From Clostridia bacterium (GTDB lineage Bacteria; Bacillota; Clostridia; Christensenellales; UMGS416), in assembly GCA_016938675.1 (NCBI GenBank), contig JAFGUF010000014.1, forward strand, positions 6,668 through 70,667: 64,000 nucleotides of DNA, given 5' to 3'. Positions 1 through 64,000 of this stretch are shown piece after piece. A program made the position numbers and the translations under genes. The number at the start of each line of letters is the position of its first letter. Positions within the stretch are counted from its first letter, which is position 1. A model generated the notes under the pieces. The model made no database searches. It had not been told where the DNA came from and saw nothing but the letters and a program-made list of their open reading frames with translations.

Positions 1-382
1 TCTCAATTAACCCGAATACAAAAAAACTGATTTCATAAACCCTAAGTCTCGTATCCAGAGCATCATTCTTGTTTTGAATGATTTCAAACTTTACCAACCA
101 ATATCTAAGAAAATACACTATAATCAACAGTACACTGATTATGAATACCATATTTAAATATGTATATATTGTAGCAATCTCAAATAAAAGTATTTTAATA
201 ATAAAATATATTACTATTGGCATAATGCAAAAAGTTATTTCCAATAACAGCCTTCTATTGAAAGCATTTTTTTCTTTATACATTTTCTTTGTTCTATCAT
301 CTACAAATAAAATATATTGGTCCTCGCCAAATTTGGGGAAATTGCCCTTCATAAAACTTTTAAAGCTTGGTTTTTGTTTCAT
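1..382 (-). CDS. small multi-pass membrane protein, 3' end cut by window edge; paralog of 536..961
   Basis: Not in the ORF track because it runs off the window. Own translation from ATG 382..380 gives MKQKPSFKSFMKGNFPKFGEDQYILFVDDRTKKMYKEKNAFNRRLLLEITFCIMPIVIYFII..., open down to position 2. The N-terminus parallels MKNKPSFKSFIKGSFPRR...KEKNAFRTRILFEI of the neighbouring gene. Confidence 0.55.
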   Translation of the reverse strand, partial: MKQKPSFKSFMKGNFPKFGEDQYILFVDDRTKKMYKEKNAFNRRLLLEITFCIMPIVIYFIIKILLFEIATIYTYLNMVFIISVLLIIVYFLRYWLVKFEIIQNKNDALDTRLRVYEISFFVFGLIE

Positions 383-535
383 AATCATACGCTCTTTTCT
401 TTTACTTGTAGTTCTAAATATTTTATGGCTATATTAAGCCCACCAAACAAACCAAACTAATCTCAAGTTTAATAATTCTATATTATATATTTCTGATTAA
501 GCATTATAAACTATTTGCATGTGGTTTGATATCTG

Positions 536-961
536 TTAAGCAATTGTATATTGTTGGACTATTAAGAAAAAATATAAACTTAAAGTTAGAATAACTCCGA
601 TTATTAGCAAACCAATTTCTATAGGCTTAATCCATTCCTTTTCAGCATACTTTACACTCCCAATTTCCTCAAATTGGATAAAAGTATATCTAAAAATATA
701 TAATAGAGGAATAGATACATAAAGAGCACTATAACCTAGTGTAAATAATAAAATTTGCTGCATTTCAAACTTTATTAATTTTATCGCTATAAAAGCGAAA
801 ACTGGTAATAGTATTAAAAATATTTCAAATAAAATCCTCGTACGGAAAGCGTTCTTCTCTTTAAAAATTTTATTTTCTTGTTCCTCTTCAAACACTAAAT
901 ACTTAACTCTTCTGGGAAAACTACCCTTTATAAAACTTTTGAAACTTGGCTTGTTTTTCAT
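536..961 (-). CDS. small membrane protein (about 3 TM), immunity-like, directly downstream of an RHS remnant
   Basis: 141-aa ORF with hydrophobic helices. It starts 3 nt after the stop of the RHS-tail fragment. The tandem paralog is at 1..382. Confidence 0.55.
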   Translation of the reverse strand: MKNKPSFKSFIKGSFPRRVKYLVFEEEQENKIFKEKNAFRTRILFEIFLILLPVFAFIAIKLIKFEMQQILLFTLGYSALYVSIPLLYIFRYTFIQFEEIGSVKYAEKEWIKPIEIGLLIIGVILTLSLYFFLIVQQYTIA

Positions 962-963
962 TT

Positions 964-1208
964 TTATATACTCTCTTTCCTTAGTCGTTCGGTGCTAGAG
1001 GTGAATCCAAGCACACCAGGTGTCGGGCTATCCGGCGTCAGCTTGCCATACGCAGTGTAAGCGTAAGCAATTAAAATGTTATCTGCCCCAGCTCATTGTA
1101 CTCATAGGTGATTGTTATTTCATTGCGCGCATTGATTATCAGCTGGCTGTTTGCATCATACACACTCTCGACAACTACACCGCCATTTTGAATAACTTCA
1201 GCCAACTA
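964..1208 (-). pseudogene. RHS/YD-repeat toxin remnants (two short fragments separated by a stop)
   Basis: Own translation gives ...LAEVIQNGGVVVESVYDANSQLIINARNEITITYEYNELGQITF* then AYAYTAYGKLTPDSPTPGVLGFTSSTERLRKESI*. It has YD-repeat periodicity and the Y.YT.YG.L junction typical of the RHS core end. No start codon and no toxin domain. Confidence 0.6.
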
Positions 1209-1307
1209 TCCATCACATTTTATGCATAATTGGTCTTTATATTGTTTGGTGTGGTTATATCAGTTGCGTTTCATTAATTGTTCAATTTGTTCAATTTTGA
1301 ATCAAAG

Positions 1308-1658
1308 TCAATCGAAAGCAACATCTTTCAGTATTCTCTTTACACTATCATTACTAATATCTCGACTTTTTAGCAGCATAATAATCCTTGATTTAATATC
1401 AATAATGTTTTTGTCAAATTTATTCGGAATCAAACTCTTTATATCTTCAAGTTCCGTTCCGAGATGCAATATTTCAATCAGCTTTTCATCAGCATTTGCT
1501 TCATTTAGTTTGTTCAAACTGTATGGGTTGAACAAATATTTCTCTGCATTCTCCAATTCAATCACTTTTTCCTCTAACGCTGAAATTATACCTAATGCGA
1601 AAATAGCGAGAAAATCCTCAGTCTCTCTCTTGCTTTCTAACACAATATTTACTTTCAT
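1308..1658 (-). CDS. hypothetical helical protein (116 aa), immunity-like by context
   Basis: Clean ORF with a non-repetitive sequence. The overlapping plus-strand ORF 1222..1704 is low-complexity S/L/I-rich and is treated as a shadow. Confidence 0.5.
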   Translation of the reverse strand: MKVNIVLESKRETEDFLAIFALGIISALEEKVIELENAEKYLFNPYSLNKLNEANADEKLIEILHLGTELEDIKSLIPNKFDKNIIDIKSRIIMLLKSRDISNDSVKRILKDVAFD

Positions 1659-1738
1659 TTATCGTATCCTCCTTGCTAATTACTCCAACGTGATTTTACT
1701 TTAATATTAAACACTTTCCCTAACTGCTTTGGAAATAG

Positions 1739-1867
1739 CTAATAGATAATTTGTTTCCATATGCATCTTGTCATTTGATACAGTTCATTGTGACCGCCCC
1801 GATACAGGCATCCTGTTATTGTTGATACAATAATCATAGTCGTAATAAGAGCTGCTATTTTTTTCAT
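1739..1867 (-). pseudogene. truncated N-terminus of a lipoprotein paralogous to 8220..8948
   Basis: Own translation gives MKKIAALITTMIIVSTITGCLYRGGHNELYQMTRCIWKQIIY*. Compare MKKAAILMIIFLLISTITGCLYDGKDQELYQMIRCNVL... at 8948. DNA similarity is visible between 1790-1867 and 8880-8948. Confidence 0.55.
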
Positions 1868-1969
1868 ATATACACCTTCTTTAATCCACTACCTTATAAA
1901 CTAATTCATTTGCAATAATCAAATAGATTTCTGCTGTCTTGCCAGAGCCTTTAGCACATGTAGATATAC

Positions 1970-2175
1970 TTATTCACGATTAACAACGTCATCTAATATA
2001 TCAATGTTTCTTTCCCAAGATTGACTAAAATACGAATCATAAGGCTCGAAAGCATAGCCTATTGTTACGCTGCTATCCACTTCCTCTTCCACATGGTTAG
2101 CAGCAATTTTAAGTTGTTACCATTTGTCCATACCTCGCTTGCTATGTTTCTAGGTTTATCACCTTTATAGGCTTT
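1970..2175 (-). pseudogene. frameshifted gene remnant (C-terminal ...NHVEEEVDSSVTIGYAFEPYDSYFSQSWERNIDILDDVVNRE*)
   Basis: Two partial frames (KAYKGDKPRNIASEVWTNGNN... and ...KIAANHVEEEV...) with no start codon for the second. Own translation only. Confidence 0.3.
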
Positions 2176-2382
2176 TTACTTTCTTGTTTTTGCTATATCT
2201 TTTGAAGTAACTGATAAAACGTCTAAAGTGTTTCCTGCTTTATCTAAAAACTCAACTTCATATACTTTGTTTTCGTTAGACAAAATCAATAAGATCGTGC
2301 CTACTGTGCCTCTTTTTACATTTTTACTTATTCGTCTTTTTGCGTGTATAACATCATATTCTTTAAACATAGTAGTCTCCAA
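2176..2382 (-). CDS. DUF4926-like small protein (68 aa)
   Basis: The length and the pattern ...YDVIHAKRRI...VKRGTVGTILLI......YEVEFLDKAGNTLDVLSV match my recollection of the DUF4926 family, which is common in toxin/immunity islands. Confidence 0.45.
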   Translation of the reverse strand: METTMFKEYDVIHAKRRISKNVKRGTVGTILLILSNENKVYEVEFLDKAGNTLDVLSVTSKDIAKTRK

Positions 2383-2630
2383 ATAATCACTGTTTTGTTA
2401 GTATTGCTGTAACAAGTCGAATTGAATTATCTTAAGCGTTCCTTATTGTATAACATATTTTTATATCCTCCTCTGTTGGCTTTCCTTTAAATTATAATAA
2501 AATACATTTCTTTATATAGTGTATCGATTTCTGCATATTTTATCCTTTAAATCACTAATTATATTTTAACAATAGTTTTTCTTTTTCCTGCATATTAAGA
2601 TGCCAATATATCAGTTCCAAAGTCATTACG

Positions 2631-2712
2631 CCTTTTATATAATACTATAAAAGCAAATTTATTCCAATGGGTCTTGCAGGCTACATCTGAGAAAATTTAA
2701 GAATATGGTAAC
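2631..2712. repeat. about 80-nt repeated intergenic element, copy A (30-nt identical core 2639..2668)
   Basis: ataatactataaaagcaaatttattccaat is identical to 8964..8993. The flanks are about 80 percent similar. Confidence 0.8.
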
Positions 2713-2773
2713 CCGGCATTCTTTATGCTGCGTGTATTTTATAGCATCGAAAGCTATCATAGTAAAATTGATT

Positions 2774-3076
2774 TTAAGTTTCTATATATTTTCCGTCTTC
2801 AAATTTCCTAACAAATCCTTTTTGCGGAAAGTCAGGATAGTTGAATTCCCATAAACATCCACATATACTGCATTTGTACCATTTAGTAGCATACCACTTA
2901 ATTTCTCTTTTTTTCAAAGTACTATGCCCTATATAGAATGGTTTGTTTACAGGTACATCTTTATAAATTCTCTTGTTAACTTGTTGCTCGAAAAAAGCAC
3001 CTAGCTCTTCAAATACTTTATAGGAATTTATTTCTGTTCCAGTTAGTAAGCTACAATCGCATTTTTTAAAAATCAT
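2774..3076 (-). CDS. Cys-rich small protein (100 aa), Imm27-like W.C..CG..WE motif
   Basis: ...WYKCSICGCLWEFNYPDFPQKGF... plus an N-terminal C.C. The family assignment comes from memory of polymorphic-toxin immunity families only. Confidence 0.4.
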   Translation of the reverse strand: MIFKKCDCSLLTGTEINSYKVFEELGAFFEQQVNKRIYKDVPVNKPFYIGHSTLKKREIKWYATKWYKCSICGCLWEFNYPDFPQKGFVRKFEDGKYIET

Positions 3077-3171
3077 TATTTTACAATCTCTTTCTCTCTA
3101 ATTTCTCCACTTAAATAAGCATTCAATTTATCTCAATAAGAGCTTTCTAAAGCGCTTATCAGTATTGCTTT

Positions 3172-3672
3172 TTATTTCCTAACAAGCTTTAAAAAATTTG
3201 GAGAGATTATGATTTCATTATTGTTTTGTGTTTTATTTACAATTTTCTTTACAAACTCGTGATAGTTCTCATACTGCTTTGGTATAAGAAATAGACTCTT
3301 ATTTTCACTCTCAACTACAAATATCTTTTTTGACCTTGGGCTATTAGTAGGTGGTCCAATCCATATAATTTTATCTAAATCAATGGTAGTATTAACTATT
3401 TCTTTTCTATATTGTGTGGTAACTATTAAAACTTCCTCATCCATATACACTTTACTTCTTTCTATTTTCTTCATTGCATTACCAAATCTAATGCTGAAAA
3501 ATATAAGAATTGCCACGTAAGCTATGATATCAAAAACATATTGCTTTGGTTCCTGTCCCAAAACAATCCCTAAAATTGGTTTACCTATTATCATAAATAC
3601 TAGGCAGATAATAAAGCAATTCCTGATACCTGTATATAATCTGATTAATTTAGGTTTGATTCTGTATTCCAT
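3172..3672 (-). CDS. 2-TM membrane protein with a C-terminal soluble domain (166 aa)
   Basis: Two hydrophobic helices (CFIICLVFMIIGKPILGIVL, IIAYVAILIFFSI) followed by a mixed-charge domain. Confidence 0.5.
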   Translation of the reverse strand: MEYRIKPKLIRLYTGIRNCFIICLVFMIIGKPILGIVLGQEPKQYVFDIIAYVAILIFFSIRFGNAMKKIERSKVYMDEEVLIVTTQYRKEIVNTTIDLDKIIWIGPPTNSPRSKKIFVVESENKSLFLIPKQYENYHEFVKKIVNKTQNNNEIIISPNFLKLVRK

Positions 3673-3777
3673 AAACGTTATTGTCCTTTATCAGTAATTT
3701 CCTCTAAATATATTATTCTTTATTTGATCTGTTTGCTCCAAACCCTCTAAGCTGCAAATACAATAATACTAATCAAC

Positions 3778-4338
3778 TTAGTCGCTCCATACTTCAACAA
3801 ATTTAAATCCTTTTAGCTCCGCTTGCTCTACTACTTTTTTAAAATCATCACTAACAAAAATTTCTGTGTTTACAATCTTTCCATTAAGATATATTTTAAA
3901 AATATTATGTCCCTCAATCACGTCTTTTTTAAACGCATGCTTTTTAAATCCTACAACTAATCCTGTGTTATATATATCAAGCACCGATTTTTCATAGTCA
4001 ACAGCATCCAAGACTGTTAAAATATTAATTAAATAATATGGTTCATTTTTATGCGTAAATCTAACAAATTCGCAATTATTTTTTACGAGGTCTTTTATCG
4101 CCTCTTTTCCCTTTCTGCTTATTGCCGGAATAAACATCAAATTCCATATTTTTGGGTGATCGCCACGTTCTTCTCCTTCAATTACTTCTATTTTATTAAT
4201 CTTGCTATCAATATCTTCTTCTAATATGCTTTTTGCATTATCAGTCTTAAATTTGAGTTCCTCCAAGTAATCATCATTGAAAAACAGTTTCAATGATTCA
4301 TAGTTACCAAATTCCACTTTTAATTTCCATATTCTCAT
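3778..4338 (-). CDS. polymorphic-toxin immunity-like protein (186 aa), paralog of 6293..6859
   Basis: It sits immediately downstream of a YD-repeat fragment. The C-terminal motif is EIFVSDDFKKVVEQAELKGFKFVEVW (DUF1629/Imm11-like flavour, low certainty). Confidence 0.6.
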   Translation of the reverse strand: MRIWKLKVEFGNYESLKLFFNDDYLEELKFKTDNAKSILEEDIDSKINKIEVIEGEERGDHPKIWNLMFIPAISRKGKEAIKDLVKNNCEFVRFTHKNEPYYLINILTVLDAVDYEKSVLDIYNTGLVVGFKKHAFKKDVIEGHNIFKIYLNGKIVNTEIFVSDDFKKVVEQAELKGFKFVEVWSD

Positions 4339-4376
4339 TGTATTTCTCCTAAGTTAATTTAATGATATTGTTCCGT

Positions 4377-4616
4377 TTAGCAATCCTTTTTAATATCATT
4401 TAGTGCATACTGCTTATCAATTACGTTTACTGTAATCGCAGTCAGGTTACCCTGTATATCGTAGTTGTATTTCTCACCAGTAGTCTTTTCTGTCAACTGA
4501 TTGTCAGCATTATCATATGTGTAGCTTTCGGTATAGCTGTTGTCGGTAAAGTCTGTCAGTTGTTTAGCAGCATCATAAGTAGGTGTTCGAAAAGGTGCTA
4601 GTAAGCACCTCTTCAT
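4377..4616 (-). pseudogene. YD-repeat toxin C-terminal remnant
   Basis: ...TYDAAKQLTDFTDNSYTESYTYDNADNQLTEKTTGEKYNYDIQGNLTAITVNVIDKQYALNDIKKDC*. It has YD repeats and lacks an N-terminal body. Only a very short tail precedes the immunity gene. Confidence 0.6.
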
Positions 4617-4640
4617 CTAGTAAATCTAGTTTTTTCTACT

Positions 4641-5933
4641 TTATTCTTCAGTAGGCTTTGGCAGTGAGTCTTTATCTATTACATCGGTCATAAACACCAT
4701 TGTTGTTACACCGTCAGCATCAATATTAAACCCAAACAGGATATTTCCTTTATAAACCATATAATTTATATCAGCATATCTATACTCTTCAACGATATCG
4801 TCCGTTTCACCATTCGCTACATGATTCCAGTTTAGACACGTTTTCCCGTCATATATAAGAGTAGTATCCTGTCTTTCAAAATTATATTTTATTGCTTCAA
4901 TATTATAGTTACCATCATAAAATGAAACAAAATAGTCTTTTTCAGTTGCATAGCTTGCATCAAATTCTTTTTTGGTTTCATACAATTTTAAATATTTACA
5001 AGTGTCCATACTAAATCTATACAATACTGTATTATCGTCTTCTTTCATAGTAAAAAACAAATAATTATCTGCTGCCTTAACGTCAACAAATGCTCCGGTT
5101 TTCAATACAAGCACTGAATCTATAAATCCCTGGCTTCTATCTAAAATAAATTCTCCATCAACAATTTCAGAATTATAGATATCTATCGTATCATATGCTT
5201 CATCATATATTAATATTTTACTCTTTGTAAAATCAATAGCATCATCAGGCAAAGTAGAATAATCTATTACTTCATATCCTAGAACTGATTCTATTTCCAT
5301 TGTTGTCATTTCAAATGAAAAAACTTCTTCATTTAAATCCTGATAATAAATTTTGTTATCCTTGACTTCTATAAATTTATTTATATTTGTAATTTTGTAA
5401 TTTTTTTCACCAATTTCATCATTCTCAATATCTGTTTTGCTATACAATCTGTAATATGAATTTCTGTCTTTTACATATCTTGTGAAAAACAAATTATTGG
5501 TGTCCTGCGAGACAAATATTTGATGACCATCTAATTCTCTATCTACATTTATTCCTCCTCCAAAACTACGACCACCATATAAATTATAGGCATCTATCTC
5601 TACGTAATCTGTGCCTAAATAGTCTTTATCTAAATAGTATATACACAATGCGGCATGCTCCTCACTTGTAGGATTACCACCAGTAACGGTAGTAATTTGA
5701 AAAACAAATGGAGTTCCTAAAGATACAGCGAATTCAGCTGGATTGTAGTCAACTCTTTCAAACATTGGATTTACTATCAAGCTTTGCGCTGTTGAATCAA
5801 TTGGTTCTTCAACTTCTATAATGATATTTGGTGTTTCTGTTGGAATCTTTGTGGGCATGTTTCCATTATTATTACGAGTTTGGCAAGAACTAAATAAAAT
5901 CAATGCCATAAATATAATTATTAGTTTTTTCAT
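4641..5933 (-). CDS. lipoprotein (430 aa), probable beta-rich/propeller-like
   Basis: Signal peptide plus lipobox: MKKLIIIFMALILFSSC. Y/D/N-rich repeats. It lies between two RHS fragments. Confidence 0.7.
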   Translation of the reverse strand: MKKLIIIFMALILFSSCQTRNNNGNMPTKIPTETPNIIIEVEEPIDSTAQSLIVNPMFERVDYNPAEFAVSLGTPFVFQITTVTGGNPTSEEHAALCIYYLDKDYLGTDYVEIDAYNLYGGRSFGGGINVDRELDGHQIFVSQDTNNLFFTRYVKDRNSYYRLYSKTDIENDEIGEKNYKITNINKFIEVKDNKIYYQDLNEEVFSFEMTTMEIESVLGYEVIDYSTLPDDAIDFTKSKILIYDEAYDTIDIYNSEIVDGEFILDRSQGFIDSVLVLKTGAFVDVKAADNYLFFTMKEDDNTVLYRFSMDTCKYLKLYETKKEFDASYATEKDYFVSFYDGNYNIEAIKYNFERQDTTLIYDGKTCLNWNHVANGETDDIVEEYRYADINYMVYKGNILFGFNIDADGVTTMVFMTDVIDKDSLPKPTEE

Positions 5934-5944
5934 ACTGTACCTCT

Positions 5945-6184
5945 TTAATTCTCTGGAACGTATTCAGGATCAAATATATAAATCCCTACATAAATATACC
6001 ACCTATTCATCGTCTGCGGTTCAGTGAAATCACCCCTATAGTCATCCTCCTGAACAAACCTCTGCAAACCAGTATCATAATACCTAGCCCTTAGATACTG
6101 CAAGCCAGTGCTGTAATCCGTAGCCTCAGCATTATAGCCAAGTAAATTAGGTGTCGGGCTATCCGGCATCAGCTCGCCATACAC
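5945..6184 (-). pseudogene. RHS core-end fragment without toxin domain
   Basis: (ISYVYT)VYGELMPDSPTPNLLGYNAEATDYSTGLQYLRARYYDTGLQRFVQEDDYRGDFTEPQTMNRWYIY... is the canonical RHS C-terminal core signature (YLRARYYD..G.F...D). It is GTG-initiated in the track and is preceded in frame by TAA. It ends 15 aa after the core. Confidence 0.65.
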
Positions 6185-6292
6185 AGTGTAAACATATGAA
6201 ATTAAAATATTATTATCTAGCCTATACTAAGTCTTCATAGATAATTATATTCGAAAAAAACATGGTCTAATGTAAATGACATTCAGTATATT

Positions 6293-6859
6293 TTATTCTT
6301 CATTATTCCATACTTCAACAAATTTAAATCCTTTTAGCTCCGCTTGTTCTACTGCTTTTTTAAAATCATCACTTACAAAAATTTCAGTATTTCTAATTCT
6401 ATTATTGAGATAAATTTTGAATATGTTTTTATTTCTAATTGTATTTGGCTTAAACATATGTTTCTTGAATCCAACTACCAAGCCAGAACTGCGTTTTTTT
6501 AATATTGATTTTTCATAATCTATAGCATCAATAACCGTTATTATATTCATTAAATAATATATATCATTTTGATAACTAAACTGAATAAACTCACAATTAT
6601 CATTAATGATATCTTTTAAAGCTATTCTACCTCTTTCGCTAATTACAGGAACAAAAGGTAAATTCCAAACTTGAGGGAAATCTCCTTTTTCTTTTCCGTC
6701 TATCAGCTCTACATTTTTAATTCTAGAATTAATCTCTCCTATACCTTGGCTGTCCAGTTTGCTAATCCTATCTTTAAGTTCTTCTAAGTAATCATCCGCA
6801 AAATGAATTTTGTATGTCTCATATTCCTGAAAATCAACTTCTAATCTCCATATTTTCAT
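6293..6859 (-). CDS. polymorphic-toxin immunity-like protein (188 aa), paralog of 3778..4338
   Basis: About 55-60 percent identical by eye to 3778..4338. The 3' region of about 85 nt (6309-6393) is nearly identical to 3788-3872. Confidence 0.6.
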   Translation of the reverse strand: MKIWRLEVDFQEYETYKIHFADDYLEELKDRISKLDSQGIGEINSRIKNVELIDGKEKGDFPQVWNLPFVPVISERGRIALKDIINDNCEFIQFSYQNDIYYLMNIITVIDAIDYEKSILKKRSSGLVVGFKKHMFKPNTIRNKNIFKIYLNNRIRNTEIFVSDDFKKAVEQAELKGFKFVEVWNNEE

Positions 6860-7014
6860 ATCGTTTCTCCTGATTTATTGATATTATTCCGTTTATCATC
6901 CTTTTTAATATCATTTAGTGCATACTGCTTATAATTTCCTTTGCCTGTTATTGCAGTCAGATCACTATTTAAATTGTAGCTGTAAACTATAGTCCGGCCG
7001 TTTTTTAAATTCTT
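6856..7014 (-). pseudogene. YD-repeat toxin tail remnant overlapping the immunity gene start (ATGA)
   Basis: Own translation gives LKNLKNGRTIVYSYNLNSDLTAITGKGNYKQYALNDIKKDDKRNNINKSGETI*. It shares ...KQYALNDIKKD with 4377..4616. Confidence 0.5.
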
Positions 7015-7134
7015 CAACTAATTAATTGCACCAAATTGTCTATTAGTTTATCAATATATCATAAAGCCTTTCATAAAAATAAACACTCATTCTAGTGCAA
7101 CTCTAATTGAGCTGCAATTAATTTTTACAAAATA

Positions 7135-7643
7135 TTAGATACTTTTATCAAATTTATTTTCATTCACTATATGATTATCCCAATACTTTTTTATTTCATT
7201 TAATCCTTGCCATTGATATTCAAAGTAAAAAAATTCATTAGAAAATTCCTTTACAGGCACTAAACGCCAATCTTCTGTGTACTCTACAGTTTCATTATAT
7301 TTTCGCATGAAACCTTTCCCAAAAACTCCAATATATCGTCCGTTGAATTGTTTGCTGCACACTATATAGTTAATCTGATTCCACTCTATAAAAAAACATT
7401 TTTTGCAATTTCAATAAATATACCACTTTCATTTATAGTCACTGTTCCCTTAGGCATCCCTAAGAAATATATGCATAGCGCACTAGAAATATATAGTGTA
7501 ATTACAATTATGCGCAGTACTTTATTTGAAGTGTTTGTATCTAATAAATCACTACCAATCAAAATAACAATCGGCAATGTTAACAATGCTAATACTAATG
7601 ATGCGATTATTCTTCTGTTTTTTGATAAAAACCCTAATTTCAT
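7135..7643 (-). pseudogene. membrane/PH-like protein split by a frameshift at an A6/T7 homopolymer
   Basis: ORFs 7386..7643 and 7135..7362 join as ...GIFIEIAKNVF|FIEWNQINYIVCSKQFNGRYIGVF... if one base is added or removed in the run at 7390..7404. Confidence 0.45.
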
Positions 7644-7897
7644 TTTATACTCCTCAAGTCTTTTGTTTGGTTTTAATCAAGTATAAACTATTTATGCAAT
7701 CTCAGTAAGCCATCATCACATGCGTTGTACATTTAATCGGGCTGGTATTAATACTACGTGTTTATTGTTAGTCTGACCAGCACATCGTATACATATCTTA
7801 TCTTTATACCATTCGGTCTGGCTGTGCTTGGTTTCCTGTTGAGGATATTGTATGTGTAGTTGACTGTTGTTTACACTAATTAATGTGTTTTTGCGAA

Positions 7898-8170
7898 TCA
7901 ATAAGCAAAGCCTTTTTCCACAACTTCATATACAAATCTATTATTTATAATATTTGCTTCGTTAATATCATTAATGGCTATATCCCAGTTTCTTGAACTG
8001 TTATTATGGTAACTATCTGAGTAGTCTTTGCTGTATTCTAAAAAGGGATGAATGCGTTCATCTTCGTAAACTAAAAAAACATCAAAACCTAATATATCTA
8101 CATTATTTTCTCTGCATTTTTCTATATATTCAATTGCCTCATCTTTACTTAACAATATAATATTTGACAT
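7898..8170 (-). CDS. hypothetical small protein (90 aa), immunity-like by context
   Basis: Clean ORF, acidic, with no TM helix. A 61-aa TTG-initiated ORF (7716..7901) overlaps its stop and is not called. Confidence 0.45.
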   Translation of the reverse strand: MSNIILLSKDEAIEYIEKCRENNVDILGFDVFLVYEDERIHPFLEYSKDYSDSYHNNSSRNWDIAINDINEANIINNRFVYEVVEKGFAY

Positions 8171-8219
8171 AATATCCGTTCCCCCTAAAGTCTATATGCA
8201 TTATAATTATTGTCCAGCA

Positions 8220-8948
8220 TCACGAGAAATTCCAATCGTTGCTTATTTTAAATTCATGAAGCAGCTCCTGATAATTATACAAATCCTCAATTTCCACAAC
8301 AAAGGTATCCTTATCATAGGAACCACCTTCGTTAAAAATCATCAGGTAATATTTTGTAGTGACTTCGATATCATCTTCGTAATCCGCATCATACTCAACA
8401 GCCAAGCATAGTGTCTTACCTTCACCATCATAATCAGCAAATCTAACTCCAACTTCATTGTCTTTCGAAACGCCTTCATATAATCGAATAATATTATATG
8501 CAATTGTACCGCTATATCCATCATAATCCGGATAAATCGGCCTGCTGGATAACTTTTTCTCATTCACTGGCTTATCCCAATCATTATGCAGTTTTAGATT
8601 ATCAATATCTTCTTCACTGAAATTTTCGAATGCATCACTAATAATAAAGCACTCATCTTCATAATAGTATGTTAATTTCCTGTCGCTCTTTTGACAGATA
8701 GCCACAACCCATATGCGTTCATATCCATATGTTCTGCTGGTGTCCATTGTGTAAGTAAAAAGAATCCTTCCATATAAATCTTCTTCAATTATCTCAATTT
8801 TTACTTTGTCTGTTTCACCAACACCATTTGTGGCCAATACATTGCATCTTATCATTTGATACAATTCTTGATCTTTGCCATCATACAGGCATCCTGTTAT
8901 TGTCGATATTAAAAGAAAAATTATCATTAAAATTGCTGCTTTTTTCAT
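8220..8948 (-). CDS. lipoprotein (242 aa)
   Basis: MKKAAILMIIFLLISTITGC carries a lipobox. The 5' end is duplicated as a truncated copy at 1739..1867. Confidence 0.7.
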   Translation of the reverse strand: MKKAAILMIIFLLISTITGCLYDGKDQELYQMIRCNVLATNGVGETDKVKIEIIEEDLYGRILFTYTMDTSRTYGYERIWVVAICQKSDRKLTYYYEDECFIISDAFENFSEEDIDNLKLHNDWDKPVNEKKLSSRPIYPDYDGYSGTIAYNIIRLYEGVSKDNEVGVRFADYDGEGKTLCLAVEYDADYEDDIEVTTKYYLMIFNEGGSYDKDTFVVEIEDLYNYQELLHEFKISNDWNFS

Positions 8949-8955
8949 TTGTACC

Positions 8956-9037
8956 TCTTTTACATAATACTATAAAAGCAAATTTATTCCAATAAATATC
9001 GCAGACTATTTCTGTATAAATTTAGTAATATGGCAAT
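8956..9037. repeat. about 80-nt repeated intergenic element, copy B (core 8964..8993), immediately 5' of lipoprotein gene 8220..8948
   Basis: The 30-nt core is identical to 2639..2668. It may be a promoter or leader module. Confidence 0.8.
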
Positions 9038-9129
9038 TATTGTTGCTGCGTTATAGTAAAATATCGATAATAAAAATAATGAAATAGATGTGCTTATCAT
9101 TTCGTTTGTAGAATTACTTTTAGTGAAAA

Positions 9130-9420
9130 TGCTCTGCTCTTCATATCAAAGTTAACGATGCCACCCAGAGGCTTCACTGCCAGCGTAATGCTCTTTGTGC
9201 CTATTCCTCCGTGTTGGCTGTAAACCGGCAGCTCAGCCTTGAGAGGATTAATATTAAGCAGAATCCTTATACACGCGGATATATAAGCATCAGGCGGCCT
9301 CTTTTCACTGTATCCTATGTGCGTATCTCCATACCCTTAATGAGCGGCATGCAAATATCCAGAATGATGATGCATCGCTTTCCGGTGCGCACTGAATCAA
9401 GCAAGTCCGTGCCTTTTTAT
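9130..9420 (-). pseudogene. possible degraded response-regulator receiver domain
   Basis: Own translation gives KGTDLLDSVRTGKRCIIILDICMPLIKGMEIRT*DTVKRGRLMLIYPRV*...FTANTEE*AQRALRWQ*. The ...IILDI.MP...G.E motif is receiver-like, and there are at least 4 in-frame stops. Confidence 0.3.
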
Positions 9421-9557
9421 ATATTGTTAAAAAAACTTCAAAATTGCTTTCAAAGTATTGAATATTGCTTCTTATGATGATAGAATAATTTGAAATGCAA
9501 TTGTATTAAATAAGTAAAACAATCCAACAATTACTATATATAAAGAGGCAGCCATAT

Positions 9558-10325
9558 ATGACAGTATCAGCCAACGATTACATCCATCCGCAGGACAAAG
9601 CAGCTCTGGACAATTTCAAATCCATACCATTTTTCACAACGTTACTAAAATCCTTCATGAGTTTCTTCAGTGAGCAGATGCTTCACGGAGTAAGCATGGC
9701 GCAAAAAATCAGGCTTTCTGATAAACAGCTTCCGGAGATTTATAATCTCCTGCCGCCAATAGTATCAGCTCTTAACATTAAGGAGCCCGAATTCTACCTT
9801 GAGATGTCCCCTATTCCCAATGCATATACGCAAGGGTCTACTACCACATTTCTTACGGTGACCTCGGGGCTGCTTGAGTACCTGGACGAAAATGAGCTGC
9901 GCACAGTTTTAGCCCACGAATGCGGACATATTGCCTGCAACCATGTGCTATACCACACGATGGCGATGTACATTTTCAATTACGGCGTGGTCAACATGGG
10001 CATACTCTCCAATGCGGCATTGCCCCTGCAGATTGCGCTGTATGCGTGGATGAGGAAAAGCGAGCTTTCGGCAGACAGGGCGGCAGCCGTCGCTATGGGC
10101 GGGCCGAATCAGGTAGTGGAGACAATGATCAAGCTCGCAGGAGGGCCGGAATCCATAACTAAGAATATAAATATTGAAGAATACATAAAGCAGGCGGATG
10201 CCTATGACAAGATAAAGACCGGGTCTTCACAGGACAAATTCCTGCAGTTTCTTGCCAAGACATCCGAAGACCACCCGTTCTACGCCGAGAGGACAAGGGA
10301 AATACTCGAATGGTGCAAAACTTAG
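9558..10325 (+). CDS. M48-family zinc metallopeptidase (soluble, HtpX/Ste24-like fold)
   Basis: HECGH at 9915..9929 plus a downstream SELSADRAA glutamate ligand motif. 255 aa. Confidence 0.75.
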   Translation: MTVSANDYIHPQDKAALDNFKSIPFFTTLLKSFMSFFSEQMLHGVSMAQKIRLSDKQLPEIYNLLPPIVSALNIKEPEFYLEMSPIPNAYTQGSTTTFLTVTSGLLEYLDENELRTVLAHECGHIACNHVLYHTMAMYIFNYGVVNMGILSNAALPLQIALYAWMRKSELSADRAAAVAMGGPNQVVETMIKLAGGPESITKNINIEEYIKQADAYDKIKTGSSQDKFLQFLAKTSEDHPFYAERTREILEWCKT

Positions 10326-10346
10326 CAGTACAGTAGAATTATCAAC

Positions 10347-10439
10347 ATGCCGCTGACAAAAGGCAATACCTGCCCGCATTGCGGCGGCGCACTGAAAGAT
10401 GACTGGAAATTCTGCCTTTCATGCGGCAGCAAACTGTAG
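10347..10439 (+). CDS. 30-aa zinc-ribbon mini-protein
   Basis: Below the ORF-track cutoff. Own translation gives MPLTKGNTCPHCGGALKDDWKFCLSCGSKL*, with two CxxC pairs. It lies 21 nt after the M48 stop and 9 nt before the next start. Confidence 0.5.
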   Translation: MPLTKGNTCPHCGGALKDDWKFCLSCGSKL

Positions 10440-10448
10440 GAGGATAAG

Positions 10449-10724
10449 ATGATAAAAAGTTTTTTTGATGAAGCAACAGGCGTGTTCAACATAGACGAAC
10501 ATATAATGGGCAGAGAAAGCTTCAAAAAAATATTAGACGACGGCAAAATAACAAGCGATGAAGTGAAAAATCAGAGCGAGCTGGTGATACAATATATAAA
10601 AAAGCTCGACAGCAAGCTCGACGATGCGGAAAAGGCCATGGTAACTGATACAATCTGCGAACTGCTGATATTATATAGCCTGTCGCAGAAAAATATCATA
10701 GACGAGTTTGAAAGGGGGTTTTAG
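10449..10724 (+). CDS. hypothetical helical protein (91 aa)
   Basis: ORF with AGGAGG 6 nt upstream. Its stop abuts the next ATG (TAGATG). Confidence 0.6.
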   Translation: MIKSFFDEATGVFNIDEHIMGRESFKKILDDGKITSDEVKNQSELVIQYIKKLDSKLDDAEKAMVTDTICELLILYSLSQKNIIDEFERGF

Positions 10725-11234
10725 ATGAGCGCGTTTTCAACAACAAAAAGTTTCCCCAATTCAGTAGAAACAGGATTGATAGTAGACGGCCTTAAGAGAC
10801 ATTTTCAGTCGCAGGGATACGAAGTTACAGCAGAGCCTATGTCCGCTGGCGGGTGGTACGTCAGCCTGAGCAAGGGCGGCACCTTTAAGTCAGTGCTAGG
10901 GCTTAAAACATCATTGAATGTAGAATTAATCAGCTACAATGATGCCCTGACAGCAACAGCCAAAGTGGGCATATTCGGTCAGCAGCTCCTGCCTTCCATC
11001 ATCACGTATTTCGTTGCATGGCCTGTAATAATCACTCAGATATGGGGCCTTGTCCAGCAGTCCAAGCTGGATGATGAGGTGATGGACTGCATCGAAAGAA
11101 CAATTAGCGAGCATAAAAGCGTGAAGCCCTCAGTATCCGTTGAAGAGGGTGCAGTCTTTTGCACGCAGTGCGGATACAAAATAAACAGCGAATTCGATTT
11201 CTGCCCCAAATGCGGAACTAAAAAAGCTATATAA
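10725..11234 (+). CDS. hypothetical protein with one hydrophobic helix and a C-terminal zinc ribbon (169 aa)
   Basis: The C-terminus is CTQCGYKINSEFDFCPKCG, with a hydrophobic segment LLPSIITYFVAWPVIITQIWGLV. It is translationally coupled to the upstream ORF. Confidence 0.6.
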   Translation: MSAFSTTKSFPNSVETGLIVDGLKRHFQSQGYEVTAEPMSAGGWYVSLSKGGTFKSVLGLKTSLNVELISYNDALTATAKVGIFGQQLLPSIITYFVAWPVIITQIWGLVQQSKLDDEVMDCIERTISEHKSVKPSVSVEEGAVFCTQCGYKINSEFDFCPKCGTKKAI

Positions 11235-11272
11235 AATAATATATATCAATTGAACTAACAGGAGAATTTCAC

Positions 11273-12775
11273 TTGGAGAGCAAAAATTTCAGGTATTATG
11301 CCTTTATAAGCTACGCCCACGAGGACGAAAAATGGGCGGACTGGCTTCAGAAAGAAGTAGAAAACTATAAACTTCCTACAACCATCCACAAAGATTACGC
11401 GAACGCCCTTCCCCAAAAAGTGCAGCCGTTATTCAGGGATATCCCCGACCTCGCGGCTGGCGGCAGGCTGGACAATGTTCTTAAGGAGGAGCTTGAAGAC
11501 TCCAATTACTTGATTATAGTATGCTCGCCAAGCTCTGCCAAATCCGAATGGGTAAACAAAGAAGTACAGCACTTTATTGATATAGGACGGGAAGACCGGA
11601 TAATCCCTTTTATTGTGTCCGGCAAGCCCAACTGCGGCGAAGAAGACAGCGCGCTGGAATGCTATCCACCTGCAATAAGAGGCAGGCATATTTTAGGCGC
11701 TGCAGTAGATGGCATTGCAGATACTGCCAAGCTGTCCGGAAAGCAGAAGAAAGCAGCCAGAAAGCAAAATAGAATCATAAAAGACACAGCCAAGCTGAAA
11801 GTAATCGCCGGGCTATTAAGCGTGAAGCTGGATGTATTAGTCAGGCGGCATGAACAGAAAATAAAGCAGAAGCGCAGGTCACGAGCCGTCGCGGCCATCC
11901 TTTGCGCAGCGGTTATACTATCCGGAGCGCTTTTTGCAGTTGATTATTACGTGCCAAAAGTAAAGTACTACAAAGACTATATAGAGATATATGGAGCAGC
12001 AACAGGCATAGAGGAAATAAACGCCGCGGAGAGAGGAAGCCAGCAGTACAGCTACAGGATAACTGAGGTAAAAAACCACGTAATAAGCGTAGAGCGCGTA
12101 GATGGCAGCGACCAGCTGCTGGCGGATGAACTGCTGGGCTACACATATGATGAGATTGATATGCGCCCTGCAAAAATAGCATACGAGTATGCGGGAAGCA
12201 CGCTGAAATCCGCCCTGTATTATTCATCCACCGATAAGCCGATAGTTGAGTACTCCTACTTTGACGAGAGCACCATATACCTGAAAAGGATAAGCCCGGA
12301 AAGCGACGCTGAATTCGGAGAAAAGTACCAGATGAAATGGTCCTGCGACATGGTGAAGGACATGAGCCTGAGCGAATATGAGGATGCAGTTCTCTCCTAT
12401 GTAACCGGCTTTGAAGTCCAATACGATGTAAAGGGACGCGTTGTAACAAGGCACTACATCAATTCCAACATGGCAAGAGACAACATAGTCAACGACATCC
12501 GCCATGTTGCAGGGGAAAAATATACCTACGATGCAAATGGACGGATTGCCTCCATTAGCTTTATAGACAAGGAAGGCGAGAGCACATTCATATTTGAAAA
12601 CGGGATATCCTCTATCGAGTTTGATTATTCAGATGATACGACAGAAATTGAATACCTTGATATCATGGGTGGCCCCGTAAAAAATGAATACTATAAAATA
12701 AAAATTGATGAAAGCAAGAAGCGGGAAAAGACCATAACTTTCTATAATTATGACGGAGAAACAGCGGGAACATAG
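11273..12775 (+). CDS. TIR-domain protein with a TM helix and extracytoplasmic YD-like repeats; ends at an in-frame TAG
   Basis: N-terminal YAFISYAHEDEKWADWL...IIVCSPSSAKSEWVNKEV reads as TIR_2-like. A K/R-rich segment precedes the TM helix AVAAILCAAVILSGALFAV. Repeats follow, such as GEKYTYDANGRIASISFIDKEGE. TTG start. Confidence 0.75.
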   Translation: MESKNFRYYAFISYAHEDEKWADWLQKEVENYKLPTTIHKDYANALPQKVQPLFRDIPDLAAGGRLDNVLKEELEDSNYLIIVCSPSSAKSEWVNKEVQHFIDIGREDRIIPFIVSGKPNCGEEDSALECYPPAIRGRHILGAAVDGIADTAKLSGKQKKAARKQNRIIKDTAKLKVIAGLLSVKLDVLVRRHEQKIKQKRRSRAVAAILCAAVILSGALFAVDYYVPKVKYYKDYIEIYGAATGIEEINAAERGSQQYSYRITEVKNHVISVERVDGSDQLLADELLGYTYDEIDMRPAKIAYEYAGSTLKSALYYSSTDKPIVEYSYFDESTIYLKRISPESDAEFGEKYQMKWSCDMVKDMSLSEYEDAVLSYVTGFEVQYDVKGRVVTRHYINSNMARDNIVNDIRHVAGEKYTYDANGRIASISFIDKEGESTFIFENGISSIEFDYSDDTTEIEYLDIMGGPVKNEYYKIKIDESKKREKTITFYNYDGETAGT

Positions 12776-12778
12776 TAT

Positions 12779-14290
12779 ATGTTTTTCAGCAAAGACTACC
12801 AGCTTGAAAAGCAGGTGTTCTCCGGGACAATATTCGGCGAAAATAGCTGCAATACTATTTTTTACACATACAGAGATGACAGACTTTCGCAGATTGCTAA
12901 ATACGACGGCGAGTTCACGGGTGACGAAGACCTTGATGAACTATACGGCGACCCGAAAAGGGAATACCCTTCCTTCGAAAGCTATATTTATGAATACGAT
13001 GAGAACGGCAGCAAAGAGATCGTGCTTGTGTATGAATACGGCGAACTGGTGCTTAAAAAAACTATGGAATACTACAGCAACAACTACCTGAAATCTGAGT
13101 ATGATGAAAAGTATGATGAAAGCGGCACACTTGCGGAGTATAAAACAACCTATACATATGAATACGGCGCGATAAAGGAAATCACCAGTGAAAATACCTC
13201 ATCCAAAAGCGGAGAAGGCGCAGACGGATACTCCAAAAAAGAATACAGCTATGACAAGCTGGGCAATCTGACGGGCGTAAAGTACTTGGGCGCAGACGGC
13301 GAGCCCATCAATATTGACGCAGGTTACTCGGAATACATATGCACATACGACCTATTCGGACAGCTGCTTACATCAGAATACTATGACGAAGAAGGCCGCC
13401 CGGCGCAGGGAGAGGGATACATGGCCTATTCCGCTCAAAAGGACAAGAATGACGTAATTATAAATGAGCATTATACAGGATACCTGGAAGGCTCCGATTC
13501 CCTCATAAACAAATACATAGAGTATGATGAGCTGGGGAATGTATTGAGCATAAAATATACCGATGAGTCCGGAAACATGGTGCCAGTAGGCGAAGCATCC
13601 TACTATGAAGCGGTGCGCGAAAACGGCAGGATAACGATGGAGACATATCTCGATTACTATCCAGTAACATTTGAAATACTGCCTTATTTGGTATCTGAAA
13701 GGCTGCCTGAAGTCAAGGTGTATTATGACGACAGCTACAAGATAGAGAGCGTCACGGTGCTGGATGAAGACGGCATCATCATTCTTGAGCAGGCGTACAC
13801 AGACGGGAAAATAAGCACTGCTATAATCAAAAACCATGTTACAGCAATCTACAGCAAATTGATTCCTGTCTGCATAAGGGAATTCAACGAGTACGGAAAA
13901 ATAACATCTGAAACGCTAACAGACGAACAAGGGAACCTTACGCAGGGGGACTACTGCGCTATTCAGGAGAGCATATATGATGGCCGAGTTCTGAAAGAGA
14001 GAATCTACTATTACTACAACTCAAAATACTTTGGGCAGGTAAAAAAATATATTAAAACATACAATGAAGCGGGCTTTATCACCCATGAAAAATATATCGA
14101 CTTCAATGATGAAGTAATCTTTGAATTTGACATTGACAGCGATGTTAACCTGCAGTTTGACGGCAGCTATAAGGAAGGCTCCAAGTCCAGCTTCCTTAGC
14201 TATGACGGCACGCAGTGCACCACAGTCAGCATAAAGATAGTATCAGGCGACGGAGAAGTAATAATCGACGGCAGATACAACTTCAATTAA
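12779..14290 (+). CDS. YD-like repeat protein (503 aa), same frame as the TIR gene, no signal peptide
   Basis: Repeats such as YSYDKLGNLTGVKYLGADGEPI and TYDLFGQLLTSEYYDEEGRP. ATG lies two codons after the TAG of 11273..12775. It ends at a TAA inside a DUF4430-like domain. Confidence 0.6.
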   Translation: MFFSKDYQLEKQVFSGTIFGENSCNTIFYTYRDDRLSQIAKYDGEFTGDEDLDELYGDPKREYPSFESYIYEYDENGSKEIVLVYEYGELVLKKTMEYYSNNYLKSEYDEKYDESGTLAEYKTTYTYEYGAIKEITSENTSSKSGEGADGYSKKEYSYDKLGNLTGVKYLGADGEPINIDAGYSEYICTYDLFGQLLTSEYYDEEGRPAQGEGYMAYSAQKDKNDVIINEHYTGYLEGSDSLINKYIEYDELGNVLSIKYTDESGNMVPVGEASYYEAVRENGRITMETYLDYYPVTFEILPYLVSERLPEVKVYYDDSYKIESVTVLDEDGIIILEQAYTDGKISTAIIKNHVTAIYSKLIPVCIREFNEYGKITSETLTDEQGNLTQGDYCAIQESIYDGRVLKERIYYYYNSKYFGQVKKYIKTYNEAGFITHEKYIDFNDEVIFEFDIDSDVNLQFDGSYKEGSKSSFLSYDGTQCTTVSIKIVSGDGEVIIDGRYNFN

Positions 14291-14521
14291 GATAGCCTCA
14301 CCGCGGCCGATGCGCTGATTGCTGTGCTGGAAGAAAATGATATCACATATGCTTTGAACGGCGACTACCTGAATCACGTTGGCGGCCTCTCAAACGAGCC
14401 GCTGGCAGCATGGAACTACACTGTAAACGGCGAAGAAGGCGATAATTTCATTACAAGATATATTCTTGAGGATGGCGCCCAGCTCGTGCTGACATACCTG
14501 ATTTACTCTGATTATTATTAA
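14291..14521 (+). pseudogene. C-terminal two-thirds of a DUF4430-like domain, in frame after TAA
   Basis: DSLTAADALIAVLEENDITYALNGDYLNHVGGLSNEPLAAWNYTVNGEEGDNFITRYILEDGAQLVLTY. The W.Y.VNG...Y.L.DG motif matches my recollection of DUF4430. There is no own ATG or RBS; the track uses GTG at 14324. Confidence 0.5.
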
Positions 14522-14544
14522 ATTTAATATAAAGGGAGAGAAAC

Positions 14545-15452
14545 ATGAAAAAATATTTACTAACAGGCATTTTTGTCCTGGCGTTGTTTTTAGCTGCCTG
14601 TACCCCGGATTACTCCGACGAGTACAACAGCCTATATGACGACTATGAGAATGCCTACGACGAATGGGAAAACGCGGCAGATGAATACGCCGGAAGCGAC
14701 ATCCCTGAAAATCTGGGCTCAGTTTATGCTATTGATGAGTACGGCGCAGAATTTGAAAACCTATCTGAAAGCTCCGCGGAGTTCTGCATGGACGCAACGG
14801 AGGAGCTTGAAGAATACGCAGAGGGCATAAGCGAAGATGACTACGATGATCTCTACGACGAACTGGACGACTTCGCCTCAGCAGTGGAGGAAAAAACAAC
14901 GAGTTTTTGTTCAGCAAGTATTACGCAATATTGTTCCAGGTGAATAAAGACATTGTCAAGGCAAAAGACAGCCATGCTGGCGAAGGCACAGTAAAGGGGC
15001 TTGAAATGACATGCGATGACCTTGGTAAGCTATATGATTTCATGGTGGAACTCAAGAGCGGCATATCAGCCCTTGCAAAGGATTATGACGCTGGGACAAT
15101 AGAAGACGACTATGAAATGGTGGTTAAAAACCTTAAGGAAGAAAAGGAATATTACGAGATAGCATATGAGTTCTTTGCGATGGAAGAGGAATGGTCCGCC
15201 TCTATGGATGTGCTTGCTCAGGCGGCAAGCGCAAATGACGACAGTTTCTATGACGCAGCTTTTGCAACTATAGAATTAGCCAAGGAAATCGACCCAAAGC
15301 TATATGACCTGAGCGTTCAGGCAACCGAAAAAAGAGACAGCCTGAGCAGCATTAATGCCGAAGCACGGAAGGGAAAATATGACGGCATTATTATGGCCAT
15401 AGAGACACTGATGGCTACAACAAGCGAATTTGCCGCATATGAACTAGAATAG
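14545..15452 (+). pseudogene. acidic lipoprotein split by a frameshift at an A6 run (14891..14896)
   Basis: MKKYLLTGIFVLALFLAAC carries a lipobox. ORFs 14545..14943 and 14907..15452 join as ...FASAVEEK|NNEFLFSKYYAILFQ... with a 1-nt indel. Confidence 0.55.
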
Positions 15453-15488
15453 CAAAATCGCGTATATCCGCAAGTCCATAAAAAACAC

Positions 15489-15521
15489 AAACCACCGGAA
15501 TAGATTTTTACCGGTGGTTTT
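15489..15521. terminator. bidirectional intrinsic terminator between convergent genes
   Basis: aaaccaccgg-aatagattttta-ccggtggttt has a 10-bp stem, flanked by an A-run and a T-run. Confidence 0.6.
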
Positions 15522-15554
15522 CAATGTCTACAAATAGTCTTTTTCTATTTTATG

Positions 15555-16955
15555 CTACTCCACTATTACTTCGCATCCTGCATCCCGCAGCAGGCCTATA
15601 GTTTCGATGTTGTTCTGATACTGAATATTATCTATATGCAGCTCTTCTAAGTTTTCAAAATCAAGAAGAGGGCTAAGGTCGTCAATTGACGAATTAACAA
15701 TATAGAGGTATTCCAGCTGCGTGATCTCAAGCACTTTTTTCGCTTCACTTGAGCCCATTTCTATCACGTACAGCCTTTTAAGGTTCGGCATATCAAGCAG
15801 CGTTGATACGCTCATCAGATTGTGTCCGTCCAGTCCGACATTCTCTGCCTTGTATAGTGCTGCCAGCGGCTCAATATCCTTAATATCGTTGCCAAAGAGC
15901 CATACGGAAATGAGGTTTGTATTGTATGCCAGCGGAGATATATCCTCTATCAAATTGTTCGATAAATCCAGTGTTTCCAGCCTACCTATCTGCGACAACG
16001 GACTTATATCTTTAATGCCTAAGCTTCCTACCCATAGCTCTTTAAGGTTCTGTGCGTACTGCAGCCCTTCCAAAGAATTGATATCATTATTAACTGCAAT
16101 TATGCTGCCGTCATCTGCATCGCTTCCTTTATATTCCTTCTCATATTCCTCTGCTGATACCAAACGCAGCCTCTCAAGATTCAGCATGTCGCCTGCTGTA
16201 ATGCTCCCATTAACGGACTGCCCCTGCATTTCAAGCGTCTGCATTATTGCGCTGCGCAGATAAAAATCAGGTATATTTATAACAGTGTCCGGTGAAATGT
16301 TCGGGTCGATTAAGGCGGTAGGCTCTGGCGTCGGCGCAGATGTGGGCTCTGGCGTCGGCGCAGATGCCGCCTTGTCTGTGGCAACGGGTTCCTGTGATTC
16401 ATCAGGCGAAGCGCCTAAAAGGCTATCCCTGAAAAAATAAAGCGCTGTTCCAAGGGCTGCAGCCGCAAGTATAATAATCAGTATTGTACGCAGTCTGTGC
16501 CTTTTTCTTCTGCCTGAGTTTATTTTAATGTCCTCATTCGGCCTTGCGCCGGATTCCAGTATATCTTGCACAACTCTTGAAAGCTGCTTCAGCTTGCTGT
16601 CACTTTCAGTGCCTATTATTTCTATCCAATGCACCGTTGATAGGTAATATTCCATTTCCCCGGTGGGTTTAATGTCCTCCACTCGTACAGGCACGATGAT
16701 CTTTCCGTTGGATATGGCAAGCTCCACCTCCCTAAGCACCTGGTCGGATACATTAGAATGGGATGAGAAAACAAGGAGCAATACCTTAGCCTTGGGTATA
16801 GCCCCTGCTATTGACTTTGCCCATTTCTCGCCGGGCACTATGTCCCTTGGCGCCATCCAGCATTTAATACTGTCGCTTTCAAGATAATGGCAAATGGCGT
16901 CCCCCAGGTCTTTATCCTTATGCGAGTATGAAATAAATACATCAAAATTGCTCAT
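15555..16955 (-). CDS. TIR-TM-LRR protein (466 aa)
   Basis: The N-terminus reads FDVFISYSHKDKDLGDAICHYLE...LLLVFSSHSNVSDQVLREVELAI (TIR). RRKRHRLR precedes the TM helix TILIIILAAAALGTALYFF. A P/T-rich linker follows, then internalin-like about 22-aa LRRs (L..L.L..N.I.DISPL). Confidence 0.8.
   Translation of the reverse strand: MSNFDVFISYSHKDKDLGDAICHYLESDSIKCWMAPRDIVPGEKWAKSIAGAIPKAKVLLLVFSSHSNVSDQVLREVELAISNGKIIVPVRVEDIKPTGEMEYYLSTVHWIEIIGTESDSKLKQLSRVVQDILESGARPNEDIKINSGRRKRHRLRTILIIILAAAALGTALYFFRDSLLGASPDESQEPVATDKAASAPTPEPTSAPTPEPTALIDPNISPDTVINIPDFYLRSAIMQTLEMQGQSVNGSITAGDMLNLERLRLVSAEEYEKEYKGSDADDGSIIAVNNDINSLEGLQYAQNLKELWVGSLGIKDISPLSQIGRLETLDLSNNLIEDISPLAYNTNLISVWLFGNDIKDIEPLAALYKAENVGLDGHNLMSVSTLLDMPNLKRLYVIEMGSSEAKKVLEITQLEYLYIVNSSIDDLSPLLDFENLEELHIDNIQYQNNIETIGLLRDAGCEVIVE
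16321..16368. repeat. 2 x 24-nt tandem repeat inside the TIR-LRR gene (encodes APTPEPTS APTPEPT linker)
   Basis: ggctctggcgtcggcgcagatgtg / ggctctggcgtcggcgcagatgcc. Confidence 0.9.
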
Positions 16956-17006
16956 AAAGGTACACCTTAATATTATAATATAGAAGCCTCTATTTTATAC
17001 TGCGCG

Positions 17007-17852
17007 CTATACCAATTCCTGCATAAACTCCGTGATAACTGACATTGGCGTTTCCCTATCCAGCAGCGGAGTATGATCCCGCAGGACAGGATGCTTTTTG
17101 TGGTATGTATCAAGCGGCACTGAATACAATACGCCTGTGGGGATTTTATCGCCCCATTCCATGGCTCTATTCATAGCTGCCGCTTTGTCCGTTGCGTCGT
17201 AGGATTCATCCAATATGTATACCCTGTCACTGTAATATTTATAGGTATTGACTTTGTTGAAGCTAACGCACGGCTGCAAAATATCAACCAGAGCGTAGCC
17301 ATCATATTCAATTGCCTGCTTCATCAGGCTGACTAAGTGCTCCTGATTGCCCACGAACCCGCGCGCCACGAATCCCGCTCCTGCGGACAACGCCATAAGC
17401 ACTGGATTAATAGGCGTGACTATATGCCCGAATGGCTGCGTAGGCGTGACCTGACCCTCGGCTGTTGTCGGCGAGGCCTGCCCCTTTGTCAGCCCGTATA
17501 TCTGATTGTCATGCACAAAGTGGGTGATGTCCACATTGCGCCTGATATTATGTATAAAGTGGTTGCCGCCCTCGCCGTAGGAGTCTCCGTCGCCGGTGCT
17601 TACTATTACGGTGAGCTTAGTGTTGGCTATCTTCGCCGCAGCAGCAGGCGGAAGTGACCTTCCGTGCAGCCCGCAGAAACTGTTTGCATTGATATACTGC
17701 GGTATCTTCGCTGCCTGCCCTATGCCTGCCGCCATCAGCACCTCTTCGGGGGATTTATTCAGCTCCTCCAATGCCGTCTTCAGGCACTTGATAAGGCTGA
17801 AGTTCCCACAGCCCGGGCACCACGCTGTCTCATATGTCTCAAATGTGCTCAT
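17007..17852 (-). CDS. 2-oxoacid:ferredoxin oxidoreductase, beta (TPP-binding) subunit
   Basis: ...WCPGCGNF... at the N-terminus and GDGD..GEGGNHF, the TPP motif. 281 aa. Confidence 0.85.
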   Translation of the reverse strand: MSTFETYETAWCPGCGNFSLIKCLKTALEELNKSPEEVLMAAGIGQAAKIPQYINANSFCGLHGRSLPPAAAAKIANTKLTVIVSTGDGDSYGEGGNHFIHNIRRNVDITHFVHDNQIYGLTKGQASPTTAEGQVTPTQPFGHIVTPINPVLMALSAGAGFVARGFVGNQEHLVSLMKQAIEYDGYALVDILQPCVSFNKVNTYKYYSDRVYILDESYDATDKAAAMNRAMEWGDKIPTGVLYSVPLDTYHKKHPVLRDHTPLLDRETPMSVITEFMQELV

Positions 17853-19510
17853 TATTCAGCCTCCTTGCTTAATCTATCTATTATTTCATCCGCCGTAATC
17901 TGGCGTCCGTCATACTTCAATATTTTTTCGTCCATCTCAATTCCTGTATATTCGCGGATAATCCCTGCAAGCTGTCCTGTGGCGTTCTGCTCGACAGCAA
18001 TGATCTTCTTCGCTGCGGCTGCCTTTTCCCTGAGCAGCTTCTCAGGCAGCGGGTATACATCGCCGAAAACCAGCGCTGCGTATTTGCCGCCTGCTTCATT
18101 CAGCTTCTCGACAGCTTCTAGTATTGAGCCGTATGTGCTGCCCCATCCGACTATGAGGTTTTCGAAATTATTATCGCCCAAAAAGTCCGGCTCTATGAGC
18201 TCAGTTTTAAGCAGCTCCAATTTCTTTGCGCGCTTTTCAACCATTGCGTTTCGCACCTCGGCAGACTCCGTTATGCGCCCGTGCTCGTCGTGCTCATCGC
18301 TGTCTGCTGCTACAAGGTGCTTTGATTTGCCGGGTATCAGCCTGGGCGATATTCCGCTGTCTGTCAGCTTATATCGCAGGTATTCTCCTTTAACTTCTGA
18401 TGCGGGAGATGCTGTATTAATACCGGATGTATCAAACATTTTTACGGATGCCGTTGCGTCGCCCAAAAACTGGTCACTTAGTATTATTACGGGTATCTGG
18501 TATTTCTCCGCCATGTCAAATGCCCTTACTGTCTGGTAGAATGCATCCTCATGATTGCGGACCGCTATAACCATACGTGGGAATTCGCCCTGCGAAGCAG
18601 ACACCACAAATTTCAGATCGCTCTGCTCTGTACGTGTAGGCAGGCCCGTTGCCGGCCCCGGCCTCTGCACATTAGCAATTACAACCGGTATCTCAGCTAT
18701 TCCGGCGAGCCCTAGCGCCTCTACCATCAGCGAAAATCCGCCGCCTGATGTGCCAGTCATGGCTCTTGCCCCTGCAAAGGATGCGCCAATTGCCATGTTT
18801 ATGGCGGCAATTTCGTCCTCCGCCTGCTCCACCACTATGCCCGCACGCTCCGCCTTCGAGGCGACATATACCATTATAGATGTGGATGGGGACATCGGAT
18901 AGGCGCAGTAGAACCTTAGCCCTGCGGCTATAGCGCCCAGCCCTATGGCCTGATTGCCAGATAGTATCATGCAGTCTGCATATTTCCCCGGCTTGGCTTC
19001 GTATCTTTTTTTGGCCAGCTCGTATCCCTTGCTTATGGCCTGCATATTAATATCTACGTATTTTTCGTCCAGTTCATCCTGTAGTACTTCCTTGGCATTA
19101 TCCAGCGTATCGCCGAAAATCTTCAGCACTGCGCCTGCGGCGACAGTTCCTGCTACGCGGGAATTGCCTATGTCTTTAGCAATTGACTTCATGGATACTC
19201 TTATTATCCGCTCATCGTTTGATTCTATATCCTCATCGCAGAGTATGAATCCGCCCTCTGTAAGCTTATCTTTATGAATATCTATGGTTTCGCCTGCCAG
19301 TGCGATTATTCCGTCAATTTTATAACTGTGGGAAAATGATGCTGTGCTTCCGAATCGTAAAAGCGAAAAGTTGTGGCCTCCGCGCACGCGGGACATAAAA
19401 TCACGTGATGTGAAGATATGGTAACCTGATTTCTTAAGCAGCTTTTCGAGGATGCTGACCATTGTGTCAATGCCCTGCCCTGCGGCCCCGCCGATTAATA
19501 AATTATACAC
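17852..19510 (-). CDS. 2-oxoacid:ferredoxin oxidoreductase, fused gamma-alpha subunit
   Basis: N-terminal GGAAGQGIDT (gamma-type) followed by an alpha-type domain. Its stop overlaps the beta-subunit start by 1 nt. Confidence 0.85.
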   Translation of the reverse strand: MYNLLIGGAAGQGIDTMVSILEKLLKKSGYHIFTSRDFMSRVRGGHNFSLLRFGSTASFSHSYKIDGIIALAGETIDIHKDKLTEGGFILCDEDIESNDERIIRVSMKSIAKDIGNSRVAGTVAAGAVLKIFGDTLDNAKEVLQDELDEKYVDINMQAISKGYELAKKRYEAKPGKYADCMILSGNQAIGLGAIAAGLRFYCAYPMSPSTSIMVYVASKAERAGIVVEQAEDEIAAINMAIGASFAGARAMTGTSGGGFSLMVEALGLAGIAEIPVVIANVQRPGPATGLPTRTEQSDLKFVVSASQGEFPRMVIAVRNHEDAFYQTVRAFDMAEKYQIPVIILSDQFLGDATASVKMFDTSGINTASPASEVKGEYLRYKLTDSGISPRLIPGKSKHLVAADSDEHDEHGRITESAEVRNAMVEKRAKKLELLKTELIEPDFLGDNNFENLIVGWGSTYGSILEAVEKLNEAGGKYAALVFGDVYPLPEKLLREKAAAAKKIIAVEQNATGQLAGIIREYTGIEMDEKILKYDGRQITADEIIDRLSKEAE

Positions 19511-19608
19511 AAAAACTCCTCCTGTTCTGTTTTATATTACAATAATACTATTGCATGGATATATTTGCAATTAGATTATAACCTTGTATGATCTGTGTTA
19601 TATAGTAA

Positions 19609-19645
19609 TACCCCGCATTGAGCTTGGTTAATCAATGCGGGGTAT
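19609..19645 (-). terminator. hairpin downstream of the SGNH gene (weak T-tract)
   Basis: taccccgcattg-agcttggttaat-caatgcggggta has a 12-bp stem. Confidence 0.4.
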
Positions 19646-19684
19646 AATATATTAAAGTGTTGAGTTCATCATTTGCCTGCAGGC

Positions 19685-20869
19685 TTATTCGAATATTTTT
19701 TCCGCCGCAGCTTCCGCCATTTTCTTTCCTCCGGTTTCATTTGGGTGCAGTCCGTCGCCTAAGTGGCAGTCATCCTGCATTTCGTCATGCTTGTCCTGCT
19801 TTCTTACTGCCAGGTCAAAATCAATTACTCCGTCGGTAATCATCTGCTTTTTTATCCACTCATTTGCACAGCTGCGCAGGTTTTCTGTTTTCTGGTGCCA
19901 GCTCTCGCTGCCGGATATAAAAGGAGTAAGCGTTCCAAAATATACCTTGCTCCCGTGGCTGCATGCAATATCTGCAATCTTTGCCATGCCGGAGATGTAT
20001 TCTTCCGAGGTCACTTCCTCGTCAGGATGATTCAAAGCGTAAGGATGCGTAAAGTCATTAATGCCAATAAGCACAACTAATTTATCCACGCTCCCTGATG
20101 AATAGACATCCTTTTCGAATCTTTGTACGCCTGCCATGCCGAATATTGTGCCGCCGCCCGGTATCTCCTCCACGCGGCTGTAATCCTTCAGCAGCCTGTT
20201 GCCGCCGATGCCCCTGTTGAGCACGGTCACTTCACAGGGATATTTATTGTAAAGTATCTCTATTAGTGGGTCGCTGTAATATGACATATGCGTTATAGAA
20301 TCCCCGAAAAGTGCAATTGTTTTTACAGCCTTATTAGTTAAAACCATAACTTCCGAGAAGCCAAACAGCACAGTCGGTTTGTTTTCATCCATATTGAGTG
20401 ATGGGAATGCATCAATGCTTTCTAAGCCATGTAAAGCAGGCTCTTTTGTGAAGTCTCCACCGCTTTCAAAGGATGAATGCCAGCTCTTAGCATTCCATGT
20501 GGAGCACACGGAATAGATATCTGTGCTCTGCTTTACATATATGGATATAACTATTTCGTCGCCGCTGCCGATTGCAATGCTTGCTTCATCGCTGTAGAAT
20601 TCCTCCCCGGCGCCCACGGTTATTTTCCCGCTGCCGTCTTTTGTGACGGGAGTAATGCCGGTGACCTCATCTGTGCCGGGCTCTCTTTTACCCATAGTGA
20701 CGCTTTCAAAAACAAGAGGGTGCTTTGAATACAGATTGGTAAACTTAATCTTTGCTCTGTTTCCTTCAATATTGTTTTTTAAAAATACCCTTTGAGTTGT
20801 GTTGGTGAGTGTGCCGATATTAGAATTAAAATCAATAGGCACATAGCTCCACGCTGTTTTCCATTCCAT
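19685..20869 (-). CDS. SGNH/GDSL-family hydrolase with an N-terminal beta-sandwich-like domain
   Basis: The SGNH blocks are present: LFGDSITH, GIGGNRL, LIGINDF and DGLHPN. Confidence 0.75.
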   Translation of the reverse strand: MEWKTAWSYVPIDFNSNIGTLTNTTQRVFLKNNIEGNRAKIKFTNLYSKHPLVFESVTMGKREPGTDEVTGITPVTKDGSGKITVGAGEEFYSDEASIAIGSGDEIVISIYVKQSTDIYSVCSTWNAKSWHSSFESGGDFTKEPALHGLESIDAFPSLNMDENKPTVLFGFSEVMVLTNKAVKTIALFGDSITHMSYYSDPLIEILYNKYPCEVTVLNRGIGGNRLLKDYSRVEEIPGGGTIFGMAGVQRFEKDVYSSGSVDKLVVLIGINDFTHPYALNHPDEEVTSEEYISGMAKIADIACSHGSKVYFGTLTPFISGSESWHQKTENLRSCANEWIKKQMITDGVIDFDLAVRKQDKHDEMQDDCHLGDGLHPNETGGKKMAEAAAEKIFE

Positions 20870-20900
20870 TTAACTACCTTTTTATTACCCTTTCACTTTT

Positions 20901-22364
20901 TTATATATAGTATTTATCTATTTTATCATCAATGCTGTATTCAATAAAGGCTTCATTTTTATCTTTATCTACATTAAGTGTGCTTATATGTCCATTGTTG
21001 CTCCACTTTAAAATCAGCACCTTTTCAGACGCTTCCACCACGGAGAATTCGCCGTCAAAGCTTTCGTTGTTATTTCTGAAATTGATTAGCCTTATCAGCC
21101 TCTTGACTACATCCCTTTCAAGCTCTGTTTTTATTTCATCCATAGAATAGTTATAGCGGTTTATCTCCCTGCCGTCACCAGTTTTTTTGGCTCTCTCGTA
21201 TACATTGGCTCCTGCCAGCGCGCCAACATAGTATACCTGCGGTATGCCCGGGGTGAAGAACTGAATCGCCCTCGCCAGAATATAATCGTCGTCGTCCTCG
21301 CCCAGTATTGAGTATATTGTGCCGCGAATCTGGTGCACGTCAAACCCTCCCTCCAGCTTGTGGGCATCCGATACCACCTTGCTCAGGTTTGAGCCTCTGC
21401 TTAATGCAATATCCACCACTTTCTTTGCGCTCTTTGCATCCACCAAATCGTTTAGATCCGGTATCACGGGCACGCCGTCGTGGCAGTCCAGCATGGTGAA
21501 CTGCTTTTTTGGCCTTACTTTCAGGTAATCACCCAAAGCAGTAAAATCACCAATCATAATGGCTTCCAGTATCCTGTAGGGAAGTATAAAGTCGTATATC
21601 CATGCGCCCCTTTGCGCCAGCTTATTCTGGATGGAATAATGCGAGTGCACCTCCGGCAATAGCTCTAGCCCGTGTTTTTCAGCGACGGAGAATATCCAGT
21701 CGAGAAACTCATATATTTCCGGCTCTACGAAAAAGCACGATGTGCCCATTTTCTTTATCACATATCCAATAGCGTCAAGTCGCACTATCTTTATGCCATT
21801 GCGGCTGAAATTGCCGAGGATGCTATCGAACATTTCCCTTGCGTCCTGCGAATTAACATCCACGTCTATCTGCTCTGACGGCTCAGTTTTCCCGAATGTC
21901 GTCCATAGCTTTGCCTTGGTGCCGCCTTTCATTTCATACTCTGAATACGGGTGCACCCTGCGCAGAAAAATCTTTGATAGGTCCTCCTCAACAGGCACGC
22001 CATCCGGCCATATTTTATCAAGGGTTATAAATAAATCCTTGTATTGTGATTCATTCCCCTTCTCAAGGAAATCCTTAAAATACTCAGACTGCCTTGAAAT
22101 ATGGTTTACCATCAGATCAATAACTATATCATGGGTTTTCGCGATAGATTTTATGTCTTCCCAGTCGCCGAAGTTTTGCTCAATCCTAAAGTAATCAATG
22201 GGCGCAAAGCCCCTGTCGCCTGACGAAGGAAAAGGCGGAAGTATGTGCACTCCGCCTTTAAATACATCTTTCATTGAATCATTGAGGACTGTGTTTAGCT
22301 TTTCCAAGTCCCCTCCTAATGAATCGGCGTACGTAATCAGCTGTACTTTATTTTTTACTGCCAT
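20901..22364 (-). CDS. GH13_18 sucrose-phosphorylase-family glycoside phosphorylase
   Basis: MAVKNKVQLITYAD... parallels B. adolescentis sucrose phosphorylase MKNKVQLITYAD (recalled). Catalytic blocks VRLDAIGY, LPEVHS and LDCHDG are present. I prefer the start at M8 of the track ORF. Confidence 0.8.
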   Translation of the reverse strand: MAVKNKVQLITYADSLGGDLEKLNTVLNDSMKDVFKGGVHILPPFPSSGDRGFAPIDYFRIEQNFGDWEDIKSIAKTHDIVIDLMVNHISRQSEYFKDFLEKGNESQYKDLFITLDKIWPDGVPVEEDLSKIFLRRVHPYSEYEMKGGTKAKLWTTFGKTEPSEQIDVDVNSQDAREMFDSILGNFSRNGIKIVRLDAIGYVIKKMGTSCFFVEPEIYEFLDWIFSVAEKHGLELLPEVHSHYSIQNKLAQRGAWIYDFILPYRILEAIMIGDFTALGDYLKVRPKKQFTMLDCHDGVPVIPDLNDLVDAKSAKKVVDIALSRGSNLSKVVSDAHKLEGGFDVHQIRGTIYSILGEDDDDYILARAIQFFTPGIPQVYYVGALAGANVYERAKKTGDGREINRYNYSMDEIKTELERDVVKRLIRLINFRNNNESFDGEFSVVEASEKVLILKWSNNGHISTLNVDKDKNEAFIEYSIDDKIDKYYI

Positions 22365-22390
22365 CTTTTCTCCTAACAGCAACAATCATA

Positions 22391-23044
22391 TTATTGCTTT
22401 ATGATAACTTCGTAATCCTTTGTAATTACGATATCCGCAAGGTACTTATGCCCCGCTATGATCTTGTGCTCGGTTTTTAATACGTCCTCTATAAACGGGT
22501 CGCCGACTTCGCTGCCTCTGTTTCTCTTCTGCCTGTGCTCCAATGTATCCAGCCTGTTCCTGTTTATAAAGACTCTGCAGTCAACCTTTCTTAAAAGCGC
22601 TGTGTATGTGCCCTCCAGTATCAGCACATCTACATCCTTCAGAGAAACTGTTTCGGTTTCCTCTTTATTTTCATCGTAGCTTATCAGTGGCTTTATTATG
22701 CTTTCCTCGCCGCCCAAAGCCGCCTGAATGTGGCTGTTTAGCAAATCCATCTTCACCTCCGCATGAGGCCCCAGCCAGGAGCTGTCCTCCCTGCGCTTTG
22801 CGTCGTTGGATTTTGGCGGCAGCACAAAGTAATCATCCTGCCCTAATACTGCGCACTTTATGCCATGGTTAAATAGCTCATCGCTTATGGCTTTTGCAGT
22901 CTCTGATTTGCCGCTGCCTGATTCGCCCGACACCGTAATAATATACCGCCTATTTTTGCTTTTTATATCCAGCAGCAATGCCTGTGCAATTTTATTTCCC
23001 GCTTCTATATGATGCGGCTCAAGCACTATTATGTCGCCTTTCAT
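22391..23044 (-). CDS. P-loop kinase of the uridine-kinase/PRK-like type
   Basis: Walker A VSGESGSGKSE, then GQDDYF and a hydrophobic-D Walker B (DVLILEG). 217 aa. Confidence 0.6.
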   Translation of the reverse strand: MKGDIIVLEPHHIEAGNKIAQALLLDIKSKNRRYIITVSGESGSGKSETAKAISDELFNHGIKCAVLGQDDYFVLPPKSNDAKRREDSSWLGPHAEVKMDLLNSHIQAALGGEESIIKPLISYDENKEETETVSLKDVDVLILEGTYTALLRKVDCRVFINRNRLDTLEHRQKRNRGSEVGDPFIEDVLKTEHKIIAGHKYLADIVITKDYEVIIKQ

Positions 23045-23149
23045 TTTTGTTAGTCTCCTTGTGTACTATAATTTTCAAATTCATAATATTGAATAAAAAT
23101 TGCTTTTTCCATCCCCCTGAAAGCTTTGCTTTCTTTCCCCCTTTAGCAA

Positions 23150-23440
23150 GGATAATATCTGCCGAAGGCAGGTATTAATGAAATTATACAAGCAGAATAT
23201 TGTTCAGAGTCGCTTCGGCTCCAAGGAAATTGGAGAATGGCATTGAGAAATAGCATATTCTCCGACAAACCTCCCTTGTTAAAGGGACGGCAAGTATGTC
23301 TGCGAGGCAGACTGCGATGGGCGAGAATCACTTTGAAAAAGTGATGCAAGCCGAGACCACGAAGTGGTGGTAGGATTCCTTACATTAAAGCCGAGCCCGC
23401 TTGCGATGGTGGATGGGTTCAAATTTCGCCTAGGCGTTTT
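23150..23440. ncRNA. candidate structured RNA of unknown class in a 400-bp intergenic gap
   Basis: GC-richer than the neighbouring spacers. At least six compact hairpins sit at 23159-23171, 23232-23263, 23272-23287, 23298-23312, 23327-23345 and 23356-23368. Plus-sense loops are GAA/GAG/GAAA. The only listed ORFs are the unconvincing 68-aa 23143..23349 (-) and the 5' end of shadow ORF 23364..23981 (+). Confidence 0.3.
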
Positions 23441-23443
23441 ATT

Positions 23444-23863
23444 TTACTTTATTCTATATATCGTTACTTCCACGCAGTCTTTTGATGCTGCTTTTAGCTC
23501 ACCTGCGTATGTGTCCATTGCAAGGTATGCATACTTCCCATTCATATCGCACAGGAACTTCGGCGTAGTGCGTATCTTGGCGTCTCCTCTTTTCAGATTG
23601 ATATACCCTTCGTTTTCTATGGATATTATCTCGCCGTCATCTGTCTCTATCCAGTACTTGGCGAAGACATGGGCGATTTCCTCGCTCACTTTAGTGTTCC
23701 AGTCCGCGCCGCCCGGGCATACCTTGCCCTTGATACCGGCGCCTTCGAATGTGCCGCCAGTAATAGGAATAATAGTAAGCTCGCCTTCAGGCGTTTGCCC
23801 CACCCTTTTGCTCTCGCCAACTTTAACTAGCAAAGACATCACCCTTTCGCCTGTAAGCTCCAT
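23444..23863 (-). CDS. DUF3237 (UPF0311) family protein
   Basis: 139 aa. ...IPITGGTFEG..IKGKV.PGGADW... is typical of DUF3237 as I recall it. Confidence 0.6.
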   Translation of the reverse strand: MELTGERVMSLLVKVGESKRVGQTPEGELTIIPITGGTFEGAGIKGKVCPGGADWNTKVSEEIAHVFAKYWIETDDGEIISIENEGYINLKRGDAKIRTTPKFLCDMNGKYAYLAMDTYAGELKAASKDCVEVTIYRIK

Positions 23864-23864
23864 A

Positions 23865-24659
23865 TTATTTATCCTCTTGTTTCAGCCAATTAAGCCCGGC
23901 CAGCAGGGATCTATTCCAGAAGTTAAAGTCATGCACGCCGCTTTCGGCCAGCCATTCATGGGCATAGCCAATCTCAGATAAGAACTCATGGTAGTCTTTG
24001 TTTTGCTCATAGAGGAAATCCTCCGTGCCGCAGGCTAAGAATATCTTCGGTGCGTTTGCGCCGATGTTTTTCGCCAGATGCTTCGGGTCCTTGTCGGTGC
24101 CTAGTAGCTTATCCAGTTTGCCGAATGTATGCTCATAGTAGCTGAATGGCGCAATGTGATTAATATCCTCAGGCTTCATGTTGACTATCTGGTCTGTAAT
24201 AAGAGCCGATGAAAGTGCTATTATCGCGCCGAAAGTGTCGCAGTATTTCAGCCCGTTTCGCACTGCGCCGTATCCGCCCATTGAAAGGCCGCCGATTATA
24301 GTATCTTCTCTTTTATCTGACAGTGGGAACATTTTTCTGGTAATTTCAATCAGCTCTTCGCCTATAAATGCGCCGCAAAACTCGCCAGTTGTTTCATTGT
24401 CCAGATAGAATCTGTTGCCTCCATCCGGCATTATCACGGCGTATCCCCTTTGATATGCCCATTCCTCTATTCTGGTTCTCAATAGCCAGTCCATCCTGTT
24501 GCCGGAATACCCGTGCAGCAGGTAAATAGTAGGGAAAGGTCCGCCGCTGTATTTTACAGGTGTGCCGTCAAATAGCATCTGCTCAACAGGCAAAACAGCC
24601 GTAAATGATGTTGCGCCCTTCATGGACTGCGAATAATAGTTAATGCTTAATACTGCCAT
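23865..24659 (-). CDS. alpha/beta-hydrolase esterase (esterase D / CE1-like)
   Basis: Nucleophile elbow GLSMGGYGA. I prefer the start at MAVLSINYY (24659), which has AAGGAG 8 nt upstream. The track ORF extends further into the upstream gene. Confidence 0.7.
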   Translation of the reverse strand: MAVLSINYYSQSMKGATSFTAVLPVEQMLFDGTPVKYSGGPFPTIYLLHGYSGNRMDWLLRTRIEEWAYQRGYAVIMPDGGNRFYLDNETTGEFCGAFIGEELIEITRKMFPLSDKREDTIIGGLSMGGYGAVRNGLKYCDTFGAIIALSSALITDQIVNMKPEDINHIAPFSYYEHTFGKLDKLLGTDKDPKHLAKNIGANAPKIFLACGTEDFLYEQNKDYHEFLSEIGYAHEWLAESGVHDFNFWNRSLLAGLNWLKQEDK

Positions 24660-24688
24660 ATTTTCTCCTTCTTCGATGTACTTCAACT

Positions 24689-25534
24689 CTATAGATATAT
24701 AAATGGTTCCTCGGAATCCACAAATACTACAGGTATGCCGCCCATGAATGATTCCATCCACTTGCCGAGGTGCTTCATCCCAGGCTCCTCGCTGCGCTCA
24801 TGCCCAAGCACCAATATAGCCTTATTCATGCCCATCTGGTATGCATCCCTCACATATGCAGGCAGTGTCCATTCCAGTATCTCGCCGCATATTAATACAT
24901 CCAGCTCTCTATGGCGCATCAGATCCATCGGCATATGCTCAACGCCCAGCCCCAGGCTGCCGCCGCCCGGCAGAACGCCCACTCTTTCAACAGGCATTTC
25001 AGGGTCGCCTATTATCTGCACTACGTCCATATCCATCCTGCTTTTGAAAAGAGCGCTCAGCTCCTTAAGCGAAGTCTTGGGTATCTGATAGCATCCGTCA
25101 AACCTGTCTTTGAGCATAAAGCCATCCGGCGCATTTTTTGATGGAGGCATTCTGTATTGCTTCCAGTCCATCTCATCGTCAAAGCCTCGGAATATGCCGT
25201 CGTCGCTGTCAAAATGCATATGGTCGTGGAATCTCCATATCGTTACTCCGGTTTTCTCAATAAGCTCTTTCTTCTTTTTGTATACTTCATCATTCTGCAG
25301 CCATGATGTATCGTCTGCCCCAGTGAACCATGTCGGCTCATGGGTGATTATCATCTCCGCACCGATTTCAGCAGCTTTCTTTATGACGTCTACAGTTGCC
25401 ATAAAGGTAGAGACAACTTTTGTTACTTCATTGTCAAGGCTGCCGGACATCAGCTTGTCGCAGGTTTTTTCATCAGGCAGGCGGTCTACGCCTGTCTTTT
25501 TAATGATTTCATCTATTATATCTCGTACTGTCAT
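24689..25534 (-). CDS. Nif3-like dinuclear-metal-centre family protein
   Basis: ...IITHEPTWF... and ...VLGHERSEEPGM... motifs. 281 aa. Confidence 0.55.
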   Translation of the reverse strand: MTVRDIIDEIIKKTGVDRLPDEKTCDKLMSGSLDNEVTKVVSTFMATVDVIKKAAEIGAEMIITHEPTWFTGADDTSWLQNDEVYKKKKELIEKTGVTIWRFHDHMHFDSDDGIFRGFDDEMDWKQYRMPPSKNAPDGFMLKDRFDGCYQIPKTSLKELSALFKSRMDMDVVQIIGDPEMPVERVGVLPGGGSLGLGVEHMPMDLMRHRELDVLICGEILEWTLPAYVRDAYQMGMNKAILVLGHERSEEPGMKHLGKWMESFMGGIPVVFVDSEEPFIYL

Positions 25535-25568
25535 TTCCGTTCCTCCGTTCTTTGTATGCCTGCTCCCA

Positions 25569-26462
25569 TTATCCTTTTACGGCTCCCAGCACAACGCCCT
25601 TAATCATATACTGCTGCACAAACGGGAATATAATAAGTATCGGCAGTATTCCAATTATGGCCATTGCCATGCGCACGGATGTGCCCGGCAGGTCTATATT
25701 CTGCGTGCCAAGCAGCGCCGCGTTGGATGCGCTCTTTAGGAACTGTATGTTGTCCATTATCCTAATCAGCAGGTTCTGTATTCCGTACATCTTCGGGTCT
25801 GTTATATAGTACAGTCCGTTTATCCAGTCATTCCAGTAGATAATGCCGGTAAATAAGCTTACCGTAGCAATAACAGGAATAGAAAGCGGCAGCATTATGC
25901 TGAAAAATATGCGTATTTCGCTCGCTCCGTCTATCTGGACAGATTCAATTATCGATTCATGCACCGAGTTCACATAATAGTTTCTTACCAAAAATACATT
26001 AAATGCAGTTACCAGAAAGTTGGGGACTACCAGCGCCCAAATAGTATTTTTAATATGGAATATCTGCGACCACATAATATAGGATGACACGATGCCTCCG
26101 TTAAAGAGCATGGTAAAGAATATAAAGAACGCCATGACGTTTCTCAGCCTGAAGTTCTTCCTCGCCATAGGATAGGCAAGCATTGCTGTAACGAGCACGC
26201 CGATAACCGTTCCAAGGAATGTAACCATGATTGAAATGCCGTAGGCGCGCAATATTGTGGCGCTTTGCCTTACCATATAATAATATGAATCAAGGCTTAA
26301 TTTCGACGGGAAGAATGTATATCCACTGGATATAAGCACGTCTTCGCTGGTTACTGAAGCTACAGCAATAAGTAGGATAGGAAGCAGCGCCAGAACAGAA
26401 ATTACCGACAATACTATCGTTGCAAATTTCCTGAATTGCTTTGTTTCTATGTTTTCTTTCAT
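25569..26462 (-). CDS. carbohydrate ABC transporter permease (LplC-like)
   Basis: Six TM helices and an EAA-like loop (IDGASEIRIFFSIMLPLS). Confidence 0.85.
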   Translation of the reverse strand: MKENIETKQFRKFATIVLSVISVLALLPILLIAVASVTSEDVLISSGYTFFPSKLSLDSYYYMVRQSATILRAYGISIMVTFLGTVIGVLVTAMLAYPMARKNFRLRNVMAFFIFFTMLFNGGIVSSYIMWSQIFHIKNTIWALVVPNFLVTAFNVFLVRNYYVNSVHESIIESVQIDGASEIRIFFSIMLPLSIPVIATVSLFTGIIYWNDWINGLYYITDPKMYGIQNLLIRIMDNIQFLKSASNAALLGTQNIDLPGTSVRMAMAIIGILPILIIFPFVQQYMIKGVVLGAVKG

Positions 26463-26471
26463 GTCTTCCTC

Positions 26472-27407
26472 CTAAAAGAGCGCGTTTTCCGAGTCGATTT
26501 TCCGCACCAGTGCATTGGCGGAGACCACCAGAATAAATCCTACAAATGATTGGAAAAGCGCAGCCGCCGCGGACATGCCAACGTCATTTAGCTGCATGAG
26601 CCCCCTGTAAACATATGTATCAATTGTCTGAGTCACGTCAAATAGCCTTCCTGAGTTCTGCGGCACCTGATAGAATAGCCCGAAATCCGAGAAGAATATT
26701 CTTCCTATGGCCATCAAAGTCAGTATGATTATTGTCGGCTTGAGCATCGGTATTGTTATGCGAAATATCTGCATAGTCTTTGATGCCCCGTCAAGCTCAG
26801 CAGCCTCGAATATTCCCTTGTCAATGCCTGCAATGCTCGCCATATAGATTATTGAGTTGACGCCCATGTACTTCCAGATATGGACGATAATCAAAATGAA
26901 GGGCCACGGCTTGATATTGGAATACCATGAGATTTCCTCCATGCCCAGAGGCTTTAAGATTGAATTATTTATAAAGCCTGAGTCAGCATTTAAAAAGGCA
27001 TATACTACATATCCTATTACAACCCATGAAAGCATATTCGGAAGCAGAATTGCCGACTGGAAAAACTTCACCCTCAGCTTCTTTCCCATCTCGAATAATA
27101 ATATCGCAACGAATATTGCTATCACCGTACCAATTATTATAAAAGCCACATTGTAAAGAACCGTGTTTCTTGTCATTATCCAGGCATCCCTGGTCTTGAA
27201 AAGAAATCGGAAGTTGTCGAATCCGCTCCAGTCGCTGCCGAATATGCCCTTCACATAGTTATAGTCCTTGAATGCGAGGAAAACGCCGAACATTGGAATA
27301 TAGCTGTTTACAAATATATATATCAGTCCGGGCAGCGATATCAGAAGAAGCGGCCAGGTCTTCACAAGTTTGCTTTTCTTTTCTATCTTTTCTTTCTTTT
27401 TTTTCAT
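26472..27407 (-). CDS. carbohydrate ABC transporter permease (LplB-like)
   Basis: EAA loop LDGASKTMQIFRITIPMLKP. I prefer the start at MKKKKEKIEKK (27407). Confidence 0.85.
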   Translation of the reverse strand: MKKKKEKIEKKSKLVKTWPLLLISLPGLIYIFVNSYIPMFGVFLAFKDYNYVKGIFGSDWSGFDNFRFLFKTRDAWIMTRNTVLYNVAFIIIGTVIAIFVAILLFEMGKKLRVKFFQSAILLPNMLSWVVIGYVVYAFLNADSGFINNSILKPLGMEEISWYSNIKPWPFILIIVHIWKYMGVNSIIYMASIAGIDKGIFEAAELDGASKTMQIFRITIPMLKPTIIILTLMAIGRIFFSDFGLFYQVPQNSGRLFDVTQTIDTYVYRGLMQLNDVGMSAAAALFQSFVGFILVVSANALVRKIDSENALF

Positions 27408-27504
27408 TGTTATACCCCGTTTCAGAAGGAATAATTGTGATATAAATTGTAAATGGGGATTAAATATCCCCACCTACAAATCTGATAATTATCCTTTTAA
27501 CCGA

Positions 27505-29046
27505 TTATTTATTGCTTGCTACCCATGCATCAAGCTGAGTTTGCTTTTCTGCAATAATGGTTCCAAGGCCTGCTTCGTCCAGTCTCTCAAGGAATACAGG
27601 TATTTCTGTTTCTGGGTCAATGCTTCCGCATATTAATCCCGGAAGGAACTGGCTTATTACGTTCGTTACTGCTGTATACTCTGTTTTTACATTGCTGTTG
27701 TCGAATGTAAAGCCCATTGCTACAGATGTCTTTGCGTTCTTGTTCTGCTCAAGCTCCCATGCCAATGACTCAACATTTGTGCCGCCCATTGGGTACATTA
27801 TAAAGAAGTTGCCCAATGTTCCGCAGGAAAGCTGTGATGTGTAAGGAACGGTTGCAGGGTCTAATCCCTCAGGATAGCTAACTGTGCCGTCGCCGTTTTG
27901 AACATAGTCGCGTCCTTCAATGCCGTAGATAATCAGGTTGCAAACTTCTTCGTCTGTGAATGTCATGTTAAGGAATTTAAGTGCTGATTCAGGAACATCA
28001 GATGTTGATGAAATCATCCATGTCAGCGCATTAATTGCAGTAGTATCTAGGAATGCAGAGCCAATCATCTTAGCGCCAAGGTCGTATCCGCCGCACTGTG
28101 CTTCCAGTGATGCTGCTGTGTCTTCTTCAGGATAGCTGTATGATGCGATATATCCGAAGTAGTTGCCTGCAGACATTAATTCAGCTGCTGTGCTTGATGT
28201 TGTAGCTGCGTCCTTCATAACTAGGTCATTTGTGTACCATGTGCGTGCCAGTGAGCAGAGGTCTGCAAACTCATCAGATGCATAATAATCTACAACTGTC
28301 AGTTCGTCATTCATCAATACTCCCTTTGGCTCGTAATAGTTATCTGTGAGGTAGTCAACATTTTCAACAGTAAGGCCAAGGCCTATGTTTCCTGTGTTTA
28401 CAGCTGCAAGAGGAGTCATGTCTGGGTATGCTGCCTTTACTTGCTCCAGTATGCTTGTCAAATCGCTTGTGCTGTTTACCTTGCTCATGTCAAGGCCCAG
28501 CTCATCTGCGATGTCCTGCCTGTATACAAACATCGGCGTAAGTGCAATTGGCTTATATGTAGGAAGGCCGTAAATTCTGCCCTCAAAGCTAGTTGCTGCC
28601 AGCCAGTCGTCACCTATGAGTTCCTGTGATTCGGCTGCATTTTCGCCCATCATGTCTGTAATATCAAGGCACATGCTTGTGCTGATAGCTGTGTTTAAAT
28701 CTCCAAGGCTCTGGAAGACGTCAATCTTCTCTCCGCCCTGCAGTGCCAGGCTAACCTGTGAGGAATAGTCCCAGATAGCGATCGGCATCAATTCAACCTC
28801 TACGCCGATTTTTTCACGGGTAATCACGTTGATTGCTTCCTCTACTTCAGCTAATGCCTCTTCTGTAGGGGTGTTGTTGAATGTAGCATATGCATAAACA
28901 ACTTTGTCATATGATACAGTTTCAGTTTGTGTTTTGCCGTCTGCAGATGTAGTGTCAGATGCAGTTGAATCGGGTGTTCCGCATGCTGCCAGCACCATTC
29001 CGGCGACAATTGCCAATACTAGAAATAATGTCTTAAAAACTTTCAC
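27505..29046 (-). CDS. extracellular solute-binding lipoprotein (LplA-like, 513 aa)
   Basis: Lipobox VLAAC. The size and position upstream of the two permeases fit. Confidence 0.8.
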   Translation of the reverse strand: MKVFKTLFLVLAIVAGMVLAACGTPDSTASDTTSADGKTQTETVSYDKVVYAYATFNNTPTEEALAEVEEAINVITREKIGVEVELMPIAIWDYSSQVSLALQGGEKIDVFQSLGDLNTAISTSMCLDITDMMGENAAESQELIGDDWLAATSFEGRIYGLPTYKPIALTPMFVYRQDIADELGLDMSKVNSTSDLTSILEQVKAAYPDMTPLAAVNTGNIGLGLTVENVDYLTDNYYEPKGVLMNDELTVVDYYASDEFADLCSLARTWYTNDLVMKDAATTSSTAAELMSAGNYFGYIASYSYPEEDTAASLEAQCGGYDLGAKMIGSAFLDTTAINALTWMISSTSDVPESALKFLNMTFTDEEVCNLIIYGIEGRDYVQNGDGTVSYPEGLDPATVPYTSQLSCGTLGNFFIMYPMGGTNVESLAWELEQNKNAKTSVAMGFTFDNSNVKTEYTAVTNVISQFLPGLICGSIDPETEIPVFLERLDEAGLGTIIAEKQTQLDAWVASNK

Positions 29047-29188
29047 AATAATATCCTCCTTCTTAAGATGGCTTTATTCTAGCAAATAAGCAGCAGGCTT
29101 TTATATTAAAAATGAGCCTATTTTTATTAAAAATAAGACTTTATTTGTGAATTTTGATATAAATCCAGTCGTTTTTATATAATTTTCA

Positions 29189-30769
29189 CTAATTCTGCCT
29201 GTATTCATTTGGTGAAATGCCCACACTTTTTTTGAAAAGCGTTGAAAAATAAGAATAATTATCAAACCCTACATCCTGTGCTATGTCGCTTACCTTAGCA
29301 TCAGTATTTTTAAGCAGCCATTTCGCGCGCTCTATTCTATACTCCCTTATATAGTCATTCAGGTAGTTGCCTGTCTTTTTGTAGTATAGCTTGGCAAGGT
29401 ATTCAGGAGCCAGGAAGAAAATAGTCGCCAGCTCATTTCGCCCGATATTCTGCATGTAGTGCTCGTGTATATAGGTGTTTATCCTTTCTATCAGCGTGCT
29501 GGTTTTGGCAATCTCCTTTTCGTATCCGAAGGACCTCTCCAGCAGGTAGTTGGCCCAGCGCAGCATGTCCACCGATGACTTCGCCGCCTTGTTTGATAGC
29601 TTCGCTGAGGTCTCATCATAAAAGAGTCTGGTGGCCTGTATGCCCGACTGCAAAAGGTGAGCGTAGGTCGCCTGAAGTATCTCCTGCTTTATCATGTATA
29701 GGCCTCTTTCATCCAGCGTGCGATTGCTGGTTTTGAGCCTTATCATCTCCTTTATGTAGTTCAGCAATGATACCTTATCGTGCTTTTTCAGCAGCACTGT
29801 CAGCTTCCCGACATCCAGTATCTGCATTTCATCGCTGAGTGGTATGACGGCCTCATCCTCTGTGAAGGGCTTGCCGTAGAAGACAACATTATGCAGCACC
29901 AGCTGCTCCAAAACAGACGCCTTTTCATAGAGCGATTCAATATGGCAAGGGTTGCCTATGCAGCAGGTGGCCTTCACCTTCAGCGTCCTGCTGCAGTGGG
30001 ATGTCACCTTTGAGCACAGGCTTTTCACATCTGTTCCTTCCGTATATTCAATAGTAGTCAGCAGCCAGATTTCGCTTTCGCCGGCTTTTCTTACCACGCA
30101 GTAGTTTTCATCATTTCCGCATAGTGTATTCGAGTGTATATTTTCCAGGCTGTAATAGAGCAGCTCCTCGCCCAGCTCCTCGAGCTGATGCTCATAGTCT
30201 GTTACCTTGGTCATAATCAGGCGGTATTCTTTGTCTGAATCGATAGGCAGCCTGCGCACCTCAATTTCCTTCTTTATTCTTTCCCTGCTTTGCTTGATCA
30301 GCCCGCTGTATAGTACCAGCCAAAAATGCAGCTGCTCCTGCCGGGTGTTTTGGGATATCCATTCCTCATAGCGGCTGCTTTCCTCAAGGCGCCTTTTCTC
30401 CTCAATTTTCGCAATAGTCTTCTTTATGGATAGCTCCATGATATCCGCGTCATAGGGCTTTGTCAGGTAGCCTGCAGCTTCCCACTTGATGGCGCTGGCG
30501 GCATACTCAAACTTCTCGTGGCAGGTGAGCAGAATGAACTCAATATCCAAAGCTTCTTTGCGTATCCATATCAGCAGGTCAAGCCCGGATTCTTTCGGCA
30601 TTTCAATATCACTGACGATGATGTCTATCTTGCTCTGCTTTATTATGCGCTTTGCCTGAGAGGCGCTATTGGCCGTGAAGACCTCGCCTATGCCGAGCAT
30701 TTGCCAGTCAACGGAGTCTTCTATGACCTCCAGCGTATGTATATCATCATCTACTATAAGTAAATTCAT
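29189..30769 (-). CDS. response regulator with AraC-type HTH output (YesN-like)
   Basis: Receiver MNLLIVDDD...DIIVSDIEMP, with a C-terminal AraC HTH (...VSDIAQDVGFDNYSYFSTLFKK). Confidence 0.85.
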   Translation of the reverse strand: MNLLIVDDDIHTLEVIEDSVDWQMLGIGEVFTANSASQAKRIIKQSKIDIIVSDIEMPKESGLDLLIWIRKEALDIEFILLTCHEKFEYAASAIKWEAAGYLTKPYDADIMELSIKKTIAKIEEKRRLEESSRYEEWISQNTRQEQLHFWLVLYSGLIKQSRERIKKEIEVRRLPIDSDKEYRLIMTKVTDYEHQLEELGEELLYYSLENIHSNTLCGNDENYCVVRKAGESEIWLLTTIEYTEGTDVKSLCSKVTSHCSRTLKVKATCCIGNPCHIESLYEKASVLEQLVLHNVVFYGKPFTEDEAVIPLSDEMQILDVGKLTVLLKKHDKVSLLNYIKEMIRLKTSNRTLDERGLYMIKQEILQATYAHLLQSGIQATRLFYDETSAKLSNKAAKSSVDMLRWANYLLERSFGYEKEIAKTSTLIERINTYIHEHYMQNIGRNELATIFFLAPEYLAKLYYKKTGNYLNDYIREYRIERAKWLLKNTDAKVSDIAQDVGFDNYSYFSTLFKKSVGISPNEYRQN

Positions 30770-30780
30770 CTCTTTTCCCT

Positions 30781-32523
30781 CTATGCCTTTGATGGCGTGT
30801 TCTCCTTGATTTCGTGCAGCGGCTTAGCGGGAATATATATCCTGCTTTTTCCGCCGTGTGGCTCGGTGTTGTATATCTCCAGCAGGTCGCCCCGCTCATA
30901 CATCAGCTCCAGCATATTCCTCACACTCCACAGGCCTATCCTGCTTCCTGTGTCCTCGTCGTATTCGATGCTGCCGTTCATATAGTCGATTACATCCTGC
31001 GGATACCCTTTTCCGTCGTCCTCTATTTCTATTACCAGCATTTCTTCATCTTTGTATATCTTCTTGCTTATCCTGATTAGTATTGTCAGCACATATTCAG
31101 TGGAAACGGCATGCTTGAATTCATTTTCTATGAAGGTCTGTATGATCATCTGCGGTATCAGCCAGCCCTCCAGCTCCTTGGGAAGGTCAATAAAGTGGAA
31201 AGTGGAGCCTGCGTATTTAAGCTCCTGCATTTTAAAGTAATTTTCCACATGGCGTATTTCTTCCTTAACGGTCACAGTATGCAGGCTGGACTTAAACATA
31301 TACCGAATGTTTTTAGAGAGGGCATCGATATATTCATTCACCTGCTTTTCCTTGCCCTTGCTGCCTAGGCTGTGTATTGTGGTTATGGCATTCAGGAAAA
31401 AGTGCGGGCGTATCTGCAGCCTGATAATTTTCAGCTGGGAATCCTTAAGTTCAATTATTTTCTCGTATGATTTTATCTTGAGCCCCACTATCTCATCCAT
31501 CAGCTTGTTGAAGGAATCCTTAAGGTGGGTAAACTCCGCAGTGCTGTATTCGCCCTCAAAATGCAGGGTGTATTCGCCCTCGTCCACGCGCTTCATGCCA
31601 TGCGCCATTTTTTTCATCGGGCTAATTATTTCTTTCTGAATATACCTTACAAGGAGTATCCCAAAAACAATCGTCAGCAAAATCACGCCAAGCACAGCGC
31701 TCATGCTCAGCCTTGTCTGGCTCCACATGCTTGTGTTTCTTACGATGCTGTAGAGCATTATCTGCCCGCTTTGCACTACATAATCTGCAAGGAAAGTGTT
31801 TTTAATATGGATCTCATCAATTTTAGCTCCCAGCAGCTGCTCCCCTACTTCTTCCCCGGATACCTCCTGCACGCTTCCGTCCGAGCCCGTCAGCACATAT
31901 GTCTGCCCGGTGTAGTCACCTACAGGAATAGTCTCCATAAAGTGCTCCGTGCTGGTATATGCAGCTGCCGCACGGCCGTTATATACGAACATTTTGTAAA
32001 GATAGTTTTTTCCGTTAAGTTCAGCAAAGCCCCATTTTGCGGCTATATCATCTCTTAGTGTGCACTCCTTTGTGAAGTCTCTCAGCGCTTCTTTATCCCA
32101 ATAGGATATCTCCACGACTTGCGCGTCCAAGCATATGTCATAATGATTGTCCGCAACAATTAGGCATTCCACACTTTTATCATTTAATAAGACGTCGCCC
32201 ATATAATTGATGATGTCCTGAGCGGCGTAATACCTTTTGGATTCTTCAGGGCTCTTTAGCAGCTGCAGCTGAGAAGAATTCTGCACCAGCACGTTTTTTA
32301 GCACGGTGTCCATCTGCGCCACGCGGCTCTTTAGCTCGCCGCCGTAGAGGCTGAGAAAATTCTCAGCGCCCTGCTCAACCTGATTCACCAAAATAAAGTA
32401 TGATGAAGCGGAGTAGAACACCAGCACAAAAACCAGCAGCAGCATAAGCGTAATCATGAAAAGCAGAACCCGCTTTAGCAGAGATTTCTTCGTGTTCATT
32501 TGCCGTCCCTTCTTTTTTTGCAA
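30781..32523 (-). CDS. sensor histidine kinase (YesM-like)
   Basis: Two TM helices flank a sensor domain, followed by HAMP. H-box LQIRPHFFLN and ATPase motifs are present. The start could be M1 or M9. Confidence 0.85.
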   Translation of the reverse strand: MQKKKGRQMNTKKSLLKRVLLFMITLMLLLVFVLVFYSASSYFILVNQVEQGAENFLSLYGGELKSRVAQMDTVLKNVLVQNSSQLQLLKSPEESKRYYAAQDIINYMGDVLLNDKSVECLIVADNHYDICLDAQVVEISYWDKEALRDFTKECTLRDDIAAKWGFAELNGKNYLYKMFVYNGRAAAAYTSTEHFMETIPVGDYTGQTYVLTGSDGSVQEVSGEEVGEQLLGAKIDEIHIKNTFLADYVVQSGQIMLYSIVRNTSMWSQTRLSMSAVLGVILLTIVFGILLVRYIQKEIISPMKKMAHGMKRVDEGEYTLHFEGEYSTAEFTHLKDSFNKLMDEIVGLKIKSYEKIIELKDSQLKIIRLQIRPHFFLNAITTIHSLGSKGKEKQVNEYIDALSKNIRYMFKSSLHTVTVKEEIRHVENYFKMQELKYAGSTFHFIDLPKELEGWLIPQMIIQTFIENEFKHAVSTEYVLTILIRISKKIYKDEEMLVIEIEDDGKGYPQDVIDYMNGSIEYDEDTGSRIGLWSVRNMLELMYERGDLLEIYNTEPHGGKSRIYIPAKPLHEIKENTPSKA

Positions 32524-32644
32524 AATTATCTTCCTCTATTTATTCGCCGTTAAAAGCCTGTTTCTATATCAATATTCTATCATATTTCTCTGCAAAATGA
32601 TAAATAAGCTTAATAACAAAGAAATATTCAAAAAACATGCAAGA

Positions 32645-32673
32645 AAGCGGCCTGCACTGAGTGCGAGCCGCTT
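32645..32673 (-). terminator. hairpin after the heliorhodopsin gene (T-tracts on both strands)
   Basis: aagcggcctgcac-tga-gtgcgagccgctt. gttttt follows on the plus strand and gttttttg lies 8 nt away on the minus strand. Confidence 0.5.
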
Positions 32674-32717
32674 GTTTTTCATCTGTTTATTTATTTTTGC
32701 CTCCATGAAATATTATC

Positions 32718-33497
32718 CTAAGGCTGCATAACCCCTGAAAAGACCAGCCACGCCAGCACGGTCTTGGCGCACAGGCTAAGGACTATATACACCCTTTCAC
32801 CGTAAACATATTCTTTCCACTTGCCCACACTCTTGTACTGCAGCACCATGTTTATCGGGAAGAGATTGAAGAATACGAAGTACGAGCCGAAGATAGCGTA
32901 TACAAACCACGGTACCTTATCCAAATCCGAGTTTCCAAAAGCAAACATGAAAATAATTACCCACACTGCAAGCCCCGCTACGGAACCGAATATAAATGCT
33001 GACCAGTTTGTTTTCTCCGTATACTGGTTGATTCTTTCCATTAGAAGCCCGAAGAGGTTCATCGAAGCGTTGAGCACAAACAATGCTATAAGCAAGCCTA
33101 TGTCATATACGCCAAATAGCAGCGCAATTAGAACAATCATTACGGATGAGCTTATGGCGTATTCATACCATCTGTATGGGTTTATACCTTTTGATATGTT
33201 TTTATTATAATTGTCGTTGATTTTCGGCATTACAATAATGAAATGAAACAATGCCGAGAGAAACAGGAATATTGACACGCACGCACCGAAGGGCACATCA
33301 AACACCTTTTTGTTGTCCGTTACCAATGTCATCAGGTTTGTATCGAATGTCAGAAAGTTAGAAAACACTGGCAGCTTGAATGCCTTAATCTTATCAATAG
33401 TAAGCGCAAAGCTAAGCATCAGAGCTCCCTGAACGAAGTGAAGTATGCCCATAGTAAAGTTGAACTTCCTTAAGGATTTAAAGCTAATCTCCTTCAT
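32718..33497 (-). CDS. heliorhodopsin (7-TM retinal-binding protein, inverted topology)
   Basis: It aligns by eye along its whole length with recalled HeR-48C12. Matching blocks: LSALFHFI, RWYEYAISSSVMIVLIA (48C12 RWVEYSLSSSVMIVLIA), NASMNLFG, GERVYIVLSLCAKTVLAW (48C12 GERAYIVLSLVAKSALAW). Schiff-base Lys is K245 (32763..32765) and the counterion Glu is E112 (33162..33164). Confidence 0.85.
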   Translation of the reverse strand: MKEISFKSLRKFNFTMGILHFVQGALMLSFALTIDKIKAFKLPVFSNFLTFDTNLMTLVTDNKKVFDVPFGACVSIFLFLSALFHFIIVMPKINDNYNKNISKGINPYRWYEYAISSSVMIVLIALLFGVYDIGLLIALFVLNASMNLFGLLMERINQYTEKTNWSAFIFGSVAGLAVWVIIFMFAFGNSDLDKVPWFVYAIFGSYFVFFNLFPINMVLQYKSVGKWKEYVYGERVYIVLSLCAKTVLAWLVFSGVMQP

Positions 33498-33508
33498 ATT
33501 ATACCTCC

Positions 33509-34309
33509 TTATTGATTCGCTTTTCTTTTAAAAGTCTTGTTTGCTGCAATCATGGCCGCTGCAGCCAATGCCGCAAGCGCAGCCGACACAGCTATTATGA
33601 CGCCTGTGTATGCTCCGCCGAATCCTGAGGCGCTGGTATGCTTAATCAGAATTCCTACGTATGCCCATATAGCAACCAGCGCATACGAAACGTCTTTGAA
33701 CTTTATAATCACAGTACCGGTTATCAATAGCCCTACTATAACCACAGCTATCATCCAGATTGGCTGGGCAATAGAAAAACCGTTCCAGCCTATGCTTACT
33801 AGGTAGGTTGTTACGTTCGCAATTAATGCTATCGTTATCCAGCCATAGTATACGCTGAATGGAACTCGCACGAATGCCCTTTCCTTCTTTGTTAATGCTT
33901 TGCTGTTTATCCTGACATAGGCCAGGGTGAGAGATGCGAATATTGCCAGCATTAGAATTAATGATATGCCTATCTTCTGATAATGCCAGGCGAATATCCA
34001 CGCCGTGTTGGCAACTGAAGACAGTGCAAAGCACATTTTTATTCTATGTACGGCGTCAGTGCTGTGCCCTCCCTTTCCCTTGAATGCACCAAAGCTATAG
34101 AGCACAAATAGCAGAAGCAGCAGGTATATTACTCCCCATATTGAGAAGGTTATCCCTGCCGGCGCAAATAGATTCGGGTACGAATCCGATACTGTGCCTG
34201 TGCCTATGTTATTAATAGGCAGAATATTTGCAAGTGCGTTAACTGCGACCATTGCCGCAAAGGTAACTGCATTTACTATATATAATAATGTGTATTTTTT
34301 ATCTTTCAT
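33509..34309 (-). CDS. TspO/MBR-related multi-pass membrane protein (266 aa)
   Basis: ...NALANILPINNIGTGTVSDSYPNLFAPAGITFSIWGVIYLLLL... resembles long Firmicutes proteins annotated as TspO/tryptophan-rich sensory protein (from memory). There are 11 nt to the heliorhodopsin start. Confidence 0.5.
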   Translation of the reverse strand: MKDKKYTLLYIVNAVTFAAMVAVNALANILPINNIGTGTVSDSYPNLFAPAGITFSIWGVIYLLLLLFVLYSFGAFKGKGGHSTDAVHRIKMCFALSSVANTAWIFAWHYQKIGISLILMLAIFASLTLAYVRINSKALTKKERAFVRVPFSVYYGWITIALIANVTTYLVSIGWNGFSIAQPIWMIAVVIVGLLITGTVIIKFKDVSYALVAIWAYVGILIKHTSASGFGGAYTGVIIAVSAALAALAAAAMIAANKTFKRKANQ

Positions 34310-34505
34310 TTTATCTCCTTGTCCTTACATGTTATATGTTTATCTATTGCTTTCAAGCAGGTGGACTGCACCGCTTGATGTGTTCTGATTACCATATTTT
34401 TGTATTGTGCTAATATATTAGTATATATATGTACCTTTTTATTTGATTAAACACATATTTAATTAGCCCTATTAGCGTATACCTCCTGCATATGATTTAA
34501 GCTGC

Positions 34506-34535
34506 AAAAAAAGAAAGCCTCAAGTGAAGCTTTCC
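34506..34535 (-). terminator. intrinsic terminator ending the STAND operon
   Basis: On the minus strand the stem is ggaaagc...gctttc, followed by T7. Confidence 0.6.
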
Positions 34536-34563
34536 TTATGCTTTGATTATTCAATACAGGCGG

Positions 34564-37320
34564 TTATTTTAAGTATTCGTCCAGGTCATTCCAGTCGTCA
34601 GCATCGCCTATTGCATAGTCATTTATGCCCTCGCTTACCAGTCCCCACTCCGCATCGCACTTGTCATAGGAGCTATTATCTATTGTCCTGTCTGCGATAA
34701 AAAATCTTATCATTGATTTGTATATAAGTACTGCGTTTTTATAATCCTGGCTCTTTACAAACAGCGGATAGGGAACCTCCGGATGCCATTTCTGAATTCT
34801 GTTCATCTGCATCAGCTGCATGTTCATATTATTTATGTTTGCGGCCGCCCGTTTTTTTGCTTCCTGTAGGGGCATCTTGTCTCCATAAAGCTGCTTGATC
34901 AGTTCGTTTATCACCTTGATTTGCTCTTCTTTTGTTTTACCTTTTAGGTTCTTTTTCAAGTATACATACGTATAGTTGTTGAATATTGTTTCTGCCGCCT
35001 CTTCATATTTTTTATAGAAATATTCAGAGAATTTATGGGTTAGAAGGAACACTGCAGCTTCGTTTGCATTGCCCAGATAGTGGCAGAATTCGTGGAACAA
35101 TACAGGAATTGTGCTGTAGCTGTCGCAGAATAGTTTCAGGTTTATGCCCACGCTATTGGGCAGGGTCTGGTCGACCACCTGATTATACCTGCTGGTTACC
35201 GGGCCGACTCCCTTTTCGCCGTTAAATGTCGTCCACATTACGTGGCTGTAAGGAGCCATTTTATAGAAGCCCTCTGTCTTTTCTTCGCTGATATCAATAA
35301 GCCTTAGCGGATACTCCCTGAGCAGGTACATAACACCGGGCAGCTCATTTTCCAGTATACGCACTGTTTTTTGAATGTCCCCGTAATTAAGCGACGGATT
35401 AGCGCATTTAAGTATTTCATCCAAAACGTTTGCAAACGTCAGGCTGTCGCAGGTGTCGTATATCCTGACTTCGAAGAATGATTTATTTTTGTCCCAGTCA
35501 ATCAATGTTGATCGCATTCTGATCAGGTCATCAAGCCTCTCTTTTATATCCTTATCATCCTGATTTTCCAGCATATAGGGAAGCAGCCCCACAACCAAGC
35601 ACTGGAGCATAAATTTTGAGAATGAATTTCCGTTTCTGCTGGCAATCAGCATGAAGACAAGTTCCATAGTGAAGTCAATGTTTTCACTGAGGCAGTATCC
35701 AATAAGCCCGCCTTGCATTTCCAAGGCTAATTCGTTTATTTCATTGATTTTTGCTATCTCCTCGCTGCTTTGCATATACAAAGGACTGTCGTATATGTTA
35801 CTCAGCAATGACCTGTATGTAGATTTGTACACCTCGTATTCCTCGTAGAGTTTTTTCATTCTTTCAGAAAGTTCATGGAATCGTTCGAGAACTTCTTTGA
35901 ACAAATCATCCTTAAGCATCAGCTTTCTGCCGGCTGCAAGCGTAGTGCAGCGCACCAATGCGCATATACTCCATCCGAAAACGGTTTCCTGGTCCTTTAT
36001 GCTCTTTTGTTCATCCGCGTTCTGATAATTACTTCTTGAAATAACTATATCTTTTAGTTTCGAGATTATCTCTTCGTTTTCGGTGGGGTTAAATACTAGT
36101 CCTATAAGGGCATCTACTATTTCAGTCTCATCCTTTGATGGCTCTTGCAGTTTGGCAAGGAATATTTCATCTCTTTTTTCTTTGCCTTTTGCGTCCAGCT
36201 TAGTCTTTCCGCTGTATATCCTATACTCGAAATCATTGTCCTGCCTGTCCTTGATTTTTCTTTCTCTTTCCTCGCGCCTTTCCTTCAGCTCAGCCATCTT
36301 CTTTCGCTCGGCCTCCTGACGCTCCTTTTTCTGTTTCTCAAGCTTTGCCAGTTCTGCCTGCCTTCTTACTTCCGCCTCCTTTTCCTCCCTCTTTTTTCTT
36401 TCGGCGTCAGTTTCTATCCTCTTTGCATTTTCCAGCTCCATTTTGCGGTCATCAATCTTCAGCCATGCCGCGTATACCATGATCAGAAGCACTATGCTCA
36501 CACCTATTAATATATAGTGCAGAAGGTAATCTTTTGAAGTCCTTTTTACCCTTAAGTTCTTCAGAACATACTTGTCGCTCGCATTTGAAAGAGCAGGAAT
36601 ATATTCACTTTCATTTTCCTCAATCTCTATAGACAATGTGTCAATATCTTCAAGCATGCTTTCAAGCAATTCAAGCTCCTCAGCGCTGCTTAATCCCAAT
36701 GCAGCGGTATATGCATCCGCCACGTATAACAAGTTGTTTACCAGCTGTGTTCCGAACTCTCCAGTTTTTGTGTCATCCGGCATGTTCCTGAAGCAAAGCA
36801 AAAGGTAAAATAGCGGATTATCATTGTCAACTACTGCTTTTTTAAGTACTAGGTCATCATTCAGCTGAACCCTTCCTTCCACATGGATAGTGTCAAGAAT
36901 TTCATGGCTGCCTTCAAAAACGCCGTTGGCTGTTAAATTCAGCGCAACCAGAGCAGGGTTTGTAACCTCGCATTCATACAGCACTTCATGTTCGTTTTCT
37001 TTGGATTGTTTAAATTCCAGATCGTAAACTGTTAAATAAGGATAATCCGTCTGCAGCGTTTTCAGCTCAAAATTCAAATCATCTGCAGCCACCACATTGC
37101 CTTTCACAAACAGCTGCGAATACTCATTCTGTATGTTCTGTTTCACACATGTGTTTACAATATACTGTACGCGCCTGATATCCCTAGTGTACGGCAGGGC
37201 AATGAATATTCCGGCAAATGCAGCCAGAGTCATAATAATCAGCAGAACAACTTTTATCTTGCTTCCTACTATGCGCCCCTTTGCCTTTTTTATCTCAATA
37301 TCCTTTTGTGCCTGATTCAT
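34564..37320 (-). CDS. 2-TM protein with an extracytoplasmic loop domain, E/R/K-rich helix and a cytoplasmic HExxH domain (918 aa), paralog B
   Basis: TM helices VVLLIIMTLAAFAGIFIAL and LLHYILIGVSIVLLIMVYAAWL. The charged tract is KKREEKEAEVRRQAELAKLEKQKKERQEAERKKMAELKERREERERKIKDRQ. HEFCH lies at 35080..35094. Confidence 0.8.
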   Translation of the reverse strand: MNQAQKDIEIKKAKGRIVGSKIKVVLLIIMTLAAFAGIFIALPYTRDIRRVQYIVNTCVKQNIQNEYSQLFVKGNVVAADDLNFELKTLQTDYPYLTVYDLEFKQSKENEHEVLYECEVTNPALVALNLTANGVFEGSHEILDTIHVEGRVQLNDDLVLKKAVVDNDNPLFYLLLCFRNMPDDTKTGEFGTQLVNNLLYVADAYTAALGLSSAEELELLESMLEDIDTLSIEIEENESEYIPALSNASDKYVLKNLRVKRTSKDYLLHYILIGVSIVLLIMVYAAWLKIDDRKMELENAKRIETDAERKKREEKEAEVRRQAELAKLEKQKKERQEAERKKMAELKERREERERKIKDRQDNDFEYRIYSGKTKLDAKGKEKRDEIFLAKLQEPSKDETEIVDALIGLVFNPTENEEIISKLKDIVISRSNYQNADEQKSIKDQETVFGWSICALVRCTTLAAGRKLMLKDDLFKEVLERFHELSERMKKLYEEYEVYKSTYRSLLSNIYDSPLYMQSSEEIAKINEINELALEMQGGLIGYCLSENIDFTMELVFMLIASRNGNSFSKFMLQCLVVGLLPYMLENQDDKDIKERLDDLIRMRSTLIDWDKNKSFFEVRIYDTCDSLTFANVLDEILKCANPSLNYGDIQKTVRILENELPGVMYLLREYPLRLIDISEEKTEGFYKMAPYSHVMWTTFNGEKGVGPVTSRYNQVVDQTLPNSVGINLKLFCDSYSTIPVLFHEFCHYLGNANEAAVFLLTHKFSEYFYKKYEEAAETIFNNYTYVYLKKNLKGKTKEEQIKVINELIKQLYGDKMPLQEAKKRAAANINNMNMQLMQMNRIQKWHPEVPYPLFVKSQDYKNAVLIYKSMIRFFIADRTIDNSSYDKCDAEWGLVSEGINDYAIGDADDWNDLDEYLK

Positions 37321-37382
37321 CTTTTCTCTCCTTTAAATCTCTTTAGCAATTATTTTATCTACCTATCATTTGATTATTGATG

Positions 37383-40214
37383 TTATTTTAAGTAGTAGTC
37401 TATATCACTCCAATCCCTATCATGAATTACATAATCGTTGATTCCCTCACTCACTAATTCCCATTCCGATTCGCATTTGTCAAAGTATTCTATATCAATA
37501 TCCTTGTCGGCAACGTGATACCTAACTATTGCTTTGTACATCAGCTCCGCGTTAGCTCTGTCCTCATATTTTGTCAGCAGCGGATAGGAAACTTCCGGAT
37601 GCCATCTCTGCATTCTGTTCATCTGTATCAGCTGCATGTTTATATTATTTATGTTAGCAGCCGCCAGTTTTTTTGCTTCCTCCAGGGGCATATTGCCTCC
37701 ATAAAGCTGCTTTATCAGGTCATTTATCACCTCGATCTGCTCATCCTTTGCTTTACCTTTCAGGTTCTTCTTCAAGTACACATAAGTGTAGTTGTTGAAC
37801 ATTGTTTCGGCCGCATCTGCATATTTTTTATAGAAATATTCAGAGAATTTATGGGTAAGCAGGAACACGGCGGCTTCATTGGTATTGCCCAGATAGTGGC
37901 AGAATTCATGAAACAGTACGGGTATTGTGCTGTAGCTGTCGCAGAACAATTTAAGGTTTATGCCTACGCTGTTTGGTAGAGTCTGGTCGACCACTTGGTT
38001 ATAGCGGCTGTTTACAGGCCCGACCTCCTTTTCGCCGTTAAATGTCGTCCACATTAAATGGCTAAAAGGTGCCATTTTATAGAAGCCCTCTGTTTTTTCT
38101 TCACTGTTATCTATAAGCCTTAAAGGATACTGCCGCAGCAGGAACATTACGCCCGGCAGCTCGGATTCTAATATGCGTACTGTTTTTTGAATGTCCCCGT
38201 AATTAAGCGATGGATTTGCGCACACGAGTATTTCCTTCAGAACATTTGCAAACGTATAGCTGTCGCATGTGTCGTAAACCCTTACTTCAAAGAATGACCT
38301 GTTTTCGGCCCAGTTGATAAGATTTGAGCGCATTTCTATCAAATCATCGACCTTAGCCTTCACCAGTTCGTTATCCTTGTTTTCCATCATATAAGGCAAG
38401 AGCCCGATTATAATGCATTGCATCATGAATCTAGAATATTCAAAATTTTTCCTGCTGGCTATCATAGTGAATATTATATCCAATGCGAACCCGGGGTCCT
38501 CGCTGATACAGTATGGCATCAGCCCGCCTTTCATCTCTTCAGACAGTGCGTTTAGCTGCTCTATCAGGTGTATTTCCCTAACGCTTTGGGTTTTTTCCTG
38601 CTGCTCCTTATTAAGGCTCATAATCAAGTTATAGTATTCACCCTCTCTGAATCGCTTTTCCTGCAGATATTCACGATAAAGCTTCGAACTTTTTTCAGCC
38701 AGTGCATTGTATCTGTCGAGAACAAGCTTGAAATGCTCAGTATTTAATTTTATTCCTTTGCCCGCTGCAATCTCGCAGCGAATCATCGCGCAAATTCCCC
38801 AGCCCAAAGCCGTCTCTGCATCTTTTATCTTTTCCATATTATCTTGGCGCCGATAGCTGCTGTTTCTTGTAACAATGTCCAGCAAATAATCTCTAATTAC
38901 CCTGTTGTCCGTCGGGTTGAATACTAGGCCTATCAATACATCAAGCACCGCTTTGTCATCCTCAGCTGCTTCCTTAAGCCTCTCTAGGAATATTGCGTCA
39001 CGTTTCTCTTTGCCTTCTTCATCCAGTACTACCTTGCCGCTGTATATCTGATACTCGAATTCGTTGTCCTGTCTTTCCCTTATTCGTCTTTCCCTTTCTT
39101 CGCGCTTTGCCTTCTGCTCCTCCATCTTTTTGCGTTCTTTTTCCTGCTGCTCCCACTTTATTTTCTCCAATCTTTCCAGTTCAGCTCTTTCCTTGGCCTG
39201 TCTTTCCCTTTCAGCCTCCAGCCTTCTTTCTTCTCTTTCTCTCTCCAGCTTTATTCGCTTTGCTTCCCGCTCTCTGGCTTCTCTCTGCGTTTTTTCAGCG
39301 TCTGTTTCTATCTGCCTGCATTCTTCCAGGTCATCCTCGCAGCTATTTTTGTGCTTTCTTGCCAAAAATATAAGAATGAAGAAAAATACGCTGGCTGCAA
39401 TACTTAAATAAAAATATACGTAATCCTTATGTTCCTTTTCTAGCTGCAGGTTTTTAAGTATGTACTTTTTGCTTTCATCCGAGTTGTTGGCTATATATGT
39501 ACTTCCCTTTGATTCTATCTGTATTGACAGGGTGTCTAAATCAGACATCATATTAGCCACTAGTTCCACCTGCTCTTCAGCACTTAACCCCAAAGCAAAC
39601 GAATATTCCTCCGCAACATGCAAAACATTATATATCAGCTGCTCCTGTCCATTGCCTGTCTTTGTGTCGGCAGGCATATTCCTGAAGCACAGCAATAGGT
39701 AAAAAAGCGGGTCGTCATTATCTACTATAACTTTTTTCTTAAGCAGCGATTTCTCCAGCTTGACTCTTCCCTGAATTTTTACCTTATCCAGCACCTTATC
39801 GCTGTTTTGATATGTTCCATTTATGGTCAGGTTTAAGGCCACCAATGTAGGATTGGTCACTTTACATTCGTAGATAAGTTCATTTTCATCATCCTCTGAC
39901 TCTTTAAGTTCAAGGTCATAGACTGAAAAGTACGGATAATCAGTTTGACTTTTAATTAATGAGAAATTCAAATCATCCGCTGCTGCAAGATTATTTTTTA
40001 TATAGGAATCATCATATACTCTTTGAATGTTTTGCTTTATCCCCTCATTAACAAGATAGCGAACCCTTCTAATATCCGCCGTATAGGGGAGTGCAAAATA
40101 TATAGCTGCTGCGGAAGCTGCAGTCATAATTATGAAAAAAACTATCCAAAACTTTGCCCAGCCTATTCGCACAAGGTTATTTTTTATTTTCTCATCCTTT
40201 TGTGCCTGATTCAT
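37383..40214 (-). CDS. 2-TM protein with an extracytoplasmic loop domain, E/R/K-rich helix and a cytoplasmic HExxH domain (943 aa), paralog A
   Basis: TM1 spans residues 21-42 and TM2 spans 266-285. The E/R/K tract spans residues 296-382 (39069..39329). HEFCH lies at 37896..37910. The N-terminus MNQAQKD and the RBS region are identical to paralog B. Confidence 0.8.
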   Translation of the reverse strand: MNQAQKDEKIKNNLVRIGWAKFWIVFFIIMTAASAAAIYFALPYTADIRRVRYLVNEGIKQNIQRVYDDSYIKNNLAAADDLNFSLIKSQTDYPYFSVYDLELKESEDDENELIYECKVTNPTLVALNLTINGTYQNSDKVLDKVKIQGRVKLEKSLLKKKVIVDNDDPLFYLLLCFRNMPADTKTGNGQEQLIYNVLHVAEEYSFALGLSAEEQVELVANMMSDLDTLSIQIESKGSTYIANNSDESKKYILKNLQLEKEHKDYVYFYLSIAASVFFFILIFLARKHKNSCEDDLEECRQIETDAEKTQREAREREAKRIKLEREREERRLEAERERQAKERAELERLEKIKWEQQEKERKKMEEQKAKREERERRIRERQDNEFEYQIYSGKVVLDEEGKEKRDAIFLERLKEAAEDDKAVLDVLIGLVFNPTDNRVIRDYLLDIVTRNSSYRRQDNMEKIKDAETALGWGICAMIRCEIAAGKGIKLNTEHFKLVLDRYNALAEKSSKLYREYLQEKRFREGEYYNLIMSLNKEQQEKTQSVREIHLIEQLNALSEEMKGGLMPYCISEDPGFALDIIFTMIASRKNFEYSRFMMQCIIIGLLPYMMENKDNELVKAKVDDLIEMRSNLINWAENRSFFEVRVYDTCDSYTFANVLKEILVCANPSLNYGDIQKTVRILESELPGVMFLLRQYPLRLIDNSEEKTEGFYKMAPFSHLMWTTFNGEKEVGPVNSRYNQVVDQTLPNSVGINLKLFCDSYSTIPVLFHEFCHYLGNTNEAAVFLLTHKFSEYFYKKYADAAETMFNNYTYVYLKKNLKGKAKDEQIEVINDLIKQLYGGNMPLEEAKKLAAANINNINMQLIQMNRMQRWHPEVSYPLLTKYEDRANAELMYKAIVRYHVADKDIDIEYFDKCESEWELVSEGINDYVIHDRDWSDIDYYLK

Positions 40215-40243
40215 CTTTTCTCTCCTTTATGCCTCTTCTTTAT

Positions 40244-40753
40244 TTATATATCTTCTTTGTTTTTTGCTCCGCTCAGCTTCTGCCTTAAGCAGTCCAGCAG
40301 CAGGTGAAAGTCATATAGTTTTTTCAGCTCCTGCTCTATGTGTGCATCCAGCACTTTTTTTATATCTTCTGAAAACTCATCGGCGACTCTGTAAAAATTA
40401 TTGCTGATAGCCCCCTCATCAAGAAATACAAAGCTGAACCATTCGGTCATCGGATTATCCGTTAGGTATTTTTCCGCCGCCTCCGCATCGCCGTTTTTGC
40501 AGATATCTGAAAATACTTCCAGGTTTTTGACTGCCTGCTTTTTGTCATCGTCATACTCGTCAAATATTGATAGGGTATCCCTTGCAATGATGCTTTTGCG
40601 GGGCGCAGCTATGGCCTTGTCGAGAAACTGTGACTGCATTTCGCACGTAAGCCCTCCTCGTCCAGCATCCCAAATAATATCGCCCTGGTCAACATTGAGA
40701 ATCAGTTCATCCAGTCCAAGTGCCTTTCTTTTTACTTTTAAGTATTCGCTCAT
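40244..40753 (-). CDS. hypothetical cytoplasmic protein (169 aa), operon partner
   Basis: Clean acidic ORF with 38-nt and 29-nt gaps to its neighbours. I recognise no motif. Confidence 0.6.
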   Translation of the reverse strand: MSEYLKVKRKALGLDELILNVDQGDIIWDAGRGGLTCEMQSQFLDKAIAAPRKSIIARDTLSIFDEYDDDKKQAVKNLEVFSDICKNGDAEAAEKYLTDNPMTEWFSFVFLDEGAISNNFYRVADEFSEDIKKVLDAHIEQELKKLYDFHLLLDCLRQKLSGAKNKEDI

Positions 40754-40791
40754 GTTCTTCTCCTTTTTTGTTTTCTAGTGCTGTTGTTTTT

Positions 40792-43647
40792 TTATAGTGA
40801 TGCGAGTTTTTTAATTACATCCGGCCTGCCAACTATTTGCGCCATCTCAAGCAGCTCTTCATATTTATCCATGTAATCATTCCCCAGCTCTTTGCTTGCC
40901 GCAACTTCAAAGTATTTAGCAGCTAGTATATCATCCATTTCCTTAAGCTCTGTTGCAAGCAACGCATATGCCATCGCGTGCTCCAAAGCTTTGTCATGCT
41001 TTTCAATGTGCATATAAATAATCGTCAGGTTTTTGTGCGCTCCCATCAGGCTGCGCTTGTTACCTGTTTTCAGGCATATATCAATCTTTTTCTTGTACTT
41101 TGATATGGCAGCGGAGTTGAGCCCCTGCCTATACAGGATGCTGCCCTGATTTCCCAGGCAAATCTGCAATGCGTTCTGGTCATTGATTTTTTGAAGCAGC
41201 TTTTCCTCGTCATATAGGTACTTAATAGCGGTCTGCAGGTCGCCTTCCTTCAGCTCAACCTGGCTTAATGAATCATAAGCGGCCGCTGCGCCCTTGACAC
41301 TGCCTATCTGCAGGCAAAGCTTTCTTTGTTTATCAAACGTGTTTTTGGCGGCCTTTATTTCATTCAAATTATTAAATTGCAGATATCCGATGCTTCCAAG
41401 CAATTTTTGCTGTTCTTCAGCGTAATTATTCTCCTCGGCCAGCGAGAGCGCCCTCTGATAATAGTATAAAGCCTTTTCAACATTATTAGTCTCATAGTAC
41501 AAAAGCCCCAGATTGCCGAGGGACTTTACAAATCCCTTTGTAAAATTATTTTGCTCGCATATTTCACTCTGGCGCATATATATATAGGTAGCATGCTTGT
41601 ATATGCATTGCCTGTGCTTTATCTTGGCAAGTGAGCCCAGCGCATCCTGATAGGACATCCAGTCATCAGCTGCCTTGCATTTTTTCATCACTGCCTTAAA
41701 CAGCGCAAATGCCTCCTTCGGATACCTGTAGTCAAATAGAATCTGGGCAGCCGCGCTAAGTTGAGCGGCAGTGTATTCTGCGGGCGATTCAAGCAAAGGC
41801 TTGAAGTTCTCTGTCATTTCATATGCCTGCTCGCTAAGCGCCTTCCAGTACTCCCGTGCCTTCCAATGGTTACGGTTATATATATCCATAAATGCATCCA
41901 TATCGCTCATCAGGGCATTCAGGACGCCGTACTGCCTATATCTGACGCATACAGAAGGCAGAATCCTTGTCCTTTCATCTCCCTGTATTTCAATCAGGCA
42001 ATTTATCAGTGAAAGGGCGTAGGCAAGCGTATCATCCAATTTGAAGTACTGCTCCACAGCCTTTGATATCTCATCATTTTTGAAAAGCCATGCATTAACT
42101 CTTAAATAGCATAATTCGCATACAGCCGGAAAAACCAAAGCCCACGTATAGGCATTTGGAGTGCCAAGCAAAGCAATCAATGTGCTCTCCTTAAGCCCGT
42201 CGCCAGAAACATATAGATATATCAGCGCTTTTTTAAGCAGTTCAAAGTTCTGCCTGTCCATATTGTCTTCCAGCCTGCTTAGATATTGCATAATAATCCC
42301 GCTGACACTTTCGCAGGACAGCAGCAATTCAATCCTGCTATTCAGCTCCTCATATACGCCGAACTTCCTTAGCTCATCCAGCATTGAAACGAGATAAAAA
42401 GGAAGGCGCGATTTCTTCGCCGCGGCAATCTTATCCCTGCTTTTTTCATCCAGTTTTTTGCCGTAGCTCAGGAGGTAATTCTGCGCTATATACTTTATAT
42501 CCTCCTCGTCAGGGCTTGCCACATTCTGCACCTTAAAGGCTTTCTTTTCTATCTTCTGTAGGGTGGATGAATCCCTTGTTGAAATAATTAATTTTATGTT
42601 TTCCGGAAGCGATGTGGGTATCCACGCGAAGCTCGTGATGCCCTTGGTGTTCTCAAGCAGCTCCAGTCCGTCTATTATTATATTCAATTGTTCCGCTTTT
42701 TTTGCTGCTTCATTTAAGTGCGCCGGAACGGAATTTATTATGTCCAGCGGTTCTTTATTGAAATCAATCTCTATCTGATATCTGCTCTCCAGCCACATGA
42801 GCAGCCGCAGAACCATGTTATAGAGATCTGCTGAGTCATCTGAAGCGCCGCAGAAATGAAAAAAAGTGTTTTCAGGCTGGTAATTTATTAAATAGTATGC
42901 AAGCAATGACGATTTGCCGCTGCCTGCGCCGCCCGTAAGAAGCAGTATTTTTTTTGCACTGCCTCCTATGTATTCATCTATCAGCCCAGATGCTGACTTA
43001 TAGTCTGTATATTCTGCCGCGGCGTGGCGCGCATAGCTCAGGTGAAGCTCGCCTTCCCCCGTTTCAGCCATGGAAAAAAGCCCCGAAATAACATTCTTAA
43101 TATCTTCAAAGACATACCGTGCGAGTTCTGAAGGCGTTTTATATTGCTTTATTTCTACGCCGGACTTTACAATCCGTTCTTTTAGCGCCAGCTGGTTTTT
43201 ATCCTTTGCTTCCTTGCTTTCTGCGCATCTTTCATATATTCTGCAATGGGGGTTGTCTTTCATGCCGAGGTATAGCTCCATCTCGGTAATTGACCTGCCT
43301 TTTTTAGAAAGCAGCCAGGGGTATTTTTCAGCTGCGATTTCGGAAATAGCTTCGGGTATCCATCCGTATCTTTCCCCCAGAATACCTATAAAAAACGGGG
43401 CGCATCTCGAAACCTCATCAAGGCAAATCTCCACTGTTTTGTCGCTTTGAGCCTCCTCCTCTGTTATGCCCCAGCGAAGGTCAACCGGTATAAAATCCAG
43501 ATCATAAAGCCTGCAAAACTGCGTGACTGCCGGAAAAATCAGCGTCAGAGCCTCTCTTTCCTCCTGCATATCCCGGAAAGTGGATGACACAAATAAACGG
43601 ACTGCTTTGTCGGCATCATATTTTCTTTTCTCAAGTTTTGGCTCCAT
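40792..43647 (-). CDS. STAND NTPase: DUF4062-like N-terminal domain + P-loop + TPR array (951 aa)
   Basis: The N-terminus reads VRLFVSSTFRDMQEEREAL...VDLRWGI...GILGERYGWIP (DUF4062-like, about 43348..43599). Walker A LLLTGGAGSGKS is at 42910..42933. Walker B candidate is LNIIIDGLE. The C-terminal about 350 aa are TPR-like (ALYYYQRALSLAEE...). Confidence 0.8.
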   Translation of the reverse strand: MEPKLEKRKYDADKAVRLFVSSTFRDMQEEREALTLIFPAVTQFCRLYDLDFIPVDLRWGITEEEAQSDKTVEICLDEVSRCAPFFIGILGERYGWIPEAISEIAAEKYPWLLSKKGRSITEMELYLGMKDNPHCRIYERCAESKEAKDKNQLALKERIVKSGVEIKQYKTPSELARYVFEDIKNVISGLFSMAETGEGELHLSYARHAAAEYTDYKSASGLIDEYIGGSAKKILLLTGGAGSGKSSLLAYYLINYQPENTFFHFCGASDDSADLYNMVLRLLMWLESRYQIEIDFNKEPLDIINSVPAHLNEAAKKAEQLNIIIDGLELLENTKGITSFAWIPTSLPENIKLIISTRDSSTLQKIEKKAFKVQNVASPDEEDIKYIAQNYLLSYGKKLDEKSRDKIAAAKKSRLPFYLVSMLDELRKFGVYEELNSRIELLLSCESVSGIIMQYLSRLEDNMDRQNFELLKKALIYLYVSGDGLKESTLIALLGTPNAYTWALVFPAVCELCYLRVNAWLFKNDEISKAVEQYFKLDDTLAYALSLINCLIEIQGDERTRILPSVCVRYRQYGVLNALMSDMDAFMDIYNRNHWKAREYWKALSEQAYEMTENFKPLLESPAEYTAAQLSAAAQILFDYRYPKEAFALFKAVMKKCKAADDWMSYQDALGSLAKIKHRQCIYKHATYIYMRQSEICEQNNFTKGFVKSLGNLGLLYYETNNVEKALYYYQRALSLAEENNYAEEQQKLLGSIGYLQFNNLNEIKAAKNTFDKQRKLCLQIGSVKGAAAAYDSLSQVELKEGDLQTAIKYLYDEEKLLQKINDQNALQICLGNQGSILYRQGLNSAAISKYKKKIDICLKTGNKRSLMGAHKNLTIIYMHIEKHDKALEHAMAYALLATELKEMDDILAAKYFEVAASKELGNDYMDKYEELLEMAQIVGRPDVIKKLASL

Positions 43648-43906
43648 ATAGGCTCCTGCGTGTTGAACAGCGGGTGAAAAATGATAAAATCAAAAATAAA
43701 CTCATTATGTGAAAAAAGGCGCATATTACGCTAATTATTCATTGCCTTGTGCGTGATGCAATATCGCCAATGTCAAATAGAATTATTATTTGTATTATAT
43801 CAATATTTAGTAAATAAAACAATAATCAACCAGTGATAAATCTGCGAATTTTCGTATATTTTTTTGGTTTTTTTAGGGCTCAATTATGCTGCTGATACTT
43901 GTAAAT

Positions 43907-43931
43907 AAAAGGTGCTCTTAGAGCACCTTTT
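43907..43931 (-). terminator. intrinsic terminator after lipoprotein gene 43954..45306
   Basis: aaaaggtgctc-tta-gagcacctttt. Confidence 0.6.
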
Positions 43932-43953
43932 ATTGAATACTTAACTTTACTGA

Positions 43954-45306
43954 TTATGAAATCGCACCAAAACTTACAAGCAGCGTCCTTACGGTCGGAT
44001 CCTCAACATAAACGAATATTTCATAATTTCCTTCATAGAGCATGGTGTTTACAGACTTGGAGGCATTAAGCACCTCAATAGCTATATCAGCTGAGCCTGA
44101 CGAGCCTTCCGGCTGGAACAGTGCATTCAGCGCTGCCTGCTCAAATCCTAAAATAGCGTTGTACATTTCATCCTCTCCGCTGAATCCAGCGCCAGTAACC
44201 ATCACAAATATGACCTCATCGTTGGAATCGACCTCCAGCATCAGCATTAGGTCGCCATAAAAATACAGAGTCTGGTTTTCAACGCCCGTTCCTATGAAAT
44301 CACTTTTTTCAATTGTTCCAACACCGGCAAGAATACTGTTGCCGGGGAATTGCTTGCGGCTTTCATCCAAATATTTATTGAACTCGCTGAGGTAGGAATC
44401 CAGAGAAAGCTTCTCCGGCTTTCCGTATGCAGGCTGCGGATTTGAAGCTGCGCCTGGTTCCTCGCCGACATCGATTACTGTTCTGCTTTCCGGCATATCA
44501 CCCGGATAAAAAACTATCGCATCCGGCGAAGCGGAAGAATTAAAGTAGTAGGTTACCTCTGTGGCGTTCATGTCCGCGCTAATGCAGGTATATTCCGTGC
44601 CGCCTGAAATGATGGCGCACTCAACAGGAATCTTCCACTCCATATCGCGCATCGGTATCATATCAAATCCTGAGCCTGAAACTATAACTGTTGTATTGCC
44701 CTGGCTGTCTGTCCCTAAGGCGTATGAATTGACTACGTAATTATTCCCGTATGCACTCACTCTGAGCGGCAGCGCTGACTGTGGCGCAGGCTCAGCGGTC
44801 GGCTCAGCAACCGGCTCCTCTGTAGCCGCCTCTTCTATCTTCTCACTCACTTCTTCTTTTGCTGCTTCTGTCTCAACGAACTCAATTTCTACAGTAGCAG
44901 TGGCGGCAAATGCGCGCTCCTCATATTTGCCTGAGGCTTCTTCCACATTTATTTCGAAAACGAATCCATCGCCTGTGCCTTTGGCATAGTAGCTGTCTTT
45001 TTCGTCCTCGCTCTCGTCCACTTTCAAATCGCCGCTGTCGAAAATATCCTCATAGAAGTCTGCGACATCGTCTACATCGTCTTCTGTTCCGTATGAAAGC
45101 TCAATAGTGCCATCATCTTCCTCATACGCGTATACTATAGCATCGTCATAAATAGGGAGTGAATCGTCAGGGTAATCTCTGGCGACTCTTACACCGTCAA
45201 CATATTCCTCCGGCAGCGGATCAATCAGCGAACTAATTGCGCTGCATCCTGTAAACAGAGCCAGCAGGCAAATCATCACTGCAATTAAAAATTTTTTGCT
45301 TTTCAT
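43954..45306 (-). CDS. lipoprotein (450 aa) with the shared acidic N-terminal module
   Basis: Lipobox LFTGC. The module DPLPEEYVDGVRVARDYPDDSLPIYDDAIVY...FYEDIF... is shared with 45380..47380. Confidence 0.75.
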   Translation of the reverse strand: MKSKKFLIAVMICLLALFTGCSAISSLIDPLPEEYVDGVRVARDYPDDSLPIYDDAIVYAYEEDDGTIELSYGTEDDVDDVADFYEDIFDSGDLKVDESEDEKDSYYAKGTGDGFVFEINVEEASGKYEERAFAATATVEIEFVETEAAKEEVSEKIEEAATEEPVAEPTAEPAPQSALPLRVSAYGNNYVVNSYALGTDSQGNTTVIVSGSGFDMIPMRDMEWKIPVECAIISGGTEYTCISADMNATEVTYYFNSSASPDAIVFYPGDMPESRTVIDVGEEPGAASNPQPAYGKPEKLSLDSYLSEFNKYLDESRKQFPGNSILAGVGTIEKSDFIGTGVENQTLYFYGDLMLMLEVDSNDEVIFVMVTGAGFSGEDEMYNAILGFEQAALNALFQPEGSSGSADIAIEVLNASKSVNTMLYEGNYEIFVYVEDPTVRTLLVSFGAIS

Positions 45307-45379
45307 TGTACTTACTCCTCCTATTTGATTTATTTTTTTCAGCTTTATTTCCTATTTATCGGCTATATTCAGGCGCCGC

Positions 45380-47380
45380 CTAGTCAACTATAATGTCAAA
45401 CCTATCTGCAACCTGCTGCCTGAAGTCTGCAATCGCCTGCTCCCTTGTTTTGTTCCCTGCTGTATATTCACGCACCTCTTCCAGCCACAGGGCATTGATT
45501 ACTTCATCATATTGAGTCAGGTTTTGCGCCTTTGCCGCCTTTGCTGCGGGAAGAAAAATCTCAAACATATCCTGTCCGCCCAGAAATTCCAGCGTACCGT
45601 CAGAAGCGGCCATAATTTTACCTGACGCCACGGAATCTTTGGGGCCATCGTCTTCATCCATTGTGCCGGTTGCAAGCATATACTGCAGCCCTGTTTCAGA
45701 GCTGTCAAGAGTAATCCATTCTATTATCTGTGCAATTGCTTCTTTCATCTTGCTGTCTTTATTTGCAAGCGCCCATGTTCCGCCCCAGTGGTAGTCCGTA
45801 GGAGGCACACATACAGCCCAGTCCCCAAATGTATCTCCTGCACTTTGACAAAGCACAAAGTTGACAAACCATGCAGGCCCAAAGAAGCCGAACACCTCAT
45901 TTTCGCCTGTTTCATTCATATCAGCGAACCAATCTTCGCCCCATTTTTGTGTGTTATTATAGTATCCGTTGTCTTCAAGCTGCCTCGATATATCAAGAAA
46001 GGCCTCTCTTTGCGGATCAATATAAAGTCTTCCGTCTGCTATCCATCCCTTCTCAGCGCTGTTTTCAATTACAGTCCATATGTCTTCGCTGCTGGATACT
46101 ATGCAATAGCCCTTATCCTTAAGGTCTGCTGCCGCTTCTAGGAATTTATCCCAGCCCGGCCCTACAATATCCTTTATTTTATCAGGGTCATCTGTTCCCC
46201 ATGTATCAATTGCTATGGATCGCCTATAGATGAATGCGCCGCCTGTAGACTGGTAACAAAGCGCCGCCACTTCTCCCTCCTTATTTGTGCCTATCTCGAA
46301 AATATAAGGCGCAATTTCCGCTTCCTCGGCCAGCGTATGCACGTCTATTCCCAAATCTTCATAGCTGGCGGCAAAGCCGCTTGCATCACCCTGTGTATAT
46401 TTATATACGAAGACAGCCTCAGCGAAATATATGTCCGGCGCGTTTGCCCCGCCTAGTGCCAGCGCCTGATCCAGAGCAGCCGTATAGGAACTGCTTGTAT
46501 TTTCAATAACTGTCGTCTTGATATCATATCCAAAATCCGGGTGCATCTCCATGAATTTCTCAATAATCCCGACTGCCTCGTCTGAAAAACTCCAGATGTT
46601 TATGACCCTCGGATAATTATAAAAGAGCATGTTGTCTATTGTTGTCTTTTCAAAATATGTTTCAGAGCCATCTATTGTTACTGCCATTATGTCCTGTCCG
46701 TCTATAGATTCAAACGAAACCTTAGACTTGGTTTCGACACCATCCACTACGTAAAAAAACGAGTAATCATCCGTAAAGACTATTTCGATACCCTCAGCCT
46801 TTTTTTCGAATCCATCGTATATGTCCATCTTGCTGCCGGAAAACTGGATTGCCTTTCCTTCCAGCCTGTAATCATCCGATAGTGTCCCGCTCATGCCGCA
46901 GGCCATCCACAGCCCCTGCATATTCTTTATGGTCTCTTCTCCCGGCGCATACATCACAATATTTACTTCAACAACTGTTTTGAAGGCGCGGGCCTCATAT
47001 CCGCCGGATGCCTCTTCAATAATTACTTCAAATGTGTAACCTGTGCCTTTGCCGGACGCGATGTATTGTATCCCGTCGTCTTTTATTCCATCCAGTGCCA
47101 ATTTGCCGGACTCAAATATCTCTTCATAGAAATCTATAACATCATCTATGCTGTCGCCGGTTCCATAAAAAAGCGATATACTATCCTCTGAAACCTCCGA
47201 GTCATAGACAACAGCGTCATCATAAATAGCAAGTTCATCATCAGGGTATTCCCTGCTGTATCTTATTCCGTCTACATACTCATCAGGAAGCGGATCCAGT
47301 ATGTCAGCTGTCATTTTGCAGCCGCATAAATAAATTGAGATAGCTATAGCACAAATCAAAACCAGCATATTCTTCTTCAT
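45380..47380 (-). CDS. lipoprotein (666 aa): shared N-terminal module fused to an ABC-type solute-binding-protein-like domain
   Basis: Lipobox YLCGC. The N-module is DPLPDEYVDGIRYSREYPDDELAIYDDAVVY...FYEEIF. The C-terminal half is SBP family-1-like (...PDIYFAE..., ...GFFGPAWF...). Confidence 0.7.
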   Translation of the reverse strand: MKKNMLVLICAIAISIYLCGCKMTADILDPLPDEYVDGIRYSREYPDDELAIYDDAVVYDSEVSEDSISLFYGTGDSIDDVIDFYEEIFESGKLALDGIKDDGIQYIASGKGTGYTFEVIIEEASGGYEARAFKTVVEVNIVMYAPGEETIKNMQGLWMACGMSGTLSDDYRLEGKAIQFSGSKMDIYDGFEKKAEGIEIVFTDDYSFFYVVDGVETKSKVSFESIDGQDIMAVTIDGSETYFEKTTIDNMLFYNYPRVINIWSFSDEAVGIIEKFMEMHPDFGYDIKTTVIENTSSSYTAALDQALALGGANAPDIYFAEAVFVYKYTQGDASGFAASYEDLGIDVHTLAEEAEIAPYIFEIGTNKEGEVAALCYQSTGGAFIYRRSIAIDTWGTDDPDKIKDIVGPGWDKFLEAAADLKDKGYCIVSSSEDIWTVIENSAEKGWIADGRLYIDPQREAFLDISRQLEDNGYYNNTQKWGEDWFADMNETGENEVFGFFGPAWFVNFVLCQSAGDTFGDWAVCVPPTDYHWGGTWALANKDSKMKEAIAQIIEWITLDSSETGLQYMLATGTMDEDDGPKDSVASGKIMAASDGTLEFLGGQDMFEIFLPAAKAAKAQNLTQYDEVINALWLEEVREYTAGNKTREQAIADFRQQVADRFDIIVD

Positions 47381-47999
47381 TTTTCTGCCTCCATGATTAT
47401 AAGTGATCTTTATATTCGCCGGATAAATTTTTATTCACTAAAACTAACTGACAATTACAGCGGCTGATCAAATACGCTGCATCCGTCAATTTTTCTCCTT
47501 ATGTTCAAGGTTTATTTCGCCTGTATAAAAATGGAATCCTGGTTTATATGATGATTTTTGTGCAGGCTGATTTATATACAAATATTTTGTTTTTGATTTT
47601 CGGTGTATTAGTACTAGATGTATGTTTATACTTTTGCGTGATTTGTCAATTGTAAAATATATTTTTATATACAATTGATGAAAAGGTTAGTTGTTATAGT
47701 GCTTGTTAACTTAATTATAATGATATTATCATTAATTGCAACTATTATTTTTAATGGGAAATATTAATACTGATATAAGGATTTCTCCAGTTCAAATTTA
47801 TCAAAATCCAAACTTCTGCTTTCCCTGCAGACGGCATATACCTGATTGTCCTGCGCAAAGCAATTCGACATACAAGATGTTTGCAAAACAAATATACAAA
47901 TGGTATAATCTAACAAGATTTTTCTAATTACAAGTATTGCATTTTTTGAATGTATTCTATGATAATTTTCTATAATATTTAGAGAGGCGATATAACGAC

Positions 48000-50480
48000 A
48001 TGGGAGAAAACCAACCGACCAACCGTGACAGCTACAGGATGCTGCTTGGTATCTTTATCGGAATCGCAGCCGCGGCCGTTATTTTTTTTGTCATTTTTTT
48101 AGCCACAAGAAAAGCACCGGAGGAAAACCCTTTCAGCAAATATCTGCTGTCCGGCCGCTTCGATGAAGCTTACTCGGAATTTGACTCTGCAAACAAAGAC
48201 TACTATCAGCCCTTTGATGAATACCTGCAGAGCATAACAGATAATTATAATAACTCATCAGCAACATATGAAGACTCATCACATATTTTAATGAAGCTCA
48301 AAAGCAGCGGCTTTCCGGCAGAGGCTATAGATGACTCAATCGCTAATCTTGATTCATTGCGCGACTCCAAAGATGCATATATCACTGCGGAGGCTCTATT
48401 CAGCCAAAATAAATATGAAGAAGCTAAAGAAAGCTATCTGAAAGTGTCAGAATCCGACACAAACTACGCCGCCGCCATACAAAAAATAGCAGATATTGAC
48501 GCTATGCTGCAAACCAGCATGGAGAATTATGCAATTGCAGAAGAGCTATATTTAAATAATGACACGGCAGCAGCCTATGAGCAGTACCAGCTGATAGTAA
48601 GCAATGGCGTAAACACGGCAGAAGCACAAAAAAAGATTGCATCCATAGATGACCTAAACCAAGCCTGGGATGCTGAATTCGATAGCGGCAGCTATGATAA
48701 ATGCACATATCCCAATGCCGCAGCCGCAAAAGACGGCATACTGTATCTGCCTTATTCATCAGATAGCCTGCACGCCATAATAAAATATAATACTTTAGGC
48801 GGCACAGCAGAAGCACTGGTTATTTCTAATATAAAAGGAAGCCTTATTATAAGGGGAATAAATATAGTCGGCGACTACATATACTTCATAGCAGGCGAGA
48901 ACGTGGGCACCGGAAAAGGGTATGCCAACCCATACAGCATATACCGGATGAAAACTGACGGCTCCGAGCTGGCGCTGGCAGCATCCGGAAATTACACAGA
49001 CTTAATAGCCTACAAAGACGGCTTCTACGCTGCCTCCTATTCAGACGGGCTTATAAAAACGGATAGAAACCTGAAGCCAATAGAAATGATATCTGAAAGC
49101 ACACCTGCACAGATGCAGCTGGTTAATGATAAGCTTTACTACACTGTAGGAGAATATATACCGGGCGACCCGGCCAGATATATCCCCGTAGACAGGGTGA
49201 ACGCCCAGTACGTATATGACGGCAGCAGCATAGAAAAGATTAAAGAAGGTACGCTTCTGCAATTCGGCATATATGACGAATCCGAACTGTACTCCGAGCA
49301 GGTATATGAATTCTACGAGAAGATATTTATAGCAAACGAGTCTGACGGCACCAGCCGTCTGATTGCATACGACGACATAAAGAATGTTTTCGGCTTGGTT
49401 GGCGGCAATGCACTCTACACTATCGAAACCTTAAGCGGCAAAGATACATACTATGTATATAGTTTGGAAAACCGCATTTCCAGCGACCGCACATATTATG
49501 TCCGTACTGATGCAAGAGGAGTGGAGGGCATCTACTACGAGGGCGAAATGGTCGTCTTCTCAACTGCTGACGGATTTGTAATCACAGACAGCAGCCTGAA
49601 TTATGTAAATGAAATTGATTTTTCTGCGCTTGACATAAACTCTATGGAAGCAGTCACAGATATATCATTTGAAAACAGCCCTGAATATACCGATGAAGAG
49701 GTTGTGATAGTTGAGGATGAATACTGGCATTACTCCAACAGCACATATTACATCACCATTGAAAGCAGGTATTTAGGCGATATTGACACGAATATATTCA
49801 TAGCCGATATCAGAACAACTGACCCTGCCGGAGTGCGTGTGGACAGCCCCACAGACAACGACCATATCCCGTTTATCCGCAAGGACCCGCTCAATCTTGC
49901 GCGCCAGTTCAGCGCTATTTTGGCATGCAACGGCGATTTCTTCGATGAGGCATCCAACGAGTGGACGGGGATATCCATCAGGGAAGGAATAGTATACAAA
50001 AAGCAACTGGTACAGGACATGATGGCCATATATCCTGACGGCAGCCTCGTTTGCTATACAGCCGAGGACAACATAAGATATGAAGACCTTTTATATGACG
50101 GCGTTCGAGATACGCTATCTTTCGGGCCAATGCTTATTAATCACAGCGATTACGGCAAAAACATCTACTCTCATTTCCTCGCAGGGGCAAATCCGCGGTG
50201 CTCGCTAGGAATGATTGAACCGGGGCACTATGTGCTCATTGTAGTTGACGGTCGCCAGCCCGGCAGCACCGGCATAACCTTAAAAAGGCTTGCTGATTTG
50301 TTTCTGGAAAAAGGCTGCTCAGTTGCATACAACCTGGACGGCGGACAATCCGCTACTATGATGTTTATGGGCGAGTATGTAAATACACATGATAATGATT
50401 ATTCCTGCAAAACATTCCGCATCATCGGCGAAATTGTATTTTTCGGCACATCTGATTTAGTTCCCGGCGAGAATAATTAG
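48000..50480 (+). CDS. membrane-anchored TPR-like / DUF5050-like beta-propeller / phosphodiester glycosidase (DUF2233-like) protein (826 aa)
   Basis: N-terminal TM helix. YIYFIAGE...PYSIYRMKTDGSEL has propeller blades. The C-terminus is ...ILACNGDFFD...GITLKRLADLFLEKGCSVAYNLDGGQSATMMF. Confidence 0.7.
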   Translation: MGENQPTNRDSYRMLLGIFIGIAAAAVIFFVIFLATRKAPEENPFSKYLLSGRFDEAYSEFDSANKDYYQPFDEYLQSITDNYNNSSATYEDSSHILMKLKSSGFPAEAIDDSIANLDSLRDSKDAYITAEALFSQNKYEEAKESYLKVSESDTNYAAAIQKIADIDAMLQTSMENYAIAEELYLNNDTAAAYEQYQLIVSNGVNTAEAQKKIASIDDLNQAWDAEFDSGSYDKCTYPNAAAAKDGILYLPYSSDSLHAIIKYNTLGGTAEALVISNIKGSLIIRGINIVGDYIYFIAGENVGTGKGYANPYSIYRMKTDGSELALAASGNYTDLIAYKDGFYAASYSDGLIKTDRNLKPIEMISESTPAQMQLVNDKLYYTVGEYIPGDPARYIPVDRVNAQYVYDGSSIEKIKEGTLLQFGIYDESELYSEQVYEFYEKIFIANESDGTSRLIAYDDIKNVFGLVGGNALYTIETLSGKDTYYVYSLENRISSDRTYYVRTDARGVEGIYYEGEMVVFSTADGFVITDSSLNYVNEIDFSALDINSMEAVTDISFENSPEYTDEEVVIVEDEYWHYSNSTYYITIESRYLGDIDTNIFIADIRTTDPAGVRVDSPTDNDHIPFIRKDPLNLARQFSAILACNGDFFDEASNEWTGISIREGIVYKKQLVQDMMAIYPDGSLVCYTAEDNIRYEDLLYDGVRDTLSFGPMLINHSDYGKNIYSHFLAGANPRCSLGMIEPGHYVLIVVDGRQPGSTGITLKRLADLFLEKGCSVAYNLDGGQSATMMFMGEYVNTHDNDYSCKTFRIIGEIVFFGTSDLVPGENN

Positions 50481-50513
50481 ATTTTATTCGCATCATTTAA
50501 ATATATCATTTGG

Positions 50514-50556
50514 AAGCTGAGTTTCCCTTAACATTTGGAAAGGGACTCAGCTTTTG
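50514..50556 (+). terminator. intrinsic terminator after 48000..50480
   Basis: aagctgagtttccc...gggactcagctt followed by ttgattt. Confidence 0.6.
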
Positions 50557-50669
50557 ATTTGATGCCTGCATGGAGAGCCTAATCGCTGAAGAGAAAATTT
50601 CTGATTAAAAATGGATTGTTAAAATACTTTAATTATTGAGTGGCAAGTAAGCTAAGGAAAACCACCTGT

Positions 50670-52178
50670 CTACTGACCCACCACATCGCCGGAAAAAAGC
50701 GGCGGAAGATTGAAAAGCTCCTGCATATCAATATACACCTGCGCATCCTTAGAGCGCCAACCGCCATGAGTGGGCGATTTCGCCTGACTGACTATAACGG
50801 TGTCTGCAAGAGTCTCCCTTAGTTCTGCAATCTGGCTGCCTGAAAAATATGTACTCACTATCCAAAGCCTCTCAAGCTGAGTCATCTCAAGCAGCGCGCC
50901 TGTGTCCCGCGCGAAGGTCATGCTGCAGTTCAAGTGCTTAAGGTTTGCAAGATTGGTCAACGGATAAAGATCCGACACGCCGGTGTTGAAAATCTCCAGA
51001 TACATCAAGTTATCAAGCCCTGAAATAGGCGACAGATCCTTGATTCCGGTCATAGCCACTATCAGGTACTGAAGTTCCGACATATATTCAAGGAATGAAA
51101 AATCCGTAAGATGCCACTGATGCCCTAAATCCAAAGCTATCAAATCCGTGCAGTATTTAAGCTCGGTTGTATCCTCATCATAAAGATTTCTGCCGCCTCC
51201 GAGGAAATATCCGCCTTCAAATTCTTCCATGTTTCCCGTGCTGAATGCCTTTATATCTGTGCGTATCTCCCAGTTCCTTACGTGAATCATCCATACGAAT
51301 TTTTTGTCCGGGTAGTTATTCTGCAACGTTTCCATCTCTTCATTGGATAGCCCGCAGTAGCACATATCAATGTATTCTGCATTCGGAAGCATGGCAATCT
51401 CGTCATTCAGCTTCTCAAAGTCGTCTATAATAGTTCCTGATATATCTATATTTGTAGTATCGGGAGTAATCAGCCTGCCTGCTAGCTCCGCATCCCAAAT
51501 GATTTCTGTATCGGGAAAGGCATCCTTAAGCTCAGCTGTTTCATCCGGATTCAATATGGAAACACCGAAATACACCTGCCTTAGATCATCGAAGTAGAAG
51601 AGCGAATTCACAAGGCTTTCTATATCCACTTTATCCAGTGCCAGGATTTCTATATTGCTTTCATCATTGGTGAAAGTATAGTTGCCTATCTCAATATTAA
51701 CTTTGAATGATGCATTAGGATAAGCATCTTTAAGGGCTCTGTATCCCTCCGGCGGAATGCCGCCGCTTTTTAATAGGACCTCTCTAAGATTATAAAAGAA
51801 GCTGAGTTTATATATTAATTCGTCTGTATCATCTGTTGTGCACATTGAAATATCCAGCGATGCAGCGCTGCTATCATAATTATTGCCGCAGATATTTACA
51901 TCAAAAATCACTCTGCAATCCGGCAGCTGTGTGCGTATATATTCCGCGTCGCTCAATGATATTCCAGTGTCCCGCAGGTCAATCTGCTTAAGGTTATAAA
52001 GCTGATAAACAGCTGAAAAGTCGGAAATGCTGCTCCCTTTAAGGTCGAGCTCTTGTGTATCGACGGGTATCTCCTCGCCGCTTATATTAACTGTCTCTAT
52101 TTTTTCCTCACCTGTGCAGCCGAAAACCGAAACGGAGGCCAGCGCAAGCAGCATAAGCAGAAATGTTTTTTTGTTCAT
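50670..52178 (-). CDS. leucine-rich-repeat lipoprotein (502 aa)
   Basis: Lipobox VSVFGC. LRRs such as IKDLSPISGLDNLMYLEIFNTGVSDLYPLTNLANLKHL. Confidence 0.75.
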   Translation of the reverse strand: MNKKTFLLMLLALASVSVFGCTGEEKIETVNISGEEIPVDTQELDLKGSSISDFSAVYQLYNLKQIDLRDTGISLSDAEYIRTQLPDCRVIFDVNICGNNYDSSAASLDISMCTTDDTDELIYKLSFFYNLREVLLKSGGIPPEGYRALKDAYPNASFKVNIEIGNYTFTNDESNIEILALDKVDIESLVNSLFYFDDLRQVYFGVSILNPDETAELKDAFPDTEIIWDAELAGRLITPDTTNIDISGTIIDDFEKLNDEIAMLPNAEYIDMCYCGLSNEEMETLQNNYPDKKFVWMIHVRNWEIRTDIKAFSTGNMEEFEGGYFLGGGRNLYDEDTTELKYCTDLIALDLGHQWHLTDFSFLEYMSELQYLIVAMTGIKDLSPISGLDNLMYLEIFNTGVSDLYPLTNLANLKHLNCSMTFARDTGALLEMTQLERLWIVSTYFSGSQIAELRETLADTVIVSQAKSPTHGGWRSKDAQVYIDMQELFNLPPLFSGDVVGQ

Positions 52179-52209
52179 ATATTAATTCACCAATATTTCC
52201 GGAATATTT

Positions 52210-54627
52210 TTAGTGCGTGTAGAAATTTTCAAGCTCAGCAGGCACCATATCCGAAACCCCGAAATATACTATCTCCTGCACCGGACGATGGACAAAGTAC
52301 GTAGCGTTTACCTTATGGGTATTTAAAAACCTACCCATAAATACAACTGACGATGACAGCCCGCCATCTAAGTTGTATGCAACAGAGCAGCCCAGCTTCA
52401 TGAAATACCCCGACAAGTCATAGAATGTCATTCCCCTGTTCACCCAATCTTCCCGTCCGTCTGCTACGATGTTTACATAATGCCCCGGCTCAACCATGCC
52501 CCACGCACAGCGTGGATTGGTGCGCGAAAGGAAATAACCCGGCTGCAGGCTCTCCGGCGTTCTTTCACCATCCCTTACAAGTATCGGCCCGAAGGAGAGC
52601 ATGTTCATAACGCCTGCATCCAGCAGCTCGCCGTAGGTTATTCCGTCCTCTTTCATATAGGCGGCCATTGTTCCGTCCGGATACATTGCGAGAAAATCGC
52701 GGTTCTCGTTTGGCACGTCGTGTATCTCTTCTTCGCTGTACTCGTAGTTTTTCGCCTTCATTCCGTCGAAAACCCGACCGTCCCTTATGACCTTGGCAAT
52801 CCATGGATTCTCTCCCGTTATGGCAAAGTCCGAATTAGTGGCAAATACTGCCTTGTTGATTATCGCTATATCGTCCACCTGCTCGCAGCCGTACACGCCC
52901 GGAGCCTGCTTGTTGCTATAGCCTATGTCGAACCCCGAATGGTCCTTAGTTCTAATATTTGTTATGTATATCATGGTTTCCACGGCTTCATCATACACCG
53001 CTTCTATCCTAACGCTCAAGTTCGGCGAACTGTAGCACCAGAAATCATCAAGCTCTGTTACAATCTCATCCGCTGTGAAAAATTCTTCTTCTGTTGGCCT
53101 GTTTTCCTCAATAACCTTTTTATTTCTATCAAGCATCTCCGTGTTTATTTCCATGAATTCTGCTTTTCTGCCGGGTGACTGGGGCATAATGCCCTCACTA
53201 AAAAAGTAGTTTCCCTGTGCATCTTTAATAAAGAGCATATTTTCTTCGTATAGAATATTTATCACTTCATATTGCGGCGTTTTCAGCGGGCTTTGCATTG
53301 AGTGATAAAGCTTTTTGGGGATGTTTATTTCCGTGTAAATATTCTGCCGCATTCCGCCTGCGCATTCAGAGCCTGCAAGATTAAACATTGCCGTTTCTCC
53401 CAGCACGCCTATAATATTGTTAATGTCCCCTTCGTTGCTTTCCTTCATCATGGCTATCCTCTGTGAATTTTCAAATGAGGAATCAGCATAGTATACATGC
53501 TCGTCAAAGTTGTTTTTCATATCGAAATAGTATACGAAGTATTCATCAAACGCATACGCGTGCAGCATTTCTTCGCGCATAATCTCCGTCGATTCTCCGT
53601 CTGCATAAAAGTAGAATACATGAATGGAATCATGGGAATTATCAAGCCTCTCTGTATAATAAATCCCGTTGCCCTTGGGCTGCATCTCAATTACATTATT
53701 CGCCGATATCACTTCTTCAATTTCGAAATTCCTGTTCATCTTTAGCAGGCCCTTTGCGTAGGACAGGGCATAAAATGTGTCGCCGACGCTTATTAAGTCG
53801 AAGTAATCCCCTGCCTTAACCATCGTAAGCTCTGTGCCGTCTGTTTTCATTTCATAGATATTATATGGCGCTTCAATCATCAGCCCCCTGCCAAGCTCCT
53901 CGCCGGCAATGAAATAGATATATTCTCCTACGATATTTATTGACTGTATTCTGAAAGCTCCTGTCATGTCAGTAAGCGCCAGCAGCTCCGTTTTCCCTGT
54001 TTCGTAGCAGCACTTTGCTATGGAATGCACACCGTCTTTTTCAACCGGAAAGTATGCATATCCTTCGCTATAGGCCAGCGAATTGACATAGGGGCTGCGG
54101 CCTGCGGCTCCGCTTTCTGCGGCAGCGTCCCACTGTGCGCTGCGATCTATTATATCAGCGAGCACATTCTGCGCATTTTGATAGTTTTCGTCTGCTTCAA
54201 TAACAAGTGAAAGGTATTCCGCCGCAGCATCAAAATCCCTGTTTGAATATAGCAGCATACCTTCAGCATAGTCTTCGCCGGATTTTATAATTACCTGTTC
54301 ATTTGCAATAATGCCCTCAAGCGTCTGATCGATTTCTTCAGTTTTATAATCTAGAATTAGAAAATCATTCATTATTTTCATGGCTTCCTCAGCTGATCCC
54401 GCACTCTGCGCCATGGCCTTTATCTCATCAGCGCAGCTATCCAGAGACTGATTCAGCAAAGCTCTTGTTTCCTCGTCTGCCGCATCGTAGATATTCTTTG
54501 CGCCTGCGTAGTCGCCCGCATTGAGCAGCCCTTCAAATTCTGCTTGAGCCTGGCTGTAGTCGGTGTTTTGGCACGAGGCCAGCAAAAGGAGTATTATAAG
54601 CGGAAATAGTATAATCTTTTTCTTCAT
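52210..54627 (-). CDS. lipoprotein paralog of 48000..50480: TPR-like / beta-propeller / phosphodiester glycosidase (805 aa)
   Basis: Lipobox LLLASC. YIYFIAGE...PYNIYEMKTDGTEL. The C-terminus is ...GMTFYDLSGYFMKLGCSVAYNLDGGLSSSVVF. Confidence 0.7.
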   Translation of the reverse strand: MKKKIILFPLIILLLLASCQNTDYSQAQAEFEGLLNAGDYAGAKNIYDAADEETRALLNQSLDSCADEIKAMAQSAGSAEEAMKIMNDFLILDYKTEEIDQTLEGIIANEQVIIKSGEDYAEGMLLYSNRDFDAAAEYLSLVIEADENYQNAQNVLADIIDRSAQWDAAAESGAAGRSPYVNSLAYSEGYAYFPVEKDGVHSIAKCCYETGKTELLALTDMTGAFRIQSINIVGEYIYFIAGEELGRGLMIEAPYNIYEMKTDGTELTMVKAGDYFDLISVGDTFYALSYAKGLLKMNRNFEIEEVISANNVIEMQPKGNGIYYTERLDNSHDSIHVFYFYADGESTEIMREEMLHAYAFDEYFVYYFDMKNNFDEHVYYADSSFENSQRIAMMKESNEGDINNIIGVLGETAMFNLAGSECAGGMRQNIYTEINIPKKLYHSMQSPLKTPQYEVINILYEENMLFIKDAQGNYFFSEGIMPQSPGRKAEFMEINTEMLDRNKKVIEENRPTEEEFFTADEIVTELDDFWCYSSPNLSVRIEAVYDEAVETMIYITNIRTKDHSGFDIGYSNKQAPGVYGCEQVDDIAIINKAVFATNSDFAITGENPWIAKVIRDGRVFDGMKAKNYEYSEEEIHDVPNENRDFLAMYPDGTMAAYMKEDGITYGELLDAGVMNMLSFGPILVRDGERTPESLQPGYFLSRTNPRCAWGMVEPGHYVNIVADGREDWVNRGMTFYDLSGYFMKLGCSVAYNLDGGLSSSVVFMGRFLNTHKVNATYFVHRPVQEIVYFGVSDMVPAELENFYTH

Positions 54628-54918
54628 CGGCTACCTTCACAAATTTATAATATCAGGCGAATCCTCACCTGCAATAACCATATCATTAATTAACTTGGAA
54701 CATATAGAAATGCTCTTTGGCGCAATGGCGTAAAAGAGCATTCAGATGCCTATCAATATTATAATAGTTCTTTTATATTTTTGTCAAAGTTTTACGGTAA
54801 TATTTATTTATGGCAGGGATTTCAGTTTGCTTTCTTAAGCTTGATGAGCTGTTCATTTAGCTGCATGCTATGAAAAATAATTCTGATAGTTTTAACTCAT
54901 ATTCCCGCGGATAAACTA

Positions 54919-54945
54919 AAAGCCATCCTAAAAAAGGATGGCTTT
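54919..54945 (-). terminator. intrinsic terminator after lsrB
   Basis: aaaagccatcc-taaaaaa-ggatggcttt. Confidence 0.6.
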
Positions 54946-54996
54946 ATGTACTAACTTGTATGTTTTTGTTATACTTTTAATACCGCTTCTGGGATA

Positions 54997-56112
54997 TTAG
55001 AATGGATAATCTCCTACGTTTTCAGCTGTGAAAACTACGCGTTCTGGAAGAAGAACTACACCGTTGTTTACAGCAGCAGTTGGAGCACCCGGAACTAATT
55101 CGTCGTTTGTTACGATTGAACATTCGCCGATTCCCGGTACGTCGATTACATCACCAGCTGCAACTTCGTTGCCTGCTGCAAGGTATGCTGCGAAGTAGCA
55201 TCCCAATGCGCCCTGGATACCGCAGTCCCAAAGTCCCCATTGCTCAACTATGCCAGCTTCGAGATATGCTGTCATACCTGATGGTGTGCAGAAGCCTGTG
55301 ATTGTGATGTCGTCTTTTGTCAGGCCCTTGTTCTGTGCTGCCTGGCTTTGTCCCGGAAGAGCTGTTGAGTCGTTGCAGATGATTAAGTCAATGTCAGGAT
55401 ATGCATCCAGTATTGATTCACCAATAGAAACTGACTTCTGTGAATCCTGCTCTGAATAGAAAGGATCAGCAACTGCTACCCAATTCGGATACTTTTCTTT
55501 GATATATGCTTCGCCTGCTACATACCATGAATTCTGGTCAGCAACTGCAGCCTGTGAATAGTGCCAAACGTACTGTACTTCGCCGTTTACATCAACGCCG
55601 CGGTTTGTTAATGCGTCTGCACCCATATCAACCAGCATTTCGCCCAATATCTGTGGTGTTCCCTGAGAAACCATCAATGAACGTGCGTCTTCTGATACGT
55701 CAGAGTCCCATGTTGTTACAACGATGCCCATATCCTGAGCTTCCTTAAGCTTTTCATCCAATGCTTTTGCATCAACTGATGAGATAGCAATTGCGTCTAC
55801 ACCTGCGTCGATTGCCTGTTGGATAACTTCCAGCTGGTCTGTAACAGAAGCTGTAGCGCTGCCCATATACTTAACTTCGATTCCCCACTGCTCTGCATAC
55901 TTCTGAGCTCCGTCATTAGCTGCTTCGAAGAATGAGTTACCTGTAAGTTTCGGGATAAAAGCAACAGTCATACCTTCTATACTACCTGCTGTTTCTACTA
56001 CTTGTTGTCCGTTGTCTGCTGATGTATTGTCGCCGGCTGTCTCATCTTTTGAGCAAGCTGAAAGTGACAATATCATTACTAATACTAGCAATACCGCAAA
56101 TAACTTTTTCAT
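54997..56112 (-). CDS. lsrB: autoinducer-2 (AI-2) binding lipoprotein LsrB
   Basis: It aligns by eye with recalled E. coli LsrB. Matching blocks: FIPKL.G..FF, WDSD, QGTPQ.LGEMLVDM, and the C-terminus GVVLLPERVVFTAENVGDYPF versus [21 protein letters not shown]. Lipobox LSAC. Confidence 0.85.
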   Translation of the reverse strand: MKKLFAVLLVLVMILSLSACSKDETAGDNTSADNGQQVVETAGSIEGMTVAFIPKLTGNSFFEAANDGAQKYAEQWGIEVKYMGSATASVTDQLEVIQQAIDAGVDAIAISSVDAKALDEKLKEAQDMGIVVTTWDSDVSEDARSLMVSQGTPQILGEMLVDMGADALTNRGVDVNGEVQYVWHYSQAAVADQNSWYVAGEAYIKEKYPNWVAVADPFYSEQDSQKSVSIGESILDAYPDIDLIICNDSTALPGQSQAAQNKGLTKDDITITGFCTPSGMTAYLEAGIVEQWGLWDCGIQGALGCYFAAYLAAGNEVAAGDVIDVPGIGECSIVTNDELVPGAPTAAVNNGVVLLPERVVFTAENVGDYPF

Positions 56113-56171
56113 TTTATCCTCCTTGTTATGTTTGTTTATTTCTAATTAGAGTAGGATTACTCTAAACTTAT

Positions 56172-57230
56172 CTACTCAATGCTATGTTCTTTCCTGAACA
56201 ATTTTCTTATGTAAGACGATGTCCTTGGGTTGGATGCCAGCTCCCTGGCCGAAACTACCAGAACCAGCATTATGCCAATAGGCAAATCCAGATTCTGCGT
56301 GCTTACTCCGAAGCAAAGCGGCAGCCCATACCTTAAAATAACTATTGCAAGCGCTGCCAGCGCCGTGCCGATTATGCTGCCTTTGCCGCCCGTTGAGAGC
56401 GTGCCGCCCAGAACAACCGCCGTAATTATAGAAAGGGTGAATGTCGACCCCAGATTATACTTTGCTGAGTCTACATTTGCAGTCAGAAGTACGCCTGCTA
56501 TTGCAGCACCAATGCCTGTTAATATATATGTGCTCATGATTATCCATCTGCTGTTTACTCCTGAGTACTCAGCCGCTTTCCTGTTTACGCCCACGAGGAA
56601 AACCTTGCGTCCGTATTTTGATTTGTGCAGCAGCCAGTAGCACAGTATGATCAAAGCAACGTATATGACTATCTGTATCGGTATTACGTCAAACAGCTTG
56701 TATTTGCCCAGTGCCCTGAAGGCGATGAACTCGCCTGCTTCGTTCTTTCCGGGAAAGCCGTTGATTCCCTGGTATGCAGGCGTTGCAGACAGCCCGGAGA
56801 CCAAAAGAGCAATACCTGAAAACAGGAAGCTTCCGCCCAATGTAACAACCATCGGCTGAACATTGCAGTAGGCTACTAAAAATCCTGAAAGCGCTCCTGC
56901 GAGCCCAGCTGTTATTATGGCCAATAGTACAGCCATCCATATATTCAGCCCGGCATCGCTCCATAGTACTCCGATCACTATGGATGTCAGCCCGACTATT
57001 GAGCTGGCCTGTATGTCAATGCCGCCGGTTATCATAACAAAGGTTACAAATAATGATATGATGCAAATACTGATATAATTGTTTATGCTTGAGAATATTG
57101 ATGCCGGCCTCATGAATTTTTCAAAGTCTGCCGCTCCGAATATAATGAATTCAGCAGCAATTATCATAACCAGGACAAATTCCCATTTGGTCACTATATC
57201 TTTTGTTTTCTGCAGAAATTTATTTTTCAT
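56172..57230 (-). CDS. lsrD: AI-2 ABC transporter permease LsrD
   Basis: Ribose-type (BPD_transp_2) permease in the third position of the A-C-D-B order. Confidence 0.7.
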   Translation of the reverse strand: MKNKFLQKTKDIVTKWEFVLVMIIAAEFIIFGAADFEKFMRPASIFSSINNYISICIISLFVTFVMITGGIDIQASSIVGLTSIVIGVLWSDAGLNIWMAVLLAIITAGLAGALSGFLVAYCNVQPMVVTLGGSFLFSGIALLVSGLSATPAYQGINGFPGKNEAGEFIAFRALGKYKLFDVIPIQIVIYVALIILCYWLLHKSKYGRKVFLVGVNRKAAEYSGVNSRWIIMSTYILTGIGAAIAGVLLTANVDSAKYNLGSTFTLSIITAVVLGGTLSTGGKGSIIGTALAALAIVILRYGLPLCFGVSTQNLDLPIGIMLVLVVSARELASNPRTSSYIRKLFRKEHSIE

Positions 57231-58245
57231 CAGCGCTATCCACCTTTACATCATTATGGCTTGAGGCTCTGGCAGCAAGCCTGGCCCTTCTCGCCTTTTC
57301 CACCGACCTTGTGTGCATCAGCGCGTCCGTGACTACAATAGTAATCAGCATAATTCCCTTTATTGTATTGTCAAAATCAGAAGACAGGCCTATAAATACC
57401 AGCAGCCTTCCTATTGTAGACATAATTACAGCGCCTATTCCTGCGCCAAGCAGGCTGCCTAATCCTCCGGAGAGGCTGACCCCGCCAAGCACGCACGCAG
57501 CAATCGCCGACATCTCATATCCGGAACCTGCCACAATATTTACCTGTCCGTACTTTGATGCAAATGCTACGCCTGCTACGGCAGCGAATATACCGGAGAG
57601 AATATAGGCAAGCACCTTTGTCCATACAACGGGTATGCCAATAAGGGTAGCTCCGCCGATGTTGTCGCCCACTGCTATAAAATTCTTTCCGCTTCTTGTC
57701 CTCGTCAGTATCAAATGCCCCGCAATGATTACAACAACCACGATTGAATAGTATATTGTAATATCGCCGAAAATTGTTTTGCTTCCAAGGTTTGTGAAGT
57801 CCCCTGCGAAATTCTCAACTGTGCGGCCGCCTGAATATACATATACCAGCCCTCTTACTATTCCCATTATTCCCAATGTGAATATCAATGAAGGCACTTT
57901 GATGATTGCTACACCCACGCCGTTTATGATGCCAACTGCTATTCCCAGAACAGCAGCATAAAGCAGCATCTCTGCTATGCTTCCGCCTCTTTGCGCAATT
58001 GTTCCCGCAATCGCCGCGGAAAGGCCCATGGTCGCTCCTATGGATACATCTATTTCACCTGTCATTATTACGAAGGCTATTCCCGCCGCAAGAAGAGTGA
58101 AAACAACGCTGCTGTTAAATGCGCTGATAATATTTTCATAGCTGAAAAATGTCGGGTTTATTATGCCTGTTACAGTAAATAGGATTATAAGGAATACAAG
58201 GCTTGACAACCATCTTACTCTACTTAATCTTTTAAGCAAATTCAT
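57220..58245 (-). CDS. lsrC: AI-2 ABC transporter permease LsrC
   Basis: Ribose-type permease whose start directly abuts the lsrA stop codon (no intergenic gap). Confidence 0.7.
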   Translation of the reverse strand: MNLLKRLSRVRWLSSLVFLIILFTVTGIINPTFFSYENIISAFNSSVVFTLLAAGIAFVIMTGEIDVSIGATMGLSAAIAGTIAQRGGSIAEMLLYAAVLGIAVGIINGVGVAIIKVPSLIFTLGIMGIVRGLVYVYSGGRTVENFAGDFTNLGSKTIFGDITIYYSIVVVVIIAGHLILTRTRSGKNFIAVGDNIGGATLIGIPVVWTKVLAYILSGIFAAVAGVAFASKYGQVNIVAGSGYEMSAIAACVLGGVSLSGGLGSLLGAGIGAVIMSTIGRLLVFIGLSSDFDNTIKGIMLITIVVTDALMHTRSVEKARRARLAARASSHNDVKVDSADEK

Positions 58246-59766
58246 TTAAATTGCCTCCTGATCCTTATATAGTCCGAATGAAGCAGCCGTGAGATTATCC
58301 ATAGTGATTTCCTTTTTGGTGAATTCTCTGTTGATTCTTCCGTTGAACACAGCAATGCTTCTGTCTGCCAGCTCGACAATCTCTTCCAAATCAGATGAAA
58401 TCAAAAGCACGGCTACGCCTTTGCTCTTCAGTTCATTTATTATTCTGTATACGTCCATACGTGCCGCTGCGTCTATGCCTCTTGTGGGTTCATCCAGAAT
58501 AACCAGTTTCGGAAGAGTAGACAGCGATTTGCCGATAACTACCTTTTGCTGGTTTCCGCCGGAGAGGCTGCCTGCCAGCTGGCCGTTATCTGTCACCTTT
58601 ATTCTAAAATCTTCAACGTACTTGCTGGTTAATTGCCTTTCTTTTTTCCTGTTAAGGGTGAACCTGCCCATATCTTTTCTGTCCAGCATCGAGGCCGTTA
58701 TATTCTCGCTCACTGCACTTATCTTAAACAATCCGTGATTGTGCCTGTCCTCCGGCACGAGGTTTATTCCTGCTTTCAGCATTGCGCTGGTTTTAAGCCC
58801 AGTTATATCCTTGCCCTCAAGCAGAACCTTGCCGCTCAAAGTCTTGTCCCTGCCGAATATTGTCCTTACCAGCTCTGTGCGGCCCGCGCCCACAACTCCT
58901 GCAAGGCCCAGTATCTCCCCCGGATAAACTCCGAATGAAATATTATTGAATCCATAGCCGCTGTAATCTTTCAGTTCAAATACCGGCTTTAGGTTCTTAT
59001 AATCAATTGTTTTTAGTTCAGTTTCCGCCTTTTCTTTCTGCTCGCAGTTGGAAGGCATCAGGCCCTTTATCAGCATTTCTCTGTTGAAATCCTCTACCTG
59101 TCCATCAAGGGTTATAATGCCGTCGCACATAATAGATACATGTGTCGCGATTTCAAAAACCTCTGAAAGCCTGTGCGTAATATATATAATGCCTATTCCC
59201 TTGTCTTTCAGGTCCTTAACCACCTTGAAGAAGCTTGCTACTTCGTCAAATGTAAGCGCTGATGTAGGTTCATCCAGAATGAGTATTTTCGCTTCTCTTA
59301 GAAGCCCTCTGATAATCTCAACCAATGTCTGCTCAGCAATTGACAAGCTGCTTGCGCTGCGCTCCAAATCCAGCTCCCAGCCTATTGACTGCATTAATTC
59401 AACGATTTTTTTCTTCAGCTCGGACTGCTTTCCTTTGAAGCCCATTGTTATGTTCTCTTCAACTGTCATATTAGGAAAAAGCATCGGCTCCTGCGGAACC
59501 ATATATATCCCTGCAGCCAATGCAGCGGATGCATTGGACAGGTGCAGCTGCTTGCTATTTACATATATGCTGCCTTTATCACTTTGATAGATACCCATGA
59601 TTATTTTCATGAGCGTGCTTTTGCCTGCTCCGTTGCCGCCGATTAGGGCGAGCACTTCGCCGGCCTTGAGCTCCAGGTCTATTCCCCGTAATACAAGGTT
59701 GCTTCCAAAGGACTTATATATCTTTTCTATGCATAAAAGTTTTTCGTTTGTTTCGCTTTTTCCCAT
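58246..59766 (-). CDS. lsrA: AI-2 ABC transporter ATP-binding protein LsrA (duplicated ATPase)
   Basis: Two Walker A / signature sets (GGNGAGKST; LSIAEQ / LSGGNQQK). I prefer the start at MGKSETNEK (59766), which has GAGGA upstream. Confidence 0.8.
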   Translation of the reverse strand: MGKSETNEKLLCIEKIYKSFGSNLVLRGIDLELKAGEVLALIGGNGAGKSTLMKIIMGIYQSDKGSIYVNSKQLHLSNASAALAAGIYMVPQEPMLFPNMTVEENITMGFKGKQSELKKKIVELMQSIGWELDLERSASSLSIAEQTLVEIIRGLLREAKILILDEPTSALTFDEVASFFKVVKDLKDKGIGIIYITHRLSEVFEIATHVSIMCDGIITLDGQVEDFNREMLIKGLMPSNCEQKEKAETELKTIDYKNLKPVFELKDYSGYGFNNISFGVYPGEILGLAGVVGAGRTELVRTIFGRDKTLSGKVLLEGKDITGLKTSAMLKAGINLVPEDRHNHGLFKISAVSENITASMLDRKDMGRFTLNRKKERQLTSKYVEDFRIKVTDNGQLAGSLSGGNQQKVVIGKSLSTLPKLVILDEPTRGIDAAARMDVYRIINELKSKGVAVLLISSDLEEIVELADRSIAVFNGRINREFTKKEITMDNLTAASFGLYKDQEAI

Positions 59767-59857
59767 ATCGTCCTCACTTCTTTGCTGTACATTTGTTAAA
59801 ATACACATTTTTTCGAGTATTTAACATTTGTTTTCTGTTAAATCATTTGTTTCTTCA

Positions 59858-59886
59858 ATAATAATTCACTTTGTACATTTTGTCAA
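59858..59886 (-). promoter_or_regulatory. sigma-70-type promoter candidate for lsrACDB
   Basis: On the minus strand: TTGACA, 17 nt, TATTAT. Confidence 0.45.
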
Positions 59887-59916
59887 CAAAAATATTGATT
59901 TTTTGTGCTTTTTTCA

Positions 59917-59945
59917 TTGACAATGGCTATTTTAGCTGATATACT
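59917..59945 (+). promoter_or_regulatory. sigma-70-type promoter candidate for lsrR-lsrK
   Basis: TTGACA (59917..59922), 17 nt, TATACT (59940..59945). Confidence 0.45.
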
Positions 59946-60061
59946 TTGTTTATTGATAAACATTTTATCAGATTTGCAACATTTGTTTAGTAACAAAAAT
60001 AACGAGGCTAAACAATTGTTCAAAAAATAGTATATATTATTATTGGAAAGGGCCTATAAGT

Positions 60062-60991
60062 ATGCGTGAAAGCAACCTAATAATGAAAATTGCGTGGTTT
60101 TACTATATTGACAACCTGACTCAGCAGCAAATCGCCGAGAAACTGGATATTTCACGCATGAAAGTAATTAAATATTTAAATCAGGCCAAGACGGAAGGCG
60201 TTGTACAGTTCAAAATAAACAAAAACGCTGAAAACAGAGTTCAGGCTGAAGTAAAGCTTATAGAAAAATATGGCCTTGATGATGTTTTCGTAGTGCCCAA
60301 TTCAGGCAGCGAAGATCTAAACGACACAATAGCCCAGGCTGCTGCGCAGTATATTGAGGAAAAGAGCAAACCGGGAGATTATATTAATATAGGCTACGGC
60401 GACACAGTATCAAAGACTGTAAGCCATCTCATCTACGCGGTGGAAAAGCCGCTTTCTCTGGTCTCGTTATCCGGCGGGGTTTCCTTCTACACCTCGTCCA
60501 TAATCAACGGCGCACATAAAAAAACTGCCTCTTCACCCACACCTAATATATATGTTGTGCCCGCACCTCTTGTTGCATCCAGCAAGGAAGTTGCTCAGAC
60601 CATTTTGAAAGAGTCATCCATAAAGGAAATACTGGATATGACGCAGCTGGCGTCCATGTCCGTTGTGGGTATAGGGGCAGTAACAAACACGGCAACAATA
60701 TTTAAATATAATATAGTAAGCAATAACGACCTCGTTCTCCTGCAGATGCAGGGGGCAGTCGGCGATATACTCAGCCACTTCTATGACAAAGACGGCAACA
60801 TAATAGAAAACGAGCTCAACGCCAGACTGATAAGCTCCGATTTGTCATTGCTTAAAAACGGCAAAAAGGTAATCGGCGTAGCAGGAGGAAAAGACAAGGT
60901 GACTGCTATACATTCAGCTTTGTCAGGCAAGCTAGTCAATGTATTCATAACAGACGAAGACACAGCGGCAAGATTGCTGGAATATAAATAG
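60062..60991 (+). CDS. lsrR: SorC-family transcriptional repressor LsrR
   Basis: N-terminal HTH (LTQQQIAEKLDISRMKVIKYL) plus a sugar-phosphate-binding domain. It is divergent from lsrA and upstream of lsrK. Confidence 0.8.
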   Translation: MRESNLIMKIAWFYYIDNLTQQQIAEKLDISRMKVIKYLNQAKTEGVVQFKINKNAENRVQAEVKLIEKYGLDDVFVVPNSGSEDLNDTIAQAAAQYIEEKSKPGDYINIGYGDTVSKTVSHLIYAVEKPLSLVSLSGGVSFYTSSIINGAHKKTASSPTPNIYVVPAPLVASSKEVAQTILKESSIKEILDMTQLASMSVVGIGAVTNTATIFKYNIVSNNDLVLLQMQGAVGDILSHFYDKDGNIIENELNARLISSDLSLLKNGKKVIGVAGGKDKVTAIHSALSGKLVNVFITDEDTAARLLEYK

Positions 60992-61015
60992 GACACAAGT
61001 CATTAAGGAGAAAAA

Positions 61016-62578
61016 ATGAGCAATTATCTGATGGCTATAGACGCAGGAACCGGAAGCCTCCGTTCTGTCATATTCGACCTCAATGGAAATCAGATTGCAG
61101 TTTCCCAGCAGGAATGGACGCACAACGAAGACCCTAGGTATCCTAATTCCATGGATTTTGACGTCGAAAAAAACTACGGGATAATGGTCAGCTGCGTAAA
61201 AGAAAGCATAAAAATGTCCGGGATTAACCCCCGCGACATTATTGCCATATCTTCAACCAGCATGCGAGAGGGCATCGTGCTCTATGATTCTGACGGCAGG
61301 GAGCTTTGGGCATGTGCCAATGTAGACGCGCGGGCAGACAAGGAAGTATCCCATCTTAAATCCCTTGGCAATGATATTGAGCAGGAAATCTATGAAGAAT
61401 CCGGCCAAACTTTTGCTCTCGGCGCTCTGCCGCGAGTGCTATGGGTTAAGAACCATATGCCTGAAGTCTATGAAAAAACAGCGGCTATAACCATGCTGAA
61501 CGACTGGATAACATACAGATTAACAGGGATATTATCGGTTGAGCCATCAAATGGCTGCACGACAGGCATGTTTGATTTGTCCAGCCGCAGCTGGGACAAT
61601 AAAATAGCGGAAAAGTGCGGGCTCAAAACAGACATCTATCCAACGGTATATGAATGCGGCAAGCCAATAGGAAAAATACTTCCGGAGATGGCATCAGAAT
61701 TCGGCCTATCAGAGGAATGCCTGATAGTGGCAGGCGGCGGAGACGCCAACCTAGGATGCATCGGCGTGGGCGTATGCTCGCCCGGGCAGGCTGCGCTATT
61801 CGGCGGCAGCTTCTGGCAGCTGGAATACAATGTTGACAAGCCAACTGTTGATAAAGACTGCAGGGTGCGCGTCAACTGCCATATTCTCGAAGATACATGG
61901 CAGTATGAGATGATAGCATTTTTCCCCGGCCTCATAATGAGATGGTTCAGGGATGCATTCTGCCAGATGGAAAAGCAAATTGCAGAACAAAGAGGAATAT
62001 CCGCGTATTCAGTGCTCGAAGAGCAGGCACGGGAAGTGCCCGTCGGATCCTACGGAATGATGTGCTCATTTTCAAGCGTAATGGACTACAAGGAGTGGAA
62101 GCATGCCTCGCCGGCATTTGTCAACTTCAATATTGATCCGTTAAAATTCAACAAAGGCACATTCTACAGAGCCTTAATGGAAAATGCGGCATTGGTTACT
62201 TTGGGACATTCAAAAATAATCAGCGAAGTAACCGGCAAAGAAATAAAGGAAGTAACATTCGCCTCCGGCGCTTCGCAGAGCGATTTATGGTGCCAGATAG
62301 TCTCTGATGTGCTGGGAGCAAAGGTAAAGATACCAAAGGTTAAGGAAGCGACCGCCCTAGGTACATCCATATGCGCAGGCGTAGGCGCAGGTGTATATTC
62401 AAGCATTGAAGATGCAGCAAATAAGCTGGTGAAGTTCGAAAAGGAATATACCCCCGACATGGAAAACCATAAAAAATATTTAGAAATATATAATACGTGG
62501 AAAGAGATAAACAAAACCCAGATGGAAAACTCGGACAGAGGACTTATATCTCATATGTGGAAAGCGCCGGGGCTATAA
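61016..62578 (+). CDS. lsrK: autoinducer-2 kinase LsrK (FGGY family)
   Basis: It aligns by eye with recalled E. coli LsrK. Matching blocks: YLMA.DAGTGS.R.VIFDL.GNQIAV, SMREGIVLY, WACANVDAR, MRWFRDAFC, VKEATALG, and the C-terminal WKAPGL. Confidence 0.9.
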   Translation: MSNYLMAIDAGTGSLRSVIFDLNGNQIAVSQQEWTHNEDPRYPNSMDFDVEKNYGIMVSCVKESIKMSGINPRDIIAISSTSMREGIVLYDSDGRELWACANVDARADKEVSHLKSLGNDIEQEIYEESGQTFALGALPRVLWVKNHMPEVYEKTAAITMLNDWITYRLTGILSVEPSNGCTTGMFDLSSRSWDNKIAEKCGLKTDIYPTVYECGKPIGKILPEMASEFGLSEECLIVAGGGDANLGCIGVGVCSPGQAALFGGSFWQLEYNVDKPTVDKDCRVRVNCHILEDTWQYEMIAFFPGLIMRWFRDAFCQMEKQIAEQRGISAYSVLEEQAREVPVGSYGMMCSFSSVMDYKEWKHASPAFVNFNIDPLKFNKGTFYRALMENAALVTLGHSKIISEVTGKEIKEVTFASGASQSDLWCQIVSDVLGAKVKIPKVKEATALGTSICAGVGAGVYSSIEDAANKLVKFEKEYTPDMENHKKYLEIYNTWKEINKTQMENSDRGLISHMWKAPGL

Positions 62579-62610
62579 GTTTTAGAATATATTGATACGA
62601 GAGGTGTAAC

Positions 62611-62949
62611 ATGCAATTAGTAAAAGAAAAAGATATTGAATATCGTTTTGGCGACAGCGGCCCGAAATACTTAAGAAAGGGCCCGAGATTAAGCGCAGGC
62701 GTAGTAGTTCTGCAGCCAGGCCAGGACTTCAAAAATCACTTCCACAACATAATGGAAGAAAGCTTTCTTATTCTGGAAGGTAAAGTAGATATATCAATAG
62801 ATGACACAGTGTATACCTGCGAGCCAGGCGATTTAATAACGGCAGAGCCCGGAGAAACACATCATCTGATGAACAACTACGATGAGCCAATGAAGGCCGT
62901 GTTTATGCTCGCGCCTTTCCAACTGCAGGATAAAGTGGAAGTTGAGTGA
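62611..62949 (+). CDS. cupin-domain protein (112 aa)
   Basis: Cupin motifs: G.DFKNHFH..MEESFLILEG and PGETHHLMN. Confidence 0.7.
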   Translation: MQLVKEKDIEYRFGDSGPKYLRKGPRLSAGVVVLQPGQDFKNHFHNIMEESFLILEGKVDISIDDTVYTCEPGDLITAEPGETHHLMNNYDEPMKAVFMLAPFQLQDKVEVE

Positions 62950-63006
62950 AAAGCAGCCTGCGGCGCAAAACAAAATAAGCAAACAAATTTTTAAGGAGTG
63001 TTAAAA

Positions 63007-63891
63007 ATGGCAGATAAAGATAATATAAAAGAAACCAAGGACTATGGGGTCGGAATCCCTCAGGCGACAAACGGATTCCATGTAAAAGGATGCAACAACT
63101 ATGGCTGGGGAATGAAATCCAGGCTGTCTAAGATATTTAATCCGCAAAGCGGAAGGACATTAATGCTGGCTTTCGACCACGGATATTTCTTAGGGCCTAC
63201 ATCAGGGCTTGAAAGGCTTGACCTGAAAATTCCGCCTCTGGCACCGTATATTGACGTATTTATGGGAACGCGCGGCGCGCTTTCTGCGTGCATCGAGCCG
63301 GCACTTTCCTATCAGAAGGCTGTCGCTCTTCGCTGCTCATCAGGCTCATCAATATTGAATGATGACTTGAGCTTTGAAAAGGTAAGCGTAAGCATAGAAG
63401 AAGCCGTAAGAATGAATGCCGACTGCATGGCTATTCAGGTATTTATAGGCGCAAAAGGCCAGCTTTCATCCATTGAAAACGTTTCAAAGGCAATAGACAC
63501 AGGCAATTCATACGGAATACCCACAATGGGCGTTGTAGCCGTTGGCAAGGAAATGGAGAGAACTCCTCAGTACTTCAGGTTAGCAACCAGAATGATCGCG
63601 GAATTCGGCGCGCAGATAGTAAAATGCTATTACTGTGATGATTTCGAAACAGTAACTGCATCCTGCCCCGTGCCAATAGTTATAGCGGGCGGCAAGAAGC
63701 TGCCTGAAAAAGAAGCGCTGGATATGTGCTACAATGCACTCGCCAGAGGCGCAGCAGGCGTGGACATGGGCAGGAATATATTCCAGTCCGATGCACCCGT
63801 TGCAATGGTTCAGGCTGTGCGCGCAATAGTTCACGACGGCATAGACAGCAAAGAAGCATACGATATGTACCAAGAGCTAAAGAATAAATAG
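63007..63891 (+). CDS. lsrF: 3-hydroxy-5-phosphonooxypentane-2,4-dione thiolase LsrF (DeoC/FbaB aldolase fold)
   Basis: MADKDNIKE...WGMKSRLSKIFNPQSGRTLMLAFDHGYFLGPTSGLER...CPVPIVIAGGKKLPEKEAL...GAAGVDMGRNIFQSDAPVAM closely parallels recalled E. coli LsrF. ATG is at 63007 with AAGGAG upstream. Confidence 0.9.
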   Translation: MADKDNIKETKDYGVGIPQATNGFHVKGCNNYGWGMKSRLSKIFNPQSGRTLMLAFDHGYFLGPTSGLERLDLKIPPLAPYIDVFMGTRGALSACIEPALSYQKAVALRCSSGSSILNDDLSFEKVSVSIEEAVRMNADCMAIQVFIGAKGQLSSIENVSKAIDTGNSYGIPTMGVVAVGKEMERTPQYFRLATRMIAEFGAQIVKCYYCDDFETVTASCPVPIVIAGGKKLPEKEALDMCYNALARGAAGVDMGRNIFQSDAPVAMVQAVRAIVHDGIDSKEAYDMYQELKNK

Positions 63892-64000
63892 CATTACTTC
63901 TCCTCTTATTTATTAATTTTAGAATCGGGTATAGAATGAACGATTCGAAAAACAACCTCGCTGAACTTTTCAGTGGGGTATTTTTTTGCTCTTCGATTGC

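Follow-up and report, generated by a model that had tools for sequence, protein, structure and literature searches.

A stretch of 64,000 nucleotides from a Clostridia bacterium (the window) carries, on its forward strand, a long reading frame with stop codons inside it, and the question is whether this is a set of separate genes, a single gene read through its stops, a single gene misrepresented by sequencing, or the remains of a gene that has been lost. Translation of 11273..14521 (+) yields one frame of about 1082-1083 codons whose only internal stops are a TAG at 12773-12775 (codon 501, followed by TAT ATG) and a TAA at 14288-14290 (codon 1006), in agreement with the initial annotation, which had described one frame broken by exactly two stops. 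Three same-frame ORFs result: ORF1 at 11273..12775 (500 aa, TTG start), ORF2 at 12779..14290 (503 aa) and ORF3 at 14324..14521 (65 aa). The initial annotation had also held that a 503-codon frame staying open past a nonsense codon is not expected by chance; this argument needs correcting, as a shared frame is not rare: in 172 places the genome has two open stretches, each of 120 codons or more, parted by a single stop, and most of these are ordinary adjacent genes. We accept a single-gene origin because of homology to an intact single gene, not because the frame is shared.

That homology is clearest in P0002, a protein from a metagenome relative, which is 1080 aa long, 83% identical with 100% query coverage, and found in the same gene order; it reads CAG (Gln) at the TAG site and AAG (Lys) at the TAA site. 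Its contig is syntenic with the window (84.2% identical over 6636 nt). An ortholog intact as a single ORF, which the initial annotation had suggested looking for, is thus in hand, and it bears out the proposed ancestral gene with a TIR domain, a transmembrane (TM) helix, repeats and a DUF4430-like domain. More distant homologues are likewise single proteins, of 900-1565 aa and covering 65-88% of the query, and no stand-alone ORF2-sized relative was found among 5.8 billion protein sequences. The locus is accessory and patchily distributed: a search of 60 genomes of related species, two from the same genus among them, did not find it.

The domains of the protein run across both stops. Fragment 1 (codons 1-500, 11273..12772, +) encodes the TIR domain, a long juxtamembrane helix, the TM helix and the first ~270 aa of the ectodomain. 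TIR_2 (PF13676) is matched at aa 11-118 (E 1.6e-15, 58.1 bits against a curated cut-off of 28), and Glu97 within it is invariant in 15 homologues; its counterpart in PDB TIR domains is the Glu of SEWCKYEL / SEWVKKEI, the glutamate of the SxWxxxE motif, where NADases have their catalytic glutamate. A hydropathy scan places a single TM helix at aa 203-225. Fragment 2 (codons 502-1005, 12776..14287, +) encodes the remaining YD-type beta-hairpin ectodomain together with the first beta-hairpin of the DUF4430-like domain, and, as the initial annotation had noted, YD-like repeats continue across the TAG, with motifs on either side of it. RHS_repeat (PF05593) scores 22.5 bits in ORF2 and 16.1 bits in ORF1 against a cut-off of 22, and the homologues carry PF05593. 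The first nonsense lesion (TAG codon 501, 12773..12775, +) is one C-to-T change from the ortholog's CAG (Gln501) and falls in the middle of the beta-hairpin array, between strands 485-491 and 506-513 in a predicted model of the ortholog (pLDDT 62).

The second nonsense lesion (TAA codon 1006, 14288..14290, +), where the ortholog has AAG (Lys1004), likewise breaks a folded domain, lying ~22 residues into a DUF4430-like domain of ~100 residues. This C-terminal domain (14219..14518, +), of the transcobalamin beta-domain family, is delimited by Pfam, homologue matches and alignment. Directly past the TAA, DUF4430 (PF14478) is matched at 32.2 bits (cut-off 23.8) over profile positions 3-70 of 72; the Pfam model itself begins only there, and this match is the sole copy in the genome. 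That the stop nevertheless lies inside one domain, as initially proposed, follows from homologue matches that span the site, 38 of 56 of which run unbroken from at least 10 residues before it to at least 50 beyond (1.84 billion representatives searched), and from an alignment with stand-alone lipoprotein homologues over ~100 residues, in which the TAA comes after the first beta-hairpin (VxVxI..G) and before the TAxDAL helix. The ancestral gene encoded a single-pass membrane protein with a cytoplasmic N-terminal TIR domain carrying Glu97, a long helix and one TM segment, followed outside the cell by ~750 residues of YD-type beta-hairpin repeats with the DUF4430-like domain at the end; we infer that the intact protein is a surface sensor coupled to a putative TIR NADase.

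Signals for translation are unevenly distributed over the three pieces. ORF1 starts 8 nt after an AGGAG. Fragment 2 is annotatable as a 503-aa ORF from ATG 12779, and that ATG is the ortholog's internal Met503; the sole Shine-Dalgarno (SD)-like element there, GGGA 9 nt upstream, is present in the ortholog as well, and no good ribosome-binding site (RBS) was found for ORF2. The N-terminus of ORF2 shows no hydrophobic segment and no signal peptide in a hydropathy scan, in line with the initial annotation, and GTG 14324, the start of ORF3, has no SD upstream. The downstream pieces thus lack compensating signals: the ATG and GGGA are ancestral, there is no export signal, and the last start has no SD.

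The lesions extend to the neighbouring genes. An M48 (HtpX-like) peptidase gene (9558..10325, +; Pfam Peptidase_M48) is cut at 255 aa by a nonsense TAG at 10323-10325, where its 293-aa orthologs in the related loci L003 and L015 read GAA (E) and D, respectively; this nonsense codon was absent from the initial annotation. The orphaned zinc-ribbon tail of the gene (10326..10439, +) retains its frame for 37 codons plus the original stop, its translation, QYSRIINMPLTKGNTCPHCGGALKDDWKFCLSCGSKL*, differs from L003 at 3 of 37 residues, and its CPxCG...CxxCG motif is kept in L015 as well. Two intact genes follow: a 91-aa gene of the conserved module (10449..10724, +), of equal length and high similarity in L003 and L015 (dN/dS 0.03), and a gene for a 169-aa protein with a C-terminal zinc ribbon (10725..11234, +; Pfam Zn_Ribbon_1, E 2.4e-08), which is of equal length in L003 and 168 aa in L015. 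Upstream of the TIR gene, the two closest relatives have a module that encodes an M48-zinc-ribbon peptidase along with two small proteins. Downstream, an acidic lipoprotein-like gene (14545..15452, +) is broken by a 1-nt deletion at ~14893, in an A6 run at 14891-14896 (GAGGAAA-AAACAACG in the window against GAGGAAACAAACAACG in L003), leaving pieces of 132 aa and 170/181 aa where L003 has one 302-aa ORF. The convergent TIR-TM-LRR gene beyond it (15555..16955, -; 466 aa; TIR_2 E 2.2e-23, LRR_4 E 5.4e-18) is intact and present too at the end of L003. Four lesions thus affect three genes within 5.3 kb, while from 17 to 64 kb of the window only long, densely packed ORFs and no split gene were seen.

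Sequence past the stops still looks constrained. Against the ortholog, dN/dS is 0.10 for ORF1, 0.18 for ORF2, 0.14 for ORF3 and 0.07 for the M48 zinc-ribbon tail, at a dS of ~0.6; these values are low before as well as after the stops, so the decay is recent, with only a single close relative available for dating it. Random changes yield stops in 4.8% of cases (missense to nonsense 15:1), so that three nonsense codons correspond to ~1.2% neutral drift. Relative-rate tests reveal no significant acceleration along the window lineage: amino-acid changes specific to the window and to the ortholog number 25 and 25 with the nearest outgroup, and otherwise 62 and 49 (p 0.25) and 12 and 8, in a test that is underpowered for ~1% drift; the estimated drift fits the small, non-significant excess in the latter two. 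Constrained-looking sequence past a stop is what a very young pseudogene contains, and likewise what still-translated sequence contains. Two stops in one gene, in turn, imply that at least one of them was selectively invisible, downstream of an earlier truncation.

Given the lesions, the intact ortholog, the continuity of the domains and the lack of recoding machinery, all of which were directly observed, we consider it highly probable that an accessory TIR-receptor operon has recently been pseudogenised, with its TIR gene cut by two nonsense mutations. Among the explanations listed in the initial annotation, very recent inactivation is the one favoured by the intact ortholog, the neighbouring lesions and the low dN/dS. 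Two point substitutions would have made the stops, turning a CAG-like codon 501 into TAG and a Lys-like codon 1006 into TAA. Translation would end at codon 500 and give at most a truncated TIR-TM protein with one third of the ectodomain; re-initiation at the internal, ancestral ATG 3 nt past the TAG would give at most weak translation of ORF2, whose product would remain cytoplasmic, where an ectodomain has no role, and the DUF4430 remnant would have no start signal. The operon of M48-zinc-ribbon peptidase, 91-aa protein, 169-aa zinc-ribbon protein, TIR receptor and lipoprotein is then decaying as a unit: a third nonsense codon has deprived the peptidase of its zinc ribbon, and the gene for the lipoprotein carries a frameshift. 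The lesions would then be the fixed, neutral outcome of relaxed selection, ~1% divergence old. Judging from its intact TIR domain, TM helix and good RBS, the ORF1 product may have residual or altered activity.

The last point bears on a functional split, also raised initially, by which the truncated ORF1 would be a selected, working product and ORF2 perhaps a separate subunit made by termination-reinitiation at TAG-TAT-ATG. In ORF1 the RBS is strong and the TIR domain, with Glu97, and the TM helix are retained, ORF2 still has a dN/dS of 0.18, and an ATG stands 3 nt past the TAG, a stop-to-ATG spacing that permits re-initiation in translational coupling. However, the ATG and its weak GGGA are ancestral rather than newly evolved, ORF2 is ectodomain sequence yet without an export signal, it is cut again by the TAA within a folded domain, no natural two-gene version occurs among the 5.8 billion proteins, and the partner genes of the operon are broken as well; since ORF2 has gained neither an RBS nor a signal peptide and stand-alone homologues of it are lacking, we regard a split as improbable. 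Base-call errors, also listed initially, are distinctly unlikely as well; on that reading the organism has one intact 1082-codon gene, and faulty sequencing or assembly introduced both the stops and the lesions next door. In its favour, the assembly is a draft in 45 contigs, the Logan contig number hints at a metagenome run, the lipoprotein frameshift sits in an A6 homopolymer, and no decay is detectable in the sequence past the stops. Two assemblies, probably of the same reads, carry the stops; the second is a Logan assembly of run SRR13394436, whose 13.8-kb contig matches the window at 100% identity over 13,388 nt, all four lesions included. This separate assembler thus agrees throughout, with no break or bubble at any lesion; moreover, three of the four lesions are substitutions, a form that consensus errors seldom take, at least the TAA and the M48 TAG are each two bases from the ortholog codon and so embedded in ordinary divergence, and the lesions cluster in their 5.3 kb, with nothing but long, tightly packed ORFs in the next 47 kb.

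Read-through or recoding, in which TAG and TAA would be decoded as amino acids (by pyrrolysine, a suppressor tRNA or context read-through) and a full-length receptor made, draws on the three in-frame stops (two TAG, one TAA) that precede well-conserved coding sequence, and on a genome that is 96% complete, from whose assembly a gene could be missing. In that 96%-complete genome, none of the 42 tRNAs plus tmRNA has a CUA, UUA or UCA anticodon, and a profile search with Methanosarcina (M. acetivorans) as positive control left PylD (best 20.5 bits against a cut-off of 150) and PylS (27.7 against 178) well below threshold, so that the search for pyl genes proposed in the initial annotation returns neither these nor a CUA-anticodon tRNA. 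TAA and TAG are the usual terminators of the window's genes, ending 58 of its 65 ORFs of at least 120 aa (35 in TAA, 23 in TAG). TAA is the least leaky bacterial stop. Two different stop codons would need two mechanisms, and the frameshift in the neighbouring gene is unexplained by read-through. With normal stops, no suppressor tRNA and neither PylS nor PylD, this explanation, although listed initially, is extremely unlikely. A related and very doubtful reading is that the cell tolerates or uses the stops: read-through at a low level, or termination-reinitiation, would yield a full-length or two-piece receptor, and the operon's three nonsense codons would throttle translation of a potentially self-toxic TIR NADase system instead of being dead lesions; in its favour, the sequence past each stop shows no measurable decay.

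Bacterial pseudogenes that arose through nonsense and frameshift mutations at accessory or defence loci similarly have sense codons turned into stops, several lesions in one operon, a patchy locus and gene-like remains; nothing essential differs, except that decay here is young, with dN/dS at 0.1-0.2 and no large deletions. We suggest annotating the locus as a single pseudogene or, at the very most, as a gene for a truncated TIR-TM protein, rather than as three genes; nor does it speak for recoding of stop codons in this organism.

The intact relatives, on the other hand, define an uncharacterised receptor-like bacterial architecture of cytoplasmic TIR, one TM helix, YD-repeat ectodomain and DUF4430 tip. 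Its N-terminal TIR_2 / ThsB_TIR domain, with the invariant Glu97, resembles bacterial TIR NADases (TIR_2 PF13676; Thoeris ThsB-type, PF08937), to go by the sequence, but here a TM helix and a large repeat domain outside the cell are fused to it. In PADLOC-DB 2.0, hits stayed at the level of the TIR domain (28 bits or less) with no system model matched further, and there was no match for the M48, 91-aa, 169-aa or lipoprotein genes. The YD-type beta-hairpin repeats recall Rhs/YD proteins (PF05593; T6SS Rhs cores, teneurins), and Foldseek finds local similarity to Rhs cores and teneurin (E 1e-13 to 1e-19), but the overall fit is poor (TM-score ~0.1) on a model of pLDDT 62; the autoproteolysis-type motifs DPxG[LWF] and PxxxxDPxG gave no regex match in P0001 or P0002. 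Unlike Rhs/YD toxins, the protein has no C-terminal toxin domain, its C-terminus being DUF4430, and its repeats are membrane-anchored behind a TIR domain rather than secreted. By profile match and ~100-residue alignment, the tip resembles DUF4430 proteins, which include cobalamin binders (transcobalamin and intrinsic factor) and small bacterial lipoproteins, and in transcobalamins a DUF4430-type domain also stands at the C-terminus (PMC4350170); here, however, it forms the tip of a TIR-linked ectodomain and, in this genome, is cut by a TAA. Animal Toll-like receptors offer an analogy, being single-pass with a repeat ectodomain outside and TIR inside, and among PDB sequences the TLR2 TIR matches best (E 9e-4), but the TIR here is N-terminal (the order is reversed), the repeats are YD-type and not LRR, and homology is not implied beyond TIR. 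The family is a candidate surface-sensing TIR system, in its intact copies rather than in this one, and of modest wider interest. The same type of ectodomain occurs behind Ser/Thr kinase domains in other bacteria.

The stretch 11273-14521 (+) forms a 1083-codon reading frame which, when translated, again contains exactly two internal stops, as the initial annotation had described: a TAG at codon 501 (12773-12775, + strand, with TAT ATG next) and a TAA at codon 1006 (14288-14290, + strand). These divide the frame into ORF1 (11273..12775, 500 aa, with a TTG start and an AGGAG upstream at proper spacing), ORF2 (12779..14290, 503 aa) and ORF3 (14324..14521, 65 aa), all on the + strand. Residues 11-118 match the Pfam family TIR_2 (E 1.6e-15), and a hydropathy scan detects a single TM segment at residues 203-225, with basic KIKQKRRSR on its N-terminal side. 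The Pfam RHS_repeat model is matched weakly in ORF1 (16.1 bits) and ORF2 (22.5 bits; cut-off 22), and DUF4430 starts directly past the TAA (32.2 bits versus a cut-off of 23.8). YD-like motifs were found on both sides of the TAG and the N-terminus of ORF2 lacks a hydrophobic stretch, upholding the earlier proposals that the repeats run across the first stop and that ORF2 has no signal peptide. The shared frame, which had also been put forward as evidence for one gene, fails in that role: across the genome, 172 pairs of open stretches, each at least 120 codons long, lie in the same frame with one stop between them, and these are mostly ordinary adjacent genes. The deciding evidence for a single gene is homology, not frame.

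That homology emerged when 5.8 billion proteins were searched with the read-through translation, in which both stops were set to X. This query recovered P0002, an intact ortholog of 1080 aa (83% identity, 100% query coverage) that holds TIR and DUF4430 in one polypeptide. Its contig, L003, comes from a JGI metagenome and aligns colinearly with the window across 6636 nt (84.2% nucleotide identity), and codon alignment sets the TAG opposite CAG (Gln501) and the TAA opposite AAG (Lys1004) of the ortholog. With the whole protein in a single chain and sense codons at both stops, the claim of one ancestral gene stands. Remoter homologues (24-35% identity, 900-1565 aa, 65-88% query coverage) are single proteins too, and an ORF2-only protein search, which would catch proteins of 277-880 aa, returned no relative but the window's own ORF; there is thus no natural two- or three-gene version on record. 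ORF2 found no related locus among metagenome and genome contigs, and a search with a two-sequence alignment yielded only distant TIR relatives from metagenome contigs and none from genome contigs, so that P0002 with L003 stays the sole close relative. ORF1, ORF2 and ORF3 each form a singleton cluster, on record from the NCBI and Logan assemblies only. A search of 60 genomes of related species, two of which are congeneric, did not find the TIR gene; for the upstream gene encoding a 169-aa Zn-ribbon protein these genomes gave no close match, with none in the same genus and at most 29% identity elsewhere. The locus is accessory.

To place the stops in the folded protein, we modelled the intact ortholog with AlphaFold2, using an alignment of 15 sequences; model confidence was moderate (mean pLDDT 61.9). 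The predicted structure has a TIR domain, then a long helix (156-226) holding the TM segment, then beta-hairpins that follow one another without a break between residues 229 and ~951, with Gln501, the TAG site, modelled in mid-array between strands 485-491 and 506-513. Foldseek gave local matches to Rhs cores and teneurin YD shells (E 1e-19 to 1e-13) with TM-scores of ~0.1, which supports the repeat type and not a closed shell. Because the C-terminal 130 residues of the model (pLDDT <50) are uninformative on the DUF4430 fold, ortholog residues 955-1080 were searched by sequence against 1.84 billion representatives. Among the 56 homologues, 38 matched in a single stretch from at least 10 residues before Lys1004 to at least 50 past it, and alignment with stand-alone lipoprotein homologues locates the TAA between a first hairpin (VxVxI...G....D) and a conserved TAxDAL helix. 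This bears out the suggestion that the TAA interrupts a single DUF4430-like domain; the Pfam model begins just past the stop, though the domain spans the site. Searched by sequence against the PDB, the C-terminal domain returned nothing significant.

The damage is not confined to the TIR gene, as became apparent on aligning the whole syntenic block with L003. The M48 peptidase gene (9558..10325, +) ends at a TAG (10323-10325) where L003 has GAA and L015, a more distant contig with a related TIR gene, encodes D. Past this stop remains an orphaned zinc-ribbon tail of 37 codons (three conservative differences from the ortholog), closed at 10439 by the original stop, with the next gene's RBS behind it. 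On the other side, an acidic lipoprotein-like gene (14545..15452, +), which is a single 302-aa ORF in L003, has lost 1 nt at ~14893; relative to the ortholog, this deletion makes an A6 run and splits the gene into 132 + 170/181 aa. In all, three nonsense codons and one frameshift affect three of the six genes of this 5.3-kb block, and between 17 and 64 kb all ORFs seen in the window are long and tightly packed, with no split gene among them. The upstream genes form a conserved module of three, which lies 5' of the gene for the TIR-TM receptor in the window (9558-11234), L003 (434-2110) and L015 (1888-3563). They encode an M48 peptidase of 293 aa that ends in a Zn ribbon, a protein of 91 aa, and one of 168/169 aa whose C-terminus is a Zn ribbon. 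In L015 the M48 protein has its full 293 aa, zinc ribbon included, and is accompanied by the 91-aa gene and by the Zn-ribbon gene of 168 aa; this comparison confirms the M48 tail as ancestral. L015 also has an extra 576-aa gene between module and TIR gene. Between window and L015 the TIR proteins are 35% identical and the module ~75%, and the module may be a functional partner set of the receptor.

We regard the locus as probably a recently formed pseudogene within an accessory operon that is itself decaying, and several other accounts of the stops were weighed against this reading. Artefactual stops appear highly improbable, since a 13.8-kb contig from Logan, a separate assembly of run SRR13394436, matches the window base for base across 13,388 nt (100% identity), all four lesions included. 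By this match an assembler or polishing artefact is ruled out, and the contig further suggests that there is no abundant alternative allele. Read-through or recoding of the TAG and TAA would require two mechanisms for two distinct stop codons, and these are the usual terminators in the window, ending 58 of its 65 ORFs of at least 120 aa; TGA ends the other seven, most of them overlapping shadow ORFs. (Real genes in the window nearly always terminate in TAA or TAG.) ARAGORN, run on the 2.62-Mb, 96%-complete genome, reported 42 tRNAs and a tmRNA, none with a CUA, UUA or UCA anticodon. The pyl genes raised in the initial annotation were sought in the genome as well, and both PylD (20.5 bits, cut-off 150) and PylS (27.7 bits, cut-off 178) fell far short of models that a Methanosarcina control passes. 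Pyrrolysine or suppressor-tRNA decoding was accordingly rejected, and we consider recoding of any kind exceedingly unlikely. Elsewhere in the genome, a 480-aa open frame with one in-frame TGA (G000:C2:65512-65748, +) matches the PylD model weakly; it could represent a pair of neighbouring genes, a selenoprotein or a further lesion.

This genome can make, at most, a truncated TIR-TM protein carrying a third of the ectodomain. Re-initiation of ORF2 would be possible at the ancestral ATG 3 nt past the TAG, but its product would be without an export signal and would be cut again by the TAA, and no start signal was found for the DUF4430 remnant. As relatives also offer no natural two-gene version, we judge a selected split very unlikely.

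For the favored reading, a young pseudogene, divergence and rate counts bear on the age of the damage. Pairwise dN/dS against L003 (dS ~0.6) is 0.10 for ORF1, 0.18 for ORF2, 0.14 for ORF3, 0.04 for M48 and 0.07 for the cut-off zinc ribbon, so that nearly all divergence built up under purifying selection. Counts of window- versus ortholog-specific amino-acid changes showed no significant excess, whether with the distant TIR homologue P0003 as outgroup (25 v 25), with ten outgroups (62 v 49, p 0.25) or for the three upstream genes (12 v 8). Random single-base changes in these genes produce stops in 4.8% of cases (missense:nonsense 15:1); three nonsense codons thus correspond to ~60 neutral substitutions, or ~1.2% divergence, which would add ~45 missense changes. 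The small excesses are compatible with this number, which the relative-rate tests lack the power to resolve. Constraint on the whole operon appears to have been lost recently, and the presence of two stops in one gene implies that at least one arose once the downstream part was already untranslated.

Nothing about the phenomenon is unusual; the gene's intact relatives form an uncharacterised family. Their layout comprises a cytoplasmic TIR, a juxtamembrane and TM helix, a large YD-repeat ectodomain and a DUF4430 tip, the last from a family that transcobalamin-type cobalamin binders carry as their C-terminal domain (PMC4350170). Glu97 is invariant in 15 homologues and aligns with the SxWxxxE glutamate of solved TIR domains. 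This domain architecture suggests that the intact protein acts as a surface sensor with control over intracellular NAD+ hydrolysis or signalling by its TIR domain. Proteins of other bacteria (P0020, P0024, P0027, P0029-P0032, P0035; ~1250-1670 aa) carry this type of ectodomain behind Ser/Thr kinase domains, the homology lying between their C-terminal regions and the YD-repeat ectodomain, which fits what appears to be a portable sensor module coupled to TIR or kinase outputs. PADLOC and NCBIfam models did not recognise the system beyond its TIR domain, and the literature yielded neither a paper describing a TIR-TM-RHS architecture nor one that names the run or metagenome accessions. Adjoining the broken gene is an intact, convergent TIR-TM-LRR gene (15555-16955, -; 466 aa), and P0003 (1565 aa) combines TIR, a YD-like region and LRRs in a single protein. 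Two more TIR_2 domains lie in this genome, at G000:C15:75825-76157 (-) and G000:C30:37979-38260 (-), the latter in an open frame of just 216 aa.

Follow-up and report, generated by a model that had tools for sequence, protein, structure and literature searches.

The 64-kb window (the whole stretch of DNA analysed here), which lies on a 102-kb contig, carries on its reverse strand a heliorhodopsin gene preceded by a gene for a membrane protein that appears to be distantly related to TspO (Table 1). An initial sequence-only reading had described these as a same-strand pair of reading frames, of 259 and 266 aa, separated by 11 nt, and the ORF list agrees with that description exactly.

Table 1. 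Features of the gene pair and its boundaries in the window.
Feature	Position	Strand	Basis
Intrinsic terminator of the upstream 918-aa gene, predicted 5′ boundary of the unit	34505..34537	-	Hairpin and U run
Promoter-like site TTGAAA, 16 nt, TAACAT	34329..34356	-	Consensus scan, 9 of 12 matches; weak
Ribosome-binding site AAGGAG of the TspO-related gene, 5 nt before ATG	34315..34320	-	Sequence reading
TspO-related gene (801 nt, 266 aa; eight-helix membrane protein)	33509..34309	-	ORF list
Intergenic gap (11 nt) with the heliorhodopsin ribosome-binding site GGAGG at 33504-33508	33498..33508	-	Sequence TAA-GGAGGTATAAT-ATG
Heliorhodopsin gene (259 aa)	32718..33497	-	ORF list and profile matches
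Terminator-like hairpin AAGCGGCU...GGCCGCUU and U run, predicted 3′ boundary of the unit	32631..32673	-	Terminator scan, RNAfold

The anatomy of the pair is operon-like. The two genes share a strand and are separated by a very short gap with no internal terminator or promoter, as expected of an operon; within the gap we found no hairpin, no promoter and no structure predicted by RNAfold. Because a ribosome-binding site is its sole content, equimolar co-expression of the two proteins is favoured. On the 5′ side, the terminator of the preceding gene consists of a 12-bp GC-containing hairpin, AAGGAAAGCUUC-ACUU-GAGGCUUUCUUU, followed by a U run, and the surrounding 66 nt fold at -18 kcal/mol (RNAfold). 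On the 3′ side, a terminator-like hairpin and U run lie 45-85 nt past the heliorhodopsin stop codon (scan match at 32657-32637), in a region (32620-32717) that folds at -23.1 kcal/mol (RNAfold). Bracketed by these hairpins, the two genes are probably co-transcribed as a two-gene unit. The promoter-like site listed in Table 1 lies in the AT-rich intergenic region of 254 nt located 5′ of the TspO-related gene, where the consensus scan returned 10 such sites as compared with 7.0 expected from shuffled sequences. A search of the operon and its surroundings for Rfam RNAs found neither a riboswitch nor any other Rfam RNA.

The identity of the downstream gene is clear. The 259-aa ORF matched the entire heliorhodopsin profile of Pfam (PF18761, positions 1-242 of 242; E 6.7e-100, 333.8 bits against a cut-off of 26.7) as well as the NCBIfam equivalog 'HeR' (NF038020; 320.2 bits against a cut-off of 100), and its matches among PDB sequences included TaHeR (6is6, E 1e-62) and 48C12 (6su3, E 4e-51). 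No 7-TM family other than heliorhodopsin scored, and the profile searches thus bear out the assignment made in the sequence-only reading. That reading had also held that the Schiff-base lysine, the counterion glutamate and both histidines are kept. They are: the motifs ILH20F, LFH85F, RWYE112Y and SLCAK245T are present, and H20, H85, E112 and K245 pair with H23, H80, E107 and K241 of 48C12 in the HMMER alignment, in which positions were counted by hand. The same alignment pairs S241 and Q220 with S237 and Q213, a serine and a glutamine near the retinal, and none of the six residues varies across an alignment of 31 relatives (alignment A1). By sequence, the protein is a canonical heliorhodopsin, with the predicted Schiff-base lysine in helix 7 and counterion glutamate in helix 3. 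It belongs to a Clostridia/Bacillota subclade whose members are 62-91% identical across 80 species representatives. Compared with 48C12 and TaHeR, it matches over its full length, is equal in length and helix count and aligns at the key residues, with nothing notable to set it apart; it is an entirely ordinary heliorhodopsin.

The upstream gene specifies a more elusive protein. Its AlphaFold2 model contains eight long helices (pLDDT 90.1; 89.5 for a model of the N-terminal 176 aa), and the models place five helices and a short loop helix in a TspO-like order. The protein itself has no match in Pfam, NCBIfam or the PDB sequences, and none to the TspO profile PF03073 (TspO_MBR) even at E<=10. 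Its family is large, with 5,779 representatives at E<=1e-3, and it was through other members of this family that a link to TspO emerged. Among 141 diverse members, 14 matched PF03073, the sole family matched by more than one of them; the scores of two (P0363, 39.9 bits; P0281, 38.1 bits) lay above the cut-off of 24 and covered profile positions 5-145 of 145. P0008, a further member that adjoins a heliorhodopsin and shares 64% identity with the protein of the window, scored 26.0 bits. These matches are collinear with residues ~18-166, which correspond to the first five helices, and an HMM built from three TspO sequences gave collinear matches over helices 2-5. The family is rich in conserved tryptophans, and its three extra C-terminal helices carry conserved W215, G219 and I220, joined by K223-H224 in closer relatives.

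Other comparisons found no such link. Searches of the PDB with phmmer, and with hmmsearch using two profiles of the family (A2 and A4), returned no chain at E<=10. Aligning A2 and A4 with human TSPO using hhalign (the human sequence having been checked against 2mgy and 2n02) gave probabilities of 0.3-0.9% and recovered the helix-5 motif only. Foldseek, a method that is weak on helical bundles, placed no TspO chain among the 50 best PDB matches of either the full model or the N-terminal 176 aa, and neither model had any match at E<=0.001. We dismissed its matches to xenorhodopsin, GPCRs and Cry toxins, all at E>0.6, as non-specifically helical and attach no meaning to that with xenorhodopsin; we likewise disregarded the UniRef name 'lantibiotic ABC transporter permease' borne by some members, because no ABC-permease family matched any of them. 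The description 'TspO-like' in the sequence-only reading is therefore upheld only in part, through the 14 relatives that match PF03073 and not by the Pfam, NCBIfam, PDB, hhalign or Foldseek comparisons of the window protein itself. That the 266-aa protein is a divergent TspO/MBR relative, with five TspO-like helices followed by three extra ones, is partly supported, by way of a remote relationship through intermediate family members. Relative to Rhodobacter CrtK and Bacillus cereus BcTSPO (4uc1, 4ryi), the likeness lies in motifs and profile matches of some members over the five N-terminal helices, in the family's wealth of conserved tryptophans and, as for CrtK, in a position beside carotenoid genes (PMC4926414). 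In contrast to both, the window protein is ~100 residues longer, with three added C-terminal helices, and comparisons by Pfam, PDB sequence, hhalign and Foldseek did not recover it as a TspO protein.

To what extent the two genes travel together can be judged from other genomes. Heliorhodopsins as a whole number at least 576 hits in GTDB species genomes and more than 4,200 protein clusters. A TspO-related gene lies within 8 kb of the heliorhodopsin gene in 3/80 related heliorhodopsin loci from GTDB species representatives (~4%), and in the reverse count a heliorhodopsin is found near a gene of the TspO-related family in 2/80 loci. Random placement would yield ~0.3 and ~0.16 such loci, respectively, so that the excess is about tenfold, by a crude expectation that assumes one copy per 3-Mb genome and ignores relatedness; among the co-occurrences, L131 and L140 represent one lineage, and L022 and L027 one family. 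The sequence-only reading had raised the prospect of a fixed pairing with the TspO-like gene. The tabulated neighbours suggest some recurrence above random placement, but the pairing is rare and patchy rather than fixed, and no TspO-related gene lies beside the heliorhodopsins that are 88-91% identical to that of the window (L001, L082, L083-85). The pair is thus missing from other close relatives of the window heliorhodopsin, which evidently needs no adjacent copy of the partner gene.

Two related lineages with flanks other than those of the window retain the pair in the same order. In L088, the heliorhodopsin and the TspO-related protein are 96.5% and 89% identical to those of the window, the gap is 1 nt, and a POR gene directly follows the heliorhodopsin gene, as opposed to the sugar island found downstream in the window. 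In L081, where the identities are 90% and 64% and the gap is 24 nt, the flanks are wholly unlike those of the window, with UvdE-DUF1722 and DUF2177 genes upstream and rubredoxin/rubrerythrin genes downstream. In both comparisons the TspO-related protein diverges ~3 times faster than the heliorhodopsin, a pattern that fits co-inheritance of the pair. Outside these three loci, the genes adjoin one another only in L078 and L027, in each of which the TspO-related gene is directly downstream of the heliorhodopsin gene. Elsewhere the arrangement is looser: the genes are divergently oriented in L022, have CrtO, GT2 glycosyltransferase and Amino_oxidase genes between them in L131 and L140, and lie 5.7 kb apart in a Trichococcus (L169). 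Proximity of the two families is therefore recurrent in several orders, in varied arrangements, and confined to few lineages.

The wider neighbourhoods of the two families overlap. Across 85 heliorhodopsin loci, the TspO-related family ties among the most frequent immediate neighbours, in a clade in which no neighbour family occurs in more than 8 loci. The TspO-related family in turn neighbours UvdE (4 loci, all adjacent), as well as DUF2177, CrtO, GT2 and a CrtN/P-like oxidoreductase (7 loci). The two families are loosely but recurrently linked to each other and to genes of UV and photo-oxidative stress, namely UvdE, DUF2177 and C30-carotenoid genes. In the window, no gene outside the pair has a light-related function, and the region is mosaic: it differs from L088 by a 13-kb indel and contains genes for TIR proteins, Imm11 genes and arrays of paralogues. 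We considered the histidine kinase and AraC-type response regulator encoded just downstream (29189-32523) as a signalling partner for the heliorhodopsin and rejected them, because, as a YesM/YesN-type pair, they belong with a sugar ABC transporter and lie inside the 13-kb block that is missing from L088, the nearest relative.

The classical enzyme that forms retinal by cleavage requires oxygen. Among the 40 non-overlapped ORFs of at least 150 aa in the window, we found no Blh/BCD, SQS_PSY, polyprenyl synthase, lycopene cyclase or CrtI-type Amino_oxidase, in keeping with the earlier observation that blh and crt genes are absent from these 64 kb. The type of host suggested at the same time is also supported: the organism is of Clostridia type, a 2-oxoacid:ferredoxin oxidoreductase is present, and MAGs labelled 'Eubacteriales bacterium' are its closest named relatives. 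That anaerobic Firmicutes lacking retinal genes possess heliorhodopsins is already known, strictly anaerobic cases having been described (PMC8612252).

Taken as a whole, the two-gene unit is best explained as a small, lineage-restricted cassette for the response to light or photo-oxidative stress, a reading to which we assign a probability of roughly one half. In such a cassette, the heliorhodopsin would bind retinal taken from the environment, a source suggested by the lack of synthesis genes nearby together with the oxygen need of the cleavage enzyme, and would serve as a slow-cycling light sensor, as characterised heliorhodopsins do. The ligand handled by the TspO-related protein would be hydrophobic and photosensitising, a tetrapyrrole being the likeliest candidate and a carotenoid a possible one. 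Through co-expression, a cell vulnerable to damage by light plus oxygen would gain a light signal together with a membrane protein that protects it. Monoderm heliorhodopsins have been proposed to act as light switches for the mitigation of oxidative stress, with porphyrins named as photosensitiser (PMC8612252); TspO itself first came to light under the name CrtK, encoded in a cluster of carotenoid genes, and protoporphyrin IX is degraded by BcTSPO (PMC4926414).

In a closer relationship, the heliorhodopsin would bind the co-encoded protein within the membrane and put that protein's activity under light control; the activity so switched could be tetrapyrrole binding, export or photodegradation. 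Precedent exists in three experimentally studied operons whose products are regulated by heliorhodopsin binding, namely AbHeR with glutamine synthetase, TfHeR with a photolyase and OcHeR with the OmrDE ABC exporter (PMC9529153, PMC9769723, PMC11109279). The window pair resembles these in its shared strand, very short gap and single predicted promoter, and the equimolar expression that the gap favours, the retention of the ordered pair in three differing genomic contexts and the independent origin of reverse-order adjacency in L078 and L027 all argue in the same direction. The pair differs from the three operons, however, in that the putative partner, a member of the TspO/MBR superfamily, is integral to the membrane and in that the pairing is much patchier. 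Close relatives of the heliorhodopsin have no adjacent copy, the genes stand kilobases apart or on opposite strands in L022, L131, L140 and L169, and the ten groups of operon partners catalogued for 448 heliorhodopsins do not include TspO (PMC11109279). We therefore regard direct regulation of this kind as unlikely. Its most specific form, in which the family of ~265-aa, eight-helix proteins is a membrane partner not yet listed for heliorhodopsins, bound by the light-activated receptor so as to control the handling of photosensitising tetrapyrroles or carotenoids, is more doubtful still.

The opposite reading, that a rearrangement in one Eubacteriales lineage joined two genes that share a promoter and no function, is one we hold to be possible and rather improbable. 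It draws on the absence of a nearby partner from 77/80 heliorhodopsin loci and 78/80 loci of the TspO-related family, on the low ceiling of 8/85 for any neighbour family of the heliorhodopsin clade and on the mosaic surroundings in the window; the remaining co-occurrences would then reflect the placement of both genes in variable, accessory regions of genomes. Chance of this kind sits poorly with proximity in at least four orders or lineages, in varied gene orders and ~tenfold over random in both directions, with flanks that change while the pair remains together, and with the light- and UV-related genes of like kind with which each family is independently associated. Still another role for the TspO-related protein would be the uptake, binding or delivery of retinal or a carotenoid precursor to the heliorhodopsin, which would presume an organism unable to make its own retinal. 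The absence of blh and crt genes from the window, the frequent position of the family beside C30-carotenoid genes (CrtO, GT2, CrtN/P-like) and the first finding of TspO as CrtK within a carotenoid cluster are compatible with it. Nevertheless, the characterised ligands of TspO are tetrapyrroles and cholesterol-type molecules, not retinal (PMC4926414), most heliorhodopsin loci lack a TspO-related gene, and the family (>5,700 representatives) is far larger and more widely spread than its overlap with heliorhodopsins, so that we judge such chromophore supply very improbable.

Heliorhodopsin function is known for a handful of cases, each of which was found via an operon neighbour, and the TspO-related neighbour is missing from published catalogues of heliorhodopsin partners; our literature search found no paper pairing a heliorhodopsin with TspO or a 'tryptophan-rich sensory protein'. 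The importance of the pair is limited by its rarity and patchiness, by the ordinariness of the heliorhodopsin and by the prior description of cases in anaerobic Firmicutes. Within those limits it agrees with the published proposal that heliorhodopsins trigger protection from the oxidative stress that light causes by way of porphyrins, and it offers a cheap, testable two-protein system and a modest lead to heliorhodopsin function. Were the partner to prove light-controlled, the pair would tie heliorhodopsin signalling, at the molecular level, to the defence of monoderm anaerobes against photo-oxidative damage mediated by porphyrins. For the large and uncharacterised TspO-related family, the recurrent UvdE, DUF2177 and C30-carotenoid neighbours furnish a usable clue to its role.

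Our analysis confirmed the observation made in the sequence-only reading, that a heliorhodopsin gene is paired with a gene for a TspO-like membrane protein, and partly supported its interpretation. Because the TspO-related gene is an unlisted, rare heliorhodopsin operon variant whose association with heliorhodopsin is weak but recurrent, we regard the pair as a modest but reasonable lead for experiments.

The downstream gene unambiguously encodes a heliorhodopsin, as had been proposed. Its product covered the entire Pfam PF18761 profile (E 6.7e-100), scored 320 bits against the NCBIfam 'HeR' equivalog (cut-off 100) and matched the known heliorhodopsins TaHeR (PDB 6is6, E 1e-62) and 48C12 (PDB 6su3, E 4e-51), and no other 7-TM family scored. 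In a HMMER alignment, residues K245, E112, H20, H85, S241 and Q220 correspond to K241, E107, H23, H80, S237 and Q213 of 48C12, and all six are invariant in a 31-relative alignment. Heliorhodopsins 62–91% identical to that of the window occur in 80 species-representative genomes, including Clostridium frigoris, Alkalibacterium and many Eubacteriales and Syntrophomonadaceae MAGs; within this Clostridia/Bacillota subclade the window protein is unremarkable, and it is a routine addition to the family. Many close homologues of ~391 aa (P0173, P0184, P0192 and others) carry an N-terminally fused MORN-repeat domain, a fusion already known from anaerobic Syntrophomonadaceae (PMC8612252).

An anaerobic Clostridia host is plausible, though not proven, given the neighbouring genes (2-oxoacid:ferredoxin oxidoreductase [POR], a GH13 enzyme, sugar ABC systems, FGGY kinase and DeoC) and the nearest named relatives, which are Eubacteriales MAGs. 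Since strictly anaerobic Firmicutes with heliorhodopsins have already been described (PMC8612252), such an occurrence is not new. The reported lack of retinal-biosynthesis genes in the 64 kb was borne out, with no retinal or carotenoid gene among its 40 non-overlapped ORFs 150 aa or longer.

The relatives of the TspO-related protein form a large family, uniform and ~265 aa in length, with more than 4,000 clusters in a word-indexed search and 5,779 representatives (1,294 at E<=1e-30) in an exhaustive profile search. A few members are named 'tryptophan-rich sensory protein' (NCBI) and some 'TspO/MBR related protein' (UniRef); most are unnamed. Direct tests spoke against TspO homology: alone, the window protein had no Pfam, NCBIfam or PDB sequence match, PDB profile searches with the family were empty, and with hhalign the family reached a probability below 1% against human TSPO, the helix-5 motif alone matching. 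AlphaFold2 yielded a confident model with 8 helices (pLDDT 90.1), for which Foldseek returned no TspO chain, whether with the full model or that of residues 1-176. The description 'TspO-like' failed these direct tests but held at the superfamily level, as 14 of 141 diverse family members matched Pfam TspO_MBR, the only family matched by more than one of them. Three members, P0363, P0281 and P0008 (39.9, 38.1 and 26.0 bits; gathering score 24 bits), matched collinearly across nearly the full 145-position profile within their first ~165 residues; P0008 is 64% identical to the window protein and adjoins a heliorhodopsin. A crude 3-sequence TspO HMM mapped onto the family in the same collinear way. 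Setting these matches against the failed direct tests, we treat the window protein not as TspO proper but as a divergent TspO/MBR-superfamily member with three extra C-terminal helices, whose ligand might at most be suggested by analogy.

Both ORFs and the gap between them lie where first reported (see table). The flanking hairpins, the short hairpin-free gap, and the ribosome-binding site and promoter-like hexamers make co-transcription likely from sequence, in agreement with the proposed operon; no Rfam RNA was found there.

Features of the operon and of other window regions
Feature	Position or extent	Strand	Remarks
Low-GC region	1-8000		30% GC, ~44% elsewhere in window
Imm11-family immunity proteins	3778-4338, 6293-6859
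TIR-domain protein	11273-12775	+
TIR-domain protein	15555-16955	-
Sugar-utilisation block	19685-32523		13 kb
Terminator-like hairpin	32631-32673		3' of heliorhodopsin gene
Heliorhodopsin gene	32718-33497	-	259-aa ORF, downstream member of pair
Gap between paired genes	11 nt		TAA-GGAGGTATAAT-ATG, without hairpin
TspO-related gene	33509-34309	-	266-aa ORF, upstream member of pair
Spacer before TspO-related gene	254 nt		AT-rich; promoter-like hexamers and AAGGAG ribosome-binding site
Strong hairpin with U run	34505-34537		3' end of upstream 918-aa gene
Tandem paralogues	34564-40214	-	918 and 943 aa, 59.6% identical
ORF ahead of paralogues	40244-40753	-	169 aa
DUF4062-AAA-TPR protein	40792-43647	-	951 aa, STAND NTPase type

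The suggestion of a fixed pairing did not hold. Among 80 GTDB species genomes centred on heliorhodopsin (flanks of at most 8 kb), a TspO-related gene was nearby in three, directly downstream on the same strand at loci L078 and L027 and upstream in divergent orientation at L022. Reciprocally, with the TspO-related gene at the centre, two of 80 metagenome loci (L131 and L140) had a heliorhodopsin 2-4 kb away. The closest subclade (at least 88% identity) comprises three pairs of lineages: the window and L088, both with the two genes together; L081, which has them together, and its sister L083, which does not; and L001 and L082, neither of which does. Where the two genes are paired in this subclade, their order and tight spacing are constant and the flanks vary. 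Against both L088 and L081, the TspO-related protein diverged ~3x faster than the heliorhodopsin, which is consistent with inheritance of the pair followed by losses. The L081 pair is flanked upstream by UvdE-DUF1722 and DUF2177 and downstream by rubredoxin/rubrerythrin; together with an SDR and an unnamed 334-aa gene, all on one strand (219-6350; SDR, 334-aa gene, DUF2177, UvdE-DUF1722, pair, rubredoxin/rubrerythrin), these form a compact UV/oxidative-stress cluster containing two published heliorhodopsin partner groups.

Could such proximity be coincidental? Under random placement of one copy per 3-Mb genome, ~0.3 and 0.16 co-occurrences were expected in the two samples, against 3 and 2 observed (Poisson P ~0.003 and 0.01, an estimate that ignores relatedness among loci). 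Proximity also recurs, in varied arrangements, in Eubacteriales, another Clostridia MAG, Syntrophomonadaceae, the L131/L140 lineage and Trichococcus (L169, genes 5.7 kb apart with DUF2238 in the same region). Tabulating neighbours, as had been advised, placed the TspO-related family at 5-6 of 85 non-redundant heliorhodopsin loci (adjacent at 4-5); no neighbour family exceeded 8 of 85, and the TspO-related one is among the commonest immediate neighbours. We consider an association beyond chance weakly supported. At L169 (1-8822) the order is DUF2238, heliorhodopsin (1540-2331), nadC, nadB, nadA (all for NAD synthesis) and the TspO-related gene (8001-8822); NAD+ synthetase, like DUF2238, is a published partner group.

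The neighbours found most often beside the TspO-related family suggest a light/oxidative-stress theme: a 523-aa Amino_oxidase/FAD enzyme of CrtN/CrtP type (7 loci), DUF1295 (5 loci), and UvdE-DUF1722 (all adjacent), CrtO acyltransferase, GT2 glycosyltransferase and DUF2177 (4 loci each). At L131 (4998-10239) an opposite-strand block of CrtO, GT2 and the 523-aa oxidase, resembling staphyloxanthin-type C30-carotenoid genes, separates the TspO-related gene from a heliorhodopsin with 51% identity to that of the window; at L140 (1493-5199; same heliorhodopsin identity) the oxidase alone does so. The ten operon-partner groups published for heliorhodopsins include DUF2177, DUF2238 and SDR (PMC11109279). 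TspO was originally found in a carotenoid cluster, under the name CrtK, and BcTSPO breaks down protoporphyrin IX (PMC4926414). In a proposal by Bulzu et al., heliorhodopsins of monoderms act as light switches controlling defences against oxidative stress, with endogenous porphyrins as photosensitiser (PMC8612252). The window operon would fit these reports as a minimal light-stress cassette, in which both the mechanism and any contact between heliorhodopsin and the TspO-related protein are putative. A trio of genes that may be isoprenoid- or carotenoid-modifying (a tocopherol-cyclase-like gene, then an SDR, then a 536-aa Amino_oxidase/FAD enzyme) comes after the L083 heliorhodopsin (6905-10572; also L084 and L085), in the same orientation; this heliorhodopsin has 88% identity to that of the window.

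In the window, the heliorhodopsin is parted from POR by the sugar-utilisation block (GDSL lipase, GH13 enzyme, kinase, esterase, NIF3, sugar ABC transporter and a YesN/YesM-type regulator pair), which is absent from L088 (compared at 7639-8893). We rejected the histidine kinase and response regulator in this block as conserved heliorhodopsin neighbours because in L088 the POR gene (94% identical) directly follows heliorhodopsin. L088 shares the window's tandem paralogue array; the paralogues, with a K/E-rich coiled-coil middle and a C-terminal HEFCHY (HExxH-type) motif, had no Pfam or PADLOC match. One TIR protein has weak ThsB-like matches and the other combines TIR with leucine-rich repeats; a 503-aa protein near both has a weak RHS-repeat match, and the TIR genes may be defence- or conflict-related. 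The low-GC region, with its Imm11-family proteins and several ORFs without a family match, resembles an immunity island for polymorphic toxins or a foreign insert.

Follow-up and report, generated by a model that had tools for sequence, protein, structure and literature searches.

The bacterial STAND proteins of the bNACHT and Avs type, which are usually encoded by single genes, combine an N-terminal effector-type domain, a P-loop STAND module and a C-terminal helical-repeat sensor. Proteins that join DUF4062 to a NACHT module are common to bacteria and humans (NPHP3, NWD1/2, TEP1). For DUF4062, TIR-like NADase activity and a catalytic glutamate (KpSwz E97; Eva01 E87-Y88 in the 'acidic-SYT' region) were shown only in 2026, and the DUF4062 domain of TEP1 is reported to be an active NADase (bioRxiv 10.64898/2026.05.01.722283; 10.64898/2026.06.25.731849). 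Swarozyc and Evangelion, two single-gene anti-phage systems, consist of DUF4062 and a short auxiliary domain. Thoeris systems pair a TIR-type enzyme with separately encoded partners, and variants whose partners have two transmembrane (TM) helices are known. A different arrangement is found in BlaR1/MecR1 and ImmA/IrrE, in which an extracytoplasmic sensor is combined with a cytoplasmic HExxH enzyme that acts on a small cytoplasmic partner and the output is a repressor.

Here we analysed a window of 64,000 nucleotides from Clostridia bacterium (GCA_016938675.1 JAFGUF010000014.1:6668-70667), which carries a copy of an NLR-like module that is conserved, has spread horizontally and has three components: a DUF4062-NACHT-TPR protein (A), a small protein (B) and a large HExxH protein (C). 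The trio is best read as an undescribed multi-gene NLR-like conflict module with a predicted NADase output, and a literature search found no published description of it. It forms a distinct monophyletic bacterial branch, in which an NLR-like predicted NADase is accompanied by two partners that have no match in Pfam, NCBIfam, PADLOC or PDB, and it adds three new domain families, namely B, the loop domain of C and the helical plus HExxH domain of C. The trio offers a test case for the regulation of STAND/TIR-like switches by separately encoded partners, and may also reveal a link between bacterial NLR-like immunity and the cell surface or regulated proteolysis.

Organization and conservation of the locus

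An earlier note, made from the sequence of the window alone, had described four co-directional minus-strand genes separated by gaps of 38, 29 and 62 nt; the ORFs were found exactly where it had placed them, and the same gap lengths were measured:

40792..43647, minus strand: gene A (g1), 951 aa (ORF and Pfam)
40244..40753, minus strand: gene B (g2), 169 aa (ORF and alignments)
37383..40214, minus strand: gene C1 (g3), 943 aa (ORF, paralog comparison and AlphaFold models)
34564..37320, minus strand: gene C2 (g4), 918 aa (ORF; tandem paralog of C1 with the same layout)

The view that these genes form a co-oriented operon stood, but the conserved unit consists of three genes rather than four, the fourth being a lineage-specific tandem duplicate of the third. 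In line with the assumption that the genes belong to a single system, they were syntenic in other genomes: the full A, B and C set was present in 22 of 30 distinct related loci from three phyla, at least one partner was adjacent in 26 of the 30, and three loci were partial owing to contig ends. These loci come from Bacillota, Bacteroidota and Chloroflexota MAGs (record titles: Lachnospiraceae, Oscillospiraceae, Eubacteriales, Defluviitaleaceae, Anaerovoracaceae, Tannerella and Leptolinea/Anaerolineaceae), and all relatives were from metagenomes or MAGs. One extra contig, represented by a gene table without DNA, showed the same gene order.

The three genes are co-inherited and diverge in step. 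Adjacency and co-orientation were seen in 26 of the 28 evaluable loci despite unrelated flanks, and the pairwise distances measured for A, for B and for the C domain are correlated with one another (r = 0.91, 0.95 and 0.90). Among 135 DUF4062-NACHT-TPR proteins, the 18 trio-linked STANDs formed one clade with no intruders; two relatives of A outside this clade are solo genes. The trio genes are separated by short gaps or share start/stop overlaps of 4-8 nt, suggesting that they are translationally coupled.

The surroundings of the trio differ from locus to locus. Its neighbours in the window encode a heliorhodopsin, a histidine kinase and a response regulator, NAGPA proteins and lipoproteins. 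LepA/YchF border the trio elsewhere, and an amylase, PEPCK, MnmA, UvrB and UvrA do so in L037. PADLOC matched none of ten neighbours taken from six other loci, so that no known defence genes were seen in this limited sample of neighbourhoods, and the trio family was absent from the plasmid, phage and viral-contig collections searched. About eight related loci add a gene for an RyR-domain protein, which in one case is fused to RelA/SpoT and HD domains; the window itself has no RyR gene. In PMC13232231, which deals with RyDEP-type RyR proteins, the RyR domain is described as binding or cleaving cADPR-type signals.

Gene A encodes a DUF4062-NACHT-TPR protein

The DUF4062-like N terminus that had been recognized in A by eye was detected by Pfam (PF13271, aa 17-124, E = 9.4e-15, 55 bits against a cut-off of 24.7), as was the proposed TPR array (TPR_12, 38.5 against 30.1; TPR_7, 29.9 against 27.9; TPR_1, 27.9 against 27.8). 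The Walker A motif GGAGSGKS was likewise present as described and, together with the Walker B motif, is conserved across the trio-linked STANDs. The features of A are as follows:

43276..43599, minus strand: DUF4062/TIR-like domain, aa 17-124 (Pfam and motifs)
42388..42972, minus strand: NACHT-type P-loop module, about aa 226-420 (motifs and sub-cut-off models)
42910-42933, minus strand: Walker A GGAGSGKS, aa 239-246
42661-42681, minus strand: Walker B IIIDGLE, aa 323-329
40933..41730, minus strand: TPR array, about aa 640-905 (Pfam TPR_12, TPR_7 and TPR_1; generic TPR model of PADLOC)

The Pfam models of the central module scored slightly under their cut-offs (NACHT, 19.2 bits against 26.7; NPHP3_N, 24.6 against 24.8), and NPHP3_hel also matched weakly; PF05729 (NACHT) is on record for most of the listed relatives of A, several of these matches being faint or weak. 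More than 2200 homologs of A combine DUF4062, NACHT and TPR, and A is only about 26-29% identical to this general family.

The DUF4062 domain is the most conserved region of A (59% mean pairwise identity), and its motifs SSTF.D..ER, DLRWG.T, G[EN]RYGW.P and S.TE.E (aa 119-126) are kept in 15 trio-linked STANDs. At least 90% of these 15 proteins keep S.TE.E, all rows shown retaining both E121 and E123, and in four of the 15 the Glu of GERYGW is replaced by Asn. The TPR array (34% identity) is about as conserved as the NACHT module (35%) and is not hypervariable, which would fit a conserved endogenous ligand for A. Judged by its sequence, A is a STAND switch protein, and TIR-like NADase activity has been demonstrated elsewhere for the family of its N-terminal domain.

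Swarozyc and Evangelion share the N-terminal DUF4062 domain with A, in whose trio-linked family an acidic S-x-T-E-x-E region and aromatic motifs are conserved, and by analogy A would be expected to hydrolyse NAD+ on activation. A, at 951 aa with NACHT and TPR regions and two neighbour genes, differs from these proteins in size and architecture, and an assignment of the trio to Swarozyc or Evangelion was rejected, both having a single-gene architecture. From bNACHT and Avs, with which A shares its overall three-part layout and, by analogy, probably an oligomerisation-driven activation, the trio is set apart as an obligate three-gene unit with a membrane partner; in the neighbourhoods sampled, it did not lie in defence islands. 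The eukaryotic NPHP3 has the same domain order as A, DUF4062-NACHT-TPR, and NWD1, NWD2 and TEP1 are eukaryotic DUF4062-NACHT proteins as well, whereas the A of the trio represents a bacterial lineage; we know of no eukaryotic counterpart of B or C.

Gene B encodes a small protein of a new family

The earlier note had recognized neither the 169-aa protein nor the two large proteins as members of a named family, and none of the three gave a significant match in Pfam, NCBIfam or PADLOC. Nor had the note recognized the gene combination as a defence system familiar to it, and PADLOC-DB v2 returned only a generic TPR model for A and nothing significant for B, C1 and C2. For B, the best Pfam match had an E-value of 9e-4 and occurred in 3 of 19 members, and the best PDB match had an E-value of 0.045, neither being a credible relative. 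The family is rare: only 20 clusters were found among 5.8 billion proteins, all of about 165 aa and named 'hypothetical protein' at most. Genomic contexts were checked for 2 of the 20 clusters and both are trios; every B context looked up or fetched adjoins A and C.

B is a soluble protein of about 165 aa that represents a new family and has a short invariant N-terminal motif, Y-x6-A-x-G-L (aa 4-14; nt 40712-40744, minus strand; from alignments); EY..D and EW[LF]S.[VI]FL[DE] are further motifs. Neither A nor B contains hydrophobic segments or a signal-like N terminus. Profile comparison found no adaptor domain shared by B and A or by B and C.

Gene C encodes a two-TM protein with an HExxH domain

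C1 and C2 had been described as paralogs with two TM helices around an outside loop, and in agreement with this they are 59% identical overall and both contain hydrophobic segments at about aa 22-43 and 266-287. An E/R/K-rich tract of approximately 85 residues had been claimed for both; this holds for C1 (89 aa), while the tract of C2 is shorter (67 aa). The tracts contain 63-65% E, K and R and not a single Pro or Gly, and they are confined to the window's own clade of C, the linker being variable across the family. The layout of C1 is as follows:

aa 22-43: TM1
aa 44-265: loop domain
aa 266-287: TM2
aa 296-384: E/R/K-rich tract
aa 385-633: helical domain
aa 634-930: HExxH core
37860..37910, minus strand: predicted metal site, H769-E770-x-x-H773 ... 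N779-E780-A781 (alignments and model)

The corresponding HEFCH motif of C2 is located at:

35080-35094, minus strand: HEFCH, aa 743-747

The two-TM-plus-loop layout is seen through most of the C family, and the loop of about 200 aa is a single divergent domain family. C is also duplicated in two other loci (L006 and L022), tandem paralogs having arisen in at least three lineages. Between C1 and C2 the catalytic core is 82-94% identical and the remainder 30-66%; for the tandem paralogs measured in the window and in L006 together, the cores are 78-94% and the other parts 30-66% identical. We predict that the loop faces outward and that the HExxH domain is cytoplasmic. The positive-inside count was ambiguous, and the cytoplasmic placement is suggested because A and B lack hydrophobic segments and signal-like N termini, because C variants without TM helices still sit inside trios (L013 and L017), and because nine cysteines occur in the C domain and TM2 is followed by a basic stretch. 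Since TM-less C proteins occur in trios, extracytoplasmic sensing cannot be universal in the family.

The HEFCH motif reported for both large proteins was found at aa 769 of C1 and aa 743 of C2. HExxH is invariant in alignments of 27 and 59 sequences and present in 69 of 70 listed family members, as the earlier reading would require, and the NE that follows is invariant in both alignments too (HExxH-x5-NE). AlphaFold models of C1 were confident (pLDDT 88.9 for aa 385-943 and 90.6 for aa 634-943); in the core model, HExxH lies on a helix (130-141) that follows a beta-sheet, and NE starts the next helix. The possibility that the large proteins belong to a well-characterised housekeeping family found no support, as they have no relative in Pfam, NCBIfam, PADLOC or PDB. 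For the HExxH domain, Pfam gave no match even at E <= 10, the PDB sequence search gave none, and Foldseek searches of the PDB with the two models returned nothing at E < 0.1. The best Foldseek E-values were 0.18 (559-aa model) and 1.4 (310-aa core), with no peptidase among these matches, and in the viral library an IrrE-like zincin was the best, non-significant match (E = 1.3).

The earlier description of these proteins as zincin-like thus holds for the invariant HExxH on a helix, but a zincin fold was not recovered by structure search. Because B and C have no database match and the confident AlphaFold models no Foldseek match, 'zincin protease' is a plausible but unproven name for C, and the region of about 550 aa that comprises the helical and HExxH parts is described here as a new domain and putative metal enzyme. 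Gluzincins share with C an HExxH on a helix after a beta-sheet, and the invariant N-E-A that opens the next helix may provide a third ligand. The thermolysin-type gluzincin motif is HExxH ... NExxSD, with 18 or more residues from the second His to the Glu, whereas in C five residues separate the second His from N-E, which puts the candidate Glu ligand only 6 residues after that His, and neither Pfam nor PDB nor Foldseek gave a match. With BlaR1/MecR1 and ImmA/IrrE, the likeness of C is confined to mechanism: the sequences are not similar, no structural similarity reached significance, the topology and the order of the domains are different, and the trio would have an NLR-like predicted NADase as its output instead of a repressor.

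Proposed mechanism and alternatives

In the wiring that we favour, C senses the envelope, B relays and A executes. C would be a receptor-type metallohydrolase, most probably a peptidase, whose extracytoplasmic domain responds to an event at the envelope, for example phage attack or damage. One may conjecture that its cytoplasmic HExxH domain then processes B and, equally conjecturally, that A, through its TPR array, monitors the state of B in a guard-guardee manner. A would oligomerise via its NACHT module, and its TIR-like domain, once switched on, would consume NAD+ and/or make ADP-ribose-type products, leading to growth arrest or abortive infection. Two C paralogs with a near-identical catalytic core that have otherwise diverged would widen the input range. 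C is placed upstream of A because the paralog cores stay alike while the other parts diverge and because the TPR array of A lacks hypervariability, and the TIR-like output is placed downstream because RyR-domain proteins, linked to cADPR-type signals in PMC13232231, join about eight of the loci. As a whole, this wiring is put forward tentatively, at a little short of an even chance. A fuller version, namely outside-in immunity in which duplicated receptor-metalloproteases act through guardee processing on a NACHT-TPR protein to cause NAD+ collapse or ADPR-type signals, is on the unlikely side. If it were true, a STAND/NLR protein would be wired to a surface receptor instead of sensing phage proteins directly in the cytoplasm, and B and C would each found a new family.

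The order of events could be the inverse, with the TPR array of A sensing a phage or other foreign protein and C being an executioner that degrades essential proteins or damages the membrane, activated by A directly via the adaptor B or via an ADPR-type nucleotide, according to a Thoeris or apoptosome logic. An effector-NACHT-repeat sensor is the standard layout of phage-sensing STANDs, whose sensors are mostly TPR-like (PMC13581612), TIR enzymes with separate effectors are known (e.g. Thoeris; PMC13232231), C carries a pair of TM helices and is most conserved in its catalytic core, and the trio is tightly co-inherited. An executioner would not obviously need a conserved extracytoplasmic domain of 200 aa or paralogs that diverge outside the catalytic core, A has an effector-type domain of its own, which is its most conserved part, Pfam finds no nucleotide-sensor domain in C, and profile comparison finds no adaptor domain common to B and A or C. 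We consider this inverse order rather unlikely. An assignment of the trio to Thoeris itself was rejected, since Pfam finds no SLOG, Macro or SIR2 domain in B or C; moreover, in contrast to Thoeris, the TIR-like domain of the trio sits within a STAND protein.

The receptor-like topology of C would also suit a non-immune module for envelope signalling or regulated proteolysis, with C acting as BlaR1 or anti-sigma-factor proteases do, and the housekeeping-type flanks in the window and elsewhere, the neighbours without PADLOC matches and the missing plasmid, phage and viral-contig relatives are consistent with such a role. Against this stands the distribution of the trio, which is rare and patchy across three phyla with flanks that differ per genome, as is typical of accessory, horizontally moved conflict genes. 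The trio includes no DNA-binding or sigma-type output protein, its output domain is of a kind demonstrated to act in defence by depleting NAD+, the neighbours of RyR-domain and RelA/SpoT type are suggestive of conflict systems based on nucleotides, and C1 is frameshifted in a sister locus (L001). A non-immune role is considered improbable.

HExxH is also found in non-peptidase hydrolases, and the HExxH domain might be a nucleotide metal hydrolase that turns over, for example, the ADPR-type product as a signal terminator or converter. That no peptidase family or fold was matched and that the neighbours of C include a TIR-like enzyme and, at other loci, RyR proteins (ADPR-binding according to PMC13232231) would agree with this, but the N-E-A and the succession of strand, HExxH helix and NE helix resemble gluzincin peptidases, and a membrane-tethered scaffold of 550 aa with a receptor-like loop would be unexpected for a simple nucleotide hydrolase. 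This reading is considered very unlikely. Finally, the idea that A is a self-sufficient single-gene defence protein with B and C as unrelated passengers, for which solo DUF4062-NACHT-TPR genes and the single-gene Swarozyc and Evangelion systems could be cited, is close to refuted by the adjacency and co-orientation across unrelated flanks, the overlapping reading frames, the correlated divergence (r >= 0.90), the monophyly of the trio-linked STANDs and the position of B next to A and C in all contexts checked.

Expression signals

The intrinsic terminator and the AT-rich upstream spacer that had been proposed for the two ends of the operon were both recovered by measurement. In the terminator, a T-run comes after a hairpin of 12 bp (-17.6 kcal/mol, z = -3.6, equalled by 0 of 200 shuffles); it is absent from the output of a simple terminator scan; the spacer measures 306 nt with 30% GC. 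A promoter scan overall gave sites not above the chance number, and the putative -10 element below was read directly from the sequence:

34506..34535, minus strand: intrinsic terminator at the operon end (RNA fold and T-run)
43794..43802, minus strand: promoter-like extended -10 element TGATATAAT

This element lies about 147 nt upstream of the start of gene A, inside the spacer, which itself comes after a hairpin and T-run of the upstream gene.

Operon structure in the window

The four co-directional minus-strand ORFs reported earlier as an operon were recovered from the window with gaps of 38, 29 and 62 nt, together with the candidate signals at either end:

43794-43802 (-): candidate extended -10 element TGATATAAT, read from the sequence in the spacer upstream of g1
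40792-43647 (-): g1, protein A, 951 aa, DUF4062-NACHT-TPR STAND protein
40244-40753 (-): g2, protein B, 169 aa
37383-40214 (-): g3, protein C1, 943 aa, two-TM HExxH protein
34564-37320 (-): g4, protein C2, 918 aa, tandem paralog of g3
34506-34535: intrinsic terminator

The spacer 5' of g1 is AT-rich, as had been claimed (306 nt, 30% GC), and in it the candidate -10 element is preceded by a hairpin and T-run that terminate the gene upstream of g1. Because the promoter scan as a whole returned no more sites than expected by chance, the g1 promoter is a sequence reading only. The terminator is a 12-bp hairpin with a T-run behind it; the fold scores -17.6 kcal/mol (z = -3.6), a stability reached by 0 of 200 shuffled sequences. 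Neither the operon nor its leader had an Rfam match close to threshold. The four-gene arrangement of the earlier note thus stands as an operon in the window; the conserved unit comprises three genes, of which C is tandemly duplicated here.

A, B and C form a co-inherited unit

When full-length g3 was used in a word-index search, just four proteins came back, namely the window's own two and those of one JGI contig (L001). Since the E/R/K-rich tract of g3 had probably swamped the candidates, an exhaustive profile search was run instead, using the C domain (the C-terminal ~550 aa of C). Among 1.84 billion representatives, HMMER identified 163 clusters (clustering at 50% identity), of which 62 scored below E = 1e-30, indicating a family that is real but rare. 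L001 represents the corresponding locus of a relative (82% nucleotide identity), with a heliorhodopsin gene likewise adjoining. Its g4 ortholog is intact and its g3 ortholog (L001 1064-3872) is split by a shift of frame around residue 571-577, through either decay of one paralog or an error in sequencing.

For synteny, locus DNA was taken from GTDB species genomes (15 loci), metagenomes (15 loci) and contigs found via STAND and g2 proteins, and the ORFs were searched with profiles of g1, g2 and the g3 C domain. Synteny in other genomes, raised in the earlier note as a check on the operon, was borne out: A, B and C were all present, adjoining and in the same orientation in 22 of the 30 distinct loci. 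Among the others, three were truncated by a contig end with one partner visible (L014, L024, L026), one was a degraded remnant (L016), two were not judgeable (L027, L031), and in two C was genuinely solitary (L029, with its duplicate L032, and L033). The gene order is A-B-C in the trio loci and C-A-B in Tannerella-type loci, overlaps of 4-17 nt are seen at several A/B and B/C junctions, and tandem duplication of C occurs in the window (and L001), L006 and L022. The genes flanking the trio change from locus to locus, and the hosts, MAGs throughout, belong to several families of Bacillota, to Tannerella (Bacteroidota) and to Leptolinea/Anaerolineaceae (Chloroflexota).

A, B and the C domain were strongly correlated in their pairwise distances (r = 0.91, 0.95 and 0.90). 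HMM scores, inflated by the TPR repeats, did not discriminate trio-linked from solo STANDs, and for this reason a neighbour-joining tree was built from the first 650 residues; among 135 DUF4062-NACHT-TPR proteins, the 18 trio-linked STANDs formed one clade with zero intruders, and two relatives outside this clade were solo genes. The correlated distances, the single STAND clade and the solo outsiders together tie the genes of the trio to one another as a co-inherited three-gene unit.

A is a STAND protein with a domain of a TIR-like NADase family

The DUF4062-like N-terminus and STAND/TPR layout claimed for g1 were both found, with a solid DUF4062 match (E = 9.4e-15), TPR matches and Walker A and Walker B motifs; NACHT, NPHP3_N and AAA_22 matches lay near threshold. 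A is a DUF4062 member with a STAND/NACHT-TPR architecture like that of NPHP3. DUF4062 is its most conserved part (mean pairwise identity 59%, compared with 35% for the NACHT module and 34% for the TPR array) and retains the motifs SSTF.D..ER, DLRWG.T, G[EN]RYGW.P and S.TE.E. Two 2026 preprints have shown DUF4062 to be a TIR-like NADase with a catalytic Glu: it functions in Swarozyc and Evangelion, two single-gene defence systems, shows activity in human TEP1, and stands beside a NACHT module in human NWD1, NWD2, TEP1 and NPHP3 (bioRxiv 10.64898/2026.05.01.722283, 10.64898/2026.06.25.731849). The S-x-T-E-x-E of g1, matched by description only, fits the published "acidic-SYT region with E-Y". 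A search of plasmids with the g1 DUF4062 domain did not recover Eva01 and gave only three unrelated DUF4062 matches. In A, a STAND protein, the P-loop is thus intact and the domain of the TIR-like NADase family highly conserved.

B is a small protein with an invariant N-terminus

In B, an N-terminal Y-x6-A-x-G-L motif is invariant and is followed by a weakly conserved stretch and then by a body of better conservation that contains EY..D and EW[LF]S.[VI]FL[DE]. Only 20 clusters, each of ~165 aa, were found among 5.8 billion proteins, and B adjoined A and C in every genomic context examined. No credible relative was found in Pfam or PDB. A homotypic-adaptor role for B was rejected, since hhalign gave probabilities < 1% for a domain in common with A or C.

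C, a membrane protein whose HExxH…NE site is invariant

The paralogy of g3 and g4 (59% identity), the two hydrophobic helices in each, ~220 residues apart, and the HEFCH motif in both were as described in the earlier note, whose ~85-residue E/R/K tract proved to be E/R/K-rich and Pro/Gly-free in both proteins but of differing length (g3, 89 aa; g4, 67 aa). This tract is confined to the window's own clade, whereas the layout of TM1, a ~200-aa loop and TM2 was found in most C-family members. Iterative searches showed the loop to be a single divergent domain family, which occurs in tandem before the second TM helix in P0133 (a C-family protein of 1444 aa; three copies) and L024 (787-3969; two copies). 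The linker C-terminal to TM2 varies from ~100 to 800 residues, and the final ~550 residues are conserved. The two paralog pairs compared, that of the window and that of L006, share 78-94% identity in the catalytic core and 30-66% across loop, linker and helical parts.

An AlphaFold model of the C domain (559 aa, pLDDT 88.9, pTM 0.88) consists of a helical domain and then the core, which when modelled alone (310 aa, pLDDT 90.6) contains four strands, the H-E-x-x-H helix, a five-residue turn and a helix beginning with N-E-A. In the C-family alignments H769, E770, H773, N779, E780 and A781 of g3 were all invariant. A Pfam scan of 27 C cores at E <= 10 gave nothing consistent, PDB profile searches with three different C alignments gave no match, and Foldseek returned only helical-repeat noise for the 559-aa model against PDB and no match for the 310-aa core against PDB and the BFVD viral library, where the best hit was a non-significant IrrE-like zincin (E = 1.3). 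The zincin-like character proposed earlier therefore draws on the motif and the local strand-helix-helix order and not on a match to a known fold or family; on these two features C may be a zincin-like metallopeptidase.

The HExxH domain is predicted to be cytoplasmic, because A and B have neither hydrophobic segments nor signal-like N-termini, because the TM-less C variants of L013 and L017, with a C-terminal DUF6273 in place of the TM helices, remain within trios, and because nine cysteines are present in the domain and TM2 leads into a basic stretch; a simple charge count was ambiguous by itself.

RyR-domain proteins are recurrent neighbours

In about eight distinct loci the trio adjoins large RyR-domain (PF02026) proteins, whose N-termini differ and whose genes may lie on either side of it and on either strand; the window contains no RyR gene:

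L002 7756-10392: RyR-domain protein
L007 3361-5106 (-): RyR-domain protein
L009 2178-4460: RyR-domain protein
L015 301-2589: RyR-domain protein
L016 2244-4049: RyR-domain protein
L024 4311-7106: RyR-domain protein, fused as HD + RelA/SpoT + RyR
L010 1-579: RyR-domain protein
L026 1-513: RyR-domain protein

According to a 2026 preprint, RyR-domain proteins of phages bind or cleave 2'/3'cADPR (PMC13232231). Together with this chemistry, the RyR neighbours link the trio to ADP-ribose-type nucleotide chemistry and suggest a TIR-like output of A downstream. In L002 (6455-7153), and also in L003 and L004, a stand-alone 232-aa protein with an FGE-sulfatase domain lies between the HExxH and RyR proteins; FGE-sulfatase-like domains have recently been reported to serve as sensor domains of defence STANDs (PMC13581612).

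Proposed mechanism and alternatives

The trio is probably a functional three-component NLR-like conflict module, and we tentatively favour, at somewhat less than even confidence, such a module wired in the order C, B, A. The extracytoplasmic domain of C would register an envelope event, its cytoplasmic metallohydrolase would process B, the TPR array of A would read the state of B, and NACHT-driven assembly would turn on the NADase of A. This order is favoured because C has a receptor-like topology and is repeatedly duplicated with divergence outside the catalytic core, because the TPR array of A is not more variable than its NACHT module, because the invariant N-terminus of B is peptide-like, and because ADPR-binding RyR neighbours would sit at the downstream end. 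The reverse arrangement, in which A senses and C executes, is rather unlikely. A non-immune module for envelope signalling appears distinctly unlikely, and it is very unlikely that the HExxH domain is a nucleotide hydrolase. That A, B and C are mere neighbours is scarcely credible given their correlated distances and single STAND clade.

As a three-gene system, the trio is neither Swarozyc nor Evangelion, both of which are single genes, nor is it Thoeris. No specific PADLOC system was matched by the trio, in line with the earlier note's failure to recognise a known defence system, and g2, g3 and g4 lay outside named families as it had said (no significant Pfam, NCBIfam or PADLOC match); B and C are without named relatives. 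In the papers covered, full-text searches returned no description of the A-B-C combination, which may have been depicted earlier in a figure. The trio would represent a multi-gene NLR-like system combining one recently characterised domain with three new domain families.

Genomic context

Elsewhere the trio is flanked by LepA and YchF, or by amylase, PEPCK, MnmA, UvrB and UvrA; PADLOC gave zero matches for ten neighbours from other loci, and no C domain was found in the plasmid, phage and viral-contig collections searched. These observations give no defence-island signal for the trio. Its rarity, cross-phylum spread and changing flanks fit an accessory, horizontally moved module. In the window the operon is flanked by the heliorhodopsin, membrane-protein, lipoprotein-like and NAGPA-domain genes listed below, and by a histidine kinase paired with an AraC-type response regulator; the list also gives other genes noted in the window:

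3778-4338 (-) and 6293-6859 (-): two Imm11-family polymorphic-toxin immunity genes
9558-10325 (+): M48 peptidase gene
32718-33497 (-) and 33509-34309 (-): heliorhodopsin gene (Pfam E = 7e-100) and 266-aa multi-pass membrane protein without Pfam match
43954-45306 (-) and 45380-47380 (-): two lipoprotein-like genes (signal peptide with Cys) immediately upstream of the operon
48000-50480 (+) and 52210-54627 (-): two large proteins (826 and 805 aa) with C-terminal NAGPA (phosphodiester glycosidase) domains
50670-52178 (-): LRR-containing protein between the two NAGPA proteins

The heliorhodopsin and membrane-protein pair also follows the operon in L001. The two lipoprotein-like proteins, neither with a Pfam match, have a similar ~130-aa N-terminal domain (…DPLPEEYVDG[VI]R…YPDD.L.IYDDA.VY…). 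The Imm11-family genes lie among ORFs without Pfam match in a low-GC block (window 1-9000, GC 27-34%), which looks like a toxin/immunity cassette island and is followed by the M48 peptidase gene.

Follow-up and report, generated by a model that had tools for sequence, protein, structure and literature searches.

Gene content and layout of the lsr locus

The window, a 64,000-nucleotide stretch of a Clostridia bacterium genome (contig JAFGUF010000014.1), carries two divergent gene sets, lsrBDCA on the minus strand and lsrR-lsrK-cupin-lsrF on the plus strand. The features of the locus are listed here by their positions in the window.

54997-56112, minus strand: lsrB, AI-2-type substrate-binding lipoprotein (371 aa, lipobox LSAC, Peripla_BP_4 domain)
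56172-57230, minus strand: lsrD, ABC permease (BPD_transp_2 domain; top NCBIfam model LsrD, 213 bits, under cut-off)
57220-58245, minus strand: lsrC, ABC permease (BPD_transp_2 domain; top NCBIfam model LsrC, 226 bits, under cut-off)
58246-59808, minus strand: lsrA, double ATP-binding cassette protein (top NCBIfam model LsrA, 532 bits against a cut-off of 586)
59809-60061, no strand: divergent AT-rich control region between lsrA and lsrR, with repeated AACA-N4-TGTT-like inverted repeats
60062-60991, plus strand: lsrR, SorC/DeoR-type repressor (Sugar-bind domain and HTH; top NCBIfam model LsrR, 232 bits, under cut-off)
61016-62578, plus strand: lsrK, autoinducer-2 kinase (NF008187 equivalog, 766 bits against a cut-off of 528)
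62611-62949, plus strand: cupin, 112 aa, metal-binding, LsrK-partner family, candidate phospho-DPD isomerase
63007-63891, plus strand: lsrF, 3-hydroxy-5-phosphonooxypentane-2,4-dione thiolase (NF006081 equivalog, 432 bits against a cut-off of 297)
63955-63989, plus strand: terminator-like hairpin of the intrinsic type (11-pair stem and T run) that ends the lsrR-lsrK-cupin-lsrF operon

Gene calls and profile matches confirmed what the preliminary description had reported, a complete lsr locus that contains a cupin and lacks LsrG. LsrK and LsrF passed their NCBIfam equivalog cut-offs; for LsrA, B, C, D and R the Lsr models were the top NCBIfam matches, all with scores under the equivalog cut-offs (for LsrB, 303 bits under a cut-off of 384). 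Identity to the E. coli K-12 proteins was 49% for LsrK, 54% for LsrF and 40% for LsrB. E. coli and at least 80 loci share the order of the LsrACDB/LsrR genes. K203, the Schiff-base lysine in E. coli LsrF, is retained as K209, and LuxS is encoded in the genome. For LsrB we assumed the AI-2 contact residues to be K35, D116, D166, Q167, P220 and A222, as matched to the E. coli sequence; four of these six (K, D, D, Q) are kept, while P220 is replaced by N247 and A222 by S249.

The cupin gene begins 32 nt past lsrK and is preceded by the ribosome binding site GAGAGG. The start of lsrF is likely the ATG at 63007, which has AAGGAG ahead of it, rather than the GTG at 62998 given by the ORF lister; the NF006081 alignment to LsrF begins at residue 4. 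Inverted repeats at 59973-60025 and 59880-59923, between lsrA and lsrR, are candidate LsrR operators.

In enterobacterial Lsr systems, represented by E. coli K-12, lsrRK is divergent from lsrACDBFG and the pathway runs from LsrK through LsrG to LsrF. P-HPD, the known substrate of LsrF, is made by LsrG from phospho-DPD (P-DPD) (PMC7168661). The window shares the kinase, thiolase and divergent control region with these systems, and probably the transporter and repressor, but it lacks LsrG, places lsrF within the kinase operon and the cupin between lsrK and lsrF, and encodes an LsrB that is a lipoprotein with two of six binding-site residues altered. This layout had been called rearranged; it is actually the common one among cupin-type lsr loci, seen again in Acidaminobacter, in a Bacillus and on many metagenome contigs.

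The cupin protein and its relatives

Cupin_2 (PF07883, 55 bits) is the sole Pfam domain of the cupin, which matched none of the NCBIfam models. Its AF2 model is a beta-barrel (pLDDT 95.8), and the ferredoxin-like ABM fold or sequence is absent from the protein, as judged by the Cupin_2 match and the modelled barrel. Invariant positions of the family are H43, H45, E49, E50 and H84, except that E49 is a Cys in enterobacterial members; H43, H45, E50 and H84 are the metal ligands and form a three-His-one-Glu site. R12 and K19 are invariant basic residues of the family across phyla. LsrG is likewise a small protein of roughly 100 aa, and its reaction is the one proposed for the cupin, but its ferredoxin-like ABM fold is unrelated to the cupin barrel. 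LsrG is not known to require a metal, whereas the cupin retains its metal site. The cupin may act like LsrG, yet it stands outside the LsrG/ABM family.

The nearest characterised relatives of the cupin are the archaeal cupin-type phosphomannose isomerases of Thermococcus (PDB 7zvy and 7zvm), which were matched with an E value of 2e-14 by profile and 3.5e-11 by single sequence, and with a TM score of 0.85. These enzymes are of similar size, have the same single-domain cupin fold with His-His-Glu-His ligands that align with those of the cupin, and carry out sugar-phosphate carbonyl-shift chemistry. However, they share only about 25-30% identity with the cupin and lie in a different genomic context, and the alignment starts at residue 29, leaving the N-terminal YRFGD-GPKYL motif of the cupin family without a counterpart.

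By sequence and by its place directly after lsrK, the cupin is a member of a tightly conserved family of LsrK partners (Salmonella STM4071 type), being 51% identical to the Salmonella member and 46% identical to one from a Bacillus. We take the cupin of the Salmonella lsr locus to be STM4071. The set "STM4071-80" has been given as the lsr genes (PMC11000858), and the pairing of cupin and lsrK is already recorded in RAST, where the role name is "Cupin domain protein in AI-2-related operon" (PMC8876208). The protein family named there is that of the window's cupin and has the same place directly after lsrK; the enterobacterial cupins differ in coexisting with LsrG, in the Cys at the otherwise invariant E49 and in further changes at M48, E56, L100 and K108. 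In the literature searched, we found no published function for any member of the family and no paper with both "lsrG" and "cupin".

Linkage to lsrK and the distribution of LsrG

Neighbourhoods were drawn from genome, metagenome, plasmid and E. coli collections; the 85 related loci were chosen via the cupin, which makes them uninformative on cupin-less loci. Wherever lsrF lies, the cupin was found directly 3' of lsrK in every examined locus whose contig extends upstream. Pairwise distances of LsrK and of the cupin were correlated (r = 0.89), with none of 2000 Mantel permutations as high. The preliminary description had proposed checking other Firmicutes for the cupin alongside lsrK and lsrF; its co-occurrence with lsrK reaches well beyond Firmicutes into many phyla, but the tie is to lsrK and not to lsrF, and free lsrK-cupin pairs without lsrF also occur. 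For such pairs, the fate of P-HPD is left unexplained by an isomerase reading of the cupin. The genes 3' of the cupin were LsrF in 17 loci and RbsD/FucU in 2, the rest being heterogeneous or without a Pfam match, and no other conserved gene that might be a hidden isomerase was found there in the related loci surveyed. The candidate ring-opening enzyme RbsD/FucU was seen alongside the cupin in some loci and alongside ABM in others. In a class-level search of 400 genomes for LsrK, only the window's own genome scored above the cut-off.

LsrG itself was sought across the whole genome, which is 96% complete. There were no matches to Pfam ABM (PF03992) or NCBIfam LsrG (NF007791), and tblastn with three LsrG homologs found nothing; as NF007791 scores too low to pass even in the E. 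coli genome that served as control, the absence of LsrG rests mainly on PF03992 and tblastn. Immediately downstream of lsrF, where a canonical lsrG might have followed, the hairpin gives way to convergent, unrelated genes; the lack of lsrG first seen at the locus extends to its surroundings and to the genome searched. None of the 85 related loci had LsrG/ABM, and five other cupin-bearing genomes had at most one ABM each, generic and unlinked. Class II aldolase was not found in the window's genome and, among the loci fetched, occurred only in ABM loci.

Most loci selected by LsrK showed the converse arrangement. In Sinorhizobium, Roseateles, Thalassospira, Paracoccus and Alloyangia, an LsrG homolog with 41-54% identity to E. 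coli LsrG lies directly after lsrK and there is no cupin; in the alphaproteobacterial loci it fills the slot that the cupin has in the window. The 13 LsrK-selected records divided into cupin only (3), ABM only (9), both (1) and neither (0). Mapped onto the LsrK tree, cupin loci were paraphyletic and ABM loci fell into a single nested proteobacterial clade. By this tree the cupin appears to be the ancestral state, with its absence confined to loci that have LsrG, a pattern of loss that rests on about three independent events, all ABM loci belonging to one LsrK clade. We also considered strict mutual exclusion of the two genes and rejected it: both the cupin and canonical lsrG are present in one locus in Salmonella enterica and in 125 (about 2%) of the 5,426 complete genomes of E. 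coli. Given these loci, cupin and LsrG are not strictly exchangeable, and replacement is not the sole reading of the cupin.

Possible roles of the cupin

No interspecies signal, to our knowledge, is more widespread than AI-2, but what becomes of it inside the cell has been worked out only for E. coli and Salmonella. At this locus an isomerase is needed, since LsrK and LsrF are of equivalog grade, LsrF keeps its catalytic lysine and its substrate is P-HPD. We give even weight for and against the proposal that this is a working Lsr system with the cupin as the best candidate for the P-DPD isomerase, a non-homologous analog of the ABM-fold LsrG; both the substrate and the reaction of the cupin are ones that we infer. 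AI-2 made by LuxS would be taken back up via the lipoprotein LsrB and LsrACD, and LsrK would phosphorylate it to P-DPD, the inducer that releases LsrR. The cupin, co-transcribed right after lsrK and holding a metal on H43, H45, E50 and H84, would then shift the P-DPD carbonyl through an enediol(ate) to give P-HPD, which LsrF would split with CoA into DHAP and acetyl-CoA.

The earlier suggestion that the cupin replaces LsrG was borne out in part. The genome lacks ABM, an LsrG homolog occupies the cupin's slot in alphaproteobacteria, the metal site is intact and the nearest characterised relatives are sugar-phosphate isomerases; the coexistence with canonical LsrG in Salmonella and some E. coli, however, means that the cupin is not simply "where lsrG should be". 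If the cupin is the isomerase, most non-proteobacterial Lsr systems, including those of gut Clostridia, lactobacilli and the B. cereus group, would end the signal via a different, metal-dependent enzyme, and LsrG would be a later proteobacterial addition. Pathway annotation would be corrected, in that "no LsrG" would cease to count as "incomplete Lsr", an uncharacterised Salmonella gene would gain a function and AI-2 quenching would have a new handle.

A different step tied to the kinase is possible, though we think it rather unlikely: the cupin might, in the manner of KdgF, open or tautomerise cyclic AI-2 to linear DPD, or interconvert hydrated forms of P-DPD, and where LsrG is absent P-DPD would become P-HPD spontaneously or via LsrF. 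Consistent with such a step, the cupin always adjoins lsrK rather than lsrF, is found without lsrF and stands together with LsrG in Salmonella-type loci, and KdgF (5fq0) is among its structural neighbours, albeit a distant one (14% identity, rank 42). On the other hand, the cupin is missing from nine of the ten LsrK-selected loci with ABM, so its job is dispensable exactly where LsrG exists; a dedicated ring enzyme, RbsD/FucU, is present beside both cupin and ABM; and the pathway would be left without an isomerase despite a conserved LsrF. It is similarly doubtful that the cupin represents an unrecognised LsrK-coupled step in AI-2 metabolism rather than a duplicate of LsrG, in which case the textbook LsrK-LsrG-LsrF scheme would be missing part of the pathway even in Salmonella, with kinase and cupin together forming the ancient core of AI-2 (DPD) metabolism. 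Any role of the cupin other than isomerisation would mean that the canonical pathway misses a step.

Its small size, tight linkage and co-evolution with LsrK would also suit a non-catalytic partner that binds P-DPD or modulates LsrK or LsrR. We find this improbable, as the canonical three-His-one-Glu site, the adjacent Glu, R12 and K19 are invariant across phyla, which is typical of an enzyme, and the cupin is without a DNA-binding or interaction domain. Even less probable is an oxygen-dependent, acireductone-dioxygenase-like enzyme cleaving the enediol form of P-DPD: this enediol would, by its chemistry, be an acireductone, and the cupin's sequence neighbours include quercetin dioxygenase and other cupin dioxygenases, but LsrF, which needs uncleaved five-carbon P-HPD, is encoded in the same operon, and most members of the cupin family come from anaerobic Clostridia and from gut and bioreactor metagenomes.

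The lsr locus and the search for LsrG

ORF calls and profile searches identified the following lsr genes in the window:

54997-59808, minus strand: lsrB, lsrD, lsrC and lsrA
60062-63891, plus strand: lsrR, lsrK, the 112-aa cupin gene and lsrF

This bears out the layout given in the preliminary description, with lsrACDB on one strand and lsrR-lsrK-cupin-lsrF on the other. LsrK and LsrF scored above their NCBIfam equivalog cut-offs (766 bits vs 528 and 432 bits vs 297, respectively), and the top NCBIfam matches of the transporter and repressor proteins were Lsr models, all with scores under cut-off. Identity to the E. coli K-12 proteins was 49% for LsrK, 54% for LsrF, and 40% for LsrB. LsrF retains the Schiff-base lysine, and LsrB, a lipoprotein, retains four of six AI-2 contact residues (P220 is replaced by N and A222 by S). 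The lsrK-cupin gap (32 nt) and the cupin-lsrF gap (about 55 nt, with the ATG at 63007 as the most likely lsrF start) each contain a ribosome-binding site, and no terminator was found in either; downstream of lsrF, at 63955-63989, is a strong hairpin resembling a terminator. The divergent control region (59809-60061) is AT-rich and carries several AACA-N4-TGTT-like inverted repeats, which are possible LsrR operators. To the left of the locus, the minus strand (50670-54627) encodes an 805-aa protein whose C terminus carries a NAGPA phosphodiester-glycosidase domain, and a leucine-rich-repeat protein of 502 aa; neither seems to have any relation to lsr.

The absence of LsrG, reported previously for the window, extends just downstream and genome-wide. 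Beyond the terminator we found a convergent TetR regulator, a hydrolase, a CoA-transferase, and an amino-acid-type ABC transporter, none lsr-related. The Pfam model of ABM, the LsrG family, had no matches in the 2.6-Mb, 96%-complete genome and was positive in 13 of 14 control genomes; tblastn with E. coli LsrG and two alphaproteobacterial homologs also returned no matches in the genome. The NCBIfam LsrG model NF007791 gave no genome matches, but since the E. coli control genome also fell under its cut-off, negatives from this model alone are weak. LuxS is encoded on a different contig, and the organism therefore makes AI-2.

The cupin family and its association with LsrK

A protein search yielded 646 cupin homologs, many of them about 60% identical to the window cupin, from Clostridia, Spirochaetes, and Fusobacteria, and annotated merely as "cupin domain-containing protein." H43, H45, E49, E50, and H84 are invariant in the family, as is an N-terminal motif, YRFGD-GPKYL, with R12 and K19.

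Among loci surveyed via the cupin (5 genome and 80 metagenome), an LsrK homolog lay directly 5′ of the cupin in all with upstream sequence on the contig, confirming the expected co-occurrence with lsrK; no other conserved gene was found 3′ of the cupin. Pairwise distances of cupin and LsrK were correlated (r = 0.89, a value not reached in any of 2000 Mantel permutations); the pair has moved through evolution as a unit. Three layouts were seen: lsrBDCA divergent from lsrR-lsrK-cupin-lsrF (the window, Acidaminobacter, and a Bacillus), lsrF-B-D-C-A divergent from lsrR-lsrK-cupin (human-gut contigs and a Lacticaseibacillus paracasei plasmid), and lsrK-cupin-lsrACDB. Given the first group, the layout once described as rearranged is ordinary for a cupin-type lsr locus. 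One of the lsrK-cupin-lsrACDB loci has, immediately after lsrB, a gene for a methyl-accepting chemotaxis protein of 797 aa with dCache, HAMP, and CZB domains (L054:13733-16126). Lone lsrK-cupin pairs, with no lsrF, lsrR, or lsrACDB nearby, occur on a Deinococcus plasmid (L094:10001-11970), with an MFS transporter upstream, and at L014:6239-8351.

Distribution of the cupin and LsrG

None of the 85 cupin loci contained an LsrG homolog, and an ABM protein, of generic type and on a separate contig, was present in one of five other cupin-bearing genomes. In a second sample, chosen via LsrK, the cupin occurred without LsrG in Bacillus, Lacticaseibacillus, and Deinococcus, and LsrG without the cupin in Roseicitreum, Klebsiella, Enterobacter, and E. 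coli K-12; no record had neither. In Sinorhizobium, Roseateles, Thalassospira, Paracoccus, and Alloyangia, also part of this sample, the cupin is absent and its slot is occupied by an ABM gene (lsrR-lsrK-ABM) whose product shares 41-54% identity with E. coli LsrG. Cupin-bearing loci are paraphyletic in the LsrK tree, and ABM loci form a single proteobacterial clade nested beside cupin-only Deinococcus and Bacillus. A point against simple replacement is that, with the ABM loci all in one clade, the pattern of cupin loss only alongside LsrG comes down to about three independent losses.

In alphaproteobacterial and Roseateles lsr loci, a class II aldolase/adducin-family gene (~415 aa) ends the transporter operon in place of LsrF. 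It was found in ABM-type loci only and appears to be another non-orthologous replacement in this pathway:

L096:2917-4167
L097:2913-4166
L098:2825-4072
L099:3059-4300
L100:1670-3016
L101:3018-4259

The proposal that the cupin replaces LsrG is partly supported: it agrees with the lack of LsrG in the genome and with ABM in the cupin's slot elsewhere, but enterobacteria that carry both count against a simple replacement. In Salmonella enterica, lsrR-lsrK-cupin and lsrACDBFG-lsrE diverge, the cupin being 51% identical to that of the window, and 125 of 5,426 complete E. coli genomes have a Salmonella-type island, so the two proteins are able to coexist. In E. coli MS 196-1 (L105; NZ_CP146681.1 3984748-4011050), horizontal acquisition of the island is suggested by its flanks, which contain IS remnants, a group II intron, and toxin fragments. 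Enterobacterial cupins beside LsrG (L102:11574-11924, L105:12995-13345) retain the metal ligands and have Cys where all 38 non-redundant cupin-only loci have E49; M48, E56, L100, and K108 are changed as well. These substitutions could reflect relaxed or altered function, though they prove nothing.

Predicted role of the cupin

The cupin has a confident AlphaFold model (pLDDT 95.8). Its top characterised neighbours, both in the profile search (E 2e-14) and in fold (TM 0.85), were the Thermococcus cupin phosphomannose isomerases, proteins of ~110 aa whose His-His-Glu-His ligands align with its own. These enzymes shift a carbonyl via a metal-bound enediol, which would be the chemistry required to convert P-DPD to P-HPD. 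In the canonical route, LsrG converts P-DPD to P-HPD, and LsrF converts P-HPD and CoA to DHAP and acetyl-CoA (PMC7168661). As LsrF is conserved and P-HPD is its substrate in that route, an isomerase is needed; the cupin is predicted to be this metal-dependent enzyme, acting in LsrG's stead. That the cupin is a P-DPD isomerase of this kind and the ancestral partner of LsrK is our most likely reading, with a chance of being right that we put at around even. The main rival, that it performs a distinct kinase-linked step, is rather unlikely.

The cupin-lsr association is already on record, with the RAST role name "Cupin domain protein in AI-2-related operon" used in PMC8876208, and the cupin-bearing locus represents a known system in variant form. 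None of the papers searched mentions both "lsrG" and "cupin", and we found no published function for the cupin; "STM4071-80" is given as the lsr set in a Salmonella transcriptome paper (PMC11000858).

Some lsr loci also contain an RbsD/FucU-family gene, next to cupin or ABM alike, whose product is a plausible candidate for a ring-opening enzyme interconverting AI-2 ring forms:

L095:371-766
L015:2545-2952
L070:8363-8764
L100:3424-3915
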